The notes beneath the pieces are model-generated. The model saw nothing but the letters and a program-made list of their open reading frames with translations, made no database searches and was not told where the DNA came from. A stretch of 62,623 nt of DNA, counting the filler, from Platydemus manokwari (lineage: Eukaryota): assembly GCA_037951405.1 (NCBI GenBank). It is 6 parts of 6 records of this genome, joined end to end, with 100 filler letters (N's around TTAATTAATTAA, not from the genome) between each part and the next. Parts side by side here need not be neighbours in the genome. Positions count along the whole stretch, not along the records: positions 30,876 to 41,987 come from JBBMOY010813314.1; 5 more parts are not named here. The stretch is one strand, 5' to 3'. Each line of letters starts with the position of its first letter. Within the stretch, counting starts at the first letter, position 1. Of this stretch, positions 1 to 62,623 are shown piece after piece. The translations under genes were made by a program, and so were the position numbers.

Positions 1-694
1 TTAAAATGCTCTTGAAAAAATAATCATCATCATTTTAAAATAGTCGCAAAACGAATCTAACGTTGTTATTGTCTCATAACAGAAATTGGTATCACTGCGC
101 ATTTTGCACTGCAATGTATTAAATCTTTTTCAATAATAATTTTCATCATTCAAAACGAAATGAAGTCAGTTATAAATAAAAATGTAGAGAAAAAGGAAAA
201 TCTTTTTAAATTTATTAACACTTCGATAATATTTTTGATAAAATAAATAATCAATTAATATTAAATAAAATTTTATAATATAAATTTTCCCGTTTTCTTG
301 ATCGTTATTTTTGATAAAATTCTTCTTAACACACACAATTATATATAAAATTAAAATAGATTCTATTTTATTCAGTTATATCATTATTATTTAGCCTTTC
401 ACACGGTTTCAACACAAAGAAACGAGATAAAAACTAAGCGACCCTCTTTTAATTCAGCCTATTTTCAGTCATTAATTCTTAGAAAATAAAATTCTCGACC
501 ATTTCATAGAAATTTCATATCAGACGATATTGTTAACATTTTAATGTTAAATGAAATTCACATTTTGTAATTGAATTGAATATTGTCTTCACATTGGCTT
601 GGTTATCATTTTTTGAAAAATTTGCTTGAGATGTTGAAAATAACATATAAAATAGTCTAGAAAAACTTATACAAGAATGTCAAAAAGAGATTTG

Positions 695-1255
695 TCATGC
701 TTTTACTGACATATTCCAAGCTAGATATGTTTGTTAAAAATAAAATAAAATTTTTAAATATTCTCTTGATATGTTTAAAATATATTGTTATAGATTGCAA
801 TCAAAACAATGACATAACAAATTAATGGCTATTATTTTATAAATATAAAATATTTAAAATAATTATATAGTATTTGGGATCTAAATATTAGCAGCGTGTT
901 CATTAATTGATATTATCAGACATATATGAAAAGTATAATTTCCAAATATTTCTATTTATTTTAATTATTCTTTAAACTTGTATATTGTTTCAGTCTTACC
1001 TGAATTCATATCAATGTATATGGATAAACTTATGGTGTAATACAATGTTGATTCCATATGTAATACATACAATCCAACTTCATAAGAAGCTGATCGATCA
1101 TTGGTTTTATTGTATTTTGTCTTTCCATATATCGGACAACCTGATTTAAGTGCCTTTCCTTGATCCGGGTCAAACCTCATAATTGGTCCATCCCTAATCT
1201 CGTTAAGGACGTTGCCTTGTGGGCATGCAGCTTTCAAACTCACCAACTGATCGAT
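695..1255 (-). CDS. Probable 3' exons of an unidentified spliced gene divergent from the dve-like gene (5' end unresolved)
   Basis: The GC-richer part of ORF 965..1303 (IDQLVSLKAACPQG...SIYIDMNS) ends at a strong donor, CAG|GTAAGA (exon end 1000). A phase-compatible acceptor CTAG| at 721-722 gives a final exon 720-695 (AWNMSVKA*). No family recognised. Confidence 0.35.
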
Positions 1256-1668
1256 CTCAAAATAAATTAAAATATTATTTGTCATACAATAAAATTTTAT
1301 CATTACTATTTATTTAAGGTTACAAAAATAGTTTAGTGTGATTTAGCTTTAAAGCACTTTAAATTGTATAAACATTGGATGACAATAACAAAATAATGGA
1401 TACCAGGTAGTTTCTGGCATATTTCCTTTTTAAAATCACAACGCATCTTCCATGAGAACAAAGGGGAAATCTTTTCCATTAATTTATATTAGTTTTATTT
1501 GTTTTGATTATATAATTGATAATAAAATTATTGCATAAATAATTGATTGAAATTTAAATTGAATTATTACTAAATTTAATAATTAAAAAAATCTAATATT
1601 AAAATACCCTTAAGAATAAATAAACTTTCAATTTAAAAACAATACGAAACTAAGTCAAAGAAACACCT

Positions 1669-4600
1669 ATGTTGACTGAAAGCAGATTGTATTTATTATT
1701 AGAATAATACTTATACTGTAACTATGACCTTAAGGCAAGATTTTTAATAAAACTAAAAATTATAAATGTTTTCCTTTAAAATAAATTATGATTAAAATTT
1801 AATGTAATCTTATTAGAAAATCTTGTCAAGAAATTACTTCAGTTGAGGTGTGGTCAATTATTGGGGACTTAGTGAAAAGATATACTGCAGAGGGAGCATA
1901 TCATCGCTTGAAGCAAATGAATTGTCCTCTTCTCAAAACTAATAGTGTAATAATTTATAGATGATATTTTGCTATCTATTTTGAATATTAATTTCAGACA
2001 ATTTTCTATGAATTCTTATTCCAAAGCGGTGCTATCAACTTAGATAGTTTGGATCAAGTATACCAATTATCGTTTCTCGACACGTTCTCATTCGATAACT
2101 GGTATCGTTCGTTTCCTATTAATCAATTTCTCAACGGGGTGAAATCGCTCACCACCAACTTATTTTCTCCACATTCACTCGATTCTTGTGTCAATTCGAC
2201 AGCATTCGAAAAATTGACAAGTAGTTTATCAGAAGTTCTCAGACAAAAGAATACCATAAATGTTGATATTTCGCAGTCTTCTATTGATAAATCTTGTGAT
2301 TCAATAATCCAAGAAGCCCTAATGAAAATGAAATCCGATTCGAATCATTTTACGACAACAGACAAAGTAAATTTTCACATTTTGTATTGAGGCATTATTT
2401 ATAATTTATTAAAATATTTTATGGTATAATCTATATGAAAAATAAATATAAAATATTATAAATTTTTTTACCAAAACTGTATTGATTTTTCAAATTTTAA
2501 ATTAACATCAATCGATAATAAAATTTGAAAAGGTTTCTTTGGATTTGAATTTGAATATAATTTGATTTTAGTATTGCTTATCGGAAATAACTAAAGTATA
2601 ATTTATACGGTGTCAGTTTCTTCATAACCTCTAAGGAAGTTTCTAGAGATAAATATGGCATTATAAACCTTTAAGGATCTTTCCTAAAATTGATGATCAA
2701 CCAGGGAATTTTTAATCCTCTTTAGTTGTTCATTCGTTTTTAAAGTTGAAATATAATACAATTTTGAACGTATGATATGTTTTATAAATGATATATTTTT
2801 ACTTTTAGTTCTCAAACCTACATTTTGTTATTGTTTCGATATTTTATTTCGATCAATAGGATAAAAATACTGAAATAAATCTCATGAGTGTGCTTATAAT
2901 TGTTTAAGGGACTCTGATTTCGGATGAAATTTGAATTTTATTTAAAAAGTACATTTGGATGGATTTTCCATTTTAAAAATATATAATTTTAAAACCATCT
3001 TTGTAATTGAATTGTTAACTGAGCTGTAAAATTTTGCATATTTTATAATATATTTTTGTAGATCCCGTGTTGTACTTATTAAATATTTGTAAATCGGAAG
3101 ACGTGTTTCTATAATACGAGTTTTGCATTATCATATTATTTATTGAAAAATCTGATAAAATCTCATTTGCAAATGTTATTTATATCTCAAATTATTATGC
3201 ACGGAACTGAGCATTTTATAATTACATTTAAAGTCAATTCAAATTTTCAAGGTGGGCTAAATTAGATTTGTCAATAATTGATATTATTTTTTAAATAGCT
3301 ATTAGTTTCTGTTCTAAAGTTTTCATTGTGATTTATCACAGTGTATTATTTAAGCTGTAGTCAAGAAAATTCCAAAATGGCTTCATAATTTGAAGAAATT
3401 GTCATGCATTTTAAGAATTTTCAAATTACACAGCATTTTCTTCTAATTGATTTTATTCGATATGTGGTGTGAATAAGATATTGTTTGTAGATAATTTCAT
3501 AGGAAAGCTACTTTATAAGAGTGTTATTTATTATAAATAATTTAGTTATGTTGTAATTATACAATCATTGGAATTTATACTTCACTAACGGTTTTTTGGA
3601 ATATTTGATTTTTATTTTTCTCTCGCAGAAAATTACTTTTCTACATAATATTTTTAATAATTTGAATTTGATACAAATTGTGTAAGAGTTATTCAGTCCA
3701 AATAATTGCCTTTTCATTTTAATAAAAAATATCGGCTTAAGTTAAGAAAAGGGATCCTATATTCAAAATTTTAATATGTTGAGTGAATAGGTAAAATTTA
3801 TAAAGTTCATGTAATTATATTCTTTAGAAACATTTTGAATTTTTTATTTAAGTACTTAAGCAAAATTTTAGTTGTTTAAAATCAAATATAAAATACACTA
3901 GAGCTTCAAAAATTTATTTTTTGAAAAACGGATAAAAGTAGGTCGAATTACAATTTATTGAAAATTAACGAGAACCAGTTTTTTAACATTAGAAGCAAAT
4001 GGAAAGATATTTTCAACTTTTACAATTATTTTATAAAAAAAGCAATGATATTATTAAACATGTTTGTAGTTAACTAACTCAATTTATAATTATAAAATTT
4101 AAATTAAAATGCTCAAATAATCATAGAGATCTGTTATGATTTATGTTTGATCCTTATTAGACATCCTAAAAAGTGAAACATTAACTGAGTTATACCAATA
4201 ATTCAAACATCATAATTGTAAATAAAATTTAGTTATAACATTATCTCGCGCGCGAAAATTCATTATTACGAAAATAGGTCAAAAGATCCCTTTTTTAAAC
4301 TTAAACTAAAATATTTAATTCGAAATAATTCTTAAAAATACACCCAAACTATTTCTCATAATTAAAACACATTTAGAAATTAATCTTGTTGTATGGACAG
4401 TTCACAATAATTAATTGATAAGATTTTCTAAAAAAATACATTCGGATTGAACAGAATTAATCATATCAAACGAAAAGAATAATAATGACAATTCAATGAT
4501 TAGTTTCGTTAAAAACTTTTCTTTGAATTTATGGTAAACATGCCAATCATCGGTGTTTCAGAAGTATTACATAAGAGCTGGGAAATATAAAAATAATCAA

Positions 4601-6476
4601 ATTTTGGGTTGACATTTAGTTTATTTAGAATTTATTGCTTACATGAATCGAAATCTTTATTTTCATTACCTTTCCAGTATTTATTCTTTTGAAATTTTTC
4701 CCATAACAGAAAATTTATTCAGCATTGGGACCATTCGATTATCTGCATAATAAAAACCTTTTTCTCTCTCATTTCTTTCCGGCTATAAATTATAGTAATA
4801 ACGTATGACGTTAAAATATATTTAATCGAATTCTAAAAACAATTAAAATCAATTCGTTCTATTAGAAAATAAAATTTCGTTTTCTTTTATTATTCCCCTT
4901 CCATAATATGAAATATAATTTTTTAAGTGGAAAAGATTAAAAATACACAGAAATTTGGTAATGCACAAATCGCGTGTTAATATTGATTGAGATTCATTGA
5001 CATTATTAATCCATATCTGGAATTTTTAGAATTTCATTTGGACTTTTAATTGATTTATAACTTCTGCTTATCAGTTCTTTCATAAGCTAAATGGAAATTA
5101 TAAATGAAATCATGCTTTATAATTCTTTTTAAAATTAAGGTTTACTGAAATGTATTTTACAGGATAAATGATAGAATTGTTTTTCTCACGCATTCTGATA
5201 ATTAGATTATTTTTCGAGATTCATCTCGGTTATTTTTATAAATTAGAAATTATTTGTCTTCCATAACATGCCTTTCCTTTCGTTTAGTCGTGCTGCATTG
5301 AACCCCAAATTAATGGATTTGTAGAGGAACCTTTCAGTGATCAGAAAACATCTTCAGAGGCCAGCTCTTCTTTTCCACTTGGTCAATTTAAAACAGTAGA
5401 CTGTGGACAGCTGCAACTTCATGATAATTTAAAATCAGAAAAAAGAAAAGTACGCAATCGAGTAACCTTTGTTGTTGAAGATCTGAAGCAACTGGAAGAG
5501 TGGTTTAAAGAGAATCCCAGACCATCAAGAGAAAAATTTCTACAGTATGCAGTTGAACTCAACCGAAGACATCAAAATAATCACAACAAGGCAAAAAGAA
5601 CGCTTCATGCTCGAAATATAGTTTATTGGTAAGGGAAAATTGATTTAATGATATAATCAATGCTATTATCATCTTAGGTTTAAAAATGCTAGAGCAGCTT
5701 ATAAACGGATGACTGCAATTAGTCCATATACATCTGGAGATCAGAAAACATCGAGATCACAACAAAATAAATCGTCTGATCAAACCGTAAATGGTGAGAA
5801 TAGCACTTATAATAGCAGTGTTCCAATAAAGTAACAATTACTTTCAGATCATTCGGAAAAATTTGATGATCACCATTTTAATTTCAAACAAGAGAATATC
5901 GATAACCCTACTAATGATTCTTTGTATACCTCGATAAAATCAGTTGATTCAGAAGCATCTATGGAAAACGTATTTTTGCAACAGGAATCAGGAAGTCTTA
6001 CAGACATCAAAGAATCTACCAGTGTCAGTTCCGATTTTGAACAACCGGAAGATATTCCCAATGCTCTTACTGATTCTGAAATAACCTCATGTAATCCAGA
6101 TCTTTCCAAACCATCGAAGAGTGCATTGTCGTCGACCACAGGCGATAACTCGAAAAAGAATTCCAACGATGACAGCAATTATAAAACAAAGGAATCGAAA
6201 ATTAGCAAATCATCTTTGACATTTAGAGGTGGTAAGCGTCGTGCTCGAATCTTTCTAGATCCGACAACTGAAGTGAATCGATTGGAACAATGGTTTCAAA
6301 TTGAGAAATATCCAGATATAATTCAAATCGAAAATTATACCAACATTCTCAATATGAGCCCATACCGACAAAATCATTTCAGGAAATTAGTTCCGGAAAA
6401 TGTAACGCTTTGGTTCAAAAATAGAAGAGCGCGCTTGAAACGTTGCAGTAACGTCACTGCTCAACCAAACAGTTGA
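1669..6476 (+). CDS. dve: dve/Compass (SATB-family) homeobox protein: CUT-like domain plus two atypical homeodomains, ~534 aa
   Basis: Exons 1669-1688, 1817-1946, 1998-2366, 5288-5628, 5678-5793, 5848-6476 splice in frame with GT-AG (1605 nt). HD1 is RNRVTF..LEEWFKENPRPS..NIVYW|FKNARAA. HD2 is RRARIFLDPTTEVNRLEQWF..LNMSPYRQ..ENVTLWFKNRRARLKR. Both match Dve-type homeodomains. The N-terminal W..CPL..FDNWYRSF resembles SATB CUTL (CPL..FGRWYKHF). The first exon is the least certain. Confidence 0.88.
3734..4307. mobile_element. MITE (~574 bp) in dve intron 3, Merlin/Mutator-like
   Basis: Imperfect terminal inverted repeats (TIRs) GGCTTAAGTTAAGAAAAGGGATC (3734-) and GATCCCTTTTTTAAACTTAAACT (-4307). 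Flanks AAAATATC (3726-3733) and AAAATATT (4308-4315) form a 7/8 match 8-bp target-site duplication (TSD). Confidence 0.6.
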
Positions 6477-6576
6477 AAAATCTTTGTCCTAGATGTAGAT
6501 AGTTTGTAAATATACATACTTTCTTAAATTTAAAGATAATTTAGTATGAAAATTGCTTTTTTCCTTTAATTTATCC

Positions 6577-6633
<57 letters not shown>
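6577..6633. repeat. (AAT)19 microsatellite
   Basis: Perfect AAT run about 100 nt downstream of the dve stop codon. Confidence 0.97.
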
Positions 6634-6634
<1 letters not shown>

Positions 6635-7712
6635 TGAAAATAAGATCAATAATTACTAATTCTTGTTTAAATCTGAATTATCAGAATTAATGTATTGAAT
6701 GTGTTTTGATCTTTACCCAATAATTACCATAAATGTTCAGTTCGCAAGATTTTATAATATTCACTGAAATTTTATGTTTAAATTCATATTAATAATTTTT
6801 TTGTACGTTCGAAACGAAAAAATCAATAGTTCATATAATTAGATAAATTTTCAACTGGCAAATCGAACTGTTTTATTTTATCATTTAAAATTAACTGGAT
6901 TTGAAAAGTTCGATGTAGATTAATGTAGTTTGATTTTTTTTGTGGTTGAAGAATCAGTAAAACATCGACACTGTCAATGAGGCAATTGAGAGCAATAGTA
7001 AAATTTTGTTATATATTAGTCAATTGTTGAGGTTGGAGATGAAATTTTTAATTATAAAAATGTACGGAATTTGTCAATTTATTTTAAGTAGTAATTAGTA
7101 AATCAAGAATAATGGTTATGATTAAACAAGGTTTAAATGATGTTTGTTAAGATTTATTGTTTAATTCTGATTAGTCAATTTATATTATTTTGGGTCAATT
7201 TGGATTACAGATTTTCATTGTATTTTTCTAGTTATAGATTTAATTTTAAAATATTTAGTTGATTTTATTTCTGATTCAAAGAAATGTTTTCAAAAGATCT
7301 TGAAATTAATTATTGGAAATATTAATAATTATATTAGATGAATGAGTATAAGATAATCAATGTAATAATGATAATCTTAAGGAACATCATTATTTTAAAT
7401 AACTCGGATCATTGATAATTTATGCACAGTAACGATCTCTTATCTTCGAACAAATCTGCTCTCGATATATTATTAATGGTCACTCAAGACGACTAAGGGA
7501 ACCTTACATTGAACTATGATCGAAAAAGTTTAACTCTTACTTTATTATTATGTTTGAGAAAACGATAGATTGTATAAACCGATGATAAACACCGCAATTA
7601 AACATTAAATATCAATTTTTTTATATTTTATATCCCGTGATTATTAATAATGAGCTTAACAAAAAATTTCACCAGTAAATTGCTGGATGAAATTTTTCTG
7701 AAAGGTGTTGAG

Positions 7713-7817
7713 CAGGGGTGACCAACTGGTCGATCTTGAAGCCAATTTTAGTCTATCGCGTGAGATATTATTCAAATGAAAAGTCGATCTTACGTACACA
7801 AAAGTTGGCCACCTCTG
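7713..7817. mobile_element. 105-bp hAT (Charlie/Buster-type) MITE
   Basis: TIRs CAGGGGTGACCAACT and AGTTGGCCACCTCTG (13/15 match). 8-bp TSD GTGTTGAG (7705-7712) / GTGTAGAG (7818-7825); the right copy fits the nnnTAnnn Buster target. Confidence 0.85.
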
Positions 7818-8959
7818 GTGTAGAGAATGAATAATAATATGGGTGCAAACAAAGTAATAATGTAGTTATTTTTTGTGATTTATTATTTATAATTATTCTT
7901 CCGAAACCGATGCTCTGGTCAAAACTTTTGCGTATTCCAATCATTCAGGCATTTTCAAAAGCTTGTAATATCTAACAACCAAACACGGTGATTGTATATC
8001 AAACTGTTAGTCTAATCAATCATTAACAGGGAGATGAGAATATTTATTTAATTGTGATACCTTGTTAACAAAGGGATCATCGTGGAGAAAATAAATCGAA
8101 AAACAATATCTATTAACAGCTTTGAAGTAGTTATTAAGATAACCAGTGTGTTGCTGGTCCGGAAATTAGATTGAAGAAAGATGATTGTGTTACAATACTT
8201 GAATATAAATATTTAGGCGAAATCCACAAAGAGACACAATTTAATTAGCACATAGAAAGAGCACTTAAATGGAGCTTAATTTGAGTCACGAATTGTACAC
8301 ACAATTGGAGAATATAAATTAACAAACGCTAGTTTAGACACACACGGCAATTCACAATATGGGAGTTCATTTTAACGGCACGAAATCAATTTTAAAAGAA
8401 ATTTAAACAAAACATTCTGTACTCATTTTTTGCACATCAAAATAAAGAACATTGAAATAAATACACATTAAATACATTTTTCATTATTCGGAGTAAAATT
8501 TTCATCGATTTTTAACGAATATGTGTTCTGTCTTACTTAATAAGCCATTACAACTTCATTAATAAAATCTGCACTATCTAAACCCTTATACCAGCAAGGG
8601 TACCTATTAAATATTGATTGATTCGATTTTGTCTTGATGGGAAATACATATCATATTAGCATATAAAATGAACTAATGCCAAGATTTATTAAGACATAAA
8701 TCAACAAAATTTAAAATGAGACCATCTATGAATTAAAGCCTTACAAAGTCATTTATAACAAACAAATAATCACTGATTGGCAGATGAAAACACTATCAAA
8801 AAAATGAACTATATTGTGAATAATATTACAAATAATACTATGAATTTCATAATATTATAAATTTTATTTAAAAGTTAGTGTTTAATATTGGGTCTATAAC
8901 TTAATAACCGGAATTTGACACCAGATGTAAACACTTGTGTGTGTGCTGTAGCAAATCAT

Positions 8960-9059
8960 NNNNNNNNNNNNNNNNNNNNNNNNNNNNNNNNNNNNNNNNN
9001 NNNTTAATTAATTAANNNNNNNNNNNNNNNNNNNNNNNNNNNNNNNNNNNNNNNNNNNN
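8960..9059. other. Artificial contig linker
   Basis: N44-TTAATTAATTAA-N44, giving stops in all six frames. Confidence 0.98.
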
Positions 9060-9640
9060 AATGAACAATATGTTCTCAAATCTTTATTCTACATGGCCTT
9101 CATTTTTTCTAAAGACATGTCTAGTCTTACTAAAATCAATGAAGTCAAGAATATAATATTTCTATAATTTGATATGGTCTATCATCATCAGAATTTTGTA
9201 GAGATATTTTTATTATTTCGGTAAAAAATAAATGGAAATCTTAATTACTGCTATTATAAAAATAATACAAAATTACGAACTTTTTAATTGATTCATTATT
9301 AATATTAAAATTATTAGATGGCATTACTACATTTTTTATTAAAATGATCATGATTCATTAAATTCATTTTTCACAAATCCAATCACCATTTTATTATGAG
9401 TTTTGAATTATAAATTATTCACTATAATAAATTAATGAATGGTGATTAATTTCAAAACAAAGCTGAAAAAATATCCGAAGCTCGAAACTGAATTAAATCT
9501 TTTTTTGATTATTTAATAAATTAGGGTCAAAATGTGAATTTGTTTAAATATTAATTAATGCTAATCTGAATTCTTGTTAAAAAAGCATATTCCTGAAATT
9601 CCTTATATCTAAAAAATATTATTAACTCTTGAATTTCCAT

Positions 9641-12475
9641 ATGATACCTCCATCATTTTCTGATTTGGGTAGGGCAGCAAAAGATCTTTTTGATAAAAAG
9701 TTCGCAGTTGGTCGTCTAAATTTTGAATGTTTTTCAAATAATGGTTCAAAAACTGTATCAATCGATGCGACATACAATAACAAGTCGAAGGCATTGACAG
9801 GAGATTTAGAAACAAAACATTTTATTTCTCCCGGTGAAATTTATTCTCAAAGATATTATGAATTATTGTCAACCAAATAGGAATCAGTATTATGCATAGA
9901 TGGTCCACGAAAAATGTCTTAACTACAGAAATTTCTAAAAATTATCAAAACACAAAAGGATTACGAAATGTCGCAATATTTAATTTTCAATCAGATACGG
10001 GGTATTTAATGATTTTGTGGCCGAAAATAATAAGTAATTTTGAATTATCAGAAAAAAGTCTTTCAGATCAAAGAATTCTTACAAACGAAACAATTTAAAT
10101 TTCAACGGCGACATTATTTTTGATTCATATAAGCCAGATATTAATTTAAATATGGTATTAGGGTATGCTTTGTTTTTTATGATATCATGGAAATAAAACA
10201 CTTATCTAGCAAGAAATAATTGATATGGGAATTATAATTTTAACTTTAATATTAAATCGATGAAAAAAATCAATTTTCATATCTATTAATTATTGTATTA
10301 AATTTCATTTGTATATTTAATCCTTTTCTTGCCTATACCGATATTTGTTTCATTTATTAATTTCATGCTGTTAAATTGGGATTCTCGAAAGTATTGTGGG
10401 TTGGATAGACATAAAACGTTGGTCAATTATAAAATCAACAATCGACTTGTCCATGGATAGTAATTTAGCAGGTCATTTGCTAAAGGAAAATTAATTGAAA
10501 ATATTTTGATGTCTTGCAAAACCAAATAAAATGTTGACAATGGTTGTAGTGGAGTATAATTGAAGAATTTTAATATTGATTTTTAATTGATAAATACTAT
10601 TACGAAAAAGATCAAATTAAAAAAAATTACTTGAATGCCAACCATCATTTAATCATCCAATTATTTACTTTGTGTAAATTAATAACGATACTAATAAATT
10701 TGTGCTCTTAATGTCATGACAACAATGACCTACTTTTACAATGGTTGAATTTCTCGACAAAGTAGAACAAATATTTAGTGAATACGAATTTGTGATTGAT
10801 GTGTAACATTTCCACTTGATTTTAAAATCAATAATTTTTTATTCATATTCTCATCATTATTAATGACGTGTTGATCATTTTTATTTATAAAATCAACAGT
10901 TAATTTGTCCATCCATTGTAATTTTCCAAGCCATTTTCTAAAGCAAAAATAATAGAAAATATCTAAATGTGTTGCAAAACACAATAAAATGTTGCCAATA
11001 ATTGGTAGTGCAATACAATAGAAGATTATTGATTTTTAGTTGATAAATACAATTACGAAAAGATCAAATTAGAAAAAATAATAAATACTTGAATGCCAAC
11101 CATCATTAAGATTATTGATTTTTATTTCTAATTTCATAATTCAATCTACCAATTATTTATTTTTGTGTAAATTAATAACGATAATAATGAATTTGTGCTC
11201 TTAATGTCATGGCAACAATGACCTACTTTCACAATGGTTTAATTTCTCGACAAAGTAGAACAAATATTTAGTGATTACGAATTTGTGATTGGTGTGTAAT
11301 ATTTCGATTTAAATCTAAAATTAATAATTTTTTATTCATATTCTCATCTTTATGTTTAACGTGTTGATCATTATTACTTTTTTAAAATGGAAAACGTAAT
11401 AATCACCATTGGAAATATATCTGGATTTAATATCATCTAAGCAATTATAAGAATTTTTTAAACAAATCTGACTAAATTTGATTGGCTTAATCGATGGTAA
11501 AAAGATTTTGTGTGATTTACAAGAAACAGAAAAATATTGACATTTTAAATTGGAATAATTATGGCTTGTGACAAAACTGTTTATAATCAAATGTGATTCT
11601 AAGATTATTATTTGGTTGTTTGTGATGTTAAGCTATTTTTTATTAACCCGACTTACTGTTTTTCTGGCTCGAATGAGGTGATATTAACCGTGTTCGATAG
11701 TTTATCCATCATATTATCTAGTGAATCGATAATAAACCAGTGACATCCGTATTTAGAATAACGAAATTAATAAAAATCAAACTAAGGACTGAGTATAGAG
11801 TTTTGATAGGGTTGAGTAAGACAAACTATTGGAAGAATTGTAACTAATTTATGAGCTATAAGTAGCGGTTCATATCATCAAAAGAGTTTCACATCATCAT
11901 TTGCTTATGAAATATTTTATTATAATTATTTTTTATTGAAGTAGACTGTTTAAAAAGTTTACAACGACCAATTATTTCTAGATCTGTTTATTTGAAATCT
12001 TATCTTGTTGGAGTTGATTGCAATATCGATGTTAACAATCGAACAATTCGTAATCATTCATTTGCTATCAGATATAAAAGTAAAAACATTGATTCTGTGA
12101 CAACCTTGAAAGATTTCTCATTGGTTAATATATACATTTATCAGAAGATTAACAACCGAACTGAAATCGGTGTTCATGTCGCATATGATAACAATTTCAA
12201 ACGGAATAAATTTGGTGTTGCTGGCAAATATAAGATTTCTCAATCGAATCATTCTTTTATCAAAGCCAAAATCAATCAAGATAAATTGATTAATTTAGCT
12301 TATGGTTGTAATATCAATGATAGTGAGTTTCTATCGTTGTGAAATGTGCGTATGTTGTATTAATGGCATTGTATCATGTTAAGGATTACAATTGACTTTA
12401 TCTACTGAAATCGATGGCCTCAATATCAATCGAGGATTACACAAATTTGGTGTTGGAATTTCTTACGAATTATAA
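9641..12475 (+). CDS. VDAC: Voltage-dependent anion channel (mitochondrial porin), ~285 aa, divergent
   Basis: Exons 9641-9833, 9881-10001, 10052-10162, 11982-12322, 12384-12475 total 858 nt in frame. N-terminal helix MIPPSFSDLGRAAKDLFDK; WST.N.LTTEI; DTGKKS..K.SYKR; KAKIN...LINLAY; C-terminus LTLSTEIDGLNINRGLHKFGVGISYEL*. Confidence 0.93.
10425..11372. repeat. Diverged tandem duplication of a ~460-bp unit in VDAC intron 3
   Basis: Copies at ~10425-10880 and ~10885-11372 share long blocks, e.g. TACTTGAATGCCAACCATCATT, TTTGTGCTCTTAATGTCATG(A/G)CAACAATGACCTACTTT and TTTCTCGACAAAGTAGAACAAATATTTAGTGA. Confidence 0.9.
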
Positions 12476-14082
12476 ATTTTTGGATTTTCTATCGACGACA
12501 TAATATATTATCATTTTATATTGAAATAAATTATATTTATTAATAATATTATTATCGATTTTCAAGCATTAGTTGAGATTCACTGAGCCTGACTGATTAA
12601 ATAAAGGGCATTTTTGTGGAATTTATGCATTGTTGAGCCTGTATGTGTGCAGCATTAATTAAATAATAAAATAATTGATAATAAATTTTAATAAAATTAT
12701 GATTGTTATTAAAAATTATTAAAAATTTTCGAATAACAAAACGCACAAAATTAAATTTGATAAAATGAAAGAAATGCCCACAGATAAAAGGCAGAAACTA
12801 TTTAAATAATGTTAGGCTAGCATGGATTTAATGGTAAATAATAATAAAAAATAATAAAAAATAGATAAAGAAATTAAAACAAAACCTTAACAAAGAAACT
12901 TAAAAAACAACTTAAAGAAACAAAGCTTATAAAGACAATGAGGAAATTGCTGCTTTACAAAAATCGGAGAACAATAATATTAATCGAAGCATAATATAAA
13001 ACTTGGTGTTTAATCAAGTCACGGAATGGGCATTGCACTTATGAGAAAAAAGACGGCCCAAAAAATAACAAATATAACTTGGTACAAAAATTATCATTAG
13101 GAAAATTGCCCTGTTATTCATATCTTATTCGGTGGAGATTTCCTTGACCATCGATATCGATTCACTCAGGTATTTTACATTTAAATTATATCGAAGCAAA
13201 CATTATTTAACCTGCAAATAGTTCTTCAAGAATCCAGTTTTGTGAAGGAAAATCTATTTCATTGGAGCCAAATTTAATTTTCGACAATATAACATCCAAA
13301 CTGGTAATTTTATTTATGTAATCATGAGTAGACAAATACATTTTCATGCTTTTTCATTATCTCAATACAATCTTATAAGTTTCCTAAAGGTCAATAATCT
13401 CACTACTGTTATATCCCAGAGTGTCTACGGACTATTAAGCTTCACGTTGTACTGAATCTACTACAACATATACTGCCAACATTTTTATTTTGTTGAGTAT
13501 GAATGAATGAATATAATTTTATTGTATTTCTTTGCGTTTTTGTTCATTTGATCTATTTAGATTTTCGATAAACCTGGAATATCGATCGGGTGAATTTTAT
13601 GAGAATAAATTTAATCAGTCTTTATAATTCAATAATATTACAAAAGTAACTCATAAAACTCTCTATTTTGTGAAAATCAATAATATATAAATCAATGTAG
13701 TCACTTTAATAAATGATTAACAAATACTTGAAATATTATCTGTGAATGCCATTGAGTTTTATTCCGGAAAGCTTATAGTTTTATATAAATATGCAGTACA
13801 CTTATTACAACTTGGAATTTTTCCAAGTTTGAATCAATTAATACGGTGTATTTTATCAAAAAATAAAAGTGTTCAATGACATGAAATGATTTTCAAAGCG
13901 GTAGTAATGAGATATACAATGATCTTCATAAATAGATGCACACAATCAACACAAACTGAATGAAGTTAAAATTATTACAATCGTATTTCAATAATCGATA
14001 TAAAATTAATTATAGATGATTCATGTCTCAAATTATTTTCAATTACTAATTATAATATTGAATTGGCTGGGTTTTCATCCTG

Positions 14083-16566
14083 ATGAAGGTTGAAGCCAAC
14101 TATTCAAGCCCTACAATAAAATCTTCTATTGATTCAGTATGTGAAGATGTCAAACGACATGAAGTGGATGATAAATCATTATTTGAGAATTCCATATCTA
14201 GGATGAAATTGAATTCGAAATTGAAGCATCGCAGTAAATCGAAAAATAATATTCTTCCATTACCGATAAAAAATAATTCCAACAAATGTAAGCATCGAAC
14301 ATCAGGTGATTTTGAAATCTGTGAATCGAATTACAGCCAGATTGCTAAGCGACTGTATAGTTTAGTTAATGCCAACGTTTCTCCGTATCAATTAAAACAT
14401 TCGATTTCATTTAATAATATTTCTAACAATAGTAGTATTGCTGATCATGTGAGATTGAATGAAAAAATTCATCCAAATAATGAGATAAAACAACATTTTG
14501 AAGGATCTCTTAATACGGAAAGCTCCTCAAATCAAGACCATAGTAAGTTAAGAGGCTTTCTTAAACAAATTTCTGTGGAAAAAAGTGGGATACCCATGGA
14601 TAATAATGATAACATTATTAATAAATCTTTGAAAAGTAAAACTAAAAAAGAAATATCTAGAAACGTCATTAAAATTAATTTAAAGCAAAACAATGAAAGA
14701 AAAGTTCCAACAACATGTGATTCATCTACGGTTATGGAAAGCGATTTGGTGGATTCAAGCACCTTATGTAATAATGAGTATGAATTTGCAAACATTTCAA
14801 ATCCAACCCTAAATAATCACAAAATTAATCCAATAAAAAGTGGTCAGACGAACAATAGGAAATCCAAAAGAATCGTTAAACACCGAAACATGAACTCGTC
14901 TAATTGCAATGAGATGACGAGTTTCAATAAACATCAGAGCAATCATTCGGTTGACAAAACAATGGAGCCTATTTTCACAGAGAAAACCAACAACGAAACC
15001 AAGAAAGACATGACGATAAATTCAACAGAACCTAAACAAATTTGTGAACTGGAAAACAAATCAACCATCGATTCGAATATGAAACTAAATTCATTGTTAT
15101 ATTTTAATAAATTTCGAGAAAAATCTAAACCCCAAGACAATAAACAAATACAAAACCAAGCCTTTCAAAATAGTTCAAATCAAAATCAGTACCCGGAAAA
15201 ATTTAGTTCCATGGATAGTACTGGGAATACTAATATGGGACGTGCTGCTAAGGAAATTTATTCCAAAGATGATCAACAACAAACACCAACGCACAATCAA
15301 TTAAAATCCAATTCTGTTTGCGATAAATTGAATTTATCTTCCGAAAAAGGTGATAATGAAACCAAATCGAAAGTGACATTTTCACGGAAATTATTCGGGA
15401 TATTCAATTCCTCTGGACAAATGTCGAAAAAGAAAAAGTTTCTTCTTGCTTGTACCGATGCTGTAATTGGTATAGCTATAGAAAATATAATAAATCTAAT
15501 AACGATTCTATCAGTAGAATTAATTTTGAGTTCATCACAAACGAAAAATTTTTATTCGAATATCGATCCAAATATAAAATCGAAAAGAGATCCCACCAAT
15601 GATTTGAGAACTTCAAATGCTTTGGAAAACCAAACGAAAAATGCCACAACGAATTCATTGTCTTTGTATAATCAACATCCAACGATGAAAAATTTGACTC
15701 TGACTTTTGATTTCAATGGTCGAGTGGTAACCAATAATCCAAACAGAAATCAAACAAGGCGACTCAATAATCACATTCATCACGGTTCATTGAACAGTCT
15801 TCAGAAATCCTTCAGTAAAAATTCTTCCGCGCTCTCTATTCCTTTTCGATATAGTCACGATGAAAAAGTGTTGAAATCCAAACAATTAATATCAGATTCA
15901 ATGAATAGGAATTCATTTAATAATAACCAATTACGTAATAAAAGAAGTTCGAATTGCAATCTGTCACGAGATGATATAACAAATCCAGGAAAAGGTGATA
16001 GCAGACTTCTCACTTATTCTCCGAATCAGGAATTAATTAACAAACGTAAACTAAACTATCAAGAAATGTATCAATTCAAGTTCCAACAAGAACAACTGAA
16101 AAAGAAAGTCAAAGAAAATTTCCATCGATCTCATGAGACAACTCCAGTCAAATCTGTATCATCGATTTTTCAAGAGAATAAAGTCGGCTCAATGAAACCA
16201 TTCCAAAATAATTTCCCCACAAAATCATTCGCAAACCATTCGACTGAATCGAGATTTTCATCAGAAATATTAGACAGTAAAAATTATAAATTTTCGACAC
16301 AAATCAAATCGAGACTCGATTTCTTGAAGTTGGATGAAATATTTTCTTTGAAGGAAGAACTGTACAACAAATGCGATAGATCGTCGATTTTTATTCGACA
16401 AAACAGTGGATCGACCAGTGTTCGAATTCATTTACCAAACAGACAAGGCAATGGACCTTGGTTTCTTCATATTGAAAGTCCAACAACAGAAGCTTTGAAG
16501 TGCAGTATTGGTATTGTTGCAAACCGATTTCCAGAATGGAATTTGCAACAATATATCGATAATTGA
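14083..16566 (+). CDS. Uncharacterised 827-aa N/S/K-rich, mostly disordered protein with a compact C-terminal (possibly KH-like) domain
   Basis: A 2.5-kb stop-free ORF in very AT-rich DNA. The C-terminal ~95 aa has an alternating alpha/beta pattern. Possible in-frame 45-nt intron at 15470-15514. Confidence 0.85.
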   Translation: MKVEANYSSPTIKSSIDSVCEDVKRHEVDDKSLFENSISRMKLNSKLKHRSKSKNNILPLPIKNNSNKCKHRTSGDFEICESNYSQIAKRLYSLVNANVSPYQLKHSISFNNISNNSSIADHVRLNEKIHPNNEIKQHFEGSLNTESSSNQDHSKLRGFLKQISVEKSGIPMDNNDNIINKSLKSKTKKEISRNVIKINLKQNNERKVPTTCDSSTVMESDLVDSSTLCNNEYEFANISNPTLNNHKINPIKSGQTNNRKSKRIVKHRNMNSSNCNEMTSFNKHQSNHSVDKTMEPIFTEKTNNETKKDMTINSTEPKQICELENKSTIDSNMKLNSLLYFNKFREKSKPQDNKQIQNQAFQNSSNQNQYPEKFSSMDSTGNTNMGRAAKEIYSKDDQQQTPTHNQLKSNSVCDKLNLSSEKGDNETKSKVTFSRKLFGIFNSSGQMSKKKKFLLACTDAVIGIAIENIINLITILSVELILSSSQTKNFYSNIDPNIKSKRDPTNDLRTSNALENQTKNATTNSLSLYNQHPTMKNLTLTFDFNGRVVTNNPNRNQTRRLNNHIHHGSLNSLQKSFSKNSSALSIPFRYSHDEKVLKSKQLISDSMNRNSFNNNQLRNKRSSNCNLSRDDITNPGKGDSRLLTYSPNQELINKRKLNYQEMYQFKFQQEQLKKKVKENFHRSHETTPVKSVSSIFQENKVGSMKPFQNNFPTKSFANHSTESRFSSEILDSKNYKFSTQIKSRLDFLKLDEIFSLKEELYNKCDRSSIFIRQNSGSTSVRIHLPNRQGNGPWFLHIESPTTEALKCSIGIVANRFPEWNLQQYIDN

Positions 16567-16854
16567 TGATGCCTCATTTTCTTAATCGTAGAAAAATATT
16601 CATTTAAAAGTTATTTTAAACATTATATATTTCATTCATTATACATTTGAGGCTCCTCTACTTATCGTCAATTATAAAATGTTTTGGGTTACAACTTAAT
16701 GAAACATAAAATCGTCTCTTTAAGTTCACATTTTAATATTATATATTTTATAGTGTTTTCTACATTGGTTGATTTGATAGAAAATGTCGATACAACGATA
16801 TAATTATCTTCCTTATGAATGAAAAATAAAATAGAAATTTTAAAACTTAAATTA

Positions 16855-17150
16855 TTAGGTTGGCAACGAAGCTCGTGCCCTGTATTTTAAAAATTGTTTA
16901 AAACTTTATTTTTAATAAAAATCAACAAATAATTAATCAATAATATGCCCTCTTGTTAACAAGATTTTTCATACCTCATCGATAGAAATCATCCAGTTCG
17001 TCTAGAAAAATTCATCCAAACAAGCTTTCAATTCTGCACGAGTATTCAAGAAAACTTTGCACACATAATTTTAAATGCTAAGAGATAGAAATCCATTGGT
17101 GCCGAATCAAGAGAATACGGTGGTTGTGACAACAATTCCAAGCCATTTTA
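16855..17150 (-). mobile_element. Mariner transposon 3' remnant (transposase C-terminus plus one TIR)
   Basis: The minus strand reads ELLSQPPYSLDSAPMDFYL (mariner YSPDLAPxD motif), then LDEFF..FYR*GMKNLV. TA followed by TTAGGTTGG (mariner-type TIR start) at 16853-16863. Confidence 0.82.
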
Positions 17151-20100
17151 TAAATTTTACATAAAATTTAATATGATCTATTCATGTAAATTCATAATAT
17201 TATAATTATAGTATAAATTAAACTCGGATTACATAATAGTATTGATTATTATAAGTTTCCAGACTAAAGGGTATATTAAATTAAAATTTGGGTTTGTTAT
17301 TTGATTATTTTTTATCTCACTTATCCTAGAGAACTTCGATAGACAGTATGATGAGCTAATTATCGGCGAGCAGTTATGCTGAATGAAATATTTGATAACG
17401 ATAATTTGACTGTTTATTAATTATATTGTATGATTTGACTCAAATGGGTCGTTTATCGTCTTAACAAATTAATAGCTTGATAACTTTAGGAAAAAACTGA
17501 AATGAAAACTTACTAGTCACTATAGATGTCCTTCACTTAAATAATTTTGTATTTGTCCAGATAAATAGATTCTCCTCTTTCTCACAGATAGTGACAGAAT
17601 CAAATCTCTATGATTGCTTGTCGAAATGGTGGGATAACTAAATTGGCTCTGGCCTATCCAACTTAATTATTTCTCCCTATATTCCCCGTTTCAACTTAGA
17701 ATTTTATGTCAACTATTTTTTGTAAATTACTTTTTAAAATTTTTTATTCTTATCCCGTTTTTACTTATTTTCTCCTTATTCGACAAAATTTTTTAATTTT
17801 TAAAATTTTTCTTTATGTATACATTTTAATTTTTAACTCTTTACATGTTTCATTAATCATTCCTGCTATTTAAACTGGTATAGCTGAACCTCTTCACCAT
17901 TGAGTTTTGTTAATTGTATTGTTTTATACATAATGTAGTTCTGTTGGCTTCTTTGGGGTTTTAGAAAATATTATGGCTAAGGAATTTAAAATCTGATATA
18001 ACAAGTATCAAAATAATCCAACAAATATATAAATTGATTAAAAATATAAATTCAATTAAAAATTATAAATTCAATATCTGACTCCAAATGAAATAACGAA
18101 TGCTGTTTCATGAGATTTAATTCTGATCAACACAAATACAAGTTAATATACTGAACCACAATTTAAATATAGACAACAATGATAGAATAATTAATCCTTA
18201 ACCAGATATTCTTTAATTTTGTAGTATATGGTTCTATTGTTTCCTATACAAATGAATTTGAGTCTCCTATGCTTTCGTCGCAAGAGCTTTAGTTGTTAAT
18301 CCTCTTGGCTGTTACTGATTTTCCAATTAGATTTTATTTCAATTAATATAATTGGTTCGACTGGATCCAATCATTTTAATTTAAGAATGATATTTATATT
18401 AAAATTTATTAATACAAATACTATTATCTTATTCTTTACAGTAGTTAATTGCTCGAATTAAATAAATAAGATCAAAATAATTTTAATGATGAGAAAGTTT
18501 TCTTCAATAGATATTAATCTGCATTTATAGTTTCCAATAATTGATTTTTTCAATGCCTATTTAGTACTTATAAGGGCTTTTATTTTTCGATTCCATCCGT
18601 GATGTTTGAAACTTGTGTTTATCTTATTTTTATCTCTTTTTCTTACTTGCTTCAGTTTCTATTTTTCTATTTTATATATTTTTATTTCGTTTTGCTATTC
18701 TTAGTTATTATCGACTGGTCAGCCTATTTTTGTTATTTTAGTGTTTTTAAATTTATCTTTTGATCGAAGTTTGTAATTTGGATCTCTTTTTAAAAAATAA
18801 TTCTATATTAATTGTTGTTTATGTCTGGGATTGGAACTGGTACCAAACAAGCCGTATTACTCCAAAAGGATTTGTTTTAGATTATTCATGTCGATAATTA
18901 TTGCCAAGTTGGTTTTATATAATTTCAATCCACCATAAATAATATCAGGATACTGAAAAGCTCATTCCAATAGCTATGAATATTCTGGAATCCAGTATCG
19001 CTCGGAAATTTCAAAACCTATTGATTCTCAAATCAAATGAGATCCGTTGTTAAGTTTAAAAACGAAAAATACATGTTAATGATTGTTTATTTCTGGTTAT
19101 TGTTATTGTTTATTTTATCTAACTGACGTGGTATTCAGGCTGTGGTGTATTCAATTGATTTGATTCTGACTTTAAGTTTAATTATTATTTTGAGTGAATT
19201 TCTTTTTACAGATTCCAGCTAAAAGTAAATTCCAACTCATAAATTTATTAAACACCACCGCACCGAAGGTTCATTCCTACAGTCGTTGTTTGAGGCTAAA
19301 TTAAAGGCTACTCAGCCTGAATCCCAGATAAATTTTAATTCAAATTTGCAGTGATATTTTTATCGTAATTACGATACAAGTTTGGAAAGCTAAATCAAGG
19401 CTTGTCGCATAAATTCCAAACTGTTAATAAAGTATCGATTAAAGTATTTTTGGGGATTATAATTGAAAGGTTGTTGTTTGTGTATTCCGATTACAAGTAT
19501 TTGATTTAAGATTCAATAGTTCAAATCCTCGCATCAGTCTTTATTTATATTATGCTAGAAGCTACATAGGTTATAGTTGACCATTATGTCATTAATATTC
19601 GTCAAAATCAATAAAATCCCACTTATATTTTAAATATTTGTCAGGAAAGTGTAGGTAGACTGATACTCTATGCTGATAAAAACGAAACCTAAAGTGTACC
19701 AGAGGACAAAAAGATAATCATCACCATTTGCTCATACAGTGCATGGAAAAAGAAAAACATAGAATCAAAATGAGCAGGATATCAGACAGCACAAAAAAGT
19801 ATGGTCTGATAAATAAAGAATTAAAAAATGATGATCAAGCCAATAAAACTTGACAGCCATGACCAAATCTAAAAAAATCTGGAAAGAGAAGAAAAAGACC
19901 TAGGTAAGAAGAACTGGAGCATTGACTTAGATGGCTGATGTTAATACAATAAAGATACAACCAATCTTCGAGAACAAAATCTTCGAATTTCTTCAAGCGA
20001 TGCAAATCAATAAACTGCAATCCAATTTCAAAAACATTTTTGATTTGATCCTTTTATGATAATCATTTATGATCCTTTTTAAGACATTGATTTAATCCTA

Positions 20101-21100
20101 AACCAATAAATGGTCCTTTTTCTGATCCTTCTCCCTGATACTTTATTATCTAGAAACATTTATGATTTATAATTTTCGATTCTATTTTTTGTACAGAATA
20201 ATTGTAAAAATGGATATATATATATAATGATAATAATAATGAAAATATATTATTATTATTTATATAAATTTATTTATTGAAAAATAAAATAGAATTCCAA
20301 TTTGAAAAAATTATCGAAATTAAATTTTTAATGTCAGTCAACTCATAATAATTTAAAAAGGTTTAAAATAATAAAATGTTAAAAACTTCGCAAGATTGAA
20401 GGTAAAATTCCAGCGACAAACCACTTGACATCAGCAAGTATATAAGTTGATGAATTTTATCACAAATCACTCTCAACGAAATCGTAATCGAAAGTTCAAA
20501 AGTTTAGATGCGAATAATTGATATAATCGATAATAGTTTGGAAAGAAAAGATATTATTGAAAACAAATAATCTTCGAAATGTAAATATTTGATAAATTGA
20601 TATTTATTTATCGAGAACAATGATTAATTAACCGAAAGAATCTTTCCTTTAGCGATTTTTAATTAATTCAATATTTGAAAAATCATTAAGGAGTAAAGTG
20701 TGTTTTGCGTTCCTGACAAGATAACAATACCGATTTGTTTTAAATTGATATTGTGTGAGTTAAATTTGTGTGATAGTTATTGTTTATTTAATAATCGATT
20801 TAAATAAATAATTATCGACTGAGTTGTGTATATTCATTTGATAAATTACAATATAATCAATATGTTATTCTTATAAAGGAAATCAGGCTGTTGAGTTTTA
20901 CAAACATCACATTCAACAACCACAACCCAACATTTAACATTAATTTCGTTTTTGTATGAACCAATTGTTTTTCACTGACACACATTCATGCCCCCAAAAC
21001 CATTACATTGTCGATATTGATAAGCTTTGTTGTTCTAAAAATGTATTGAAAAATAAATTGTTATATCTATTAAAATAATATATATAAATAAATATATATA

Positions 21101-21200
21101 NNNNNNNNNNNNNNNNNNNNNNNNNNNNNNNNNNNNNNNNNNNNTTAATTAATTAANNNNNNNNNNNNNNNNNNNNNNNNNNNNNNNNNNNNNNNNNNNN
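21101..21200. other. Artificial contig linker
   Basis: N44-TTAATTAATTAA-N44. Confidence 0.98.
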
Positions 21201-23349
21201 TTTCATAAATTTCATATAATATAGCAAGTCTCTAAGTGACCAATATTTGACCCTCTTTTAGCCATTTTACGATTTTTGTGTGTATTTATCTAAGTTAATA
21301 TTGTTGTCATGTTATTATCGATTTGGTTATGATTATCATTAAAACATCAGTGGAAATATTTTTTAAAATATTCATTTACATCCTATGAAGAATGTATGTA
21401 ATCAATTTGTCACTTTCGTGGTTTATCTTTGTCTCAAAATGATCATACTAAACTTCAGTTTAATTATTAAGAAAATGTTAATCAATTACTAAGATCTAAA
21501 TCGATTTTTTATTAGTTATTTGAAGCATTGGATAATATTGAAGATTATATGCTCAATATATCAATGCATATTACATAGAACTAATACTATTTTATAAATA
21601 TTGTTTTTGATGAAATCTAAGGCTTATCGTAACTATCATTTTTAATATCATCTTTAAAAAAATTGGTTTTGAATTTAACGTTCTATTCATAATTATGTTC
21701 TATATTGAAAATATAATTTTATAAATCAATTTTTTAATATTTTTACGCTTATTTCATATGTATTATGTAGAATTTAATTGTTAATTTAAATTTAAAAATT
21801 TTCCTAACTCTTCGTGTATACAGTAGCATTAAATTTTGTTTGGTTTATAAAATTTAAAATTAGTAATTTCTAATCTCTATATAGATATTCATGTATGGTC
21901 ACATCATAATTTGTTTATTTCTTTTTAAATTGAATTATTATAGTTATGTCTAATTTTAGAAATTTTAAAATCAATATGATGTATCATAGTTATTGAATTA
22001 GAATATTTTTCAAATATTTTTGGAAATATCACGAATAGGTTTATTATAATGGTTTTAATTTCATGATTTTTGACGAAGGTTATGTTCTATGATGAAGCAC
22101 CGAATCGGTGTTATTTAGAAACTAATAATTACTATTTTATAGAATTTTAAGTTGTCTTATGCTATGCTTAGTAACAGAGTCTGTAAATAGTACACAAATG
22201 AAAAATTTGCTTTTATCGATTTACCAAGTGTGTGAAATACTATGCATGTACTATGTGTGCAAGTACATTTGTGAGTATTACTAATGCAGACTTATTATCT
22301 TCAAGTGCCTTGGGGTAGTAACACGATTGATTCATTTAGACTGCCCGATTATGAGCTAATCAATATAATCCCATTGTTTTCTAAGAGTATTTTACCATAA
22401 AATATGTCTTTAAACGATATATCGACTCAAACAATGTATTGAAAAAATAATTTATTGAACTACATTTTAATCCGATATGTGATTACACAATTGTGGATCT
22501 AAACGTATTATATAAACTAAATGAAAATGATTTAATCTTACTTCAGTTGAGCACTCTTAATTTTAGCTTATTAATTTTAAGAACTATAATTTTCGTTTGC
22601 TGTTTTATTTGAAATGTGAAATCTATTTTCTTATTAAATATATTCAAATCGAATTAATATCTAAAAATTGTGTTGAAAATTTGATAAAATATTAAGTAAA
22701 TGTTGTAAAATGTTAGAAGTATTAATTTCTAGAATAAAATCGTCAAGTCAAGAAGGCGGTTGCAACGGTTCCGTAGACTAAATTTGTGAAATAGACTTTT
22801 ATCTTACACGAGTCAAAACAATTTTTAAAATAATACAGGAATCCAATACTTTTCCAGCTGATCATACAACTTTTTCAAAATCTGAAATTCAAGTTTCATG
22901 ATATTAAATATATAACTGATCATGTATGGAATATTAAGCTAGTAAAACTTATTTTAGGAATATCTCCGAGAAAAATTATTCATCTCGAATAATACTGATG
23001 GTATAATCAGTTAGATATAAAGATAAATTATATTTTATTCTTTGGAATTATTTATTTGTACTGTTTTTAATATTTATAAAGAAATTAATGTTTCAGTGTT
23101 TTCAATTATTGTTATTAAATACTATAAAACTTAAAATAAATTGATCGACACTATTGTGAAAATTCATTTAACCGTATTTCACTTAATCTGAATCTTAGAA
23201 AGGCCCATTGTCAATTTTTTAAACATATAATCTATATCTATTGTATAAGCGATATATGTATTGTTATGCCTGGACCTAAAAGTTGATGAATTGAATCGTA
23301 AGTCATTGTCTTCATCTTACAAAGTCAAAAATGTTTAAAAGACCACCAA

Positions 23350-23500
23350 TTGGTAACATGCGAGTGTGAATCATTTCAAACTGAACCCTTGACCATATCC
23401 TAAATAAAACTATACTGTAAAAATTTCTTTTGTTTCTTAGTATAACCTGAATCCACTCTATAACAAGCCTTCTAAACCATGGAAAATACAGATTAAAGTT
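23350..23500 (-). mobile_element. Possible decayed CR1/L2-type LINE reverse transcriptase (RT) fragment
   Basis: Minus-strand pieces HGLEG, EWIQVILRNKR and GQGSV across frameshifts resemble the G.RG.LL.WI.SFL.NR.Q...PQGSVL block. Confidence 0.3.
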
Positions 23501-25699
23501 TATTACAGAATAATAAAACAGTAAATTTTCCTGTAGTTTATAACAAATCATTCGAATTTTGGATCCATTTAAGAAAATATTTCAATGATTTTAATTATTT
23601 TTATATTGTCACGGACACAAGCATTAAGAAAATTAGGTAAGTTAGGCACACTGAATATTTAACATACACATTTTCCCTTTGAAAAATTTAAAAATTAAAA
23701 CTGACCATTATCAAATCATAAAATTAAATCAATATATTTGCATCTTATCAATAACAACCTGCTGTAAAAGCCAGGCACATCTGCTTAAAGTTGAGCGTGA
23801 CCAGTGGCTAAATAAAGCTTACTAAATTTAAATTCTTCTTTTAATCTTCTTCAATGCTGATACAACAACAGCTGTTTGTTTTCGCATCTACCATCTGTTT
23901 GACAGTGACGAAATGTAAATTTCTGGTTCATTATCTTGTTGCACGTGACAAAATGATAGAAAGTTATTATTCAACAGACTGTCCGTTCGTGTGGTAATTT
24001 TTGTGTCATATGAAACAACATTTACTTAACATAAAACATGATTTTGATTTAATGAAATTAACTTCACAATTCAAAGTAATTTCCGGTTTTCTTTATAAGT
24101 TTTCTACAACATTCTGAAATTTATAATCCAAGTTTAAAATTGTATGAATTGTGTTGTTAGATAGTTAACTTCTTTGTAATTTGGAAAACCTTTAAGATGT
24201 TAAGAGCTTTGTAAATAGGAAATTGAAAGAATCTTTTGATATTGGATAGTGATTAAGAATGAAGTTATTCACCAAAAGGTAACTTATGATTGGATTCATG
24301 ATGCATAATCTTTTTACTTCAAGTCTCATTTTAGTCAATATTATTTCGAATAAACCATTTAGTAACCAATGTTTTTATTTCTACGCGCTAATTGATTTCT
24401 GTTATTTTTAAATGATTGGTTATAACAACTGTATATTAAAATAAAATGTTAGATTATTAATAATTAGATGTACTCAAATATTTATCTGCAATACTTTTAA
24501 AAGAACTTCAATATTGGCTTGTACTTAATTTGCTTCACCATGAAAATTTTCTAAACAAATAAATCTGGATAATAATTTGTGATTACATGAAAATTTTTAC
24601 AAATTTGGACTGATTGTGTATCTATTCAGATTGTTGAAAAATATATTATTCTCAAAACAAATTCAATTGTAAACGATAAAAACTCTCATAAATTGTATTA
24701 ATAAATTTGACAACTAAGTATTGCTATTTTACTTTGCTTTGTGTTTTATTTTTGTGCTATTGTAGTCGATAGCTGTTTATTTCAATTTTTATTGGAAAAT
24801 AGATTTTTAATGAACAAAATGTTTTCATTTTCTTAAAATATTATATATTGTACATTTTAGTATTAAAAATACGATATGAAAACTAATTTCGACTACTTTT
24901 TCAATATAAAAATAATGATTGAATTGAAATTGGAGAAGCAATTAATTCTAATAAAGTTTTGTGCAAATTAGAATTCTCATTTTATGCAATTACAAAACAA
25001 AAATAGAACAAGATATCAATTGAAAAAGTATTGATTGTTAAGAATGCTTGTTTGAAACTCATCAAGTATTATCATCACATAACTAAATTTCGCTGGCCTG
25101 TACAATGAATGAATTTTATTTAGTAATTCTATTAGCTTGACAGAACATAATTTACAATTCTCAACTTAATGAGTTGTACATCTCAGATATATATTTGACA
25201 AGATATTTCTTAAATTGTACTGGTTGTGACTGATAAGTTGAAAATCAAATTCTGGCATGAAATATTTATCAAATTTTCAATTATATAAAAATTGCTAGTA
25301 ACTGCAAGATCGAAGAAAAATCTACACTCATTATGTAATATTGGATTTCATAGTAAACATTTAATTTTATTACAGAAGTCTCCCAGTGATAAATGCTAGT
25401 GATGCAACCACGAAGCTTTTGTTTATAAAGTTAAAAAATTGGCTAGTTAACATAATTTTTTCAAATAATAGATTTCTACAGATTTTATTTGAATTTTATT
25501 CATCATAAAATAGAATTTAATATATGACCAATGCCAGTGTGATATTCGAAAAAAAGCATTTCTCGTAATTATTAAAATCCACTTGCAAATATTAATCAGA
25601 AAATCAATAATTGTAAACTTATCTCTACAGTAAATGTCTATCACATTCATCTATATTTCTGATTCATAGTAAAGATAAAATATATTCTATTTCAGATAA

Positions 25700-27000
25700 A
25701 ATTTATCGTCGGTTGGTAGAGCACAATAATAATTGAGGCAATGTGGTGGTTGTGGAACGGCCTGAGGCAGTGTCACCATAGCAGACAGTATAAGTCGGTA
25801 TCGCAGACATGCACATGTACTATTTCCTGGATACAGGTTTTGCGCCTACATGTGCCTGACAATTATTGCTGCAATTAGCAGTCAATAGATAATCGATGAC
25901 AAACTGATAGACCAGGTACAACTCATAACATATGCGGATCTACCTCACCATCAATCCTGGTTTCATTTGATTATGTCCGCAGCACTTTTTCATAGATATA
26001 AACAATCACAGTCGTCCACAGACTGGGTATGGTGGAGGTTGTTAATTGTGACTTGATTTGTTTACCGGTTAATATAAACAAATATGGTGCTGCATCAATC
26101 AAGCATTTATGGAGTGAAGCGAAGATATTCTACAAAATTATTATTACCAAAATATATTGCAATCAATGACTTCGTATCAGTACAATGTTTAATCAATGAA
26201 TTCCGTTATCTTTATTTCATTTTTTATTATTAAAAATAAAGAAATATTTAATTTATCCTTAAAATTTCGTATTTTTTTAAAGAAAAAATCACTATATGGA
26301 ATTTATCTAGTAACGTTCTAATGTCGAAAATAATGGATTGATCTTCTTGTAAATTAATTGTTGGTTTTCATTTGGGGAGAATTAATCATCTGTATTATTT
26401 TAGCTAATTATTTAAAAAACAATTCTATTTTTTTGAATTATTAATATTTAATATAATAAATATAAATGCAATAAATATAAAAATAAATATTTAATAAATA
26501 TAATAAATGTGTGTTATATGGTTTCAGGATTTTGTTTTTAAAATTAAATATTTAGAAGCTTTATTTCAGAAAGATGGATTATTAATAAAATTTGATGTTC
26601 ACATTCAGCTTTGTTTTATTTACGTTTATCGTGATAAAAATTATCCTCTATTACACAATCAAAATCAATGTTTGCAAATTCCCATAAATAATCAATACAA
26701 TGAAAATTCAACGTGAAAAATGAAGTATAAATAATCTTTTTAGATAAATGGGAGGTTTGTCGATAAGTTATGAATATTTTGTCAAGTATTGTATGACATC
26801 GAACATAGATGAGATGAAATGCAATTCTAATCAATCATATCTTACACATGGAAATCTGGTGTAGTATTAAATTTCATTATTTCGAATAAACAACCCATTT
26901 GGACTCATCGAGTATTTCAGCAAATACAGTAACCACTTACTGTTTAATCATGATAGCTGCACACTAAGGCATATTGTAAACAAATTATCCCAAATGCAAC
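25700..27000. promoter_or_regulatory. Candidate foxF upstream enhancer/promoter blocks with clustered forkhead motifs
   Basis: A GC-elevated non-coding block at ~25700-26120. RYAAAYA sites at 25998-26004, 26059-26065 (TGTTTAC), 26074-26080, 26886-26892 and 26976-26982. Confidence 0.35.
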
Positions 27001-27564
27001 AAACAGTATCTTATAAAGTATAATAATAGACACAATTTTTCAGAATTTAGTTTTCAAATAATTCAATGAATAAATTAGACATTGATAATACTTTATTTAT
27101 TAAATGGATAAGATCATTTAAATTTATCAATTAATTAATTTAATTGATTTAATTAATGGAGTTATTCAAAATTTCGCATCGCATATATTAATCAACAATG
27201 ATTGGATAACAAATTTAATTTTTCTTATAGCGAGTTTAAATTGAACCAGTCTAAATTGACGAGTAATCATTTATCGTCAAAATACACACGATTAACTCGC
27301 TTCTGAAACGGACGTGCCTCGAGGACACGACGAGTAAGGAATATGCGATATCTAACAGTTTAACACGAACTGAACAACACACATGCACAACACACGCGAA
27401 TACTCGCCCGGTATTGTCGGTATACACACAATTATGCATTTGACGACATATTTAAAATAAAGATCTATTAGCGCACAAATTAATTGCCAACCGTATTCTA
27501 ACGACAATCATCAATAATTTGAAATTTATAATTATCAAAATTAAAAACATAATTATTTTAATCA

Positions 27565-30376
27565 ATGAATAATACCGATTCAAATCGTCAAGGAGTTTAT
27601 CTTCAGTCACAGTCTTCTCACCAACTCCTTGGATCATTTGAAAATCCAATTCTTAATACCCAACATATTAAAGAAGCCTCAACATCAGGTGTACAGGAAT
27701 TAAAATCTGAAATCCATTATTCATCAGAATTTTCGACAGATTATTTGCCAATAGTTACAGAAATGTATCCAACAAATTTTCTAACAAACTCATATGAACA
27801 TCAGCAATTCGTTAATCCATCGACATTTAATTACTTTAATTCCAATAAAAAGCTTTGTGGCATCTTATCATCAACAATGAACAATTTCACAGACTTGGAC
27901 AGAATTGATTATGCGAGAATTAACGAGATAAGTAATTTTGATCAATATTATCAACCTTATCAGAATCTAAAAATCGAACATCAGAGGGACAGTAATACAT
28001 TGAATCATTTTTCATCATTGTCTCGTCAGATAGATCTGGTAAATGCAGATTCGAATACCATTTCTCAATACATTCAGTCAACACAATCATTTAACAACCA
28101 AATGAACAACAATGCGGACAGTCGAAGCGCAATAAGTGCCAACAGTCCAAGTTGCTATGAAAACAGTGAGATAAAACCAAACGAATTACCTATAATTGTA
28201 TCAGCGCCATCACTATCCGAAGATTGTGAACTGAATGAAAAAACTGCTGCAAACAAGCGTGACGATATAGATTTCGACAGTAATCAAAGTGACTCTCCAA
28301 GAAAACCTATAAAAGAAGTGACACCCAGTCTAGAAACTGTTAATAATAAAGAAGATGAAATAAAAAAGGAAAAGTCAATTGAACGAGAAAGCGATGATAT
28401 TGATAGGATGAAATCAGAAAAATCTCTAAAATCATCAAGTAAAAAATTATTGAGTCTAAAACCTGTTTCAACCTTCATTTCAGCAGCGAAGCGTAAATCA
28501 GAAAAGCCAGAGCAGTCATATATTGCGTTAATAGTAATGGCCATTCAAGCTTCTCCAATCAGAAAATGCACTTTAAGTGAAATATATAATTATCTACAAC
28601 AGAATTTTCCTTTCTTTCAAGGTCCATATCAGGGCTGGAAAAATTCAGTCAGGCATAATCTTTCTTTAAATGAATGCTTCATAAAATTACCAAAAGGTAA
28701 GTTATACTAAATATAATATAAATTATGATTATAATCATTTGATTCGATTCTATCAATTTCCTGCTTGTATTTTTGTATTAAAATGACATTTAAAACATGA
28801 TATAATTCGAGCGGAAATACCGTTAGTTACAGTAATATTCAATCTACCATTATTATGTATAACTGTCTGAATTCATTGAACGGAAATTGCAACCAGTCAA
28901 CCATAATGGTCTTTGTTCGGCAATTTGCGATAACTAAGAAACATAAAGAAAATAATATTTGTACATTAAATTTTTTTTTAAGAAATCGAATAGAATAGCA
29001 CGATGCAATTTTATCAAACAGGAATCCATACCATATTCTGATCATATGAGAAATTCTATAAACTCATCAATATTCAATGCTACTCTAAGACAATTGATTA
29101 GCATAACCTTGTCCACACCTATTTTAGTATTCAATATTGTGATTTACTTTAATAACAATACACAAATGATAAAGCGTTCGTCGTCCAAAAATCAAATAAT
29201 ATTTAATATTTTAAATTGTTTATTTTACTTTTATTGAAATGTGCTTAATGGTTATGTAATAAAATACACATTTAATTTAATTTCATCATTAGGTATGGGA
29301 AGGCCGGGAAAAGGCCATTATTGGACTATAGATCCTACAGCTGAATTTATGTTTGAAGATGGAGGTAATAGAAGAAGGCCTAGAGGATTTAGAAGGAAAA
29401 TTTCAACCAGAAGTAACTCAGGATCAGCATTCTCCAAGTCGCCGTATACAGTAACGTCAGTGTCTTACAATAACAGTAGTCCAATGATGTTTTCACCATC
29501 TAATGTTCGCTGTAATCAATTAGGTAGTAATGTGTCTTCGTGCAATTCAATGAATAATCTGAACGGAACAGTAGCAGACAATATGCCTCCACTTTTTGAT
29601 ATGTATCATCAAAGTTTTGGGCTTTTTTCTCAGCCGGAAAACATTGATCCAATGAAAGCCGTTATATCGAACTACCCACAACATGATTCTGGATTTTTTA
29701 TAGATTCATTTTATCCTCACTCATCATCAGATTCCAGTTTTGGTAAACAAGAAATTCCAGCAGCTTCATCTCTATTCCATACTAACTTTATGTCTAATAC
29801 AATAAGTCAGACTTCTAATTCCTCGAGTATATCCCATCCACCTATATCGCCATATGTCTCAGGAAACTCTCGAAATAGCCCCTTATTCACTTCACTTTCT
29901 TCGTCATTACAAACTCAGAATATTACAGATTTAAAGATTTCTGATCAATCATCTTTTCATTCTCCACAATCATCAACTTCCTCCACAGCCGCAGCAGTTG
30001 CAGCTGCATCACTTTATTCAAATTGGTTTCCAAGTGGACCAACAGATGCAGCAAAATATTTCATGGATCATTCCTCAGAACCCGATAGAATAGACAATTT
30101 ATATTCCTCAAGCGCTTTGCCAAGATTATCCGTAGGTATTCATGGTGAAAATGATGAAATCATTGAAAGAAGTGAATTTTTTATTTTATTTTGATATTGA
30201 ATATTTAAAACATTCAAACAGATCCTATGTATCAACCATACATGACAGATTGTCTTTTACCTTACCTACCATCAAGTCAAATGTTTAATATAGCAAACAT
30301 GACAGATGTTCGCTCCAACAGTGGTTTAAATATGGACAACACTGACAGATCCATTTGGGTTCACAATAAATTTTGA
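27565..30376 (+). CDS. foxF: Forkhead box F transcription factor, ~721 aa
   Basis: Exons 27565-28696, 29293-30171, 30222-30376 (2166 nt, in frame). The forkhead domain [49 protein letters not shown]|[33 protein letters not shown] is diagnostic of FoxF. Confidence 0.95.
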
Positions 30377-30775
30377 TTGAATATGGATTTGATCAAAGTG
30401 TAAATATGCTCATATGTGTTTGTCACGATTGATTCGTTCTGAAATACTCTGACAATCACCTTTCTACAATTTTGATTAATATATTGATTTCAATTATTTA
30501 TCTTCAATTTAAATTCATTTGTAAAAACTCAACACAACTATATTTAAAATTTCCCAACTTATATATATGGTTGTGCATGTGTAAATAACTCATTGTAATT
30601 AAGATTTGATTTTAATTAAACCCAACGAAGGATAAAATAATTTATTTAAATTCAATCAATTCACTTTTGAATTAATGAGTAATTTAATTATTATTTTATT
30701 TTATCTCATTATGAAGTTAAAAATAAAATAATACTAATAATAATCAATAATGATAATAATAGAAATAATTAATAA

Positions 30776-30875
30776 NNNNNNNNNNNNNNNNNNNNNNNNN
30801 NNNNNNNNNNNNNNNNNNNTTAATTAATTAANNNNNNNNNNNNNNNNNNNNNNNNNNNNNNNNNNNNNNNNNNNN
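30776..30875. other. Artificial contig linker
   Basis: N44-TTAATTAATTAA-N44. Confidence 0.98.
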
Positions 30876-33332
30876 TGGATTTTAACAGATTATCACATAA
30901 TTAAAAGCAGAAATATATTTAAAAATAATAAGAAAATTGATAGCAGATTAAACATCTCTGAACATTCAATATCAAAATTAATAAATCATAGATTATGATG
31001 TGCTTCAAATTATCAATATTAATGATTGGTCAACTAACAACCAATTATAATATAAATAAATATTATTGTAATTAATAATAAAAATAATTATTATTATCAA
31101 GTAATAATGTTGGATTTTACATTCATTTTATTAAATAATTTCTTGCTGAAAGTCCATTTTTAAAATTACCAAACTCTAAAATTATTATATTGTACTCGTT
31201 AATATATTTTATGTTTTTTGGTTTAAATTGAGAAATATATCTTTGATCTGATTTATAAATTATTCTATTGGCAATTGCATCTCACATCTCTTATTTTGAT
31301 GATCCTTTATCTGTTCAAGATTATTGCTTAAACGTGATTCGTCTTAATTGTTATGTCTGTCTGCAATTCTTTTACAATATTGGCAATTTTCTCTTTATCA
31401 CTTAAAATTTTCGGCCTGCAACAATTTGCATGTTTGGATCTGGATTACTTCCACCTCATATTCTTAAAAATCAGTGAAATCAGTTGTTTTAAATCTTATT
31501 TATTAAACAAAAAAGTCAACTTGTTACTTTAGTATCAATGCTTTGTTCAGTCAATAATACAAAATCAATTGAGTATCACTAGTGCTATCAAGGTTGACTC
31601 ATATTAATGCTCTCATTACTTGCATTTCTGATTCATTAGATATAGTAATAAGCAAATCAGTTTGACATCACCACTCAGTAAAATTCAATTGCGACAAATG
31701 TTAGTACGTATCATCGTGCAGCATTTGATGCCGACAAGAAAATATGTTATCTCAGATTACTCTCGATTTAAAAATTCCTTGTGAAACGAGAGATATTGTA
31801 ATCAAAGAAAGGGAATGAATATTCTCGTCAAGGCTTACAAATAAATTTTAAAAAGTGTAAGACCAGTTATTTTAGTAATGGTGAAAGTGGTTGCTGACCT
31901 CTGAAATTTGAGATAACCAAAGAGTAAATACTGATTATAGTGCTGCCATAACTTGCTGCAAGATTTTGAAGTTTTTATTAATAATAATTTTTCTATTTAT
32001 TTAGCTAATATAATCTTTGAGAACATTAAAACAAATTAACGATGTCTTGAATGAGAAACTGCGTAATGATTTTAAAATTATCAGCGATTTTTTCATTGGT
32101 TTAAGAAGAAATTCTATTTTTAGAAACCACACTTAATCCCGAATTTGTGAGCTTAATTTTCAAAGCTAATTTTTCAGTTCGTTAAATCAAACATTTACAA
32201 AGGGGATATTGATAAACTTAAAACGAAACCTGATGTAATGTTCACTTATTGAGACTATTAGAAACTATTATCAATACCGATATAGTATAATTATTGATAA
32301 GCGATGATAACAATAAAAGCGAATAGGAAATGCAGAATTCAAGCAGACTTTAGTGAAAAATGTTGAATATTTAACGTAGATTACCAGATAATTTTGGAAT
32401 TCTTTTAAAGTATGAAGATATGTACATATTATTAACGGATTTGTTGTTCAAAACATCGATGATATCTTGATAATAATAAAAGACAATTTATTCAATATAA
32501 TCATTCTAATATCCAGTCATATTTACCATTAAAATTTAGATCAAATAATTTGGAAATTTGAAAGATTTCCTTGATGAATTGAGATTTATTTCGACTTCAG
32601 TCACTACATCAATTTTACTCAGAATCTCAATGGTATTGAAAATTCGTATTGTGAGGATATCAAATTGAATTTATATTGAATTTGAATTTATATTCAATTT
32701 AGTTGATATTAAATTTAATTTGATATTAAATATTATTTATTTTGTTTAAATAATTGTCTTTAAATAGAATCGAATGTCGAGTTTTTTACAGTTCGTTTTC
32801 GATGCGTTCCTTTAAATAGTAGCGGCTTACACGTATAATCAAGGATATTGATTACTTATAGACGAAGCACTTAAAATTTGAATTATTTGAGTGATTCAAT
32901 TGATTATTGTGGATTTGGAAAAGCAACAGGTATGGAAATGAGGCCAGTTAATATTGTAAAGGAACCCCGTAAAATAAATAAGGGAATGAAAATGAGATTA
33001 CTATGATTACAATCATTAAAAGTATAAAAAGATGTGTTCCTCAGTCAGATATTGAACTATTAATATCCAGTATCATTTGAAATAATCAGAAAAGTCGCTC
33101 ACAGAAACTATTTAACTAATTTATTACGTTCAACTTGATTTCGGTTGTATGGCTTATCAAATTATAGATGTTCAGTATAAAAATTTAATAGGTTGATAAC
33201 GTAATATTTTGAAAATCTAATTGATAAGTAAATAGCTACTCATTATGATATACTTCCGTTTGTGAGAAATAAGAAAAACGTTTAAAATATTATCTTTATT
33301 TAATATTACAAGTGAAAGAACACTTCCTCACA

Positions 33333-33674
33333 TCACAGTCGGTTTTGTTGACGTTGCGCAAGATTCTTTAAAAAGTTTTCATTTAGGAATTCAGTAATTC
33401 CCTTCACAAACACAGTTATTTTCTCGTTCAGTTCTCTAAATTCATTTGTCTCATCTGGATTTTTTCGGTATTCCAATTTTGTGAAAGCTATTGTTTTTAT
33501 TTCTCTTCCTAATTCCAAAAACCTTTGAAATTGGTCCTTTGGTAAAAAGCTTTGCAGAAAATTCAAAAATCTTAATCTTTCAGTCCATATTTCTGTACCA
33601 ACATTGTGAGAAGACGCATTCATATTAACAATCGTTCCGAAAAGGATTGCACATGTAATCAATATCGATTTCAT
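33333..33674 (-). CDS. Single-exon 113-aa putative secreted protein (orphan)
   Basis: Signal-peptide-like N-terminus MKSILITCAILFGTIVNMNA|S and a Cys-free amphipathic helical mature part. AAAATG start context. TATA-like boxes at 33702-33709 and 33713-33719 (minus strand). AATAAA at 33295-33300, ~35 nt after the stop. Confidence 0.7.
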   Translation of the reverse strand: MKSILITCAILFGTIVNMNASSHNVGTEIWTERLRFLNFLQSFLPKDQFQRFLELGREIKTIAFTKLEYRKNPDETNEFRELNEKITVFVKGITEFLNENFLKNLAQRQQNRL

Positions 33675-34249
33675 TTTCTGTTTTCGTGGTTTAGTGCATT
33701 TTATTTATACTGTTTTATAACAGAAAAACTAAATAACGGTTCTACATCTGTTTCACTAGATATTCGATTACAAAGACAATTATCGTTAGTAATTGATCTC
33801 GAAATGTTAATAGTCAATGACCGCTAATCATATTTAATGTTGATTTAGTTGTGTGCATTAATCTAGGAGAATAATCATTAATACATGATCTAATAAAAAC
33901 ACTTGAATAAATCTCGAACAAATCATCCTGAAATAATTTTATTATATTTATAAATTATTTGAGTTATTTAGATATTTGGGAAAATATAATTTTGTTTTTA
34001 ATATTGATGATTTATTAACTTATTTAACTTATTTAACACATCCAATAACATCAACTGTATACACGATTTTTATCAAAATTGATTTAATAATATAAATAAA
34101 TTCACGTAAAATTCTATAAATGATATTCTCGATTTGAATTTTCGATTTGATATCCTCATATTTGAGGTAAAAAATAATAAGATTTAGAAATGCCTCATTT
34201 TAAATTTTATTCTAAAATGAAGAACATATCAAATATAAACAATGTTCTT

Positions 34250-35250
34250 GAAAAAGACCATTTGATACTTTGTAAACTATCAGAACAGTTACAGAAATGT
34301 CTTAGAAACTTACAATAGCACAACTTTTAAATTAATTAATGTTCTGCTTCAGTACTCATTTTGCATGTGCCTAACAAGCTGCTAGAATTACATGTGGCAT
34401 TGATAAACGGAAATTTCTTCTTTCCGCAAAAATCTTGTCAAATATATCATCCTCAAAAGAAAAAATTGTTTTGTTTTACTTTATAAGTTTTTCAATATTT
34501 ACACAATGCTCACAACTTTTAGATCACTCATTCAATAAAACCTTACGTGACCTGAAATTTAATCTTGAAATTTTTGATTCATTTGATCTCATATTGAAAT
34601 CGGATTCATTAAATAGAGATAAATCTTATCCATCAGTTTTGATTTTATTTGTATTTTCCGTCATCGAAGATTTCTCTGGTAGACATTAGGGATGGCTTTT
34701 TATTCCTCAATCATTTAATTCATCTGAATATAAAACTTTCTGATTCTCTAATTGTAATTGTTTTTCATCTAAAAAGTTTAGGAGAAGCTTTTGATTAGAA
34801 ACCTGTACTTTGATTAAAATCCTGTAATGTCCAAAAATCGATGTTATATGCGAAGTATAGCTTTCATTTAAATGTTTCTAAAAATAATTAAAATAACATT
34901 CAATTCTCAGTACAGAATTTATTGATATTTCTAGATTCTCTTTCATAATTTAATTTGAGATCATTACAATATTGGTACTTTACTGTGATAAATATGTGCG
35001 TGTATGTGTTTAAGTCTGAATATATTTTTTGAAACTTTGCGAAAAATAAATATCAATACTATTTCTGGAAATACTTGATCTAGAAATAGCGTGAATTATT
35101 TTCAAGAGTCCACCTATTTTCAAATTGTGAAGATGTGGAAAATTTTCTTTCATCAACTAAAGAATACACCGAAGCAATGCAAATTCCTGAAAATTTGTAT
35201 GGCAAATTTCCATTAAGGGTTTTTCTAAACGATTTAAATTACACTAGCAA
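34250..35250 (-). pseudogene. Possible decayed spliced host gene or pseudogene next to the non-LTR insertion
   Basis: One minus-strand frame reads protein-like (NRLEKPLMEICHTNFQEFALLRCIL*..KHLNESYTSHITSIFGHYRILIK|MKKQLQLENQK..FEDDIFDKIFAERRNFRLSMPHVILAAC*) with intron-like gaps but about a dozen in-frame stops. Confidence 0.25.
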
Positions 35251-35304
35251 TTTATCTTGCCGAGATTCTTTGGATTAGAATTGCTCGTTTTTCCGTATCG
35301 ATAG

Positions 35305-36775
35305 TTAAACTCTCATATTGTAGTCGTTGTAGATATCTGATTGTATGCTCTTGATCAAGATAAGGATTTCACTTTTCGTTGTTCCATGTGGGTATTGTTT
35401 ATCACGAAAGCATCTTTCAGTAGAGTGCTGATGAGGAACCCAGCGATGACGGTGATCTGTAGCTTGTCTAGACTGATGTTGGCAAGCATTTTGTTGTTTA
35501 TAGGGTTCCAAGATTCAAGAAATTTAATACAGAGTACATCCAGTGTTGTTTCATACCTGTTTTTATTTTGATTTTTGCCGCTATTGTTCCATATTTTTCA
35601 AAGATCAGGAACCGATGTTTCTCAAAGATATCAACCGGGATCTTCATGTCGATGATATAGGTATGTATCTTGGCTTTATTCTTAATGATGAGATCCGGTA
35701 GCAATCTTGTATTTAGTTTTGGTGGGCTTGTATGAATATCGTTATCCAGTCCGGATGATAGTAAGCAGTTTCCTAAGTGGTTCAAATTGATTGAGTGTCT
35801 TTTTGTATCCAGTCCAGGTACCGCTGGACAGTGGATGAATTTGTGGCATCGTGGGTATAAGATTGATTTCTTTTTCTTCATGAAATACAGTGTGTAATTC
35901 AGTAATAATAGGTTGTTTTTGGCCAGATTCGTGAAAATCCAGATATCTTGTGAAAATTTTTTTGCAAGAGATGACTGGGTGAGAAGCAGTGAACCATTTA
36001 TTCTTGTTTTTTCTTGATGCAATATTCCATGAGGGACGTTTTGAATCCGATGCCGCCAGGTTTGGTAGTTCCATTTTTAGTATTTCTTTCGAGATATTCG
36101 ACGCATTTCTTGTCGAATGATTGTACTGATTCATTTTTATGGTTTGAGATCAGTTTTGTTGAATCCAGTTTGCTAATTTGTAATTGTTGAATTCGGAAGT
36201 GGAAAGGCAATCTCGAGTGCAGAAAAATACTGTAAGCCTGGAATTTTTATGAAGGATACAGTCTGAAGGCTGTGATCGCTTCAAAGTCTGTGATGATTGA
36301 TTCCAGGATGTGGTTGACCGGTGATCGATTGAGTAGACCAAAGGGCACTCCGAGATTGTCACTATCCATGATTTAGATGTGTTGATTTTGAGTAGAATGT
36401 CCGTTGCTTTATGAATAGGTTGATTCAGTCTGTTTTCGAAGTTCTTTTCAGAATTAGCAATGTTAACGATATAATAAATGCAGGCTGTGTTGAGAATTGA
36501 ATATCACACATTATGAGAGCCCCCGGCATACTGGCTGAGAAGCGTAGGAGAGAATCAATTGACAGGTAGAAGAGTGTCATTGACAAGGGGCATCTTTGTT
36601 TTACTCCGTGGTGGATTGGAATTGGTGGTGTGTTAAGCATTCCACAGGTATAAGTTCATTCGGAGTCCTGGTATATGGCATTGATCATTTCAATGTAATG
36701 AGTATTGTAACCCATTTTGTTAAGCGTATACTAGATAACCTCGTGTGGTAGGCTTGTGGAAGGCTTTTATGAATG
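35305..36775 (-). mobile_element. 5'-truncated, degenerate non-LTR retrotransposon with RT and REL endonuclease (R2/NeSL/R4 group)
   Basis: RT motifs KAF..LPHEVI..MGY..INAIYQ..GVKQRCPLSMTLF (GVKQGCPLS). The C-terminus has C..HC...KRH..., RLLPDLII, IIDMKIP and EKY, the RH/PD/D..P/KY signature of REL. Multiple frameshifts. Confidence 0.85.
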
Positions 36776-37512
36776 AATATGTGAAAATTATGTGAAATAT
36801 GTCGAACACAAATAAATACAGGAACCACGACAAGAATGCCAATACAGCCAATAGATATAATTCCAAAACCAATGGAATTCACAGCAATGGATATTATGGG
36901 ACCATTCCCAGAAACGACCCAAGGAAATCGATATAATTTAGTATTTTGTGATTATTTCACGCGTTGGCCAGAAGCTTTTGCGATGTCAAACCATAAGGCA
37001 GCAACGATTGCCCAGATATTCGTGGAAGAGATAGTGTTCCGGTATGGAGCACCGAGGATAATACTGACAGATAGAGGGAAGGATTTCCTGACCAATATAA
37101 TTGCGGAGATCTGTAAAATTTTCCTCGTAATGAAGTTGAATACCTTGCCATATAGACCTCAAACAGATGGCCTGGTAGAAAGATTCAATAACACTTTGAG
37201 AAATATGTTAGCTTCTTTTACGAGCACAAATCAGGGTAGGGGATCGGGTATTAGTAGATACCCCTCAACCGGTAAAAGGACTCTCTCCAAAATTGCAGAA
37301 TACATTTAAAGGACCGTACACTGTGGAGAAAGTGACGCCTACTAATTTACAATTAAAAAGAAAAGGACCGGCTGGACCATTGATAGTCCATGCAAATAGA
37401 TGTAAGCGAGTAACAGTAGTAGAACCGAGCCAACATGCGCTACGTTCCAGGACAAGAACAGTAGCAACAGTAAATACCGGAAAAGGAATGAAGTTACACA
37501 AATGGATTTTGA

Positions 37513-38268
37513 ATGCCATTGTGTATATTAGCATTGATACTAACTAAGGAAGCGAAAAAGGATGTAGAGAATCCGAAAATGCCCGAATTCTACTTCGAAA
37601 TAGAGGCACAGAGAATCACGGTGCATTGTGATTGCGACAATGATCCGCTTGTGTCAATGGCCTTATTAATAAGAGGAGGAAATAGAGCCGAAGTTTATCT
37701 AGGAAAACTTAGGAATAAGGTTTCATTTAATATATTAAGATCGTCATGAGTTTACTGGTTTGAAGCAATGGTTTCAAGCGAAAGTAACCGTAGGCGGAAA
37801 ACTAGACAGAATACAGAGTGAAAACAAGGTGCAAACGCGCACCAGTAAAGATAAAGAAAACTTAATCTGGATTATGGAACCCAGAGAGAAATTACACAGT
37901 GCAGATTCATATGGGGAATATTGCACAGACGTTGGATGAGAAAAACAGGAGATATGACATGACACTGGAAGAAAGGAGACCCATAAAAGCTCATATAAGC
38001 TATAATCGGTGGAATAGAGTCAGCTAAATTTTGTATCGATCAATACGAGGAAGTAGAGATAACAGCACCAGGATTTAGTTTCAAACCCATTAAGAAAATG
38101 AAAGGATCTTTAAGATCTGTAGAACAATTAATGATGATAGGATTTGCAATGATAATCATTGTAATCCTGATATTAGTAGTAATGTTATTATCAAGAATGA
38201 TAATCAGCTACCGACAGCAACAAATGACATTAAACAGAGACAGGAGAACCTATGATACTAGATGTTAA
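37513..38268 (+). pseudogene. env-like type I membrane protein of the Gypsy element (frameshifted)
   Basis: Hydrophobic leader (KWIL/MPLCILALILTKEA), a Cys-containing ectodomain, a 21-aa transmembrane (TM) segment LMMIGFAMIIIVILILVVMLL (38128-38190), a basic tail, and a stop at 38266-38268. Confidence 0.6.
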
Positions 38269-38345
38269 AAGTACAGTATATAGTGTATATGCTGTATATT
38301 GTAAAGTATAAAGTACAGTACATAGTGTATCTACTGTATAAAGTA
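38268..38345. repeat. ~43-bp direct repeat pair between the env-like ORF and the accessory ORF
   Basis: AAAGTACAGTATATAGTGTATATGCTGTATA... / AAAGTACAGTACATAGTGTATCTACTGTATA... Confidence 0.7.
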
Positions 38346-38408
38346 AATTGTTTAAGTGTTTTTGTAAAACAAGTATTAACTAGTATTAATGAGTATTTAT
38401 ATTTTAGT

Positions 38409-39533
38409 ATGAGCCACAAACTCACAGAAACGAATGAAAATACCATGCCAAAGAGAAAAGGAATGTCGGTAAAGAAGACGGTAAAAGCCCGGATCTTTTA
38501 TGATAGAATAGAAGCCTTTATGAATGTAAACCATTGGAGGCAGATCAATATTACAAGGGTACAAGATAGACCCAATTGCCTCAGAGAAAAAGCGGTTGAA
38601 AATAGAAGAATGTTCCTAAGAGCAGAACCGCAGGAAGGCGAATTACCAATAAAAGGACTGATAGAGGACCAAGAAGAGATCGAGATCGATAACGTCCTCA
38701 CAGCAATTTGGATTATCGAACACCTCAACATGGCCTAATCGAAGAAACTGTTCAAGGAAGGACAGATTAACTGTTGGCCGAAGAGGAAGTAAATTAATTA
38801 TTGAGGGGAACAATAGTTATCGATCATAGAGTATGGGAAGGACTGATAGCTCTGAGAATTACTCCTGGTGACTTATATGAAGTGAGAGAATTATCAAATG
38901 CCCCAGTATTTGGAAAAGATGGCGTGAAGAGGAGTAACGGGAGATTCACCCTCCAAAGATCATCGAGCCATTATGTCAACTATGAGTTCCCAAGGAAGTT
39001 AAAAATCTACCTCGCCATAGAACCCAGGTGGACGGATCATAAGGAAGCAAGAGACGAAAGAAAATATGAGGAGGAAACCAACGTGAGAATCCCGTCCAAG
39101 AAAATAGAGCAACCAACGAAGAAAAAGTAGACTGGGAAAATTCAGACATTGTTATCCAAGGATAATCGGAGGAATCAAGAAGAGCCCATACCATCCACAA
39201 GAAGAGGGTCAGGAGAATGCCAACCCTCCACCAGTAAAAGGATCAAGTCGGAAGAAATAGATATAAACGAGGAAATGCTATGGGACACTCCAGACTCTGT
39301 AGAGATTCTGGATGAGGATGCACTATAATGGAAATACACAGAGGTCTTAACTTGGACAACCCAGAGTTAAAGGTCAAATACGAATAGCATACTTGCGCAG
39401 AGGAGGAAGTGGAGAAGTAATTTATCCCGGAAGACGAGGAGATGCCACTACAGGAACCCCAACCAGAAAGAAGCAGAGATAACAGAGAGGATACAGTTAT
39501 CGGGATTATACCCACGCAGGCTGCAGGCCTATA
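38409..39533 (+). pseudogene. Accessory ORF of the Gypsy element (~375 codons, disrupted), function unknown
   Basis: ATG at 38409 (MSHKLTETNENTMPKRKG..) continues through ORF pieces 38262..38738 and 38801..39130 and an acidic tail (..EDEEMPLQEPQPERSRDNREDTVIGIIPTQAAGL*). Same A-rich coding-strand bias as the pol gene. Confidence 0.55.
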
Positions 39534-39589
39534 AATTATAAATTGCATAATAATTATATAATAATAATAAATTAAAACAGGAAACCCAC

Positions 39590-40330
39590 ATTAATTAAAA
39601 CTTAGGCGTCTCGGCTCAATGATATTAATAATAACTGTAAATTTTTTTGGAAAACTGATTAAAAATCATTATTAATCCACGTTGCCATAGCCATCCGAAA
39701 TATAGTCATAGAAATTCAAATTTAAATGCAAATTGCCATGACAACGATGGATATTACTAAGAGAACCTCAAAATCAGAAATAAAATTAATCATGCGCCTA
39801 CATTCCAAATTCATATAAATACTGAAGTAAAATTCAGTATTTTGCCACAAAACTACGTAGTTCATAACGATTACAGATCCACTTCGAGATCATATTCGAG
39901 ATTATAAATTAAGATTTGAGATTACAATTCAGATTACAAATCAAATTCAAGACAACATTCGCAGCCAACTCAAGTAATAAACTAATTTCAGCAATTTCTA
40001 GTATCTGGCGACAATTGTTTACCTACTATTAAGCTCAATTATTAATTCAAAATGGTAAAAGTTCATTATTATTTTGCTCACCTGATATCATTCTCCGAGG
40101 AGATTTATTGTCAGTGAACATTAAAACCCTCACAAAATCGTAACAGAGTTTGTGAGTCTAAAATCAATACTTCTTTAGTTTATATACCGCAGTGGGGCGC
40201 CACTTAGTTCCCGCCGGCGGTTGTTATTTACTGATAAATCTTTAGGGCACAACAGCTTACTCCTTCTAACTTACAGCATAACACATTTGATAATATTTAT
40301 TATAATAAAGTATTTTGTTATTACATTATT
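39590..40330 (+). mobile_element. LTR-like non-coding segment (boundaries uncertain)
   Basis: X-box-like motifs at 39681-39694 and 39732-39745, TATAAATA at 39814-39821, short GAGATTA-type repeats, and AATAAA at 39976-39981, in U3-R-U5 order. Confidence 0.4.
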
Positions 40331-40896
40331 GTTCTTATTAATATTTATATAACTCATTTACACGCAACCTATTAATCTGTGAAGTTTCAGATATTGGTGG
40401 AAACACCAATCTCTGACTCACGGAAGCTCATTTAATTACATAGTAAATTATCGGTTGAAAAATCGTTGATTCACTATTAACTTACCACCAAACAAGTTTC
40501 CATCACAATCCCTCGAAGAAAAAATTGAAGAATTGGAACGCAAAGTGTTAGTAATTCCGGGAACCTCTAAGAAGATTCAAGCAAGCTCCGAAAAGAAAAG
40601 GTAATGGAAAGAAGCAAAGACGGAATTCGACCTCAGCGAAGACCCTCACCAACAAATTCAGGAAGATGGAGAAATATTTCAATTAGGCTATTTAGCCTTT
40701 TTCTGCAACAGAACAGGAGAAGACGTATCAAGAGGAAGAAGAAATGAGCGCGGAAATGATACCAGATAGACATTGTATTATAATTCTGATATTGATTATG
40801 ATTTTCATGGTGAATTAATAAATTTTGTAGTAGTATTTTGTAGTTTTATTTTATTGTTTTTAAAATTAGAAAATCTCAAATGTTTGAGAGGGCCAA

Positions 40897-41948
40897 TGAA
40901 GAGTCCACATTGTAAAAATATTAAAATAAAGATAAAAGTAAATAGCTAAGGAAAAAAGATAAGTTTAAAGATAGAGAAAATAAAATTTATTTTACTTAAA
41001 ATAAATAATAAAGTGGAAAAACTAATTTTAAAATTAAATTATTGATAAGAAAAATAATTATTTGAATAAATAAAGAAAATAAGGAATCTTAAATTATTAT
41101 TAGTAAATGGTAATTTGTTTAAATGAATTAAATAATTATTTAAGAAGGCAATTTTCCAAGAAAGTAATTATCGATCAATATCTGGTGACATTGATCCAAA
41201 TGTAGGAGTTGACTATACATGTCAACTCGGGTTAGAGAAATATGCTGCAAGTGGTGCGAGCACAATAACAGTATTTAAAGGCGGACTTGTGGTGAAAAAC
41301 TCACAATTAACTGGAACCAAAGCACAAGCCAGACAGAAGAGAATTTTGCAGTCAGAACAGAAACTAAGAAAATTGTCTCAGTCAGAACAGGATTTCCGAA
41401 CAAATTTTCAAAAGAAGAGAATTTCAAGATTAATTTCAATCAGATCGAGATTTAGAAGCAAGAAGTTACCAGATTTAGAATTCAGACAAAATTTACGTCA
41501 CGGTGAAAAGAAACAGTTACTAGGAGCAGGTTATATTTTTATTAATATTGAGTATTCGTGGACAGTGCTTCCTGAATATCGGTATTAGTATAAAGTAATT
41601 GTATAGAGCGTCTGTAATCCGTTACGCACGCTGGTATTTTGTAGTATCGGCAAGGAGTAGTTCCTTGGCCAGTAATCCAATATGGTGAAAAAGACTAAAT
41701 CCGTATTTGTAAACAGAACTTTATTGGGAGCTAGGCCCTTGGTGTAACTAATCAAAGTTGTAAATATAGTTATAGAAATATAACGTAGTGTGCAACTTTG
41801 TTTTGATTTTGGAGTTAGGTTATTACGAGGATTGATGAGCTCCACACTCGGTTGACCCAACAAAAAAATAATTGGTAGCAAAATTGATATAATGATTGGG
41901 GCTTTTTTGAGCATAATGATTAATAATAGAGAATGCTCGCTCGTTACA
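40897..41948 (+). mobile_element. Probable 3' LTR (~1.05 kb)
   Basis: Purine tract GAGAGGG at 40886-40892, then TG (40897; alternative start TGTAA at 40911). TATTTAAAG at ~41272, internal short repeats (CAGTCAGAACAG x2), and the end ...CTCGTTACA at 41948. Confidence 0.45.
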
Positions 41949-41987
41949 ATAATAATTAATTGACAATTAATAAATTAATAATTAATT

Positions 41988-42087
41988 NNNNNNNNNNNNN
42001 NNNNNNNNNNNNNNNNNNNNNNNNNNNNNNNTTAATTAATTAANNNNNNNNNNNNNNNNNNNNNNNNNNNNNNNNNNNNNNNNNNNN
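41988..42087. other. Artificial contig linker
   Basis: N44-TTAATTAATTAA-N44. Confidence 0.98.
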
Positions 42088-44776
42088 GTTTAAATGATTT
42101 GGTAAAACAAAAACTTTAAACAACTAAAAAACATGAATAACTTTTGACTCAGCCTAATATATTTCATTGCATGAAATATTGTTTTCCTCGTTTAATTAAA
42201 CAAAACCGAATTTGAGCCCAATAAACAATAAAATTTCTTAAGATGATGTTAAATTTACTTACTATTTTAAGCATTTTACGTAAAGACAGTGCGTACGAAA
42301 GGAAATCTCGGTTTAATCAAGTTCTTTATACTGGTTTTCCTTTACCACTTATTGTTATATATTTCAAATATGAATTAATAAATGACAGTCTAAGCGAAAT
42401 TAACGGAATCTAACTGTCATTTTGTCAAATAAGAAAATGTTTTCCAACGATTTTCATCAAATGAAAATTGTTTATTAAACTTCATTATAAATATTCTTTG
42501 ATCATTTTGACCCGACAAGTAATTATTATTATCATTATATTAATAATTGTCCTGAGAATTCATATTTATTTAAAATATACTTATTTAAGAATAAGCACAG
42601 AATTGAAATATATTTCACTATTTTTAAATTAAAAGTTAAATAATATGTTTCAGTGCTAATCGACTGGATTTAAATTAGGAACATTTCCTTTCGTTTGTCG
42701 ACTACTTCCCGGTTAATATTAATTGCAAAATTAAGATTTGAAATAAATAATGAAATTAATTTACCTGGTAATATCATTTTATTCTTTATCATTTAACAAA
42801 AATAGTTGGCTTACACGTAATGGTTTATCGTGTATCATTTGATTTCAGAATTTACTTACAAAAATATTTTTATCACTTTTTAACTTGAAACGATTTTATC
42901 AGTAAAACAGCAATCACAATGGATTGTAGATTTAATGTTTTCAGGATAAATGTCTGTGTCATTCGAATACACAAAACTCTTAGAATGATTATCAGTGAAA
43001 ATCCAAGTTAAGAAGTCATTCGTAAGACCACCAATAAAACCTCATCAATTAAATATAAATTAAAACTGTTGTGGTTTCTTATGCAAATGTTAAATTTTTA
43101 TTATTAAAATATTTTTATATGAACTGGATGGTAATATTACAAAAATTTTTATACCTATTTTTCTTTTTTATTTACTATTTACATCATCTTTGATTTCTAC
43201 TTGCTATTTTTAGGTATCATTATTTTACTATTTTATTTTTATACTTTTTAAATTTTTTTAATATTTAGTTAATTTTAAAAATTTTAATTTTCGTTTTTCA
43301 AATAATCAAATTTTAAGATTTAAAAGCTCTAATTTATTTGATATTTTATTTCAAACAACGAAAATTATTGTTAAGCACTTTAAAAAATTAACTAGCCGGG
43401 CAATGATTGAACTAAAAATTCACACAAAATTCTAACAATGTTAATCTAATGGAATTTTGGTATGAAGCTCTTGATAGATACCATAGAATTCATCACCTGC
43501 AATAGAAATGGCGATCAGTAGCTAGGAACAAGTAATTCATTTTTTAAATATTTTTATCCCTTCCATTTATTTAACGTTTTCTGATACATTTAAGATGTTA
43601 AATCCATAATTTTATTCTAGGGTCGATATGAAGATCTTTTTTTAGTATTAGATCTATAAAGAAAATAAGCACTAGTAATCTATAAATGGAGTTCTTTCTT
43701 AAATGTGGGCAAGAGATTCTTCAATATTAATAAATATTTAATGTAATAACCGAATTATGATTAAGAATAGTTAAAGACCATATATACGCACTACACGTGT
43801 CAAACTGGTCATATTTTAATTCGACAGTACTGTGGAATAACTCGAGTCTTATTTTGTCCTATAATTCACTCGAAATTGTAAAACAAACATTTATCGATCA
43901 AGAGATAAAAGAAAAAATAAAGACCACAGATATTTATTAAAAGCAATTAATTGCTTTCCTTTTGTAAGCAAAATTTTAGCTCACCTTAGCACAAATACCT
44001 GTTTACCATTAATGAAAACACATTTCTGTTCTCCTTTCTAACCAACATTCAGCTGTGTTACCTTTGATTTTCACAAACAATTAACGAGTAGTCACCTCGC
44101 CTACCATCCATTTGACTTTACCAAGATCCTGATCTAATCCTACCTAAATTTAGAGTTGCCAGCTTATTCTATTTTCGACAATTTATCTCTTAACCTTTGG
44201 GTTTTGTTACTAATATTTATTATTTTTGGTGCGAATATATTCAACATCCTAATCATGGATATTTACAATTATCTTATCCGATTGACCAAAATTATTTGTT
44301 TGCCGGCCTTATTAAATCGTAATAAAATATCCCTTTCTGTCAAGCCTAATTTATTTTATTTTAAAGCATTTTTTGAATACTTAAATCAACCGAAAAATTA
44401 AAATCAAAACACGAGATGCACAATCTCTGATCAATCGATTTAACGATGTAGCACCAATGTCCCAGTTCCAATGGCTTACTAAGCAATTTATTTTCTAATT
44501 ATCGGTGAGGTCCATGAAAGGTTTGTTATAATAATGCAACAAATATTTGCAACTGACGACAGGAAAAATAACGTGATATTGATTGTGAGAATAAGAATGG
44601 AATTACAATGGTCGGTCGTGGACACGTGATATCAAATGTAAAATGAATATGAATTCGAGCACACCAACAATAGAAGTAATGGCGAATTCGAATACCTATT
44701 GTACGCGGATGAGTGGAAAAGACGACGAAACTGGTCCATTTGGGGGGACTACTTTTTAAAATTCCTAATTGTTCAA

Positions 44777-46447
44777 TCAATAATAAAAGTTACAATGTTG
44801 AGAATAAAAATCGAGAAAAACTGTAGAAAATAGTCAAAAAAGGCAATGTTGTGACATTGGAAAGAAGCAATAATAAAAATTACATTCGTCCGGTTTGATC
44901 AATCCGTGTCGGAAATAGAAATCAAGACAAACCGAAGCAGAATTATACTTAAAATCGGGTCCCATCAATCGATCAAACGCCTGTAAAAGTGATTATTGAT
45001 CGGATAAATATGAAAACGAATTCACTTGTTCAGTGGACATCAATGTAAAGCTCTCAACCTCACCATCTTTATTGATCGGTTTGAAATCCAATGGCAATCT
45101 CAAATCGTAACAATACATGATTTCCGGTAGAATTCCACTCTCATCTTCATAAACCAAACTTGAAAACGAAAATCCAATGACGTATTGCGTGGAAAACATT
45201 TTCAAAATCACCTTAAGCACCCACACGATTTCAGATTGTTCTGTAAAACAAGTCGCGAGATTCCCGCTTCCTCTTCACATTCGCGAACAACATTTTCATG
45301 AATCGAAAATTGTGAATTACATCCACCAGCAGCCTACATGATTCGAGTTGTATAGTTTATCTTTATCGAGGACAATGAGCATTCCACTTCAGGAAAATGA
45401 AAATAAAAGACCAAGGAACAACTTTAAAATCACGCGCCAATGCTTGTTAATAGCAGAACGCTCATCAATCGATCGGTTTTCTATTCGTCAACACCAAACA
45501 TCGAATCTTTTAAGCTTATAAATCACCTAATGTTGGACATTGGTTGAATTACCCCCCGCCCCTTTATTTCGTTATTACTTGCTACTGAATCGAGAGACTG
45601 AGTCTTATATCAAGGAAAACCAATTTAAAGCACATTAATCCAGATAAGCAACTAATTTAACAATAATTCAAAATGAAATTTAATTACCAGATTATCAAAT
45701 TGGCCTGGAAAAGTAAATTTGCTCATCGATCTCTTCGCTATCCAAATAGAATAAACACCATCGTTTTCCACGTAACCGTTAACATGAACCCCGTATAGAG
45801 TAACACCTAACATGCCGGTTGCAGATCTTTCAATATCGAACCAATGTTTTCGGCGATTATCACTGTAGACAGCATATCTCTGTAAAGTTATTCTCATTGT
45901 TATTCGTTACAAGCGTTGGCAATTTATCAATAACACACTGGAAATGTGAAATCATATGAATTTAAAGTTAATTATATATAAAAATCAGTGTGAAATATTA
46001 AAATATTAGCTTTATATTACCAAAATTATAAAAAACATTCTAAACAAATTTCAAGTACTCATCAAATTATCAATAGTACAAAATCACTTCATTTCGCCAT
46101 TTCGATAACAATGGCAATTTATTTTCTTTTAATTGTATTAAAACATCATTAATGGCTTCGGTTTTCAGTTTTGGTGTAACAAGATCCCCATTTAATGTGA
46201 CAATTATATTATCCGCTTTATCTTTATATGTTGTGAATACATTGGAATAAGCTGAAATAACTTCAAACATATCCTTTCTTACAAATCCCAAATGAATATT
46301 GTCTATAACAAATTTATAGACTGGCAATGATTTCGAATCTATTAAATGCGCGTAACAATGATAACAGAATCTATTTGATATACCTCTGAACAAAAAATTG
46401 TTAGCTTTAAATAAAATAGATTTTAAATCTCTGGCTTTTAATATTCC
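44777..46447 (-). CDS. Nudix hydrolase, YJR142W / plant NUDT20-24-like (N-terminal DUF4743-type region plus Nudix domain); start exon unresolved
   Basis: Exons 46447-46384, 46338-46088, 45879-45688, 45333-45212, 45158-45026, 44980-44884 and (tentative) 44820-44777 are phase-consistent. Motifs: WRNE|RYAV, ERSATGMLGV..YGVHVNGYV, WIAKRSMSKFTFPGQFDNL|AAGG, Nudix box ENVVRECEEEAG, YDL.LP.DF.P.N.DGEVESF, FKYNS...LDFYFRHG. Confidence 0.9.
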
Positions 46448-49400
46448 CTAAAATGTAAATAATGTCTCATTTAACAAAAATAAATCTTATTAAGTGCCAC
46501 GATAAAAAATTTAAATATTAGCGAAGTGAATATTAAAAGAATCCATTTGAATAATAAATTTTATCAGAATTTAAAGTTTACTTTTATCTCATGCTATTAA
46601 TTAAATCAAAAGTCTCATTTTAATAATCTAAGCAAAATGTTTGAGATTTCATATCGTTTAAGATGTACTGGTGGAGTTTCCAAAGTAAATAGCTTCAGAT
46701 TTTTATAAAACGAACAATAAGTAGATGTACACTTTAAAGATTGAGACTAAATAAAAAGTTATACAATTGATAAATATATTAAGCTACTTATTTATTTATA
46801 AAATTAAGCAAAATTAATGAATTAAATAAATAGCAAAATACATTATGGCTTTTCACTAAATTTGAAATTATTTTAAAATATAATTTTAAAAACGCAATCA
46901 CTAAAAATAACATAATCCTAAATTTAGGTTATAACCATTAAATTTAAATTAAAACCAAAACTGATTATATAAGTAATTTACTGATAAAATATTTAAACTA
47001 AAATTAATTATGAAATAATAAATCTAAAATGATTTAATCTTTATGTGTATCCATATTAAAATTATGGTAATACGTAGTCTTAAAATAACTGATTAACATA
47101 TTCACCCAATTTCTATCGATATTGTTTTCCAGCTAAAATCATAGTTTTATTTTTCAATCACTCGAAAATGCTTAGTTATTAAAAAAAGTCTCGCAAATAC
47201 GTATTAATTCGAACAAGATTTTGATTTTAAGATTAGTGGACGTTATTTAAACAACACATACGTTAATGATTCTCTATGTTGTAGTACCACCTAGCTCGAA
47301 TACATTTGTTATATTTACTGTTTATAACTAAATTATTATTAAATTAAAACACAATGAAATAATAATGATTATTTGAATAAAACAATAAGATAAATTTTTG
47401 AATTCGATGATTAGACGTTTTTTTTTAATCAAAGATTATTTGGAATCTTATTTGCGCGGAAATCATTCAGTAATTTCCAATTTATAATGGCTTAAATTGA
47501 TTTTCACGCTTAAAATGTTTTGTAATTAATATTGTATATTTGCCATTATATATTTACTAAATTCAATTTATCCTTTTCCTCTTCTCCCTCAACTTGAATT
47601 TCCGTATATTTACTTTGTGATGCATTGAATATTTTGAATTATATTCAGTGTTATTTTTCCTATTGATTTATTTCATTTCTCTATACTAAGTCGTATTCTG
47701 ATTTAATTTAAAATTCCTTCAAATAAATTCCGATAGTACATTCTTCAATACTTGCCACTGAAGTTCTCATAGAGCCAGAATAGTAAAATAAAAGCCAAGA
47801 CGCATCATTTTATTTAATGCTTATATGTCGCTATTTATATCAACTTTATAATGTTCGACATCCCAGATAGTTATCTTATGGGCAACTAGCAATGTCAATT
47901 ATAATATAACAGTTTCAAAAGTTCGCACATTTTTCAGTTTCAGTCTTCTAAATTTGTCTTCTTCTACAAAATTATGTCGTTTCTCTTCCTGCTAATGCTG
48001 GTCTATTTATAGTAATTTTTATGATATAAATTTGGATGAATTATTTTAATTATTCTTTAAATTTTGCTTATTAAAAATAAAATTGTTGTTTTTAATATTC
48101 CTGAATTATTTTATTCTTATTTACCCGAAGACAGTTTGCTTTTGAAAAATATAATTTTAATTATAAAATTTAATCACATTATTTTTAAATGTTTAATTCA
48201 TGTTCAATTATTTTTTTAATACCATTATTTACAGTTGATTGTTTATCACTCCGATTCTATCCATGGGAATCGGTGGTAATGGAAATTCGATGATCAACCA
48301 ACATATATCTAGATGATCAAGTAGACCCTGTGTTAGTGATAATATTAAGTCTATTATGATATATATATTTTATTTTATTGTTGACCCTTATTTTTGTTAC
48401 AAACTTAAAAAATAATCCGAACTTGCAAACTCTAAATATGAAAAATAAATTAAAATAAACAATTAATCCTAGTCAGACTTCGATTTCAACTTCAACTAGA
48501 AGTTAGAATCTCGTGTGATTTTTATAAGGATAATTTTGAATTAAGAAGTTCAATCTGTAAGGGTTATCACTTTTTTATGCCTTCCGATACTTTCTAATTG
48601 GATTATAATATAAACTTCATAAGATATATAAACTTGAATTTAATATTAAAAAAATGAAAAGTAATTCTTTAAAATAACGTTTTAGTGCCAATCTAAGTTT
48701 GAAATGTTTATTACTTTTAAATTTATTAATGACGCTAATATTAATAAAACACTTTGGATTTTTTTTCTTAAACTTTATTAATTTTCTAATCATATTCATC
48801 AGGAACTTTCAAAATCGAAGAAAACGACGTCCAAAAAAACATCAAAATAAACTTTTAAAATTTAAGTAAATGAAATCTGAAAAAAATTTCAAATTCAGAA
48901 ATAAAGGTTATCTATGAATCAAGATTATTGTTAATGTCATTATCAAACTTTGTCTTCTCGAAAGTGTAATTAGTAATCTAATATTTTTCTTCTTATACAA
49001 AAGATCAACATTATATTTATTAAAATTGAATCTTGATAAACGCCAAATTACGGGAAACATACATCAATCAACACATAAATAAATGACTTTTAAATATCAC
49101 ACTGTAATATATGGGGTACCATTTATGAATATGATTTTTTTTAATATTGTTATTTAAACTACTTTCGGTTTATATTTGGTTGTGGTTTACGAAATTCTGT
49201 GTAAAAAGTAAAGTGGTGGCACTTAAAAATAAATTCCAAAATATATTTGGCTGCACAATGTACACTGCTGTTAGAGATTATGATTAACTTGATTTGGTAT
49301 TCAACATTGCGAATTCAGCAAGCCAAATGGTAGGTAGCGAAAAGTGGTTTAGTTAAATTACTAATTGTAAAATAAAAAAATGTGTGCATCGAAAATAATT

Positions 49401-51669
49401 ATCGAAAAAAAATTGTTTAATATCGCTTAATTAACTTGACAGTGAATGTATATCACTTTAAGTTTACTACACGTGACACATAATTTGTTAATATAGTAAA
49501 TATGGTAAATTTGGTTTTATTCAATACTCGTGGTAAATACATATTATGAATAATACAAAGTTATAAATTTTGTTTAAATATTGGTTAAAATTAAAATTTT
49601 ATTATGAATGAAATAATAATTATTAAAGTTACTTTTATTGTTGTTTTATTAAAAACAATAACTTTATCAAAAATCCCCAATGAACATTGGAATAAAAAAT
49701 TCGCACAAATTAAATAATTAAAATTATATAATTATTTTGTTGAATTATAATCGCCTGCATTTCATTAATAAATATGAAGAGCAAAAACATGAACTTGGTT
49801 TAAAAACAATAAAGTCTTTTGACTTATATAGTAAATATAGTATTTAGTTGGGTGTGTAGGTTATACAAGATCTGAAGACAGAAGATAGAATTGATTTTCA
49901 AAATAATCATTTGAAAGGGTTTTAGAGTCAAGTTTCTTTATCTACAAATAACTTTAGATAAATTTAATTAGAATTACAAGCATTGCTGGCTTTCCGACGT
50001 CGAAGATATTCCTAAATTAATCATTTTTTAGGTTAATATTGTTAATTTTGCTAAAATTCAAATAGTTCTTGAAATCTTTTAGTGCCTTCGATTAAAAGTA
50101 AAATAATAAATGAAAATATATTAATTATTATTATTAAATACAATTATTAAACCATAATATGAATGTAAAAAAATTCTAACAGTTAATAAAAATACATCTA
50201 GTTTATAAATGCTCCGGTATTAATAATAACAGACTAATAACTTTAACACCAAATATTATATATAGTCTTTCATTATTATATCAGCGTATGTAGTTGTATT
50301 ATACTTTATGTATATGTATAGTTACTATTTTGTAATGGTAATTACAGATATTATTTCTATGCAGATAAAATCAAAATTCTTTCTGGCTTGCTTTCTAGCA
50401 GCTTTATTTCAATGGCTATCTGTACTCATGAAAGGTTGAAATGCTTTATGATTTTTTCTCGGAACTGATCTCAACGATTTAAGCATAATATAACAATCAC
50501 TGGTTATTGGCTATTTTGTTTCGATGACAATCTGTGGTTGAAATGTTGGTGATAGAATTAAGCACATCAATAATGCAATTATCGATGATTTATTAACGAA
50601 TGTGTAATGTTGAAGTTTATTCAGGAGAGGAACTACAAATTCTATCGGCTTTATAGTTAATTTATTGTAGGCTTTCAACTAATCTCCTTAGGGAGAATGA
50701 TAAACATCTGAAGCGCATGAAAATAATTGAAATTACCATGATGAATAGATTGTGACGTTGTGATATGAAATAAATCCGTAAATAACAATTCCAAAAAGGA
50801 ATTTCTCTTCTGGAAAAGTTCGTTATTGATCCGTTATCCTCAAGATAAATTCGTTAACGATGATGTTTATTGCCTGTTAACTGTTGAAGTGGAGCATGAA
50901 CTGATGAAGTGTCTGAACTTTGTGTGCTTCGATCTACGTGAGAAGATTATCTGCAAATTTTCTGGTTTTGACTCGGTATATAAACTGTTTCATTCGTGGA
51001 CCGATAATCCATATTTTAATCTTTAGCTTATAACCATGGTTACTTATGACTATTTATATTTGAATTACAGACTGCTACGCATATACCACAATTTGTCATG
51101 AAAACGTGAGTGATTAATGTGATTTATCAGATAATTTATATCTTTATTTATTATAGTGTCTAGATACCCATTAATGTTATACATGTAACCGTTTAACAGC
51201 TGTACACATGATTGGTTATTGTTTGGAAACTTCTTTAGTCATATATTAGTTTTGTCCAATTACTAAAGAGACTTATGAAAGGTCGAAATCAGACTATTAA
51301 ATTGTGAATTTATTAGAGGAAACCTATGATGTTCATTATTTTCTTGTTATTTCCAGATGTAACTACTGAGCTATAAACAAATAATTACACTTATGACACA
51401 TTTTGTCTCATCTCTTTCACACAAATCTTGCCCGTTATATAATTAGATATTCAAATATTATAATCCAAATATTAATTTTCATGAAAAGTGTAAGCCACTA
51501 CTATTTAATAAAGCCCGCATTGAGAAAATTACAACACAAGAATTTATGTAATCAAATAAATCCTTTTGAACAGCTCAGCTAATGAAAATATAAATCCTGT
51601 GCAAGAAACTTTTCCTTTGTTGCCTCTGAAGATGGATATCACAGATTATAAGTCGCCTTTCAATATCTC

Positions 51670-51769
51670 NNNNNNNNNNNNNNNNNNNNNNNNNNNNNNN
51701 NNNNNNNNNNNNNTTAATTAATTAANNNNNNNNNNNNNNNNNNNNNNNNNNNNNNNNNNNNNNNNNNNN
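51670..51769. other. Artificial contig linker
   Basis: N44-TTAATTAATTAA-N44. Confidence 0.98.
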
Positions 51770-52179
51770 ATAATACATTTTATATTTCCTTTTGTAATTA
51801 GTGTACAGTTGAATCTCGTTATATCTGGGTTTACATAAATGTTATAGATATTAGATTGTTATTACATCACTAATTTTATAAATCCCAACACTTCTTTGTA
51901 TAATTTCATTTATATATGAGGAATTTCTCTGATACCTGGTGGAATTTTATTCGTGTATTCAAAAGAATTATTATTACCATTAATATTACAAACAGAATTA
52001 AAAGCACTTATTGACATTAAATCAATTTCATATTCAAATCTCTCATCTAACTTTAAAGGCACAGTAAAACTAAATTTTCAATCTGATTTTTTACTAGTAG
52101 ATATTATTACTGTACTATATTTTTTAGATATAATATTTATCAATTTACATAATTTCTCTCGTAATGGAGCTCCGTTCAT
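51770..52179 (-). pseudogene. Polinton/adintovirus minor capsid (penton)-like gene remnant
   Basis: The minus strand reads MNGAPL..SKKSD*KFSFTVPLKLDERFEYEIDLMSISAFNSVCNINGNNNSFEY..IPPGIREI, matching the S.F....PL.L...YEVAL..I...NS..NI...NN.F.Y..IP.G.Y pattern of Polinton pentons. Confidence 0.6.
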
Positions 52180-52265
52180 TTTATAATTGAGAATTTATTT
52201 TTCATATGATAACAAATAAATTCGTTTATCTTTAATCTGTTTCAGAAATGGTAATTTTTCATACC

Positions 52266-52688
52266 TAGTATTTTTTTATAAAATCATATAAACCTTTACC
52301 GTCATAAGGATTTAAATGAATCCCAGCTCCTTTAGCTCCAGTGTTTTATTATTTAATTTTATCAATTTTTTATTTGGTTTTTTCCAGTTCCCCGTCGGTT
52401 TACTTAGCTTGTTTTAGCTTATTTTCAGAGAATTTATTTCTTTGAATTAATATCTATACCTTTATTTATTTTTAATAGCTTTTATATTTTCATTTAGTTC
52501 TTCTGTTGTTTTCCCTGATTTTGAATAACAGGTTCTAAAATTGATTTAGAAAATTCGGTGATAACTTGATTTAAAAAAATTTTAGAATATTGTTTTTCAT
52601 CAGCCAACTTATTGATTTTATTTTTTAAAGCTATGATTTTTCTCAATAACTACATCCTTTTGTTTATGTCATAAACATTCATAGCCAT
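52266..52688 (-). pseudogene. Polinton/adintovirus core-protein-like remnant
   Basis: A basic coiled-coil N-terminal part, and a C-terminal GAKGAGIHLNPYDGKGLYDF resembling the GxGLxLxPY..GxG repeats of Polinton virion proteins. Confidence 0.45.
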
Positions 52689-52789
52689 TTTTTACTGAAA
52701 ATTTGATATTTTTATTTTTTTTGTTAGAGCCTGAGGGTGTTGAAAAAAAAATTTTGTAGTATATTGCGTCAAGCACTGATCATAACTAC

Positions 52790-53117
52790 TATTCATGAGC
52801 AAAAGAAAAAAGTTTTTAAAAGCTGAGGAAGTTGAAGCGTTTGAATATTATTTTGAGAATGGTCAAAGAATTCCTAAAAATATTTCGTTTGATAAAGAAT
52901 CCTTTATTAAAAGTAAATATTTTAAAAGGTTTTTTTGACAAAAATAGTATTATTTTATATCTTGCAGAAAATAAAAGAAAAGTTGTATTTGCTGAAAGAT
53001 TTATTAGAACTTTGAAACATATTATGTGGAAACATTTTACAACTTTTGGACATAAAGATGGGATAATATTTTATTATAAAGTATAGTTAATAAATATAAT
53101 AATAAAATTCATTCTAG
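52790..53117 (+). pseudogene. Polinton/Maverick c-integrase fragment
   Basis: RIPKNI.FDK, then ENKRKVVFAERFIRTLKHIMWKHFT and VNKYNNKIHSS, typical of Maverick integrases (KA..VERFNRTLK..MWKYFT..YNN..HS). Confidence 0.75.
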
Positions 53118-55375
53118 TTGTTCAGAAGGAAGGCCACTCCGGTGGACTTTTATTTTAAAAAGGTAGATAAAGTGGTGAAAGACATATTGTCTCACAACAT
53201 AACTAAAGATGAGCTAACTGTTTTCCTCTTGGTGCATTGTGTAGATGATGCGGAGTTAGAAAAAGAAATTAAAATGAAGGATATTGAGGAAGTGGATCAA
53301 ATAGAGAAAACCGTAAAAAAGCTAGATGGAGTAAGAAATAAAGAAAGAGAAGTAAACACGATGGGAGCAGGAAAATGGACCACGATAGTAAGGAAAAGTA
53401 GATCATAGGTCATGATATAATTGCAAAATACCAGAGCATATAGCACGAAATTGTAAAAGCGAGAAAGCAGTAACGTGCTACGTCTGGCACCGAGTAGGTC
53501 ACATGGCGATATATTGCACAAATGTCATAAAGTGCAGCAGATGTCAATACCAAGGACATCACGAGAGTGCATGTTATACGAATCTAGAGAAAGAGGGACA
53601 ACAAAGGTCAAAATACAAGCAAGGGACATCAATAATCCAGCAAAGGTTTGATCACAGACAGAATACCACTAGAATAAATGAAAACAGACAGAATTTCAAC
53701 GGGAAAAATTACTGAATGGTGAGCCGAAGTAATAGACAAGTAGCTGCAGTCAACCAAGAATAGGATTCAGAATACAACGAAGAACACCCAAAAGAGAATG
53801 TGCCGAATCCCGGAGAGTGGGTCGGGGCAATACGCTAAACAATAAATCTAAGTCTAAGCAAGATAACGAGAGTTTTTAACGATATTTTTAATATAAGTAA
53901 TTTAAATAAAATAAACAAAATAAAAACTAAAATAAACAAGTAAGGCAGTCCCCAGAACATGAAAAACTGGAAAGTAGAAAAACAAATTGTAACCGGTAAC
54001 AATGATGATATAGAATCAGGAAAGAGTGTACAATGTAAAGTTTAATAGAAAGAGTAAATGTCATGGATAAGACGATATTAGAGACACTGAAACAAGTAGA
54101 AATCAAATATACAAGTGAAAATTTACGATGCGCCAACGACAGTAGATTAGAGGTTCTTGGTAGAATAAGAATAAAAGTCAAGTTAGGAAGTCAGTCCAAG
54201 ATGATATCATTCATAATAGTTGAGCACATGAAACTGAAGATTATAGCGGAATAGAATTTCAAGAAGAATTTGGATAAGAGTTACAATGGAAAAAGAACTC
54301 TCAGCACAAAGAAACAGAATTAAACACCTCTATCTGTGAGATAACATCGAGATTTGGTAGGAGTATAATCGATGAAGATAGATTCAAGAAACCAAAAGAA
54401 TATCTTGCGATGAAAGAAGAATCTCGTTCATGGGGGATATTAAAAGCGAATAGTAACGTATTCATGGCAGATTATTGGAACATCGGTTGTACAAAGTTAG
54501 TAAAACATAAGATTGTAACAAATGGTAGTCTCAATCAGCAAATTTTGAAGGAAAGATATAAGAGGCAATCAAGAATTTAAGAGAAAACAACATTATAAGA
54601 AAATGCAATTCATCGTGGAATACGCCACTTGTATGTATATGGAAAATAGATAGAAAGGATATAAAATTATACCTTGATTTGCGACTTTTCTCATGCCAAA
54701 TATAGAAGACCTATTAGACACTTTACATGGCTCTAAGTATTTCACTTCGGTAGACTTAGGAAATGCATATTATCAGTTAGAGCTTCACAAAGAATAACAA
54801 GACAAAACGCCATTCTCGACGAAAGATGAGCAATACTGTTTCACACGGATGCCGTTTGAAATGGCAGTAGCACCAGGAACATTTCAAGAATTGATGACAA
54901 AAATATTATGGGATAAGAAAGAAAAAGGAGCCATTGTATATTTGGACGACATATTAATATTCTCAAAAATGATAGAAGAACACTAAAAAATACTGGAAGA
55001 AGTAATGAAAAGAATAGGAAATGCAGGACTGCGCATTAATCTAGAAAAATGTAAAATAATAAGAAAAGAAATTAAGTTCCTGGGTCATATCATAAATGAA
55101 GAAGGTATTAAGATAGACCCAAGTAAGATTAAAGTAATAGAAAAATTTGAAAGACCAAAATGTATAAACAACCTACGAAGTTATAAGTCTGTGTTAAGTA
55201 TGCCAAAAAAATAAAGTGACAACAACAAAAACGAAGGAAGAACCAAAGTCAATGCAAACGAGAGAGCCGTTCGAGAAAATATATATATCGACATTTGCGG
55301 ATTGTTAAAAGAAACAAATATAGGAGAAAAATATATACTGACGATAATTGACCAGTTCAGTAGATACATAGTACA
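53118..55375 (+). mobile_element. Degenerate Gypsy element: gag with three CCHC knuckles, protease region, RT, then deletion-fused integrase fragment
   Basis: Knuckles NCKIPEHIARNC, CYVWHRVGHMAIYC and CSRCQYQGHHESAC. RT motifs SSWNTPLVC, YFTSVDLGNAYYQL, RMPF...APGTFQ, IVYLDDILIFS and KFLGHII. Integrase motif PFEKIYIDICG..KYILTIIDQFSRY. Confidence 0.9.
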
Positions 55376-55559
55376 CCCATAAATAAATATTTGTATTTAT
55401 AAAATGATCTTGTTCAAAACATCACCGTAATTTCTCAATTTAAAAAAATACTTTTTAAAAATAATTTTATATAAAATTAAAAATTTAAAAATAATGTTTC
55501 TTGCATTTGTGTTTACGTGATCCTTTTCACTATCGTCTAGCTGTTCCATGGTAGCACAA

Positions 55560-56450
55560 ACGGCAAGTTCAATTGCATCTGTGTGACATCGATGAGTGTG
55601 AAATATATAAGTCTTTGAAAGATTTCTGGAGTTCCCATTAAACCGAATGTTAATAAGCTAAATTAAAATAACCCATCATTATTAACAAGCGCTGTTTTAC
55701 ACTTATCTTGCTCCTTAATTTCAAATTACCAATATCTTATGTTTAAAACAATAGTTAAAAATATCTGAATTTTTTGATAATTTTCTTTTTTGTGGCAGAA
55801 GTAATAGATTTATATCTTTTCTAGTGACTACATTTAATTTTCGATAGTCAATACACCATCAAATGCTACCATCTTTCATTTTACCAATACAACTGAGAAT
55901 ATTCATGAGAAAAAAATTATTAAAACATTATTCTCAACTATTTTTGTTTCTATCTTCTATTCTTTTCCAAAAAGAAATAAGGTAAGGTCTCATCTCACGC
56001 ATTCTCCCTTGATCTCAATAAAATTGGATTCTTTTAGGAACGTCAAATTACAGTTCTTCTAAATCATTTTATAAGCTAAACTGATTCCCCAATCTGCCAT
56101 CTTTTGTGTTATGAGTTATTAAATGGTTGTGTTTGCATTTGTAAAGTCAATTCATTAAATACACTTTCCCTTTGTCATATTTCTATTAAATGCTCTTCCA
56201 TTACTACAGCTTTATCAACAATTCGTACGGTAAATTTATATGACTCTCTCTTTCACTCCCCACTAGTTTCTACATATCATCTGACCAAAATCAGTTCTCT
56301 CATTGTGTAATCTCTTTTCGCACTCAGTTTGATTTTTATTATTGATCAATTCAATTTCATTAGCTTGTTTGTTCTCTTTAATAAAAGCGTCTTTTGAAAC
56401 TTCATTTTCATTAAAAATATCATCACCTTATTGAAATGACAAATTAAATC
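55560..56450 (-). mobile_element. Second degenerate Gypsy remnant in the opposite orientation
   Basis: The minus strand reads VVLVK/KDGSI*WCIDYRKLNVVTRKD (~55900-55810) and EQDKCKTAL...GLF*F..LTFGLMGTPEIFQRL (~55715-55610). The upstream boundary is approximate. Confidence 0.7.
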
Positions 56451-56589
56451 ATATTTCTTAAATTTCATTTATTGCATCTCTTTTTTTCAAAATTGACTCG
56501 TTTATGTTCTATATTTTCATTAACAATTATTTACTCATAATGAACCTCAACATTAATTTTATTTGCTTTTCAAGATTTTATTCAAATTT

Positions 56590-56790
56590 TTGCGTAACCT
56601 GGGGTTTAACGTTGATATTGACATCTACCGTGTTGAGGTGGACACAAGACTTCGTTCAAACTAGATAATCAGGGACAAGAAGAGAAAAACAGCTTTCCTA
56701 CTGGATATAAAAGTACCCTACTATACCGAGCTTAACTTTACTTGTAATAGTGAGAACAATAGACCCAAATATGATTTAGTAAGTAAACTA
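56590..56790 (+). mobile_element. REL-endonuclease 3' fragment of a second non-LTR retrotransposon
   Basis: LRNLGFNVDID...VDTRLRSN*IIRDKKRKTAFLLDIKVPY...NRPKYD, a decayed RPD..D..P..KY motif that parallels the element at 35.3-36.8 kb. Confidence 0.65.
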
Positions 56791-57897
56791 TAAATGTAAT
56801 GTTAAGCACTGGCTTTTTTTATTAGCTACGAGGTCGTGTTTCCTTTTCTCAATATATAAAAGCAGTGGCCAGTATAGCCATTATTCAATAGGTTTTAATA
56901 AGGAAATTATCGGCTTTCATGAGGCCTTTTATATAGTGTGAGACTTGTACTAGTTTAATTATGCTCCTCCGTTTCTTACCTCTTTCTTCTTGTTATATTC
57001 AGGTATGGGATTTTTTATGGAATTTTATATTTATTTTTATGTACATATTTTACTATTTTTTATTTCTGGACTTCTTGGTATCTCGATCGCAGACAAGATT
57101 GTTGGTTGAAAGTGGAATTTATTGTCGACAGGCTCTCTTGACGTTAGTGAGATGGCAGACAGTTTGATTATTAAAGGCCTTGTGCCTATAATTGTATAAA
57201 AAGTCAAAATAATACGGCCGAGCAAAGATCTATCAAGTCGATAAGCGAAATATTTAAATTTGGTCATATTAATAAATCTTTTTAAAAAATGCCTAATAGT
57301 ACAATTACAAGTTAAAATTTAAATTGGTTTTATTAAGTGGTTTTATCTTTAAGTCCAAGAAAATTGAAAATTTTAAAATACAGCAGATTAACTGATATTT
57401 AAATTTTTAATTCACAATACCTCATAATGGTGTTCTCAGTCATTTTTAAAAATCTACTTTTCAAGACTTATGTACGAGATTCCATAAAATTGTATTAGAT
57501 AGGCATTTAACAATATCTGATTTTTTAATTAGTACCTTTGGTTAACTAGTTCTCTTAACATTTTACATTAACATTAATTAGATTAAAAATTGACAAAAAT
57601 TTTATGATAAGTCTAGAAACATTTATATATTTGATAAATCTGAAAATTTATTATTAAAATTTACAAATTCTCTTTTGGATCTTAAATTTAATTTCCAATG
57701 TTATATAAACAGTATTGAGTATAAACAGAAAATTTTTAATTTTTAAAATTAATTCTTTTAAATTGTTCTTGTTTTATTAACTATAATTTTCATAAAGCAG
57801 ACGTATTATTTGTAATTTTTAATTTGTCTATAATATATATATATATTAAGTTAAAGTTTTTAGTATATAGTATTTTTAATTCATTTATATCAAGAAA

Positions 57898-60800
57898 ATG
57901 AGTAGGAGTAGTAGAATTCGAGATGTTGATTATAGTAGAGATGATAGACGAACAAGAGTATCTTCAGAAATTAATAGTTTATCCTCAAGAGTTTATATTG
58001 GAAATCTTAATACCAAAAATTTGACACATCGCGATATTTATGATTGGATGAGTAAATATGGAAAAGTCATAGGTACTTCTAAAAAGATAATATTATGTTA
58101 TTGAAATGTCTAGATATTGCATTTCTTGAACGTCATGTGTTAGTGCAGTTCGATAGAGAAAATGATGCTCGTCGGGCTATTGACAGAGAAAAGGGTCAAA
58201 GTTACAGAGGGATTAGAGGTGATATAAGGTTTGCTTCGTCATCGGATGGATCACTGGATTCTCGTTCGGAAATGCCAAGAAGCAGAAGTCCTAGGTATGG
58301 GTATGATTTTTTCTTGAATTCTTAGACTACACAAATAATTTTAGACAGTTACCTTACGAGCGTGATTCTAGAGATATGTCTCCGTATAGAGAATCTGGTA
58401 GAGATCGATCCCCGGTTGATAGAGATAGATATTACAAAGGTATATGTTGTCAAATTTGGGGATCTTATAATTCCTTGGTTTTCTATTTGGTTTGAATTTA
58501 TTTAAATTATTCTATTAGGGTAAATAAGTTTGGTAAAATTAATCACAATTCAGTAAAATCTAATATTTTAATCAGTTTAATTTGATTATAATTTTTACGA
58601 AATATATTAGGTCGATAAACTTAGCTTAATCCAAAGAGAATACATTAATTGATCCATTTTTATAGCGCTTCACAACGAAGAATCGAACAAACATGTCAAT
58701 GAATCTGATGGGCTTAATAGTTAGTTATTTATAGATTAAGATTTAATGATGATAAACGTTATTTCTTATAAATCTTAGATGAAAATTAATTATTTTTTAA
58801 TTTATTAAATCTAGATATATTGATTAACTTTGAAAATTATAAGTCAATAACATTAGAATAATAAATTTATAATGTTTATTAACCTGTATTTTAAGATATC
58901 CTAAAATAGTCAGTATTTAATGATAGTATTTATCATTGAAATCAATGATAATAAATCATTGAATGATATTATGGTCCATAATCATTTGTTATTAGTTTCA
59001 GATGATTTACCAACAAAATAATAAATACCATTCATTACTTGTTAAAAAACTGAGCTACACTTTCGACAACTATTTATGATGTCCGAAGCAACCTTGATTT
59101 TTAGGATGAATTTTTAATGTGATTTTTATTTTTATAAGAATAATTAATACAAGTCGACATAATAGTTATTACTCAGTTATATTTATCTAATTTGTTATGT
59201 TCAGTCTATTTGTATGAATAAATATAATGAATTAATTGACACATTTTACCAGATTAGAATTTATCTTATTGTTCAGTACATTTTTACTGTTTTTAATTAT
59301 GGGGTTAAGCTTTATGAATACATAATTGCATATAACATAGTAAAATAAATAATTACATGAGATTTTTTGGCATGAAACTATTTTAACAGTATTTTTAAAC
59401 AACAATAAATAGCATCAATTCTAATAAAGGAGGCTCTATAAGGGAAATTTAGATTAAAATAAAATTGCAATTATAGTTGAGAAAGATCGAATAATGTTAT
59501 GCTTACGGGATGATAATTTTATAAATATGCCATAATTTTTTATTTATAAAATAATTTTAAGACCGACATAATTCACCAGAATATAGGAAATACGAAAGGC
59601 CTAGGAATGCCATTGATGATGGTCGACCTAGATCAAATACTCGGTAATATTCGTTAAATAATTATGTTTACAACTTAAAATATTAATTAGGCCAGATTAT
59701 CCAATCGCAAGTTCTAAAGATGTTCAAGAACCAAAATGGAATTCACCTCCATTTACTGATAAAATTGGAACAGATCGACCAGGTTTCGACGCTGCAATAA
59801 TCGTTATGTCTAGTGAATTACTAAATTATGCCGAAACAATCGAATCCCGTCTTCAGCGTCAAATAGCTCTGACAACTCATATTATAGTTCTTAAAGAAGA
59901 GTCTCATGCAAATGCATGTGTTGAAGATCTAAATAATAAAGGAGTGTTATATGCGTTTTTAGTTAATGGTCAGAATGAAAAGCATTTCAGTTGTACATTA
60001 AGAATTCTTTATGGTTCTCCACAAGGTAAATTTTTGTAGTATTTGAAAAGATCTAATTTTTCAACGGACTTTCTGGGAGGTGGCGTTTTTAACCTTATGT
60101 TATAGTTTATATTTCTTGCAAATAATGTGTTTGTAGTTTTTAATTAACGTTGTATCAGGTATGATAACCGAATCTCAGTAAATTTATAAAATTGTATTTG
60201 AAACAATGTTAATGACTAATATTTAATTATGCTAATATTGTATTTACAAATCATTACACTTTTTAATATTTAAAATTAGCATTGAAATCTGTAAATTTAT
60301 CATCTTTCTGTCTCAGAAGATAGAGCTTACTTGCTGATTATAGCTAGTCAAAGCTAATTAATTTTGATTTTCTAGAACATAGAAACATGCCATTAAATAA
60401 CGCTTTATCTTACGTTGCTCGAAATTTCGAAAGTTATCAGAAACGCGTCAGAGATCTAAAAACAATTGCTCCTAAGCCGACATTCGATCCATCAAGAATG
60501 CCACCTGGTTTTATAGCACCGGATGACAAAGTTATTTATTATCTACATTTACTGGCAGACTCTAGGATGCTGACTATTGATGAGTTAAATGAAGTGATTG
60601 ATTTTGTTAAAAAACGAATCCATGCATTGGCAAATGCAGAAGAAACTATGGAAAAAACTCGTACGTTATTATATATCTTATTTTTAAATATAATTAGTGG
60701 CAATATTGAAATATTGTCATTTGAAAGAAGAGTTTTAATTTTGTCTATTTGGATTAATTATATGGGGGTTATCTAGATTATTTTAACTTTTTAAAAAGAA

Positions 60801-61396
60801 ATAACAAAAAATCAATTACTTATGATTTTGTAGCGATTCCAGGCATGCCAGTTGAATCAATGCAAAACAGCTTGTCCTCTAAAAGTTCAGTACCTGGAAA
60901 TCAACCCGTACGCGATGAAAAGGTAATTCAACATCAAACTCAGCTTCATTCTAAAATATTGAATATACTGAAACCTGTTCCACATCAGCCAGTTGGTGAT
61001 TCAGAAATACCCAACATGGAGCAATTTAGTACATATAATGATCCCAATGTCGCAACATCCAAGAATAATATGGTTATAAATCCTAAAGTGCAACAAGCAT
61101 TAGACACCTTGATGCAATCGCAGTTTAGACCAAATGTCCCAGAACAAAATATTTCTGAAGAAGGTTCACGTAATTTTCCTTCACCTAATAATCAAATGAT
61201 GAATGCATATTCAATGAATCCAAATGTGAGATCCGTAAATCCTCATTCTGTACAACAAAGACCAATGGCTCAAGGACCATCTGGTCAGTCATTTGGAAAT
61301 AATTTCCATGGTTATTATCAGCCACAACCATTAGGACAACCTATTTTCAGAGGAAGACCTCCTTTCCAACCTAGACCCCAATACCCTGGATATTAA
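57898..61396 (+). CDS. NCOA5: Nuclear receptor coactivator 5 (NCOA5/Neosin-like): RRM, RS/RD region, anticodon-binding-like domain and Q/P-rich tail, ~571 aa
   Basis: Exons 57898-58072, 58114-58294, 58345-58439, 59562-59643, 59691-60025, 60376-60660, 60834-61396 (1716 nt, in frame). [30 protein letters not shown]5 signature [21 protein letters not shown]|EHRNMP..AL..VARNFE.Y. Confidence 0.92.
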
Positions 61397-62623
61397 ATAT
61401 CTGGATAATTATTCTGTGTCATTTAAAAAAATAGTTATTTTTATTGAAATTATTTAATATCGTTTGAAAATAATGATTACTAAGCTTCGCGCTACAAATA
61501 ATCTAAAAGTAAAAAAAAATAGGGACACTACTTGATTCGAGAATGTGATTTAACTCAAAGATTTAATTGCATATTTAAGTTTTGTATATAGAAAATGGAA
61601 ACATCTGTTAATATAAGTTTCTGGTATTTTAATTTCGCACTTGTGTTATTGGAGTTGATCAAGGTAACATTCGATTTTAATGTTTTACAATTTTCAAAAG
61701 CATAATTGAGAAATTTTCAATAAATAATGCTTAAATTAAACCTTGAATCTAATTTTAATTGATGTTGTGAATTGTAAATAGCTAATATTTTGGATTTTTA
61801 ATTTCGAATAGATTTATCAAATGCAATATATATAAATATATATAATTATCTTTTTGTAAAGAAATATTTCACCTTTTATTAAAATTTGTTTTTCATTAAA
61901 TTAATTTATTGCTATTGTAGTTCTAAATGAAATATCATTTGATATGGATTAAAATTAAATTTTAGATTTTAATTAATTTGACAATTTTAATTATAAAATT
62001 ATGAACTCGTATTAACTATTACAAATTAAAATCTATTAATTTATCCTTTTTGAAATTAATGGAAATTGGGCGCATATACTTTTAATTTAGTTTTGATCAC
62101 ATACTGTTACATTTGATAATTTAATTATGATCTTTGATAGATTACATTTTATTCAATAAATAATTTGATCTAAAGCCTTTATCAAAAATATTTAATTGGT
62201 TTTTATTATCTTGTTAAAAGATCAAAACGGAAAAGTTCTTTAAAATATTTTTAGCTGTTAAAATATTAAATTACGTGCTAGACTTCGTTGAAGTATAATT
62301 ATTATATTTAATTATGATTATGTGCATATTAATAAATGATTTATATAAATTTCAAAATATTTTTTTGTCTTGTATTTGGTTATTGTCATGTGGGATAAAT
62401 ATTTGGCGCTAATAATGTATGGTTAAATTTTTTGTAAATTGTTTTGGACGAACATTTGTTTATTATTTTAAAAGAAATTAGTGTGTTTTAAGAAATTTGA
62501 ATTATTAAGAAAGGTGTTCTTCAATTCCTACTGGAACAAAAAAATTTTCATTGTTTAGATATCAGATTAAGTAATAATTGGAATATTAATATCATTATTT
62601 TTATGATTGATTTATTGAAAGCT

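Follow-up and report, generated by a model that had tools for sequence, protein, structure and literature searches.

The window, a 62,623-nucleotide stretch of Platydemus manokwari DNA (assembly GCA_037951405.1) made of six parts joined by filler, carries at positions 36785-38268 the decayed 3′ end of a Gypsy polyprotein gene, with nothing left upstream of the integrase core (Table 1). The Gypsy identity proposed in an earlier, sequence-only reading was upheld by the Pfam rve match, the integrase search and the tree: the copy combines rve with a GPY/F-type C-terminal domain and lies nearest to Gypsy integrases, which places it in Ty3/Gypsy (Metaviridae). Translation likewise recovered the integrase C-terminal piece (37212-37547) with its quoted linker motifs where that reading had put them, and the Y/H-x-x-L-R-S/P motif follows integrase in 17 of the 19 relatives examined. 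Measured against relative L001, ~95 codons are absent between the integrase core and the C-terminal domain. The order protease-RT-RNase H-integrase was seen in relatives, the parts before integrase being gone from the window copy, and a direct-repeat search detected no LTR pair in the window, where the 5′ part of the copy is lost. A single frameshift had been thought enough to join pol to the membrane ORF; four frame changes are needed, and the coding path is split over five pieces (37212-37547, 37513-37749, 37739-37939, part of 37866-38027, and 37999-38268). The window copy is thus a dead fragment that cannot produce the membrane protein.

Table 1. Features of the Gypsy copy and of the ORF behind it, in window coordinates.
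Feature	Position	Strand	Basis and remarks
Integrase core of Gypsy element	36785..37237	+	Pfam rve, E 9.4e-11; 57-61% identity to L001-L003; tree; 5′ end of the surviving copy
Integrase C-terminal (GPY/F) domain	37230..37412	+	blastp against L001-L003, E 4e-18 to 6e-16; frame differs from that of the core
Basic linker motif	37434..37457	+	matches the Y/H-x-x-L-R-S/P motif trailing integrase in relatives
Internal signal-peptide-like leader	37482..37554	+	hydropathy of the best 13-mer 2.65 (break read as X); frame change near 37510-37516
Likely FN3-like ectodomain unit	37555..37852	+	end-to-end profile score 17.6; frame change near 37737-37749
Remaining ectodomain (stalk or second degraded domain)	37853..38130	+	translation; frame changes near 37930-37939 and 37996-38024
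Transmembrane helix	38131..38193	+	hydropathy 3.41
Short Arg-rich cytoplasmic tail and stop codon	38194..38268	+	sequence
Decayed accessory ORF pieces (38262-38738, 38693-38767, 38798-39130)	38262..39130	+	blastp E 0.002-0.09

Behind the integrase, the path encodes a protein whose signal-like stretch and one transmembrane (TM) helix suggest, by hydropathy, a type I topology. Its parts were found much as first described: the hydrophobic leader is present at 37516-37554, the Cys motifs, 21-aa TM helix and basic tail are in place, and the ectodomain, put at ~200 aa, comes to 193 aa and is stop-free when read through with X at the breaks. The first part of the leader aligns with the leader of L003, and the tail holds six Arg before a stop codon at 38266-38268. 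Among stop-free window pieces the TM helix (Kyte-Doolittle 19-mer) ranks 4 of 1886, and 1 of the 57 pieces of at least 80 aa; this rank, together with the same module in relatives, ruled out a chance ORF. In the window copy the ectodomain holds no more than 4 Cys and lacks an N-glycosylation sequon; of the 19 relatives examined, 18 have 2-14 sequons. Pfam searches of the three main ectodomain/TM pieces returned weak TM-type matches only and no fusogen family, and no family match for 37853-38130; a comparison of the first ectodomain piece with longer proteins gave 44 candidates, none at E 0.01.

The family of the window copy is multi-copy in run X1, a possible source of the window, in which 2922 contigs align to 35000-42000. 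Contig depth, summed over contigs and so not a copy number, is unbroken over the integrase and membrane ORF (862-1769, bins 36872-38509), and contigs identical to the window copy have a depth of 15-41; none of the 8 contig rows listed bridges the junction between integrase and membrane ORF. In one X1 contig the flanks match but 96 dissimilar letters stand in place of 37746-37853, which hints at variation of the ectodomain among copies. Further downstream, in bins 39680-41317, summed depth climbs to 15,000, far above that of the coding part, and this segment could be part of an LTR or a repeat of its own; Ns occupy 41988-42087, just past the repeat-rich region. A 38-nt direct repeat, 87% alike, lies directly past the stop codon (38268-38347). 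On the other side, the truncated 5′ end of the copy is abutted by a decayed minus-strand remnant unrelated to it (35300-36780), which we take to be a non-LTR retrotransposon from RT-like and restriction-like endonuclease motifs picked out by eye; Pfam gave no match for pieces of this remnant. Elsewhere in the window are a host forkhead gene with two large ORFs (27562-30194; Pfam Forkhead), ~6.5 kb upstream in window coordinates, and two overlapping direct-repeat families of 120 and 218 nt (10427-11379).

Because the ectodomain piece matched nothing alone, relatives were sought through the integrase, with the integrase C-terminal domain (66 matches in a protein search), the integrase core and one long relative as queries. 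These relatives are metagenome-derived polyproteins with 51-61% identity to the window in the integrase core; a search of genome contigs found no relative. In a tree of the window and 64 of 171 matches (the best 42, then every sixth of the remainder, with published Smed integrases absent), the window integrase fell inside a 31-row clade with support 95/89. An 18-row tree gave the same clade (SH-aLRT 95), with the window adjoining P0192, and an AU test did not reject a placement of the window integrase with three rows from outside (p 0.238). Clade counts given below refer to the 30 relatives beside the window row, many of them near-kin. Two Gypsy polyproteins, P0041 and P0069, carry bacterial MAG labels (Flavobacteriaceae and Turicibacter), which likely reflect animal DNA in the bins.

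The anatomy of the relatives placed a fusogen elsewhere in the polyprotein. A gB-type env (Pfam Monjiviricetes_fusion) precedes RT in all 14 relatives with enough upstream sequence, the other 16 of the 30 having no more than 651 residues ahead of RT, not enough for gB to be visible. After integrase and in frame with it, a signal-like stretch together with a TM helix occurs in 21 of the 30; 2 show just one of the two and 7 neither. Both hydrophobic stretches are present in 13 of the 14 gB-carrying clade relatives. Hydropathy and this in-frame linkage support the proposal of a pol-linked type I membrane protein in an endogenous retrovirus-like lineage. The fullest example, L002, is a single stop-free frame of 3703 codons that includes all parts, in the order Gag with zinc knuckles, gB, proteases, RT, RNase H, integrase, leader, two repeats, stalk, TM helix and tail. 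The window copy is likely a decayed, divergent member of this gB-type errantivirus clade (GAG-ENV-POL), in which a gB-type env is known from the 14 relatives that reach far enough upstream; in the window copy it would lie outside what survives.

The post-integrase slot is variable. Two gB elements outside the clade, P0195 and P0196, fill it with an Ig domain (Pfam Ig_3) together with a signal-like stretch, and P0072, P0191 and P0193 with a short Cys-rich ectodomain and a TM helix, as judged by eye. P0185 has gB and no hydrophobic stretch after integrase, and several gB elements outside the clade stop soon after integrase; the module is therefore not always needed. In L003 (4805-5107) and P0070 (residues 66-155), a second signal-FN3-TM module lies in the same frame between env and pol, so that the module can occupy two places in one polyprotein. 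Extra retropepsin-like domains occur between integrase and membrane module in P0002, P0003, P0013, P0015, P0190 and others, joined in P0013 and P0190 by ankyrin repeats. In another lineage, P0039 carries, fused behind integrase, a chromodomain and a region resembling rhabdovirus G (weak Pfam matches). Behind the polyprotein, L001-L003 carry an exonuclease-like ORF, with RNase_T matches in those of L002 and L003, to which the window ORF at 38262-39130 is likely related: when the 1886 window pieces were compared with a three-sequence profile, two of its pieces came first, collinear and weak at E 0.23 and 0.26. L001 also has a RING-finger ORF (2684-4135) between polyprotein and exonuclease-like ORF.

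We modelled the two-repeat region of L002 with an 11-row alignment and obtained two seven-stranded sandwiches (pLDDT 86.7). Foldseek and VIA-align listings for this model were headed by FN3 proteins, with Z up to 10, and one L002 domain superposed on an FN3 structure with an rmsd of 2.5 over 82 residues. No named viral fusogen appeared among the 50 viral structure matches listed, which were FN3-type, tail and unnamed proteins. At the sequence level, all 33 matches listed in a PDB profile search were FN3-containing chains (best E 0.01), Pfam fn3 matched 2 of 11 members (best E 0.003), and a 22-unit profile recognised the repeat in six further proteins absent from its training set. The L002 post-integrase ectodomain is thus predicted to adopt an FN3 fold.

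Standard comparisons of the window's own ectodomain with this repeat were negative. A local HMM run against 1886 window pieces gave the ectodomain piece an E of 7.2; with the X read-through string it scored 3.8 bits against a background best of 10.1, and with 34 units 2.9 bits against 10.2. Probabilities from hhalign did not exceed 0.1%, and pairwise alignment of the window ectodomain to the ectodomains of 13 relatives reached z of at most 2.2. An end-to-end profile alignment, a custom test designed once these three standard methods had come out negative, gave a window z of 4.3, compared with 3.8-7.6 for eight held-out members. One shuffle in 2000 reached the window score of 17.6; none of 3000 natural windows did, nor any of the 5330 other read-through strings. 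P0192, the nearest tree row, scored 19.3, Ig-type and Cys-rich tails scored 5-11, and the reversed window sequence reached z of at most 0.6. The alignment sets window Cys on conserved Cys and Leu on conserved Leu and requires a 10-column gap. Over 12 settings z ranged from 1.7 to 5.3 with 34 units and from 1.2 to 2.9 with 22 units. A low-confidence single-sequence model of the first ectodomain piece (pLDDT 48) has four strands where the profile places them. On the strength of this one custom test, the window ectodomain is probably FN3-like.

Our leading reading, held tentatively, is that the post-integrase protein is a second, FN3-like surface protein and attachment partner of the gB-type fusogen encoded upstream, not a fusogen itself. 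We prefer a second surface protein to a short env because the clade's fusogen lies upstream of RT and the module is predicted to fold as FN3 in a relative; the same two observations favour the option of an accessory glycoprotein raised in the sequence-only reading and speak against its options of an env or an internally deleted env. It is unlikely that the window family shares the slot of its relatives and fills it with a cassette of some other, non-FN3 kind. The uniformly negative standard homology tests on window pieces would fit such a cassette, as would the Ig and Cys-rich domains that other elements carry there, but the end-to-end score stands above the natural and window controls and above the Ig and Cys-rich tails, collapses on reversal of the sequence, and is exceeded by that of the nearest relative in the tree. 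A short stand-alone fusogen, an internally deleted env or a FAST/sORF2-like protein mediating cell-to-cell spread is highly improbable. The protein has a predicted type I topology and lies right after pol, the position of env in many Gypsy elements, and short TM ORF3s of rotifer elements have been suggested to be fusogenic in the part of PMC5408684 consulted; against this, Pfam matched no fusogen, the clade fusogen sits upstream, and the L002 module matches FN3 and not fusogens. A truncated env was rejected on the 193-aa ectodomain, compared with ~530 aa for the clade gB, the lack of a fusogen family match and the upstream gB. A FAST/sORF2-like fusogen was rejected on ectodomain length (193 aa, compared with ~30 in that group as described in the consulted part of PMC11952523) and on the absence of an N-terminal acylation motif, the window protein having an internal leader and no myristoylated glycine.

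It is also possible, if doubtful, that the element captured a receptor-like protein that acts on the host cell and has no part in entry. There it might serve as a decoy, modulate signalling by cytokines, growth factors or adhesion molecules, or block re-infection. The nearest folds are receptor and adhesion ectodomains (LAR, contactin, Dscam, Tie2, gp130), the same elements carry further cargo directed at the host (ankyrin repeats, a RING ORF and an exonuclease-like ORF), the slot holds differing domain types, and some gB elements do without the module. The tails of the relatives, at 16-116 aa, show no common signalling motif by eye, and a single frame with gB and Pol would fix the amount of the protein relative to particle proteins, both of which argue against a host modulator. 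Ig and Cys-rich domains in the same slot are compatible with attachment and with host modulation alike.

Env-carrying flatworm Gypsy elements have already been published (PMC13524379, PMC6431247, as consulted in part), so the lineage, thought undescribed in the sequence-only reading, is probably not new. Flatworm errantiviruses are described as GAG-ENV-POL elements with a gB-type env; like the Platyhelminthes HSV/gB-type errantiviruses (Smed_errantivirus_1-6 and others), the window relatives carry gB-type env before pol, and their env resembles by eye the published Schmidtea Smed_errantivirus_1 and _2 env rows in the consulted portion of the supplement (PMC13524379). Fibronectin, FN3, immunoglobulin and accessory proteins all go unmentioned in the main text of that paper. 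We found no printed description of a post-integrase FN3/Ig membrane module; Grohme 2018, Repbase, and the figures, repository and most supplement rows of PMC13524379 may annotate it. In rotifer Vesta/Juno, a short Cys-containing TM ORF3 and a DEDDy exonuclease ORF follow pol, as here; those ORF3s differ in being separate ORFs with no fold assigned, and we found no mention of fibronectin or immunoglobulin in the consulted part of PMC5408684. The sORF2/FAST-like proteins of the MDG1 group are likewise non-env retrotransposon membrane proteins proposed to act in cell-to-cell spread and sometimes encoded downstream of pol, but they are 63-107 aa long with a ~30-aa ectodomain, mostly myristoylated, and encoded as a separate ORF in elements without env, according to the sections of PMC11952523 consulted. 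The giant planarian Gypsy Burro/GYPSM1 has a single very long ORF in which env sits between gag and pol without a change of frame, and its ankyrin and ubiquitin-like cargo occurs in some window relatives as well; compared by description, section 7 of PMC6431247 describes no FN3 or post-integrase membrane protein for it. Pfam gave no match in L002 and L003 to the BIR, BCL2 or MATH domains that mark the Burro ORF.

How a second surface protein might be made follows from the general processing of viral polyproteins, which is the basis for the ER crossing, cleavage and one-to-one output proposed here. In the order seen in relatives, one open frame would give rise to Gag, gB-type Env, protease, RT, RNase H, integrase and the membrane module. 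The polyprotein would cross the ER membrane for gB and again after integrase, where the internal leader would send the ectodomain into the ER, and signal peptidase together with the element's protease would free the membrane module from Pol. gB, Pol and the second surface protein would then be made one-to-one, and the last would help particles or infected cells to bind target cells. Its most likely use would be attachment for gB-driven entry or cell-to-cell spread. Herpesvirus gB, a class III fusogen, works with gD and gH/gL and depends on these separate receptor-binding glycoproteins, which offers a working analogy rather than evidence of homology to gD or gH; the partner candidate here differs in being FN3-like and fused to Pol. 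More broadly, and with real doubt, we consider a two-protein entry scheme resembling that of large enveloped viruses, in which a single membrane-threading polyprotein would supply a class III fusogen before Pol and, after integrase, a swappable, host-captured receptor-binding protein (FN3, Ig or Cys-rich) that would set the cell type entered.

Entry by gB-type errantiviruses is described as unexplained, herpes gB needing partners (PMC13524379, as consulted in part). The post-integrase module is a concrete candidate for the missing entry partner of gB-type elements, encoded in one frame with gB and Pol and carrying receptor-like domains that vary by lineage. Should its target be host signalling, it would still be an unreported type of retrotransposon cargo. 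The value of the window copy is that of a divergent witness of the post-integrase module.

Follow-up and report, generated by a model that had tools for sequence, protein, structure and literature searches.

A probable ISG20/REX4-derived accessory gene in a decayed gypsy-type LTR element of Platydemus manokwari

ORF3, the third open reading frame of a retroelement in the genome of Platydemus manokwari, is what decay has left of a real accessory gene, one under purifying selection. It was found in the window, by which we mean the whole 62,623-nt stretch of DNA that was analysed. The interpretation that we favour, with about even confidence, is that a multi-copy gypsy-type LTR element carried ORF3 as an accessory gene, that the middle part of ORF3 came from an ISG20/REX4-type nuclease, and that its product was likely catalytically dead but able to bind RNA, the message being probably a subgenomic RNA with its joint at an acceptor-like site before the start codon.

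Organization of the ORF3 locus

The most upstream recognizable part of the element was a broken gypsy-type integrase core with a GPY/F C-terminal part (36785..37547, + strand; Pfam rve, E 9e-11), and the 5' part of pol was missing from this copy. ORF2, a broken membrane-protein region continuing from pol, was read by translation at 37490..38268 (+), with a signal-like start, a C-terminal transmembrane helix at about 38130-38200 and a stop codon at 38266-38268. A 140-nt spacer (38269..38408, +) separates this stop from the ORF3 ATG at 38409, exactly as an earlier, sequence-only reading had given it. No paired LTRs and no clear polypurine tract were found within the window; everything upstream of the integrase has been replaced by another decayed element, so that neither an LTR pair nor a splice donor could be located. 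A decayed fragment resembling a non-LTR element was present at 35100-36770 (- strand), where the 5' part of the element's pol would be; it had no Pfam match and contains what we take to be a restriction-like endonuclease motif.

The 100 N-terminal codons of ORF3 (38409..38708, +) comprise a variable start, a basic cluster and a domain without known family, and they end at the point of an internal deletion (38708). This 100-aa region had no match in Pfam or to the ORF-A family of the relative L014 described below. It is followed by an ISG20/REX4-like DEDDh exonuclease-like domain, from its DYRT motif on (38708..39046, +), and by a charged, probably disordered tail (39047..39534, +) that contains several stops and one frame change. 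Eight stops precede the end of ORF3 (38736, 38768, 38795, 39128, 39326, 39368, 39385, and 39418); that at 38736 is out of frame after the break, and the remaining seven lie in the reading path.

Most of what the sequence-only reading had said of this ORF stood, with some corrections. All the peptides that it quoted were present in the translation. The span of about 375 codons was reproduced, but it is spread over three frames, the last of which ends at 39534, and the deletion at 38708 means that ORF3 of the family was longer. Of the NLS-like start MPKRKG, the basic residues held up among the copies, with silent or Arg/Lys-type changes only, but the Met and Pro vary. The tail, which had been called acidic and disordered, is charged and probably disordered, and acidic in its last part only (17 D/E vs 7 K/R in 67 codons).

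Affiliation of the element and gene order in a close relative

The integrase shared 53-62% identity with its 12 closest sequences, all gypsy pol proteins, and grouped with them in a 13-row clade (support 99/96); the tree comprised 64 of the 113 eligible rows, and the window sequence had a long branch in it. Assignment to Ty3/gypsy follows from a gypsy-type integrase with a GPY/F tail that groups with RT-RNase H-integrase polyproteins. In seven close relatives, a membrane protein consisting of an ectodomain and a transmembrane helix is fused after the integrase; a profile of these pol-fused ectodomains gave no sequence match to ORF2, and the likeness is in layout alone. One member (P0134, a cluster mate of P0014) encodes a single gag-env-pol-membrane ORF of 3735 aa with a class III-type fusion domain, in which env stands in frame between gag and pol (PF24664, E 1e-91); the corresponding part is missing from the window copy. 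Ankyrin repeats were identified in another clade relative (P0012). Pol continues in frame into a type I membrane protein in P0008, P0010-P0012, P0014-P0016, and P0134; this protein has repeated cysteine-containing modules, which are reminiscent of fibronectin type III repeats and had no Pfam match. Another gypsy-clade member with 60% integrase identity (L094, JBOFCV010000293.1) is filed under a Turicibacter MAG and is probably misbinned animal DNA. No close relatives were found in a viral contig collection.

Among 154 loci that were fetched, an ORF3-like sequence was present in L014 only, a close relative with long downstream sequence. In this relative (L014:3-11518), the polyprotein (2368-aa-plus) contains protease, RT, RNase H, integrase, extra protease-like domains, ankyrin repeats, a signal, an ectodomain, and a transmembrane segment. 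Three accessory ORFs lie downstream of the polyprotein: ORF-A (7283-8743), dead and ISG20-like; ORF-B (9043-10374), an intact-looking DEDDh exonuclease (RNase_T, E 1.5e-11); and ORF-C (10924-end), with a weak ubiquitin/SUMO-like match. Their order and layout are the same as in the window element which, together with the selection described below, bears out the earlier claim that ORF3 is an accessory gene of the same retroelement family.

Spacer, acceptor-like site and expression of ORF3

The spacer contains a tandem duplication with copies at 38268-38305 and 38310-38347, which are 87% identical and match at 33 of 38 positions; no more than 26 positions matched when the spacer was shuffled 200 times. 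A duplicated unit of ~43 bp had been proposed; the duplication is real, and the unit measures 38 nt at a 42-nt spacing. The spacer ends in TTTATATTTTAG|T ATG, with AG at 38406-38407, so the acceptor-like site noted previously does stand 1 nt before the ATG. It is the sole TTT[T/C]AG on the + strand of 36785-39533 (the 2.75-kb element body); in the window the word is common (145 sites on both strands, 1.16 per kb), and TTTTAG.ATG occurs four times in 125 kb (both strands of the window). Copies of the family were taken from one public DNA run (X1), and neither the AG nor the ORF3 ATG had a variant among the 40 of 49 differences listed for them. No joint or loose end fell at 38408 among those listed from this DNA run (6 of 34 loose ends). 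A match to Rfam in the spacer (C0719; 22.5 bits vs a cut-off of 50) was dismissed as chance.

The acceptor-like site recurs ahead of accessory start codons in L014, a relative with 59% integrase identity: TTTTAG is found 0 nt before the ATG of ORF-B and 1 nt before that of ORF-C, these being the only two such words on its + strand, and the spacers of the two ORFs contain tandem duplications of 89 and 62 nt, respectively. Both features are missing from ORF-A, the dead paralogue: no AG immediately precedes its ATG, and its spacer contains no tandem duplication. From these signals, the ORF3 message was probably spliced at the acceptor before its ATG.

The same gene and protein could have been expressed by another route, which we consider possible but rather unlikely: the acceptor might serve spliced-leader trans-splicing, or the tandem repeats might form an internal promoter, and the accessory ORFs would then be expressed like an operon. 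An AG 0-1 nt before the ATG in three of the four accessory ORFs (ORF3 and the three of L014) is consistent with this arrangement, as are the short AT-rich spacer ahead of each of them, with tandem duplications in three, and the AATAAA words downstream of ORF3, at 39566. Spliced leaders are used by flatworms, and an LTR donor is described as able to take over a trans-splice acceptor (PMC4558846). Against this route, spliced messages are described as the usual means by which the ORF3s of LTR elements are expressed (PMC5408684).

Origin of the middle domain

The sequence-only reading had called the ORF3 protein unknown. Its middle part can now be linked, by two two-step chains of homology, to the DEDDh exonuclease family (PF00929) and more narrowly to ISG20/REX4-like enzymes; no direct match to a named nuclease was significant. 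The motifs are called ExoI to ExoIII here, and the family REX4. Against 1.84 billion protein representatives, the sole match to the ORF3 middle was P0129 (E 2.5e-5; 34% identity over 124 columns, with the whole piece aligned), which itself matches ISG20 (E 2.3e-4). The second chain runs through the L014 ORF-A family, which comprises, besides its own record, four relatives at 42-73% identity: ORF3 was aligned to it by hhalign (86.5%, E 4.6e-6), and its profile reached ISG20L2 (E 9e-5) and, in the Atlas, RNase_T clusters (0.94-0.95). When the window was cut into 840 six-frame pieces and searched with a profile that was built from L014-type relatives and excluded P0129, ORF3 ranked first (E 1e-7) and the next piece reached E 1e-3. 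A profile match near 31660-31920 (E 1e-3) was regarded as background.

Single-step searches with the ORF3 middle were weaker. In the PDB (177,635 sequences), ISG20L2 (E 0.37) and ISG20 (E 0.66) were the top two of five matches, at values that are not significant, and the two best matches among all fetched loci were L014 ORF-A and ORF-B, with weak E-values of 0.11 and 0.30. A 110-aa piece of the middle part had no match in Pfam or the Atlas; it gave 130 pattern matches in metagenome contigs, none of them confirmed, and 78 candidates in a word-indexed protein search, none at E<=0.01. A structure model of the truncated domain was unusable (mean pLDDT 48). All matches were to DEDDh or RNase_T proteins, and an RNase D-like DEDDy domain was not found in ORF3.

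ORF3 is homologous to the cellular DEDDh exonucleases ISG20, ISG20L2, and plant SDN1 (PDB 1wlj, 7yw5, 5z9x) in the regions of the DYRT motif, of ExoII and of the C-terminal helix. It differs from them in its identity of only ~20-30%, its missing catalytic residues, its extra N- and C-terminal regions, and its location in a retroelement. L014 ORF-B is much closer to these enzymes (E 1e-13 to 3e-11 against SDN1, ISG20L2, and ISG20).

Loss of catalytic residues

The ExoII Asp is absent from ORF3, where Gly is found, and from all six of the nearest relatives (P0129 and P0124-P0128), where Gln is found; the Gly was read in the window copy alone and may be private to it. This shared absence makes a pseudonuclease likely. 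No ExoIII His was present in ORF3, in a region 13 residues shorter than in P0129 and possibly damaged in this copy. The alignment of ORF3 starts at about ISG20 residue 50, which indicates that the deletion removed the ExoI region; the ExoI Asp-x-Glu, lost with it from the window copy, is replaced in all five ORF-A members. L014 ORF-B retains D-x-E, D, H, and D, with Asp at ExoII. Judged by the residues that can be read, the ORF3 family protein is likely a pseudonuclease, and the presence in L014 of an intact-looking paralogue beside a dead one suggests that the gene was duplicated once captured and that cutting gave way to binding.

It is unlikely that ORF3 of the family was instead an active exonuclease with rearranged catalytic residues, which would trim RNA or DNA intermediates of the element or destroy silencing triggers in the manner of the arenavirus exonuclease. 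A Glu that adjoins the ExoII position in both ORF3 and P0129 could point in this direction, as could the complete residue set of ORF-B in the same clade and an ExoI that is unreadable in the window copy. These observations are set against the lack of the ExoII Asp in ORF3 and its relatives, the lack of the ExoIII His, and the replacement of ExoI in the ORF-A members. Still less probable is a decoy that has ceased to act on RNA and binds proteins instead, for example one competing with a host REX4/ISG20-like enzyme or with silencing factors for partners. The lost catalytic residues, the long N- and C-terminal additions and a short acidic C-terminal motif conserved in the ORF-A family would suit such a role, but the dead DEDD domains of Maelstrom and EXD1 are described as retaining RNA binding (PMC5408684).

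Purifying selection on the ORF3 frame

The run provided 129 contigs on 38330-38830, of which 101 were <95% identical. For the selection test, a modest one that uses related copies from one run, 33 rows were scored out of the 40 of 49 listed, 5 spacer rows and 2 stop-codon rows being left out, and the expected silent count was obtained by placing the same base changes at random sites. In the ORF3 frame, 17 of the 33 differences were silent vs 9.5 expected (P=0.004), so that the purifying-selection check proposed in the earlier reading came out in favour of a coding sequence. The excess was stronger after codon 25 (10/14 silent vs 4.0 expected, P=0.0007), a split that was chosen post hoc. Four of the other five frames had no silent excess, and the reverse frame sharing third positions had a weaker one (P=0.05). 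Rows in which the window copy differs from nearly all other copies look neutral (3/9 silent), as expected for decay after insertion. Four of the seven reading-path stops differ in 97-100% of the other copies' depth; the other three had no row in the listed tables.

Loose ends flank 38708, with 7 contigs before it (median 72-112 letters) and 10 behind it, and the other copies thus carry sequence that the window copy lacks, which explains the first frame change of ORF3 in this copy. Contigs bridge the spacer and ORF3, and others bridge the end of ORF2 and the spacer (joints 38218-38219). That the ORF3 segment is an unrelated nested element or a chance ORF is hardly credible: no single contig of the run spans integrase to ORF3, and the window copy is interrupted by other repeats, but frame-specific purifying selection, the bridging contigs, and homologous ORFs at the same place in L014 all speak against it.

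Other features of the window

The window is AT-rich animal DNA. It contains a host forkhead gene at 27562-30194 (+ strand; Pfam Forkhead, E 1e-26), which is interrupted by an intron whose acceptor is AT-rich, and homeobox-like exons at 5288-6473. A further remnant of gypsy gag and RT lies at 53100-55900, where pieces of RT occur on both strands. The gaps at 8960, 21101, 30776, 41988, and 51670 all read N44-TTAATTAATTAA-N44 and are linker.

Downstream of ORF3, decayed ORF-like frames without a Pfam match were observed at 40380-40769 (+) and 41136-41900 (+), and both recur in run X1. Either additional accessory ORFs or a different element may be represented here. The 40380-40769 frame stands behind a second acceptor-like site, TTTCAG at 40385. 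The segment at 40177-40354 has imperfect inverted ends and is a candidate terminal repeat. The highest summed contig depth in the run, which was not taken as copy number, was at 39690-39930 and 40177-40400.

Comparison with known systems

The nearest known parallel is provided by the bdelloid LTR retrotransposons Juno and Vesta, whose ORF3 is described as a DEDDy exonuclease with intact catalytic residues and a function that is untested (Rodriguez et al., 2017, PMC5408684). As in Juno and Vesta, a gene of a 3'-5' exonuclease family follows pol in a gypsy-type element. Their ORF3, as described, is RNase D-like and of the DEDDy type, whereas the present ORF3 is ISG20/REX4-like and of the DEDDh type, would represent a separate capture, and lacks the catalytic residues that can be read; moreover, L014, unlike those elements as described, has at least three accessory ORFs in succession, two of which are an intact and a dead paralogue. 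Exonuclease ORF3s of the DEDDy type in rotifer LTR elements were thus already known, and the capture of an ISG20/REX4-type DEDDh gene is what would be new. In the literature searched, no ISG20/REX4-type gene is reported from an LTR element; supplements, Repbase, and the original Burro paper might annotate one.

Burro elements of planarians are described as giant gypsy elements that have ankyrin repeats and accessory ORFs and in which env lies between gag and pol (PMC6431247), and GAG-ENV-POL errantiviruses are described from Nematoda, Bryozoa, and Platyhelminthes (PMC13524379). Relatives in the present clade resemble these groups in an in-frame env (P0134), ankyrin repeats (P0012), and accessory ORFs, one of them weakly ubiquitin/SUMO-like, Burro being compared by description only. 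They differ from both groups as described there in the exonuclease and in the pol-fused membrane protein (PMC6431247, PMC13524379). Neither "exonuclease" nor "DEDD" occurs in the main text of the errantivirus paper (PMC13524379).

For the role proposed for ORF3, the model is CERV, the accessory protein of C. elegans Cer1, which is described as an RNA-export factor made from a spliced mRNA and acting on element RNA in the nucleus (PMC10309623); the likeness is one of role alone, and nothing in that description links CERV to a nuclease fold. Elsewhere, DEDD-family domains have been turned to RNA binding in silencing (Maelstrom, EXD1) or captured by a virus against host defence, as in the arenavirus nucleoprotein, whose exonuclease is active and serves immune suppression (PMC5408684, PMC7968707). 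In contrast to ORF3, Maelstrom and EXD1 are host genes, the arenavirus enzyme is a gene of an RNA virus, and all three belong to other DEDD branches.

Proposed role and implications

If the acceptor is used, ORF3 would become the first ORF on a short mRNA, and the simplest route would be cis-splicing from the 5' leader. The basic N-terminal cluster may carry the protein to the nucleus. The dead nuclease fold would bind RNA 3' ends without cutting them, and the bound protein might then shield or escort element RNA against host exonucleases and small-RNA silencing. The sequence-only reading had proposed a complex-retrovirus-like regulatory or anti-silencing protein made from a spliced subgenomic RNA, a proposal that is supported in part. 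A wider account, which we offer tentatively and regard as rather unlikely, is that an undescribed clade of envelope-bearing invertebrate retroelements captured and duplicated a REX4/ISG20-type nuclease, one copy of which became a dead decoy protecting element RNA from host decay and small-RNA silencing, and that the accessory genes are arranged like an operon with an acceptor at each start codon.

Among the accessory proteins of non-vertebrate LTR elements, few have been given a fold or a role, and ORF3 would add one. Gypsy-type elements would then have captured a 3'-5' exonuclease on two independent occasions, in this case from the DEDDh ISG20/REX4 branch. The plan of the clade is also unusual: gag, env and pol share a frame, the integrase is followed by a fused membrane protein, and several ORFs further downstream have their start codons at acceptor-like sites. 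The pair of an intact and a dead paralogue in a natural relative makes the role of retroelement exonucleases, in RNA processing or in counter-defence, directly testable and, should the nuclease-capture account prove true, the captured family would be one that includes a vertebrate antiviral enzyme.
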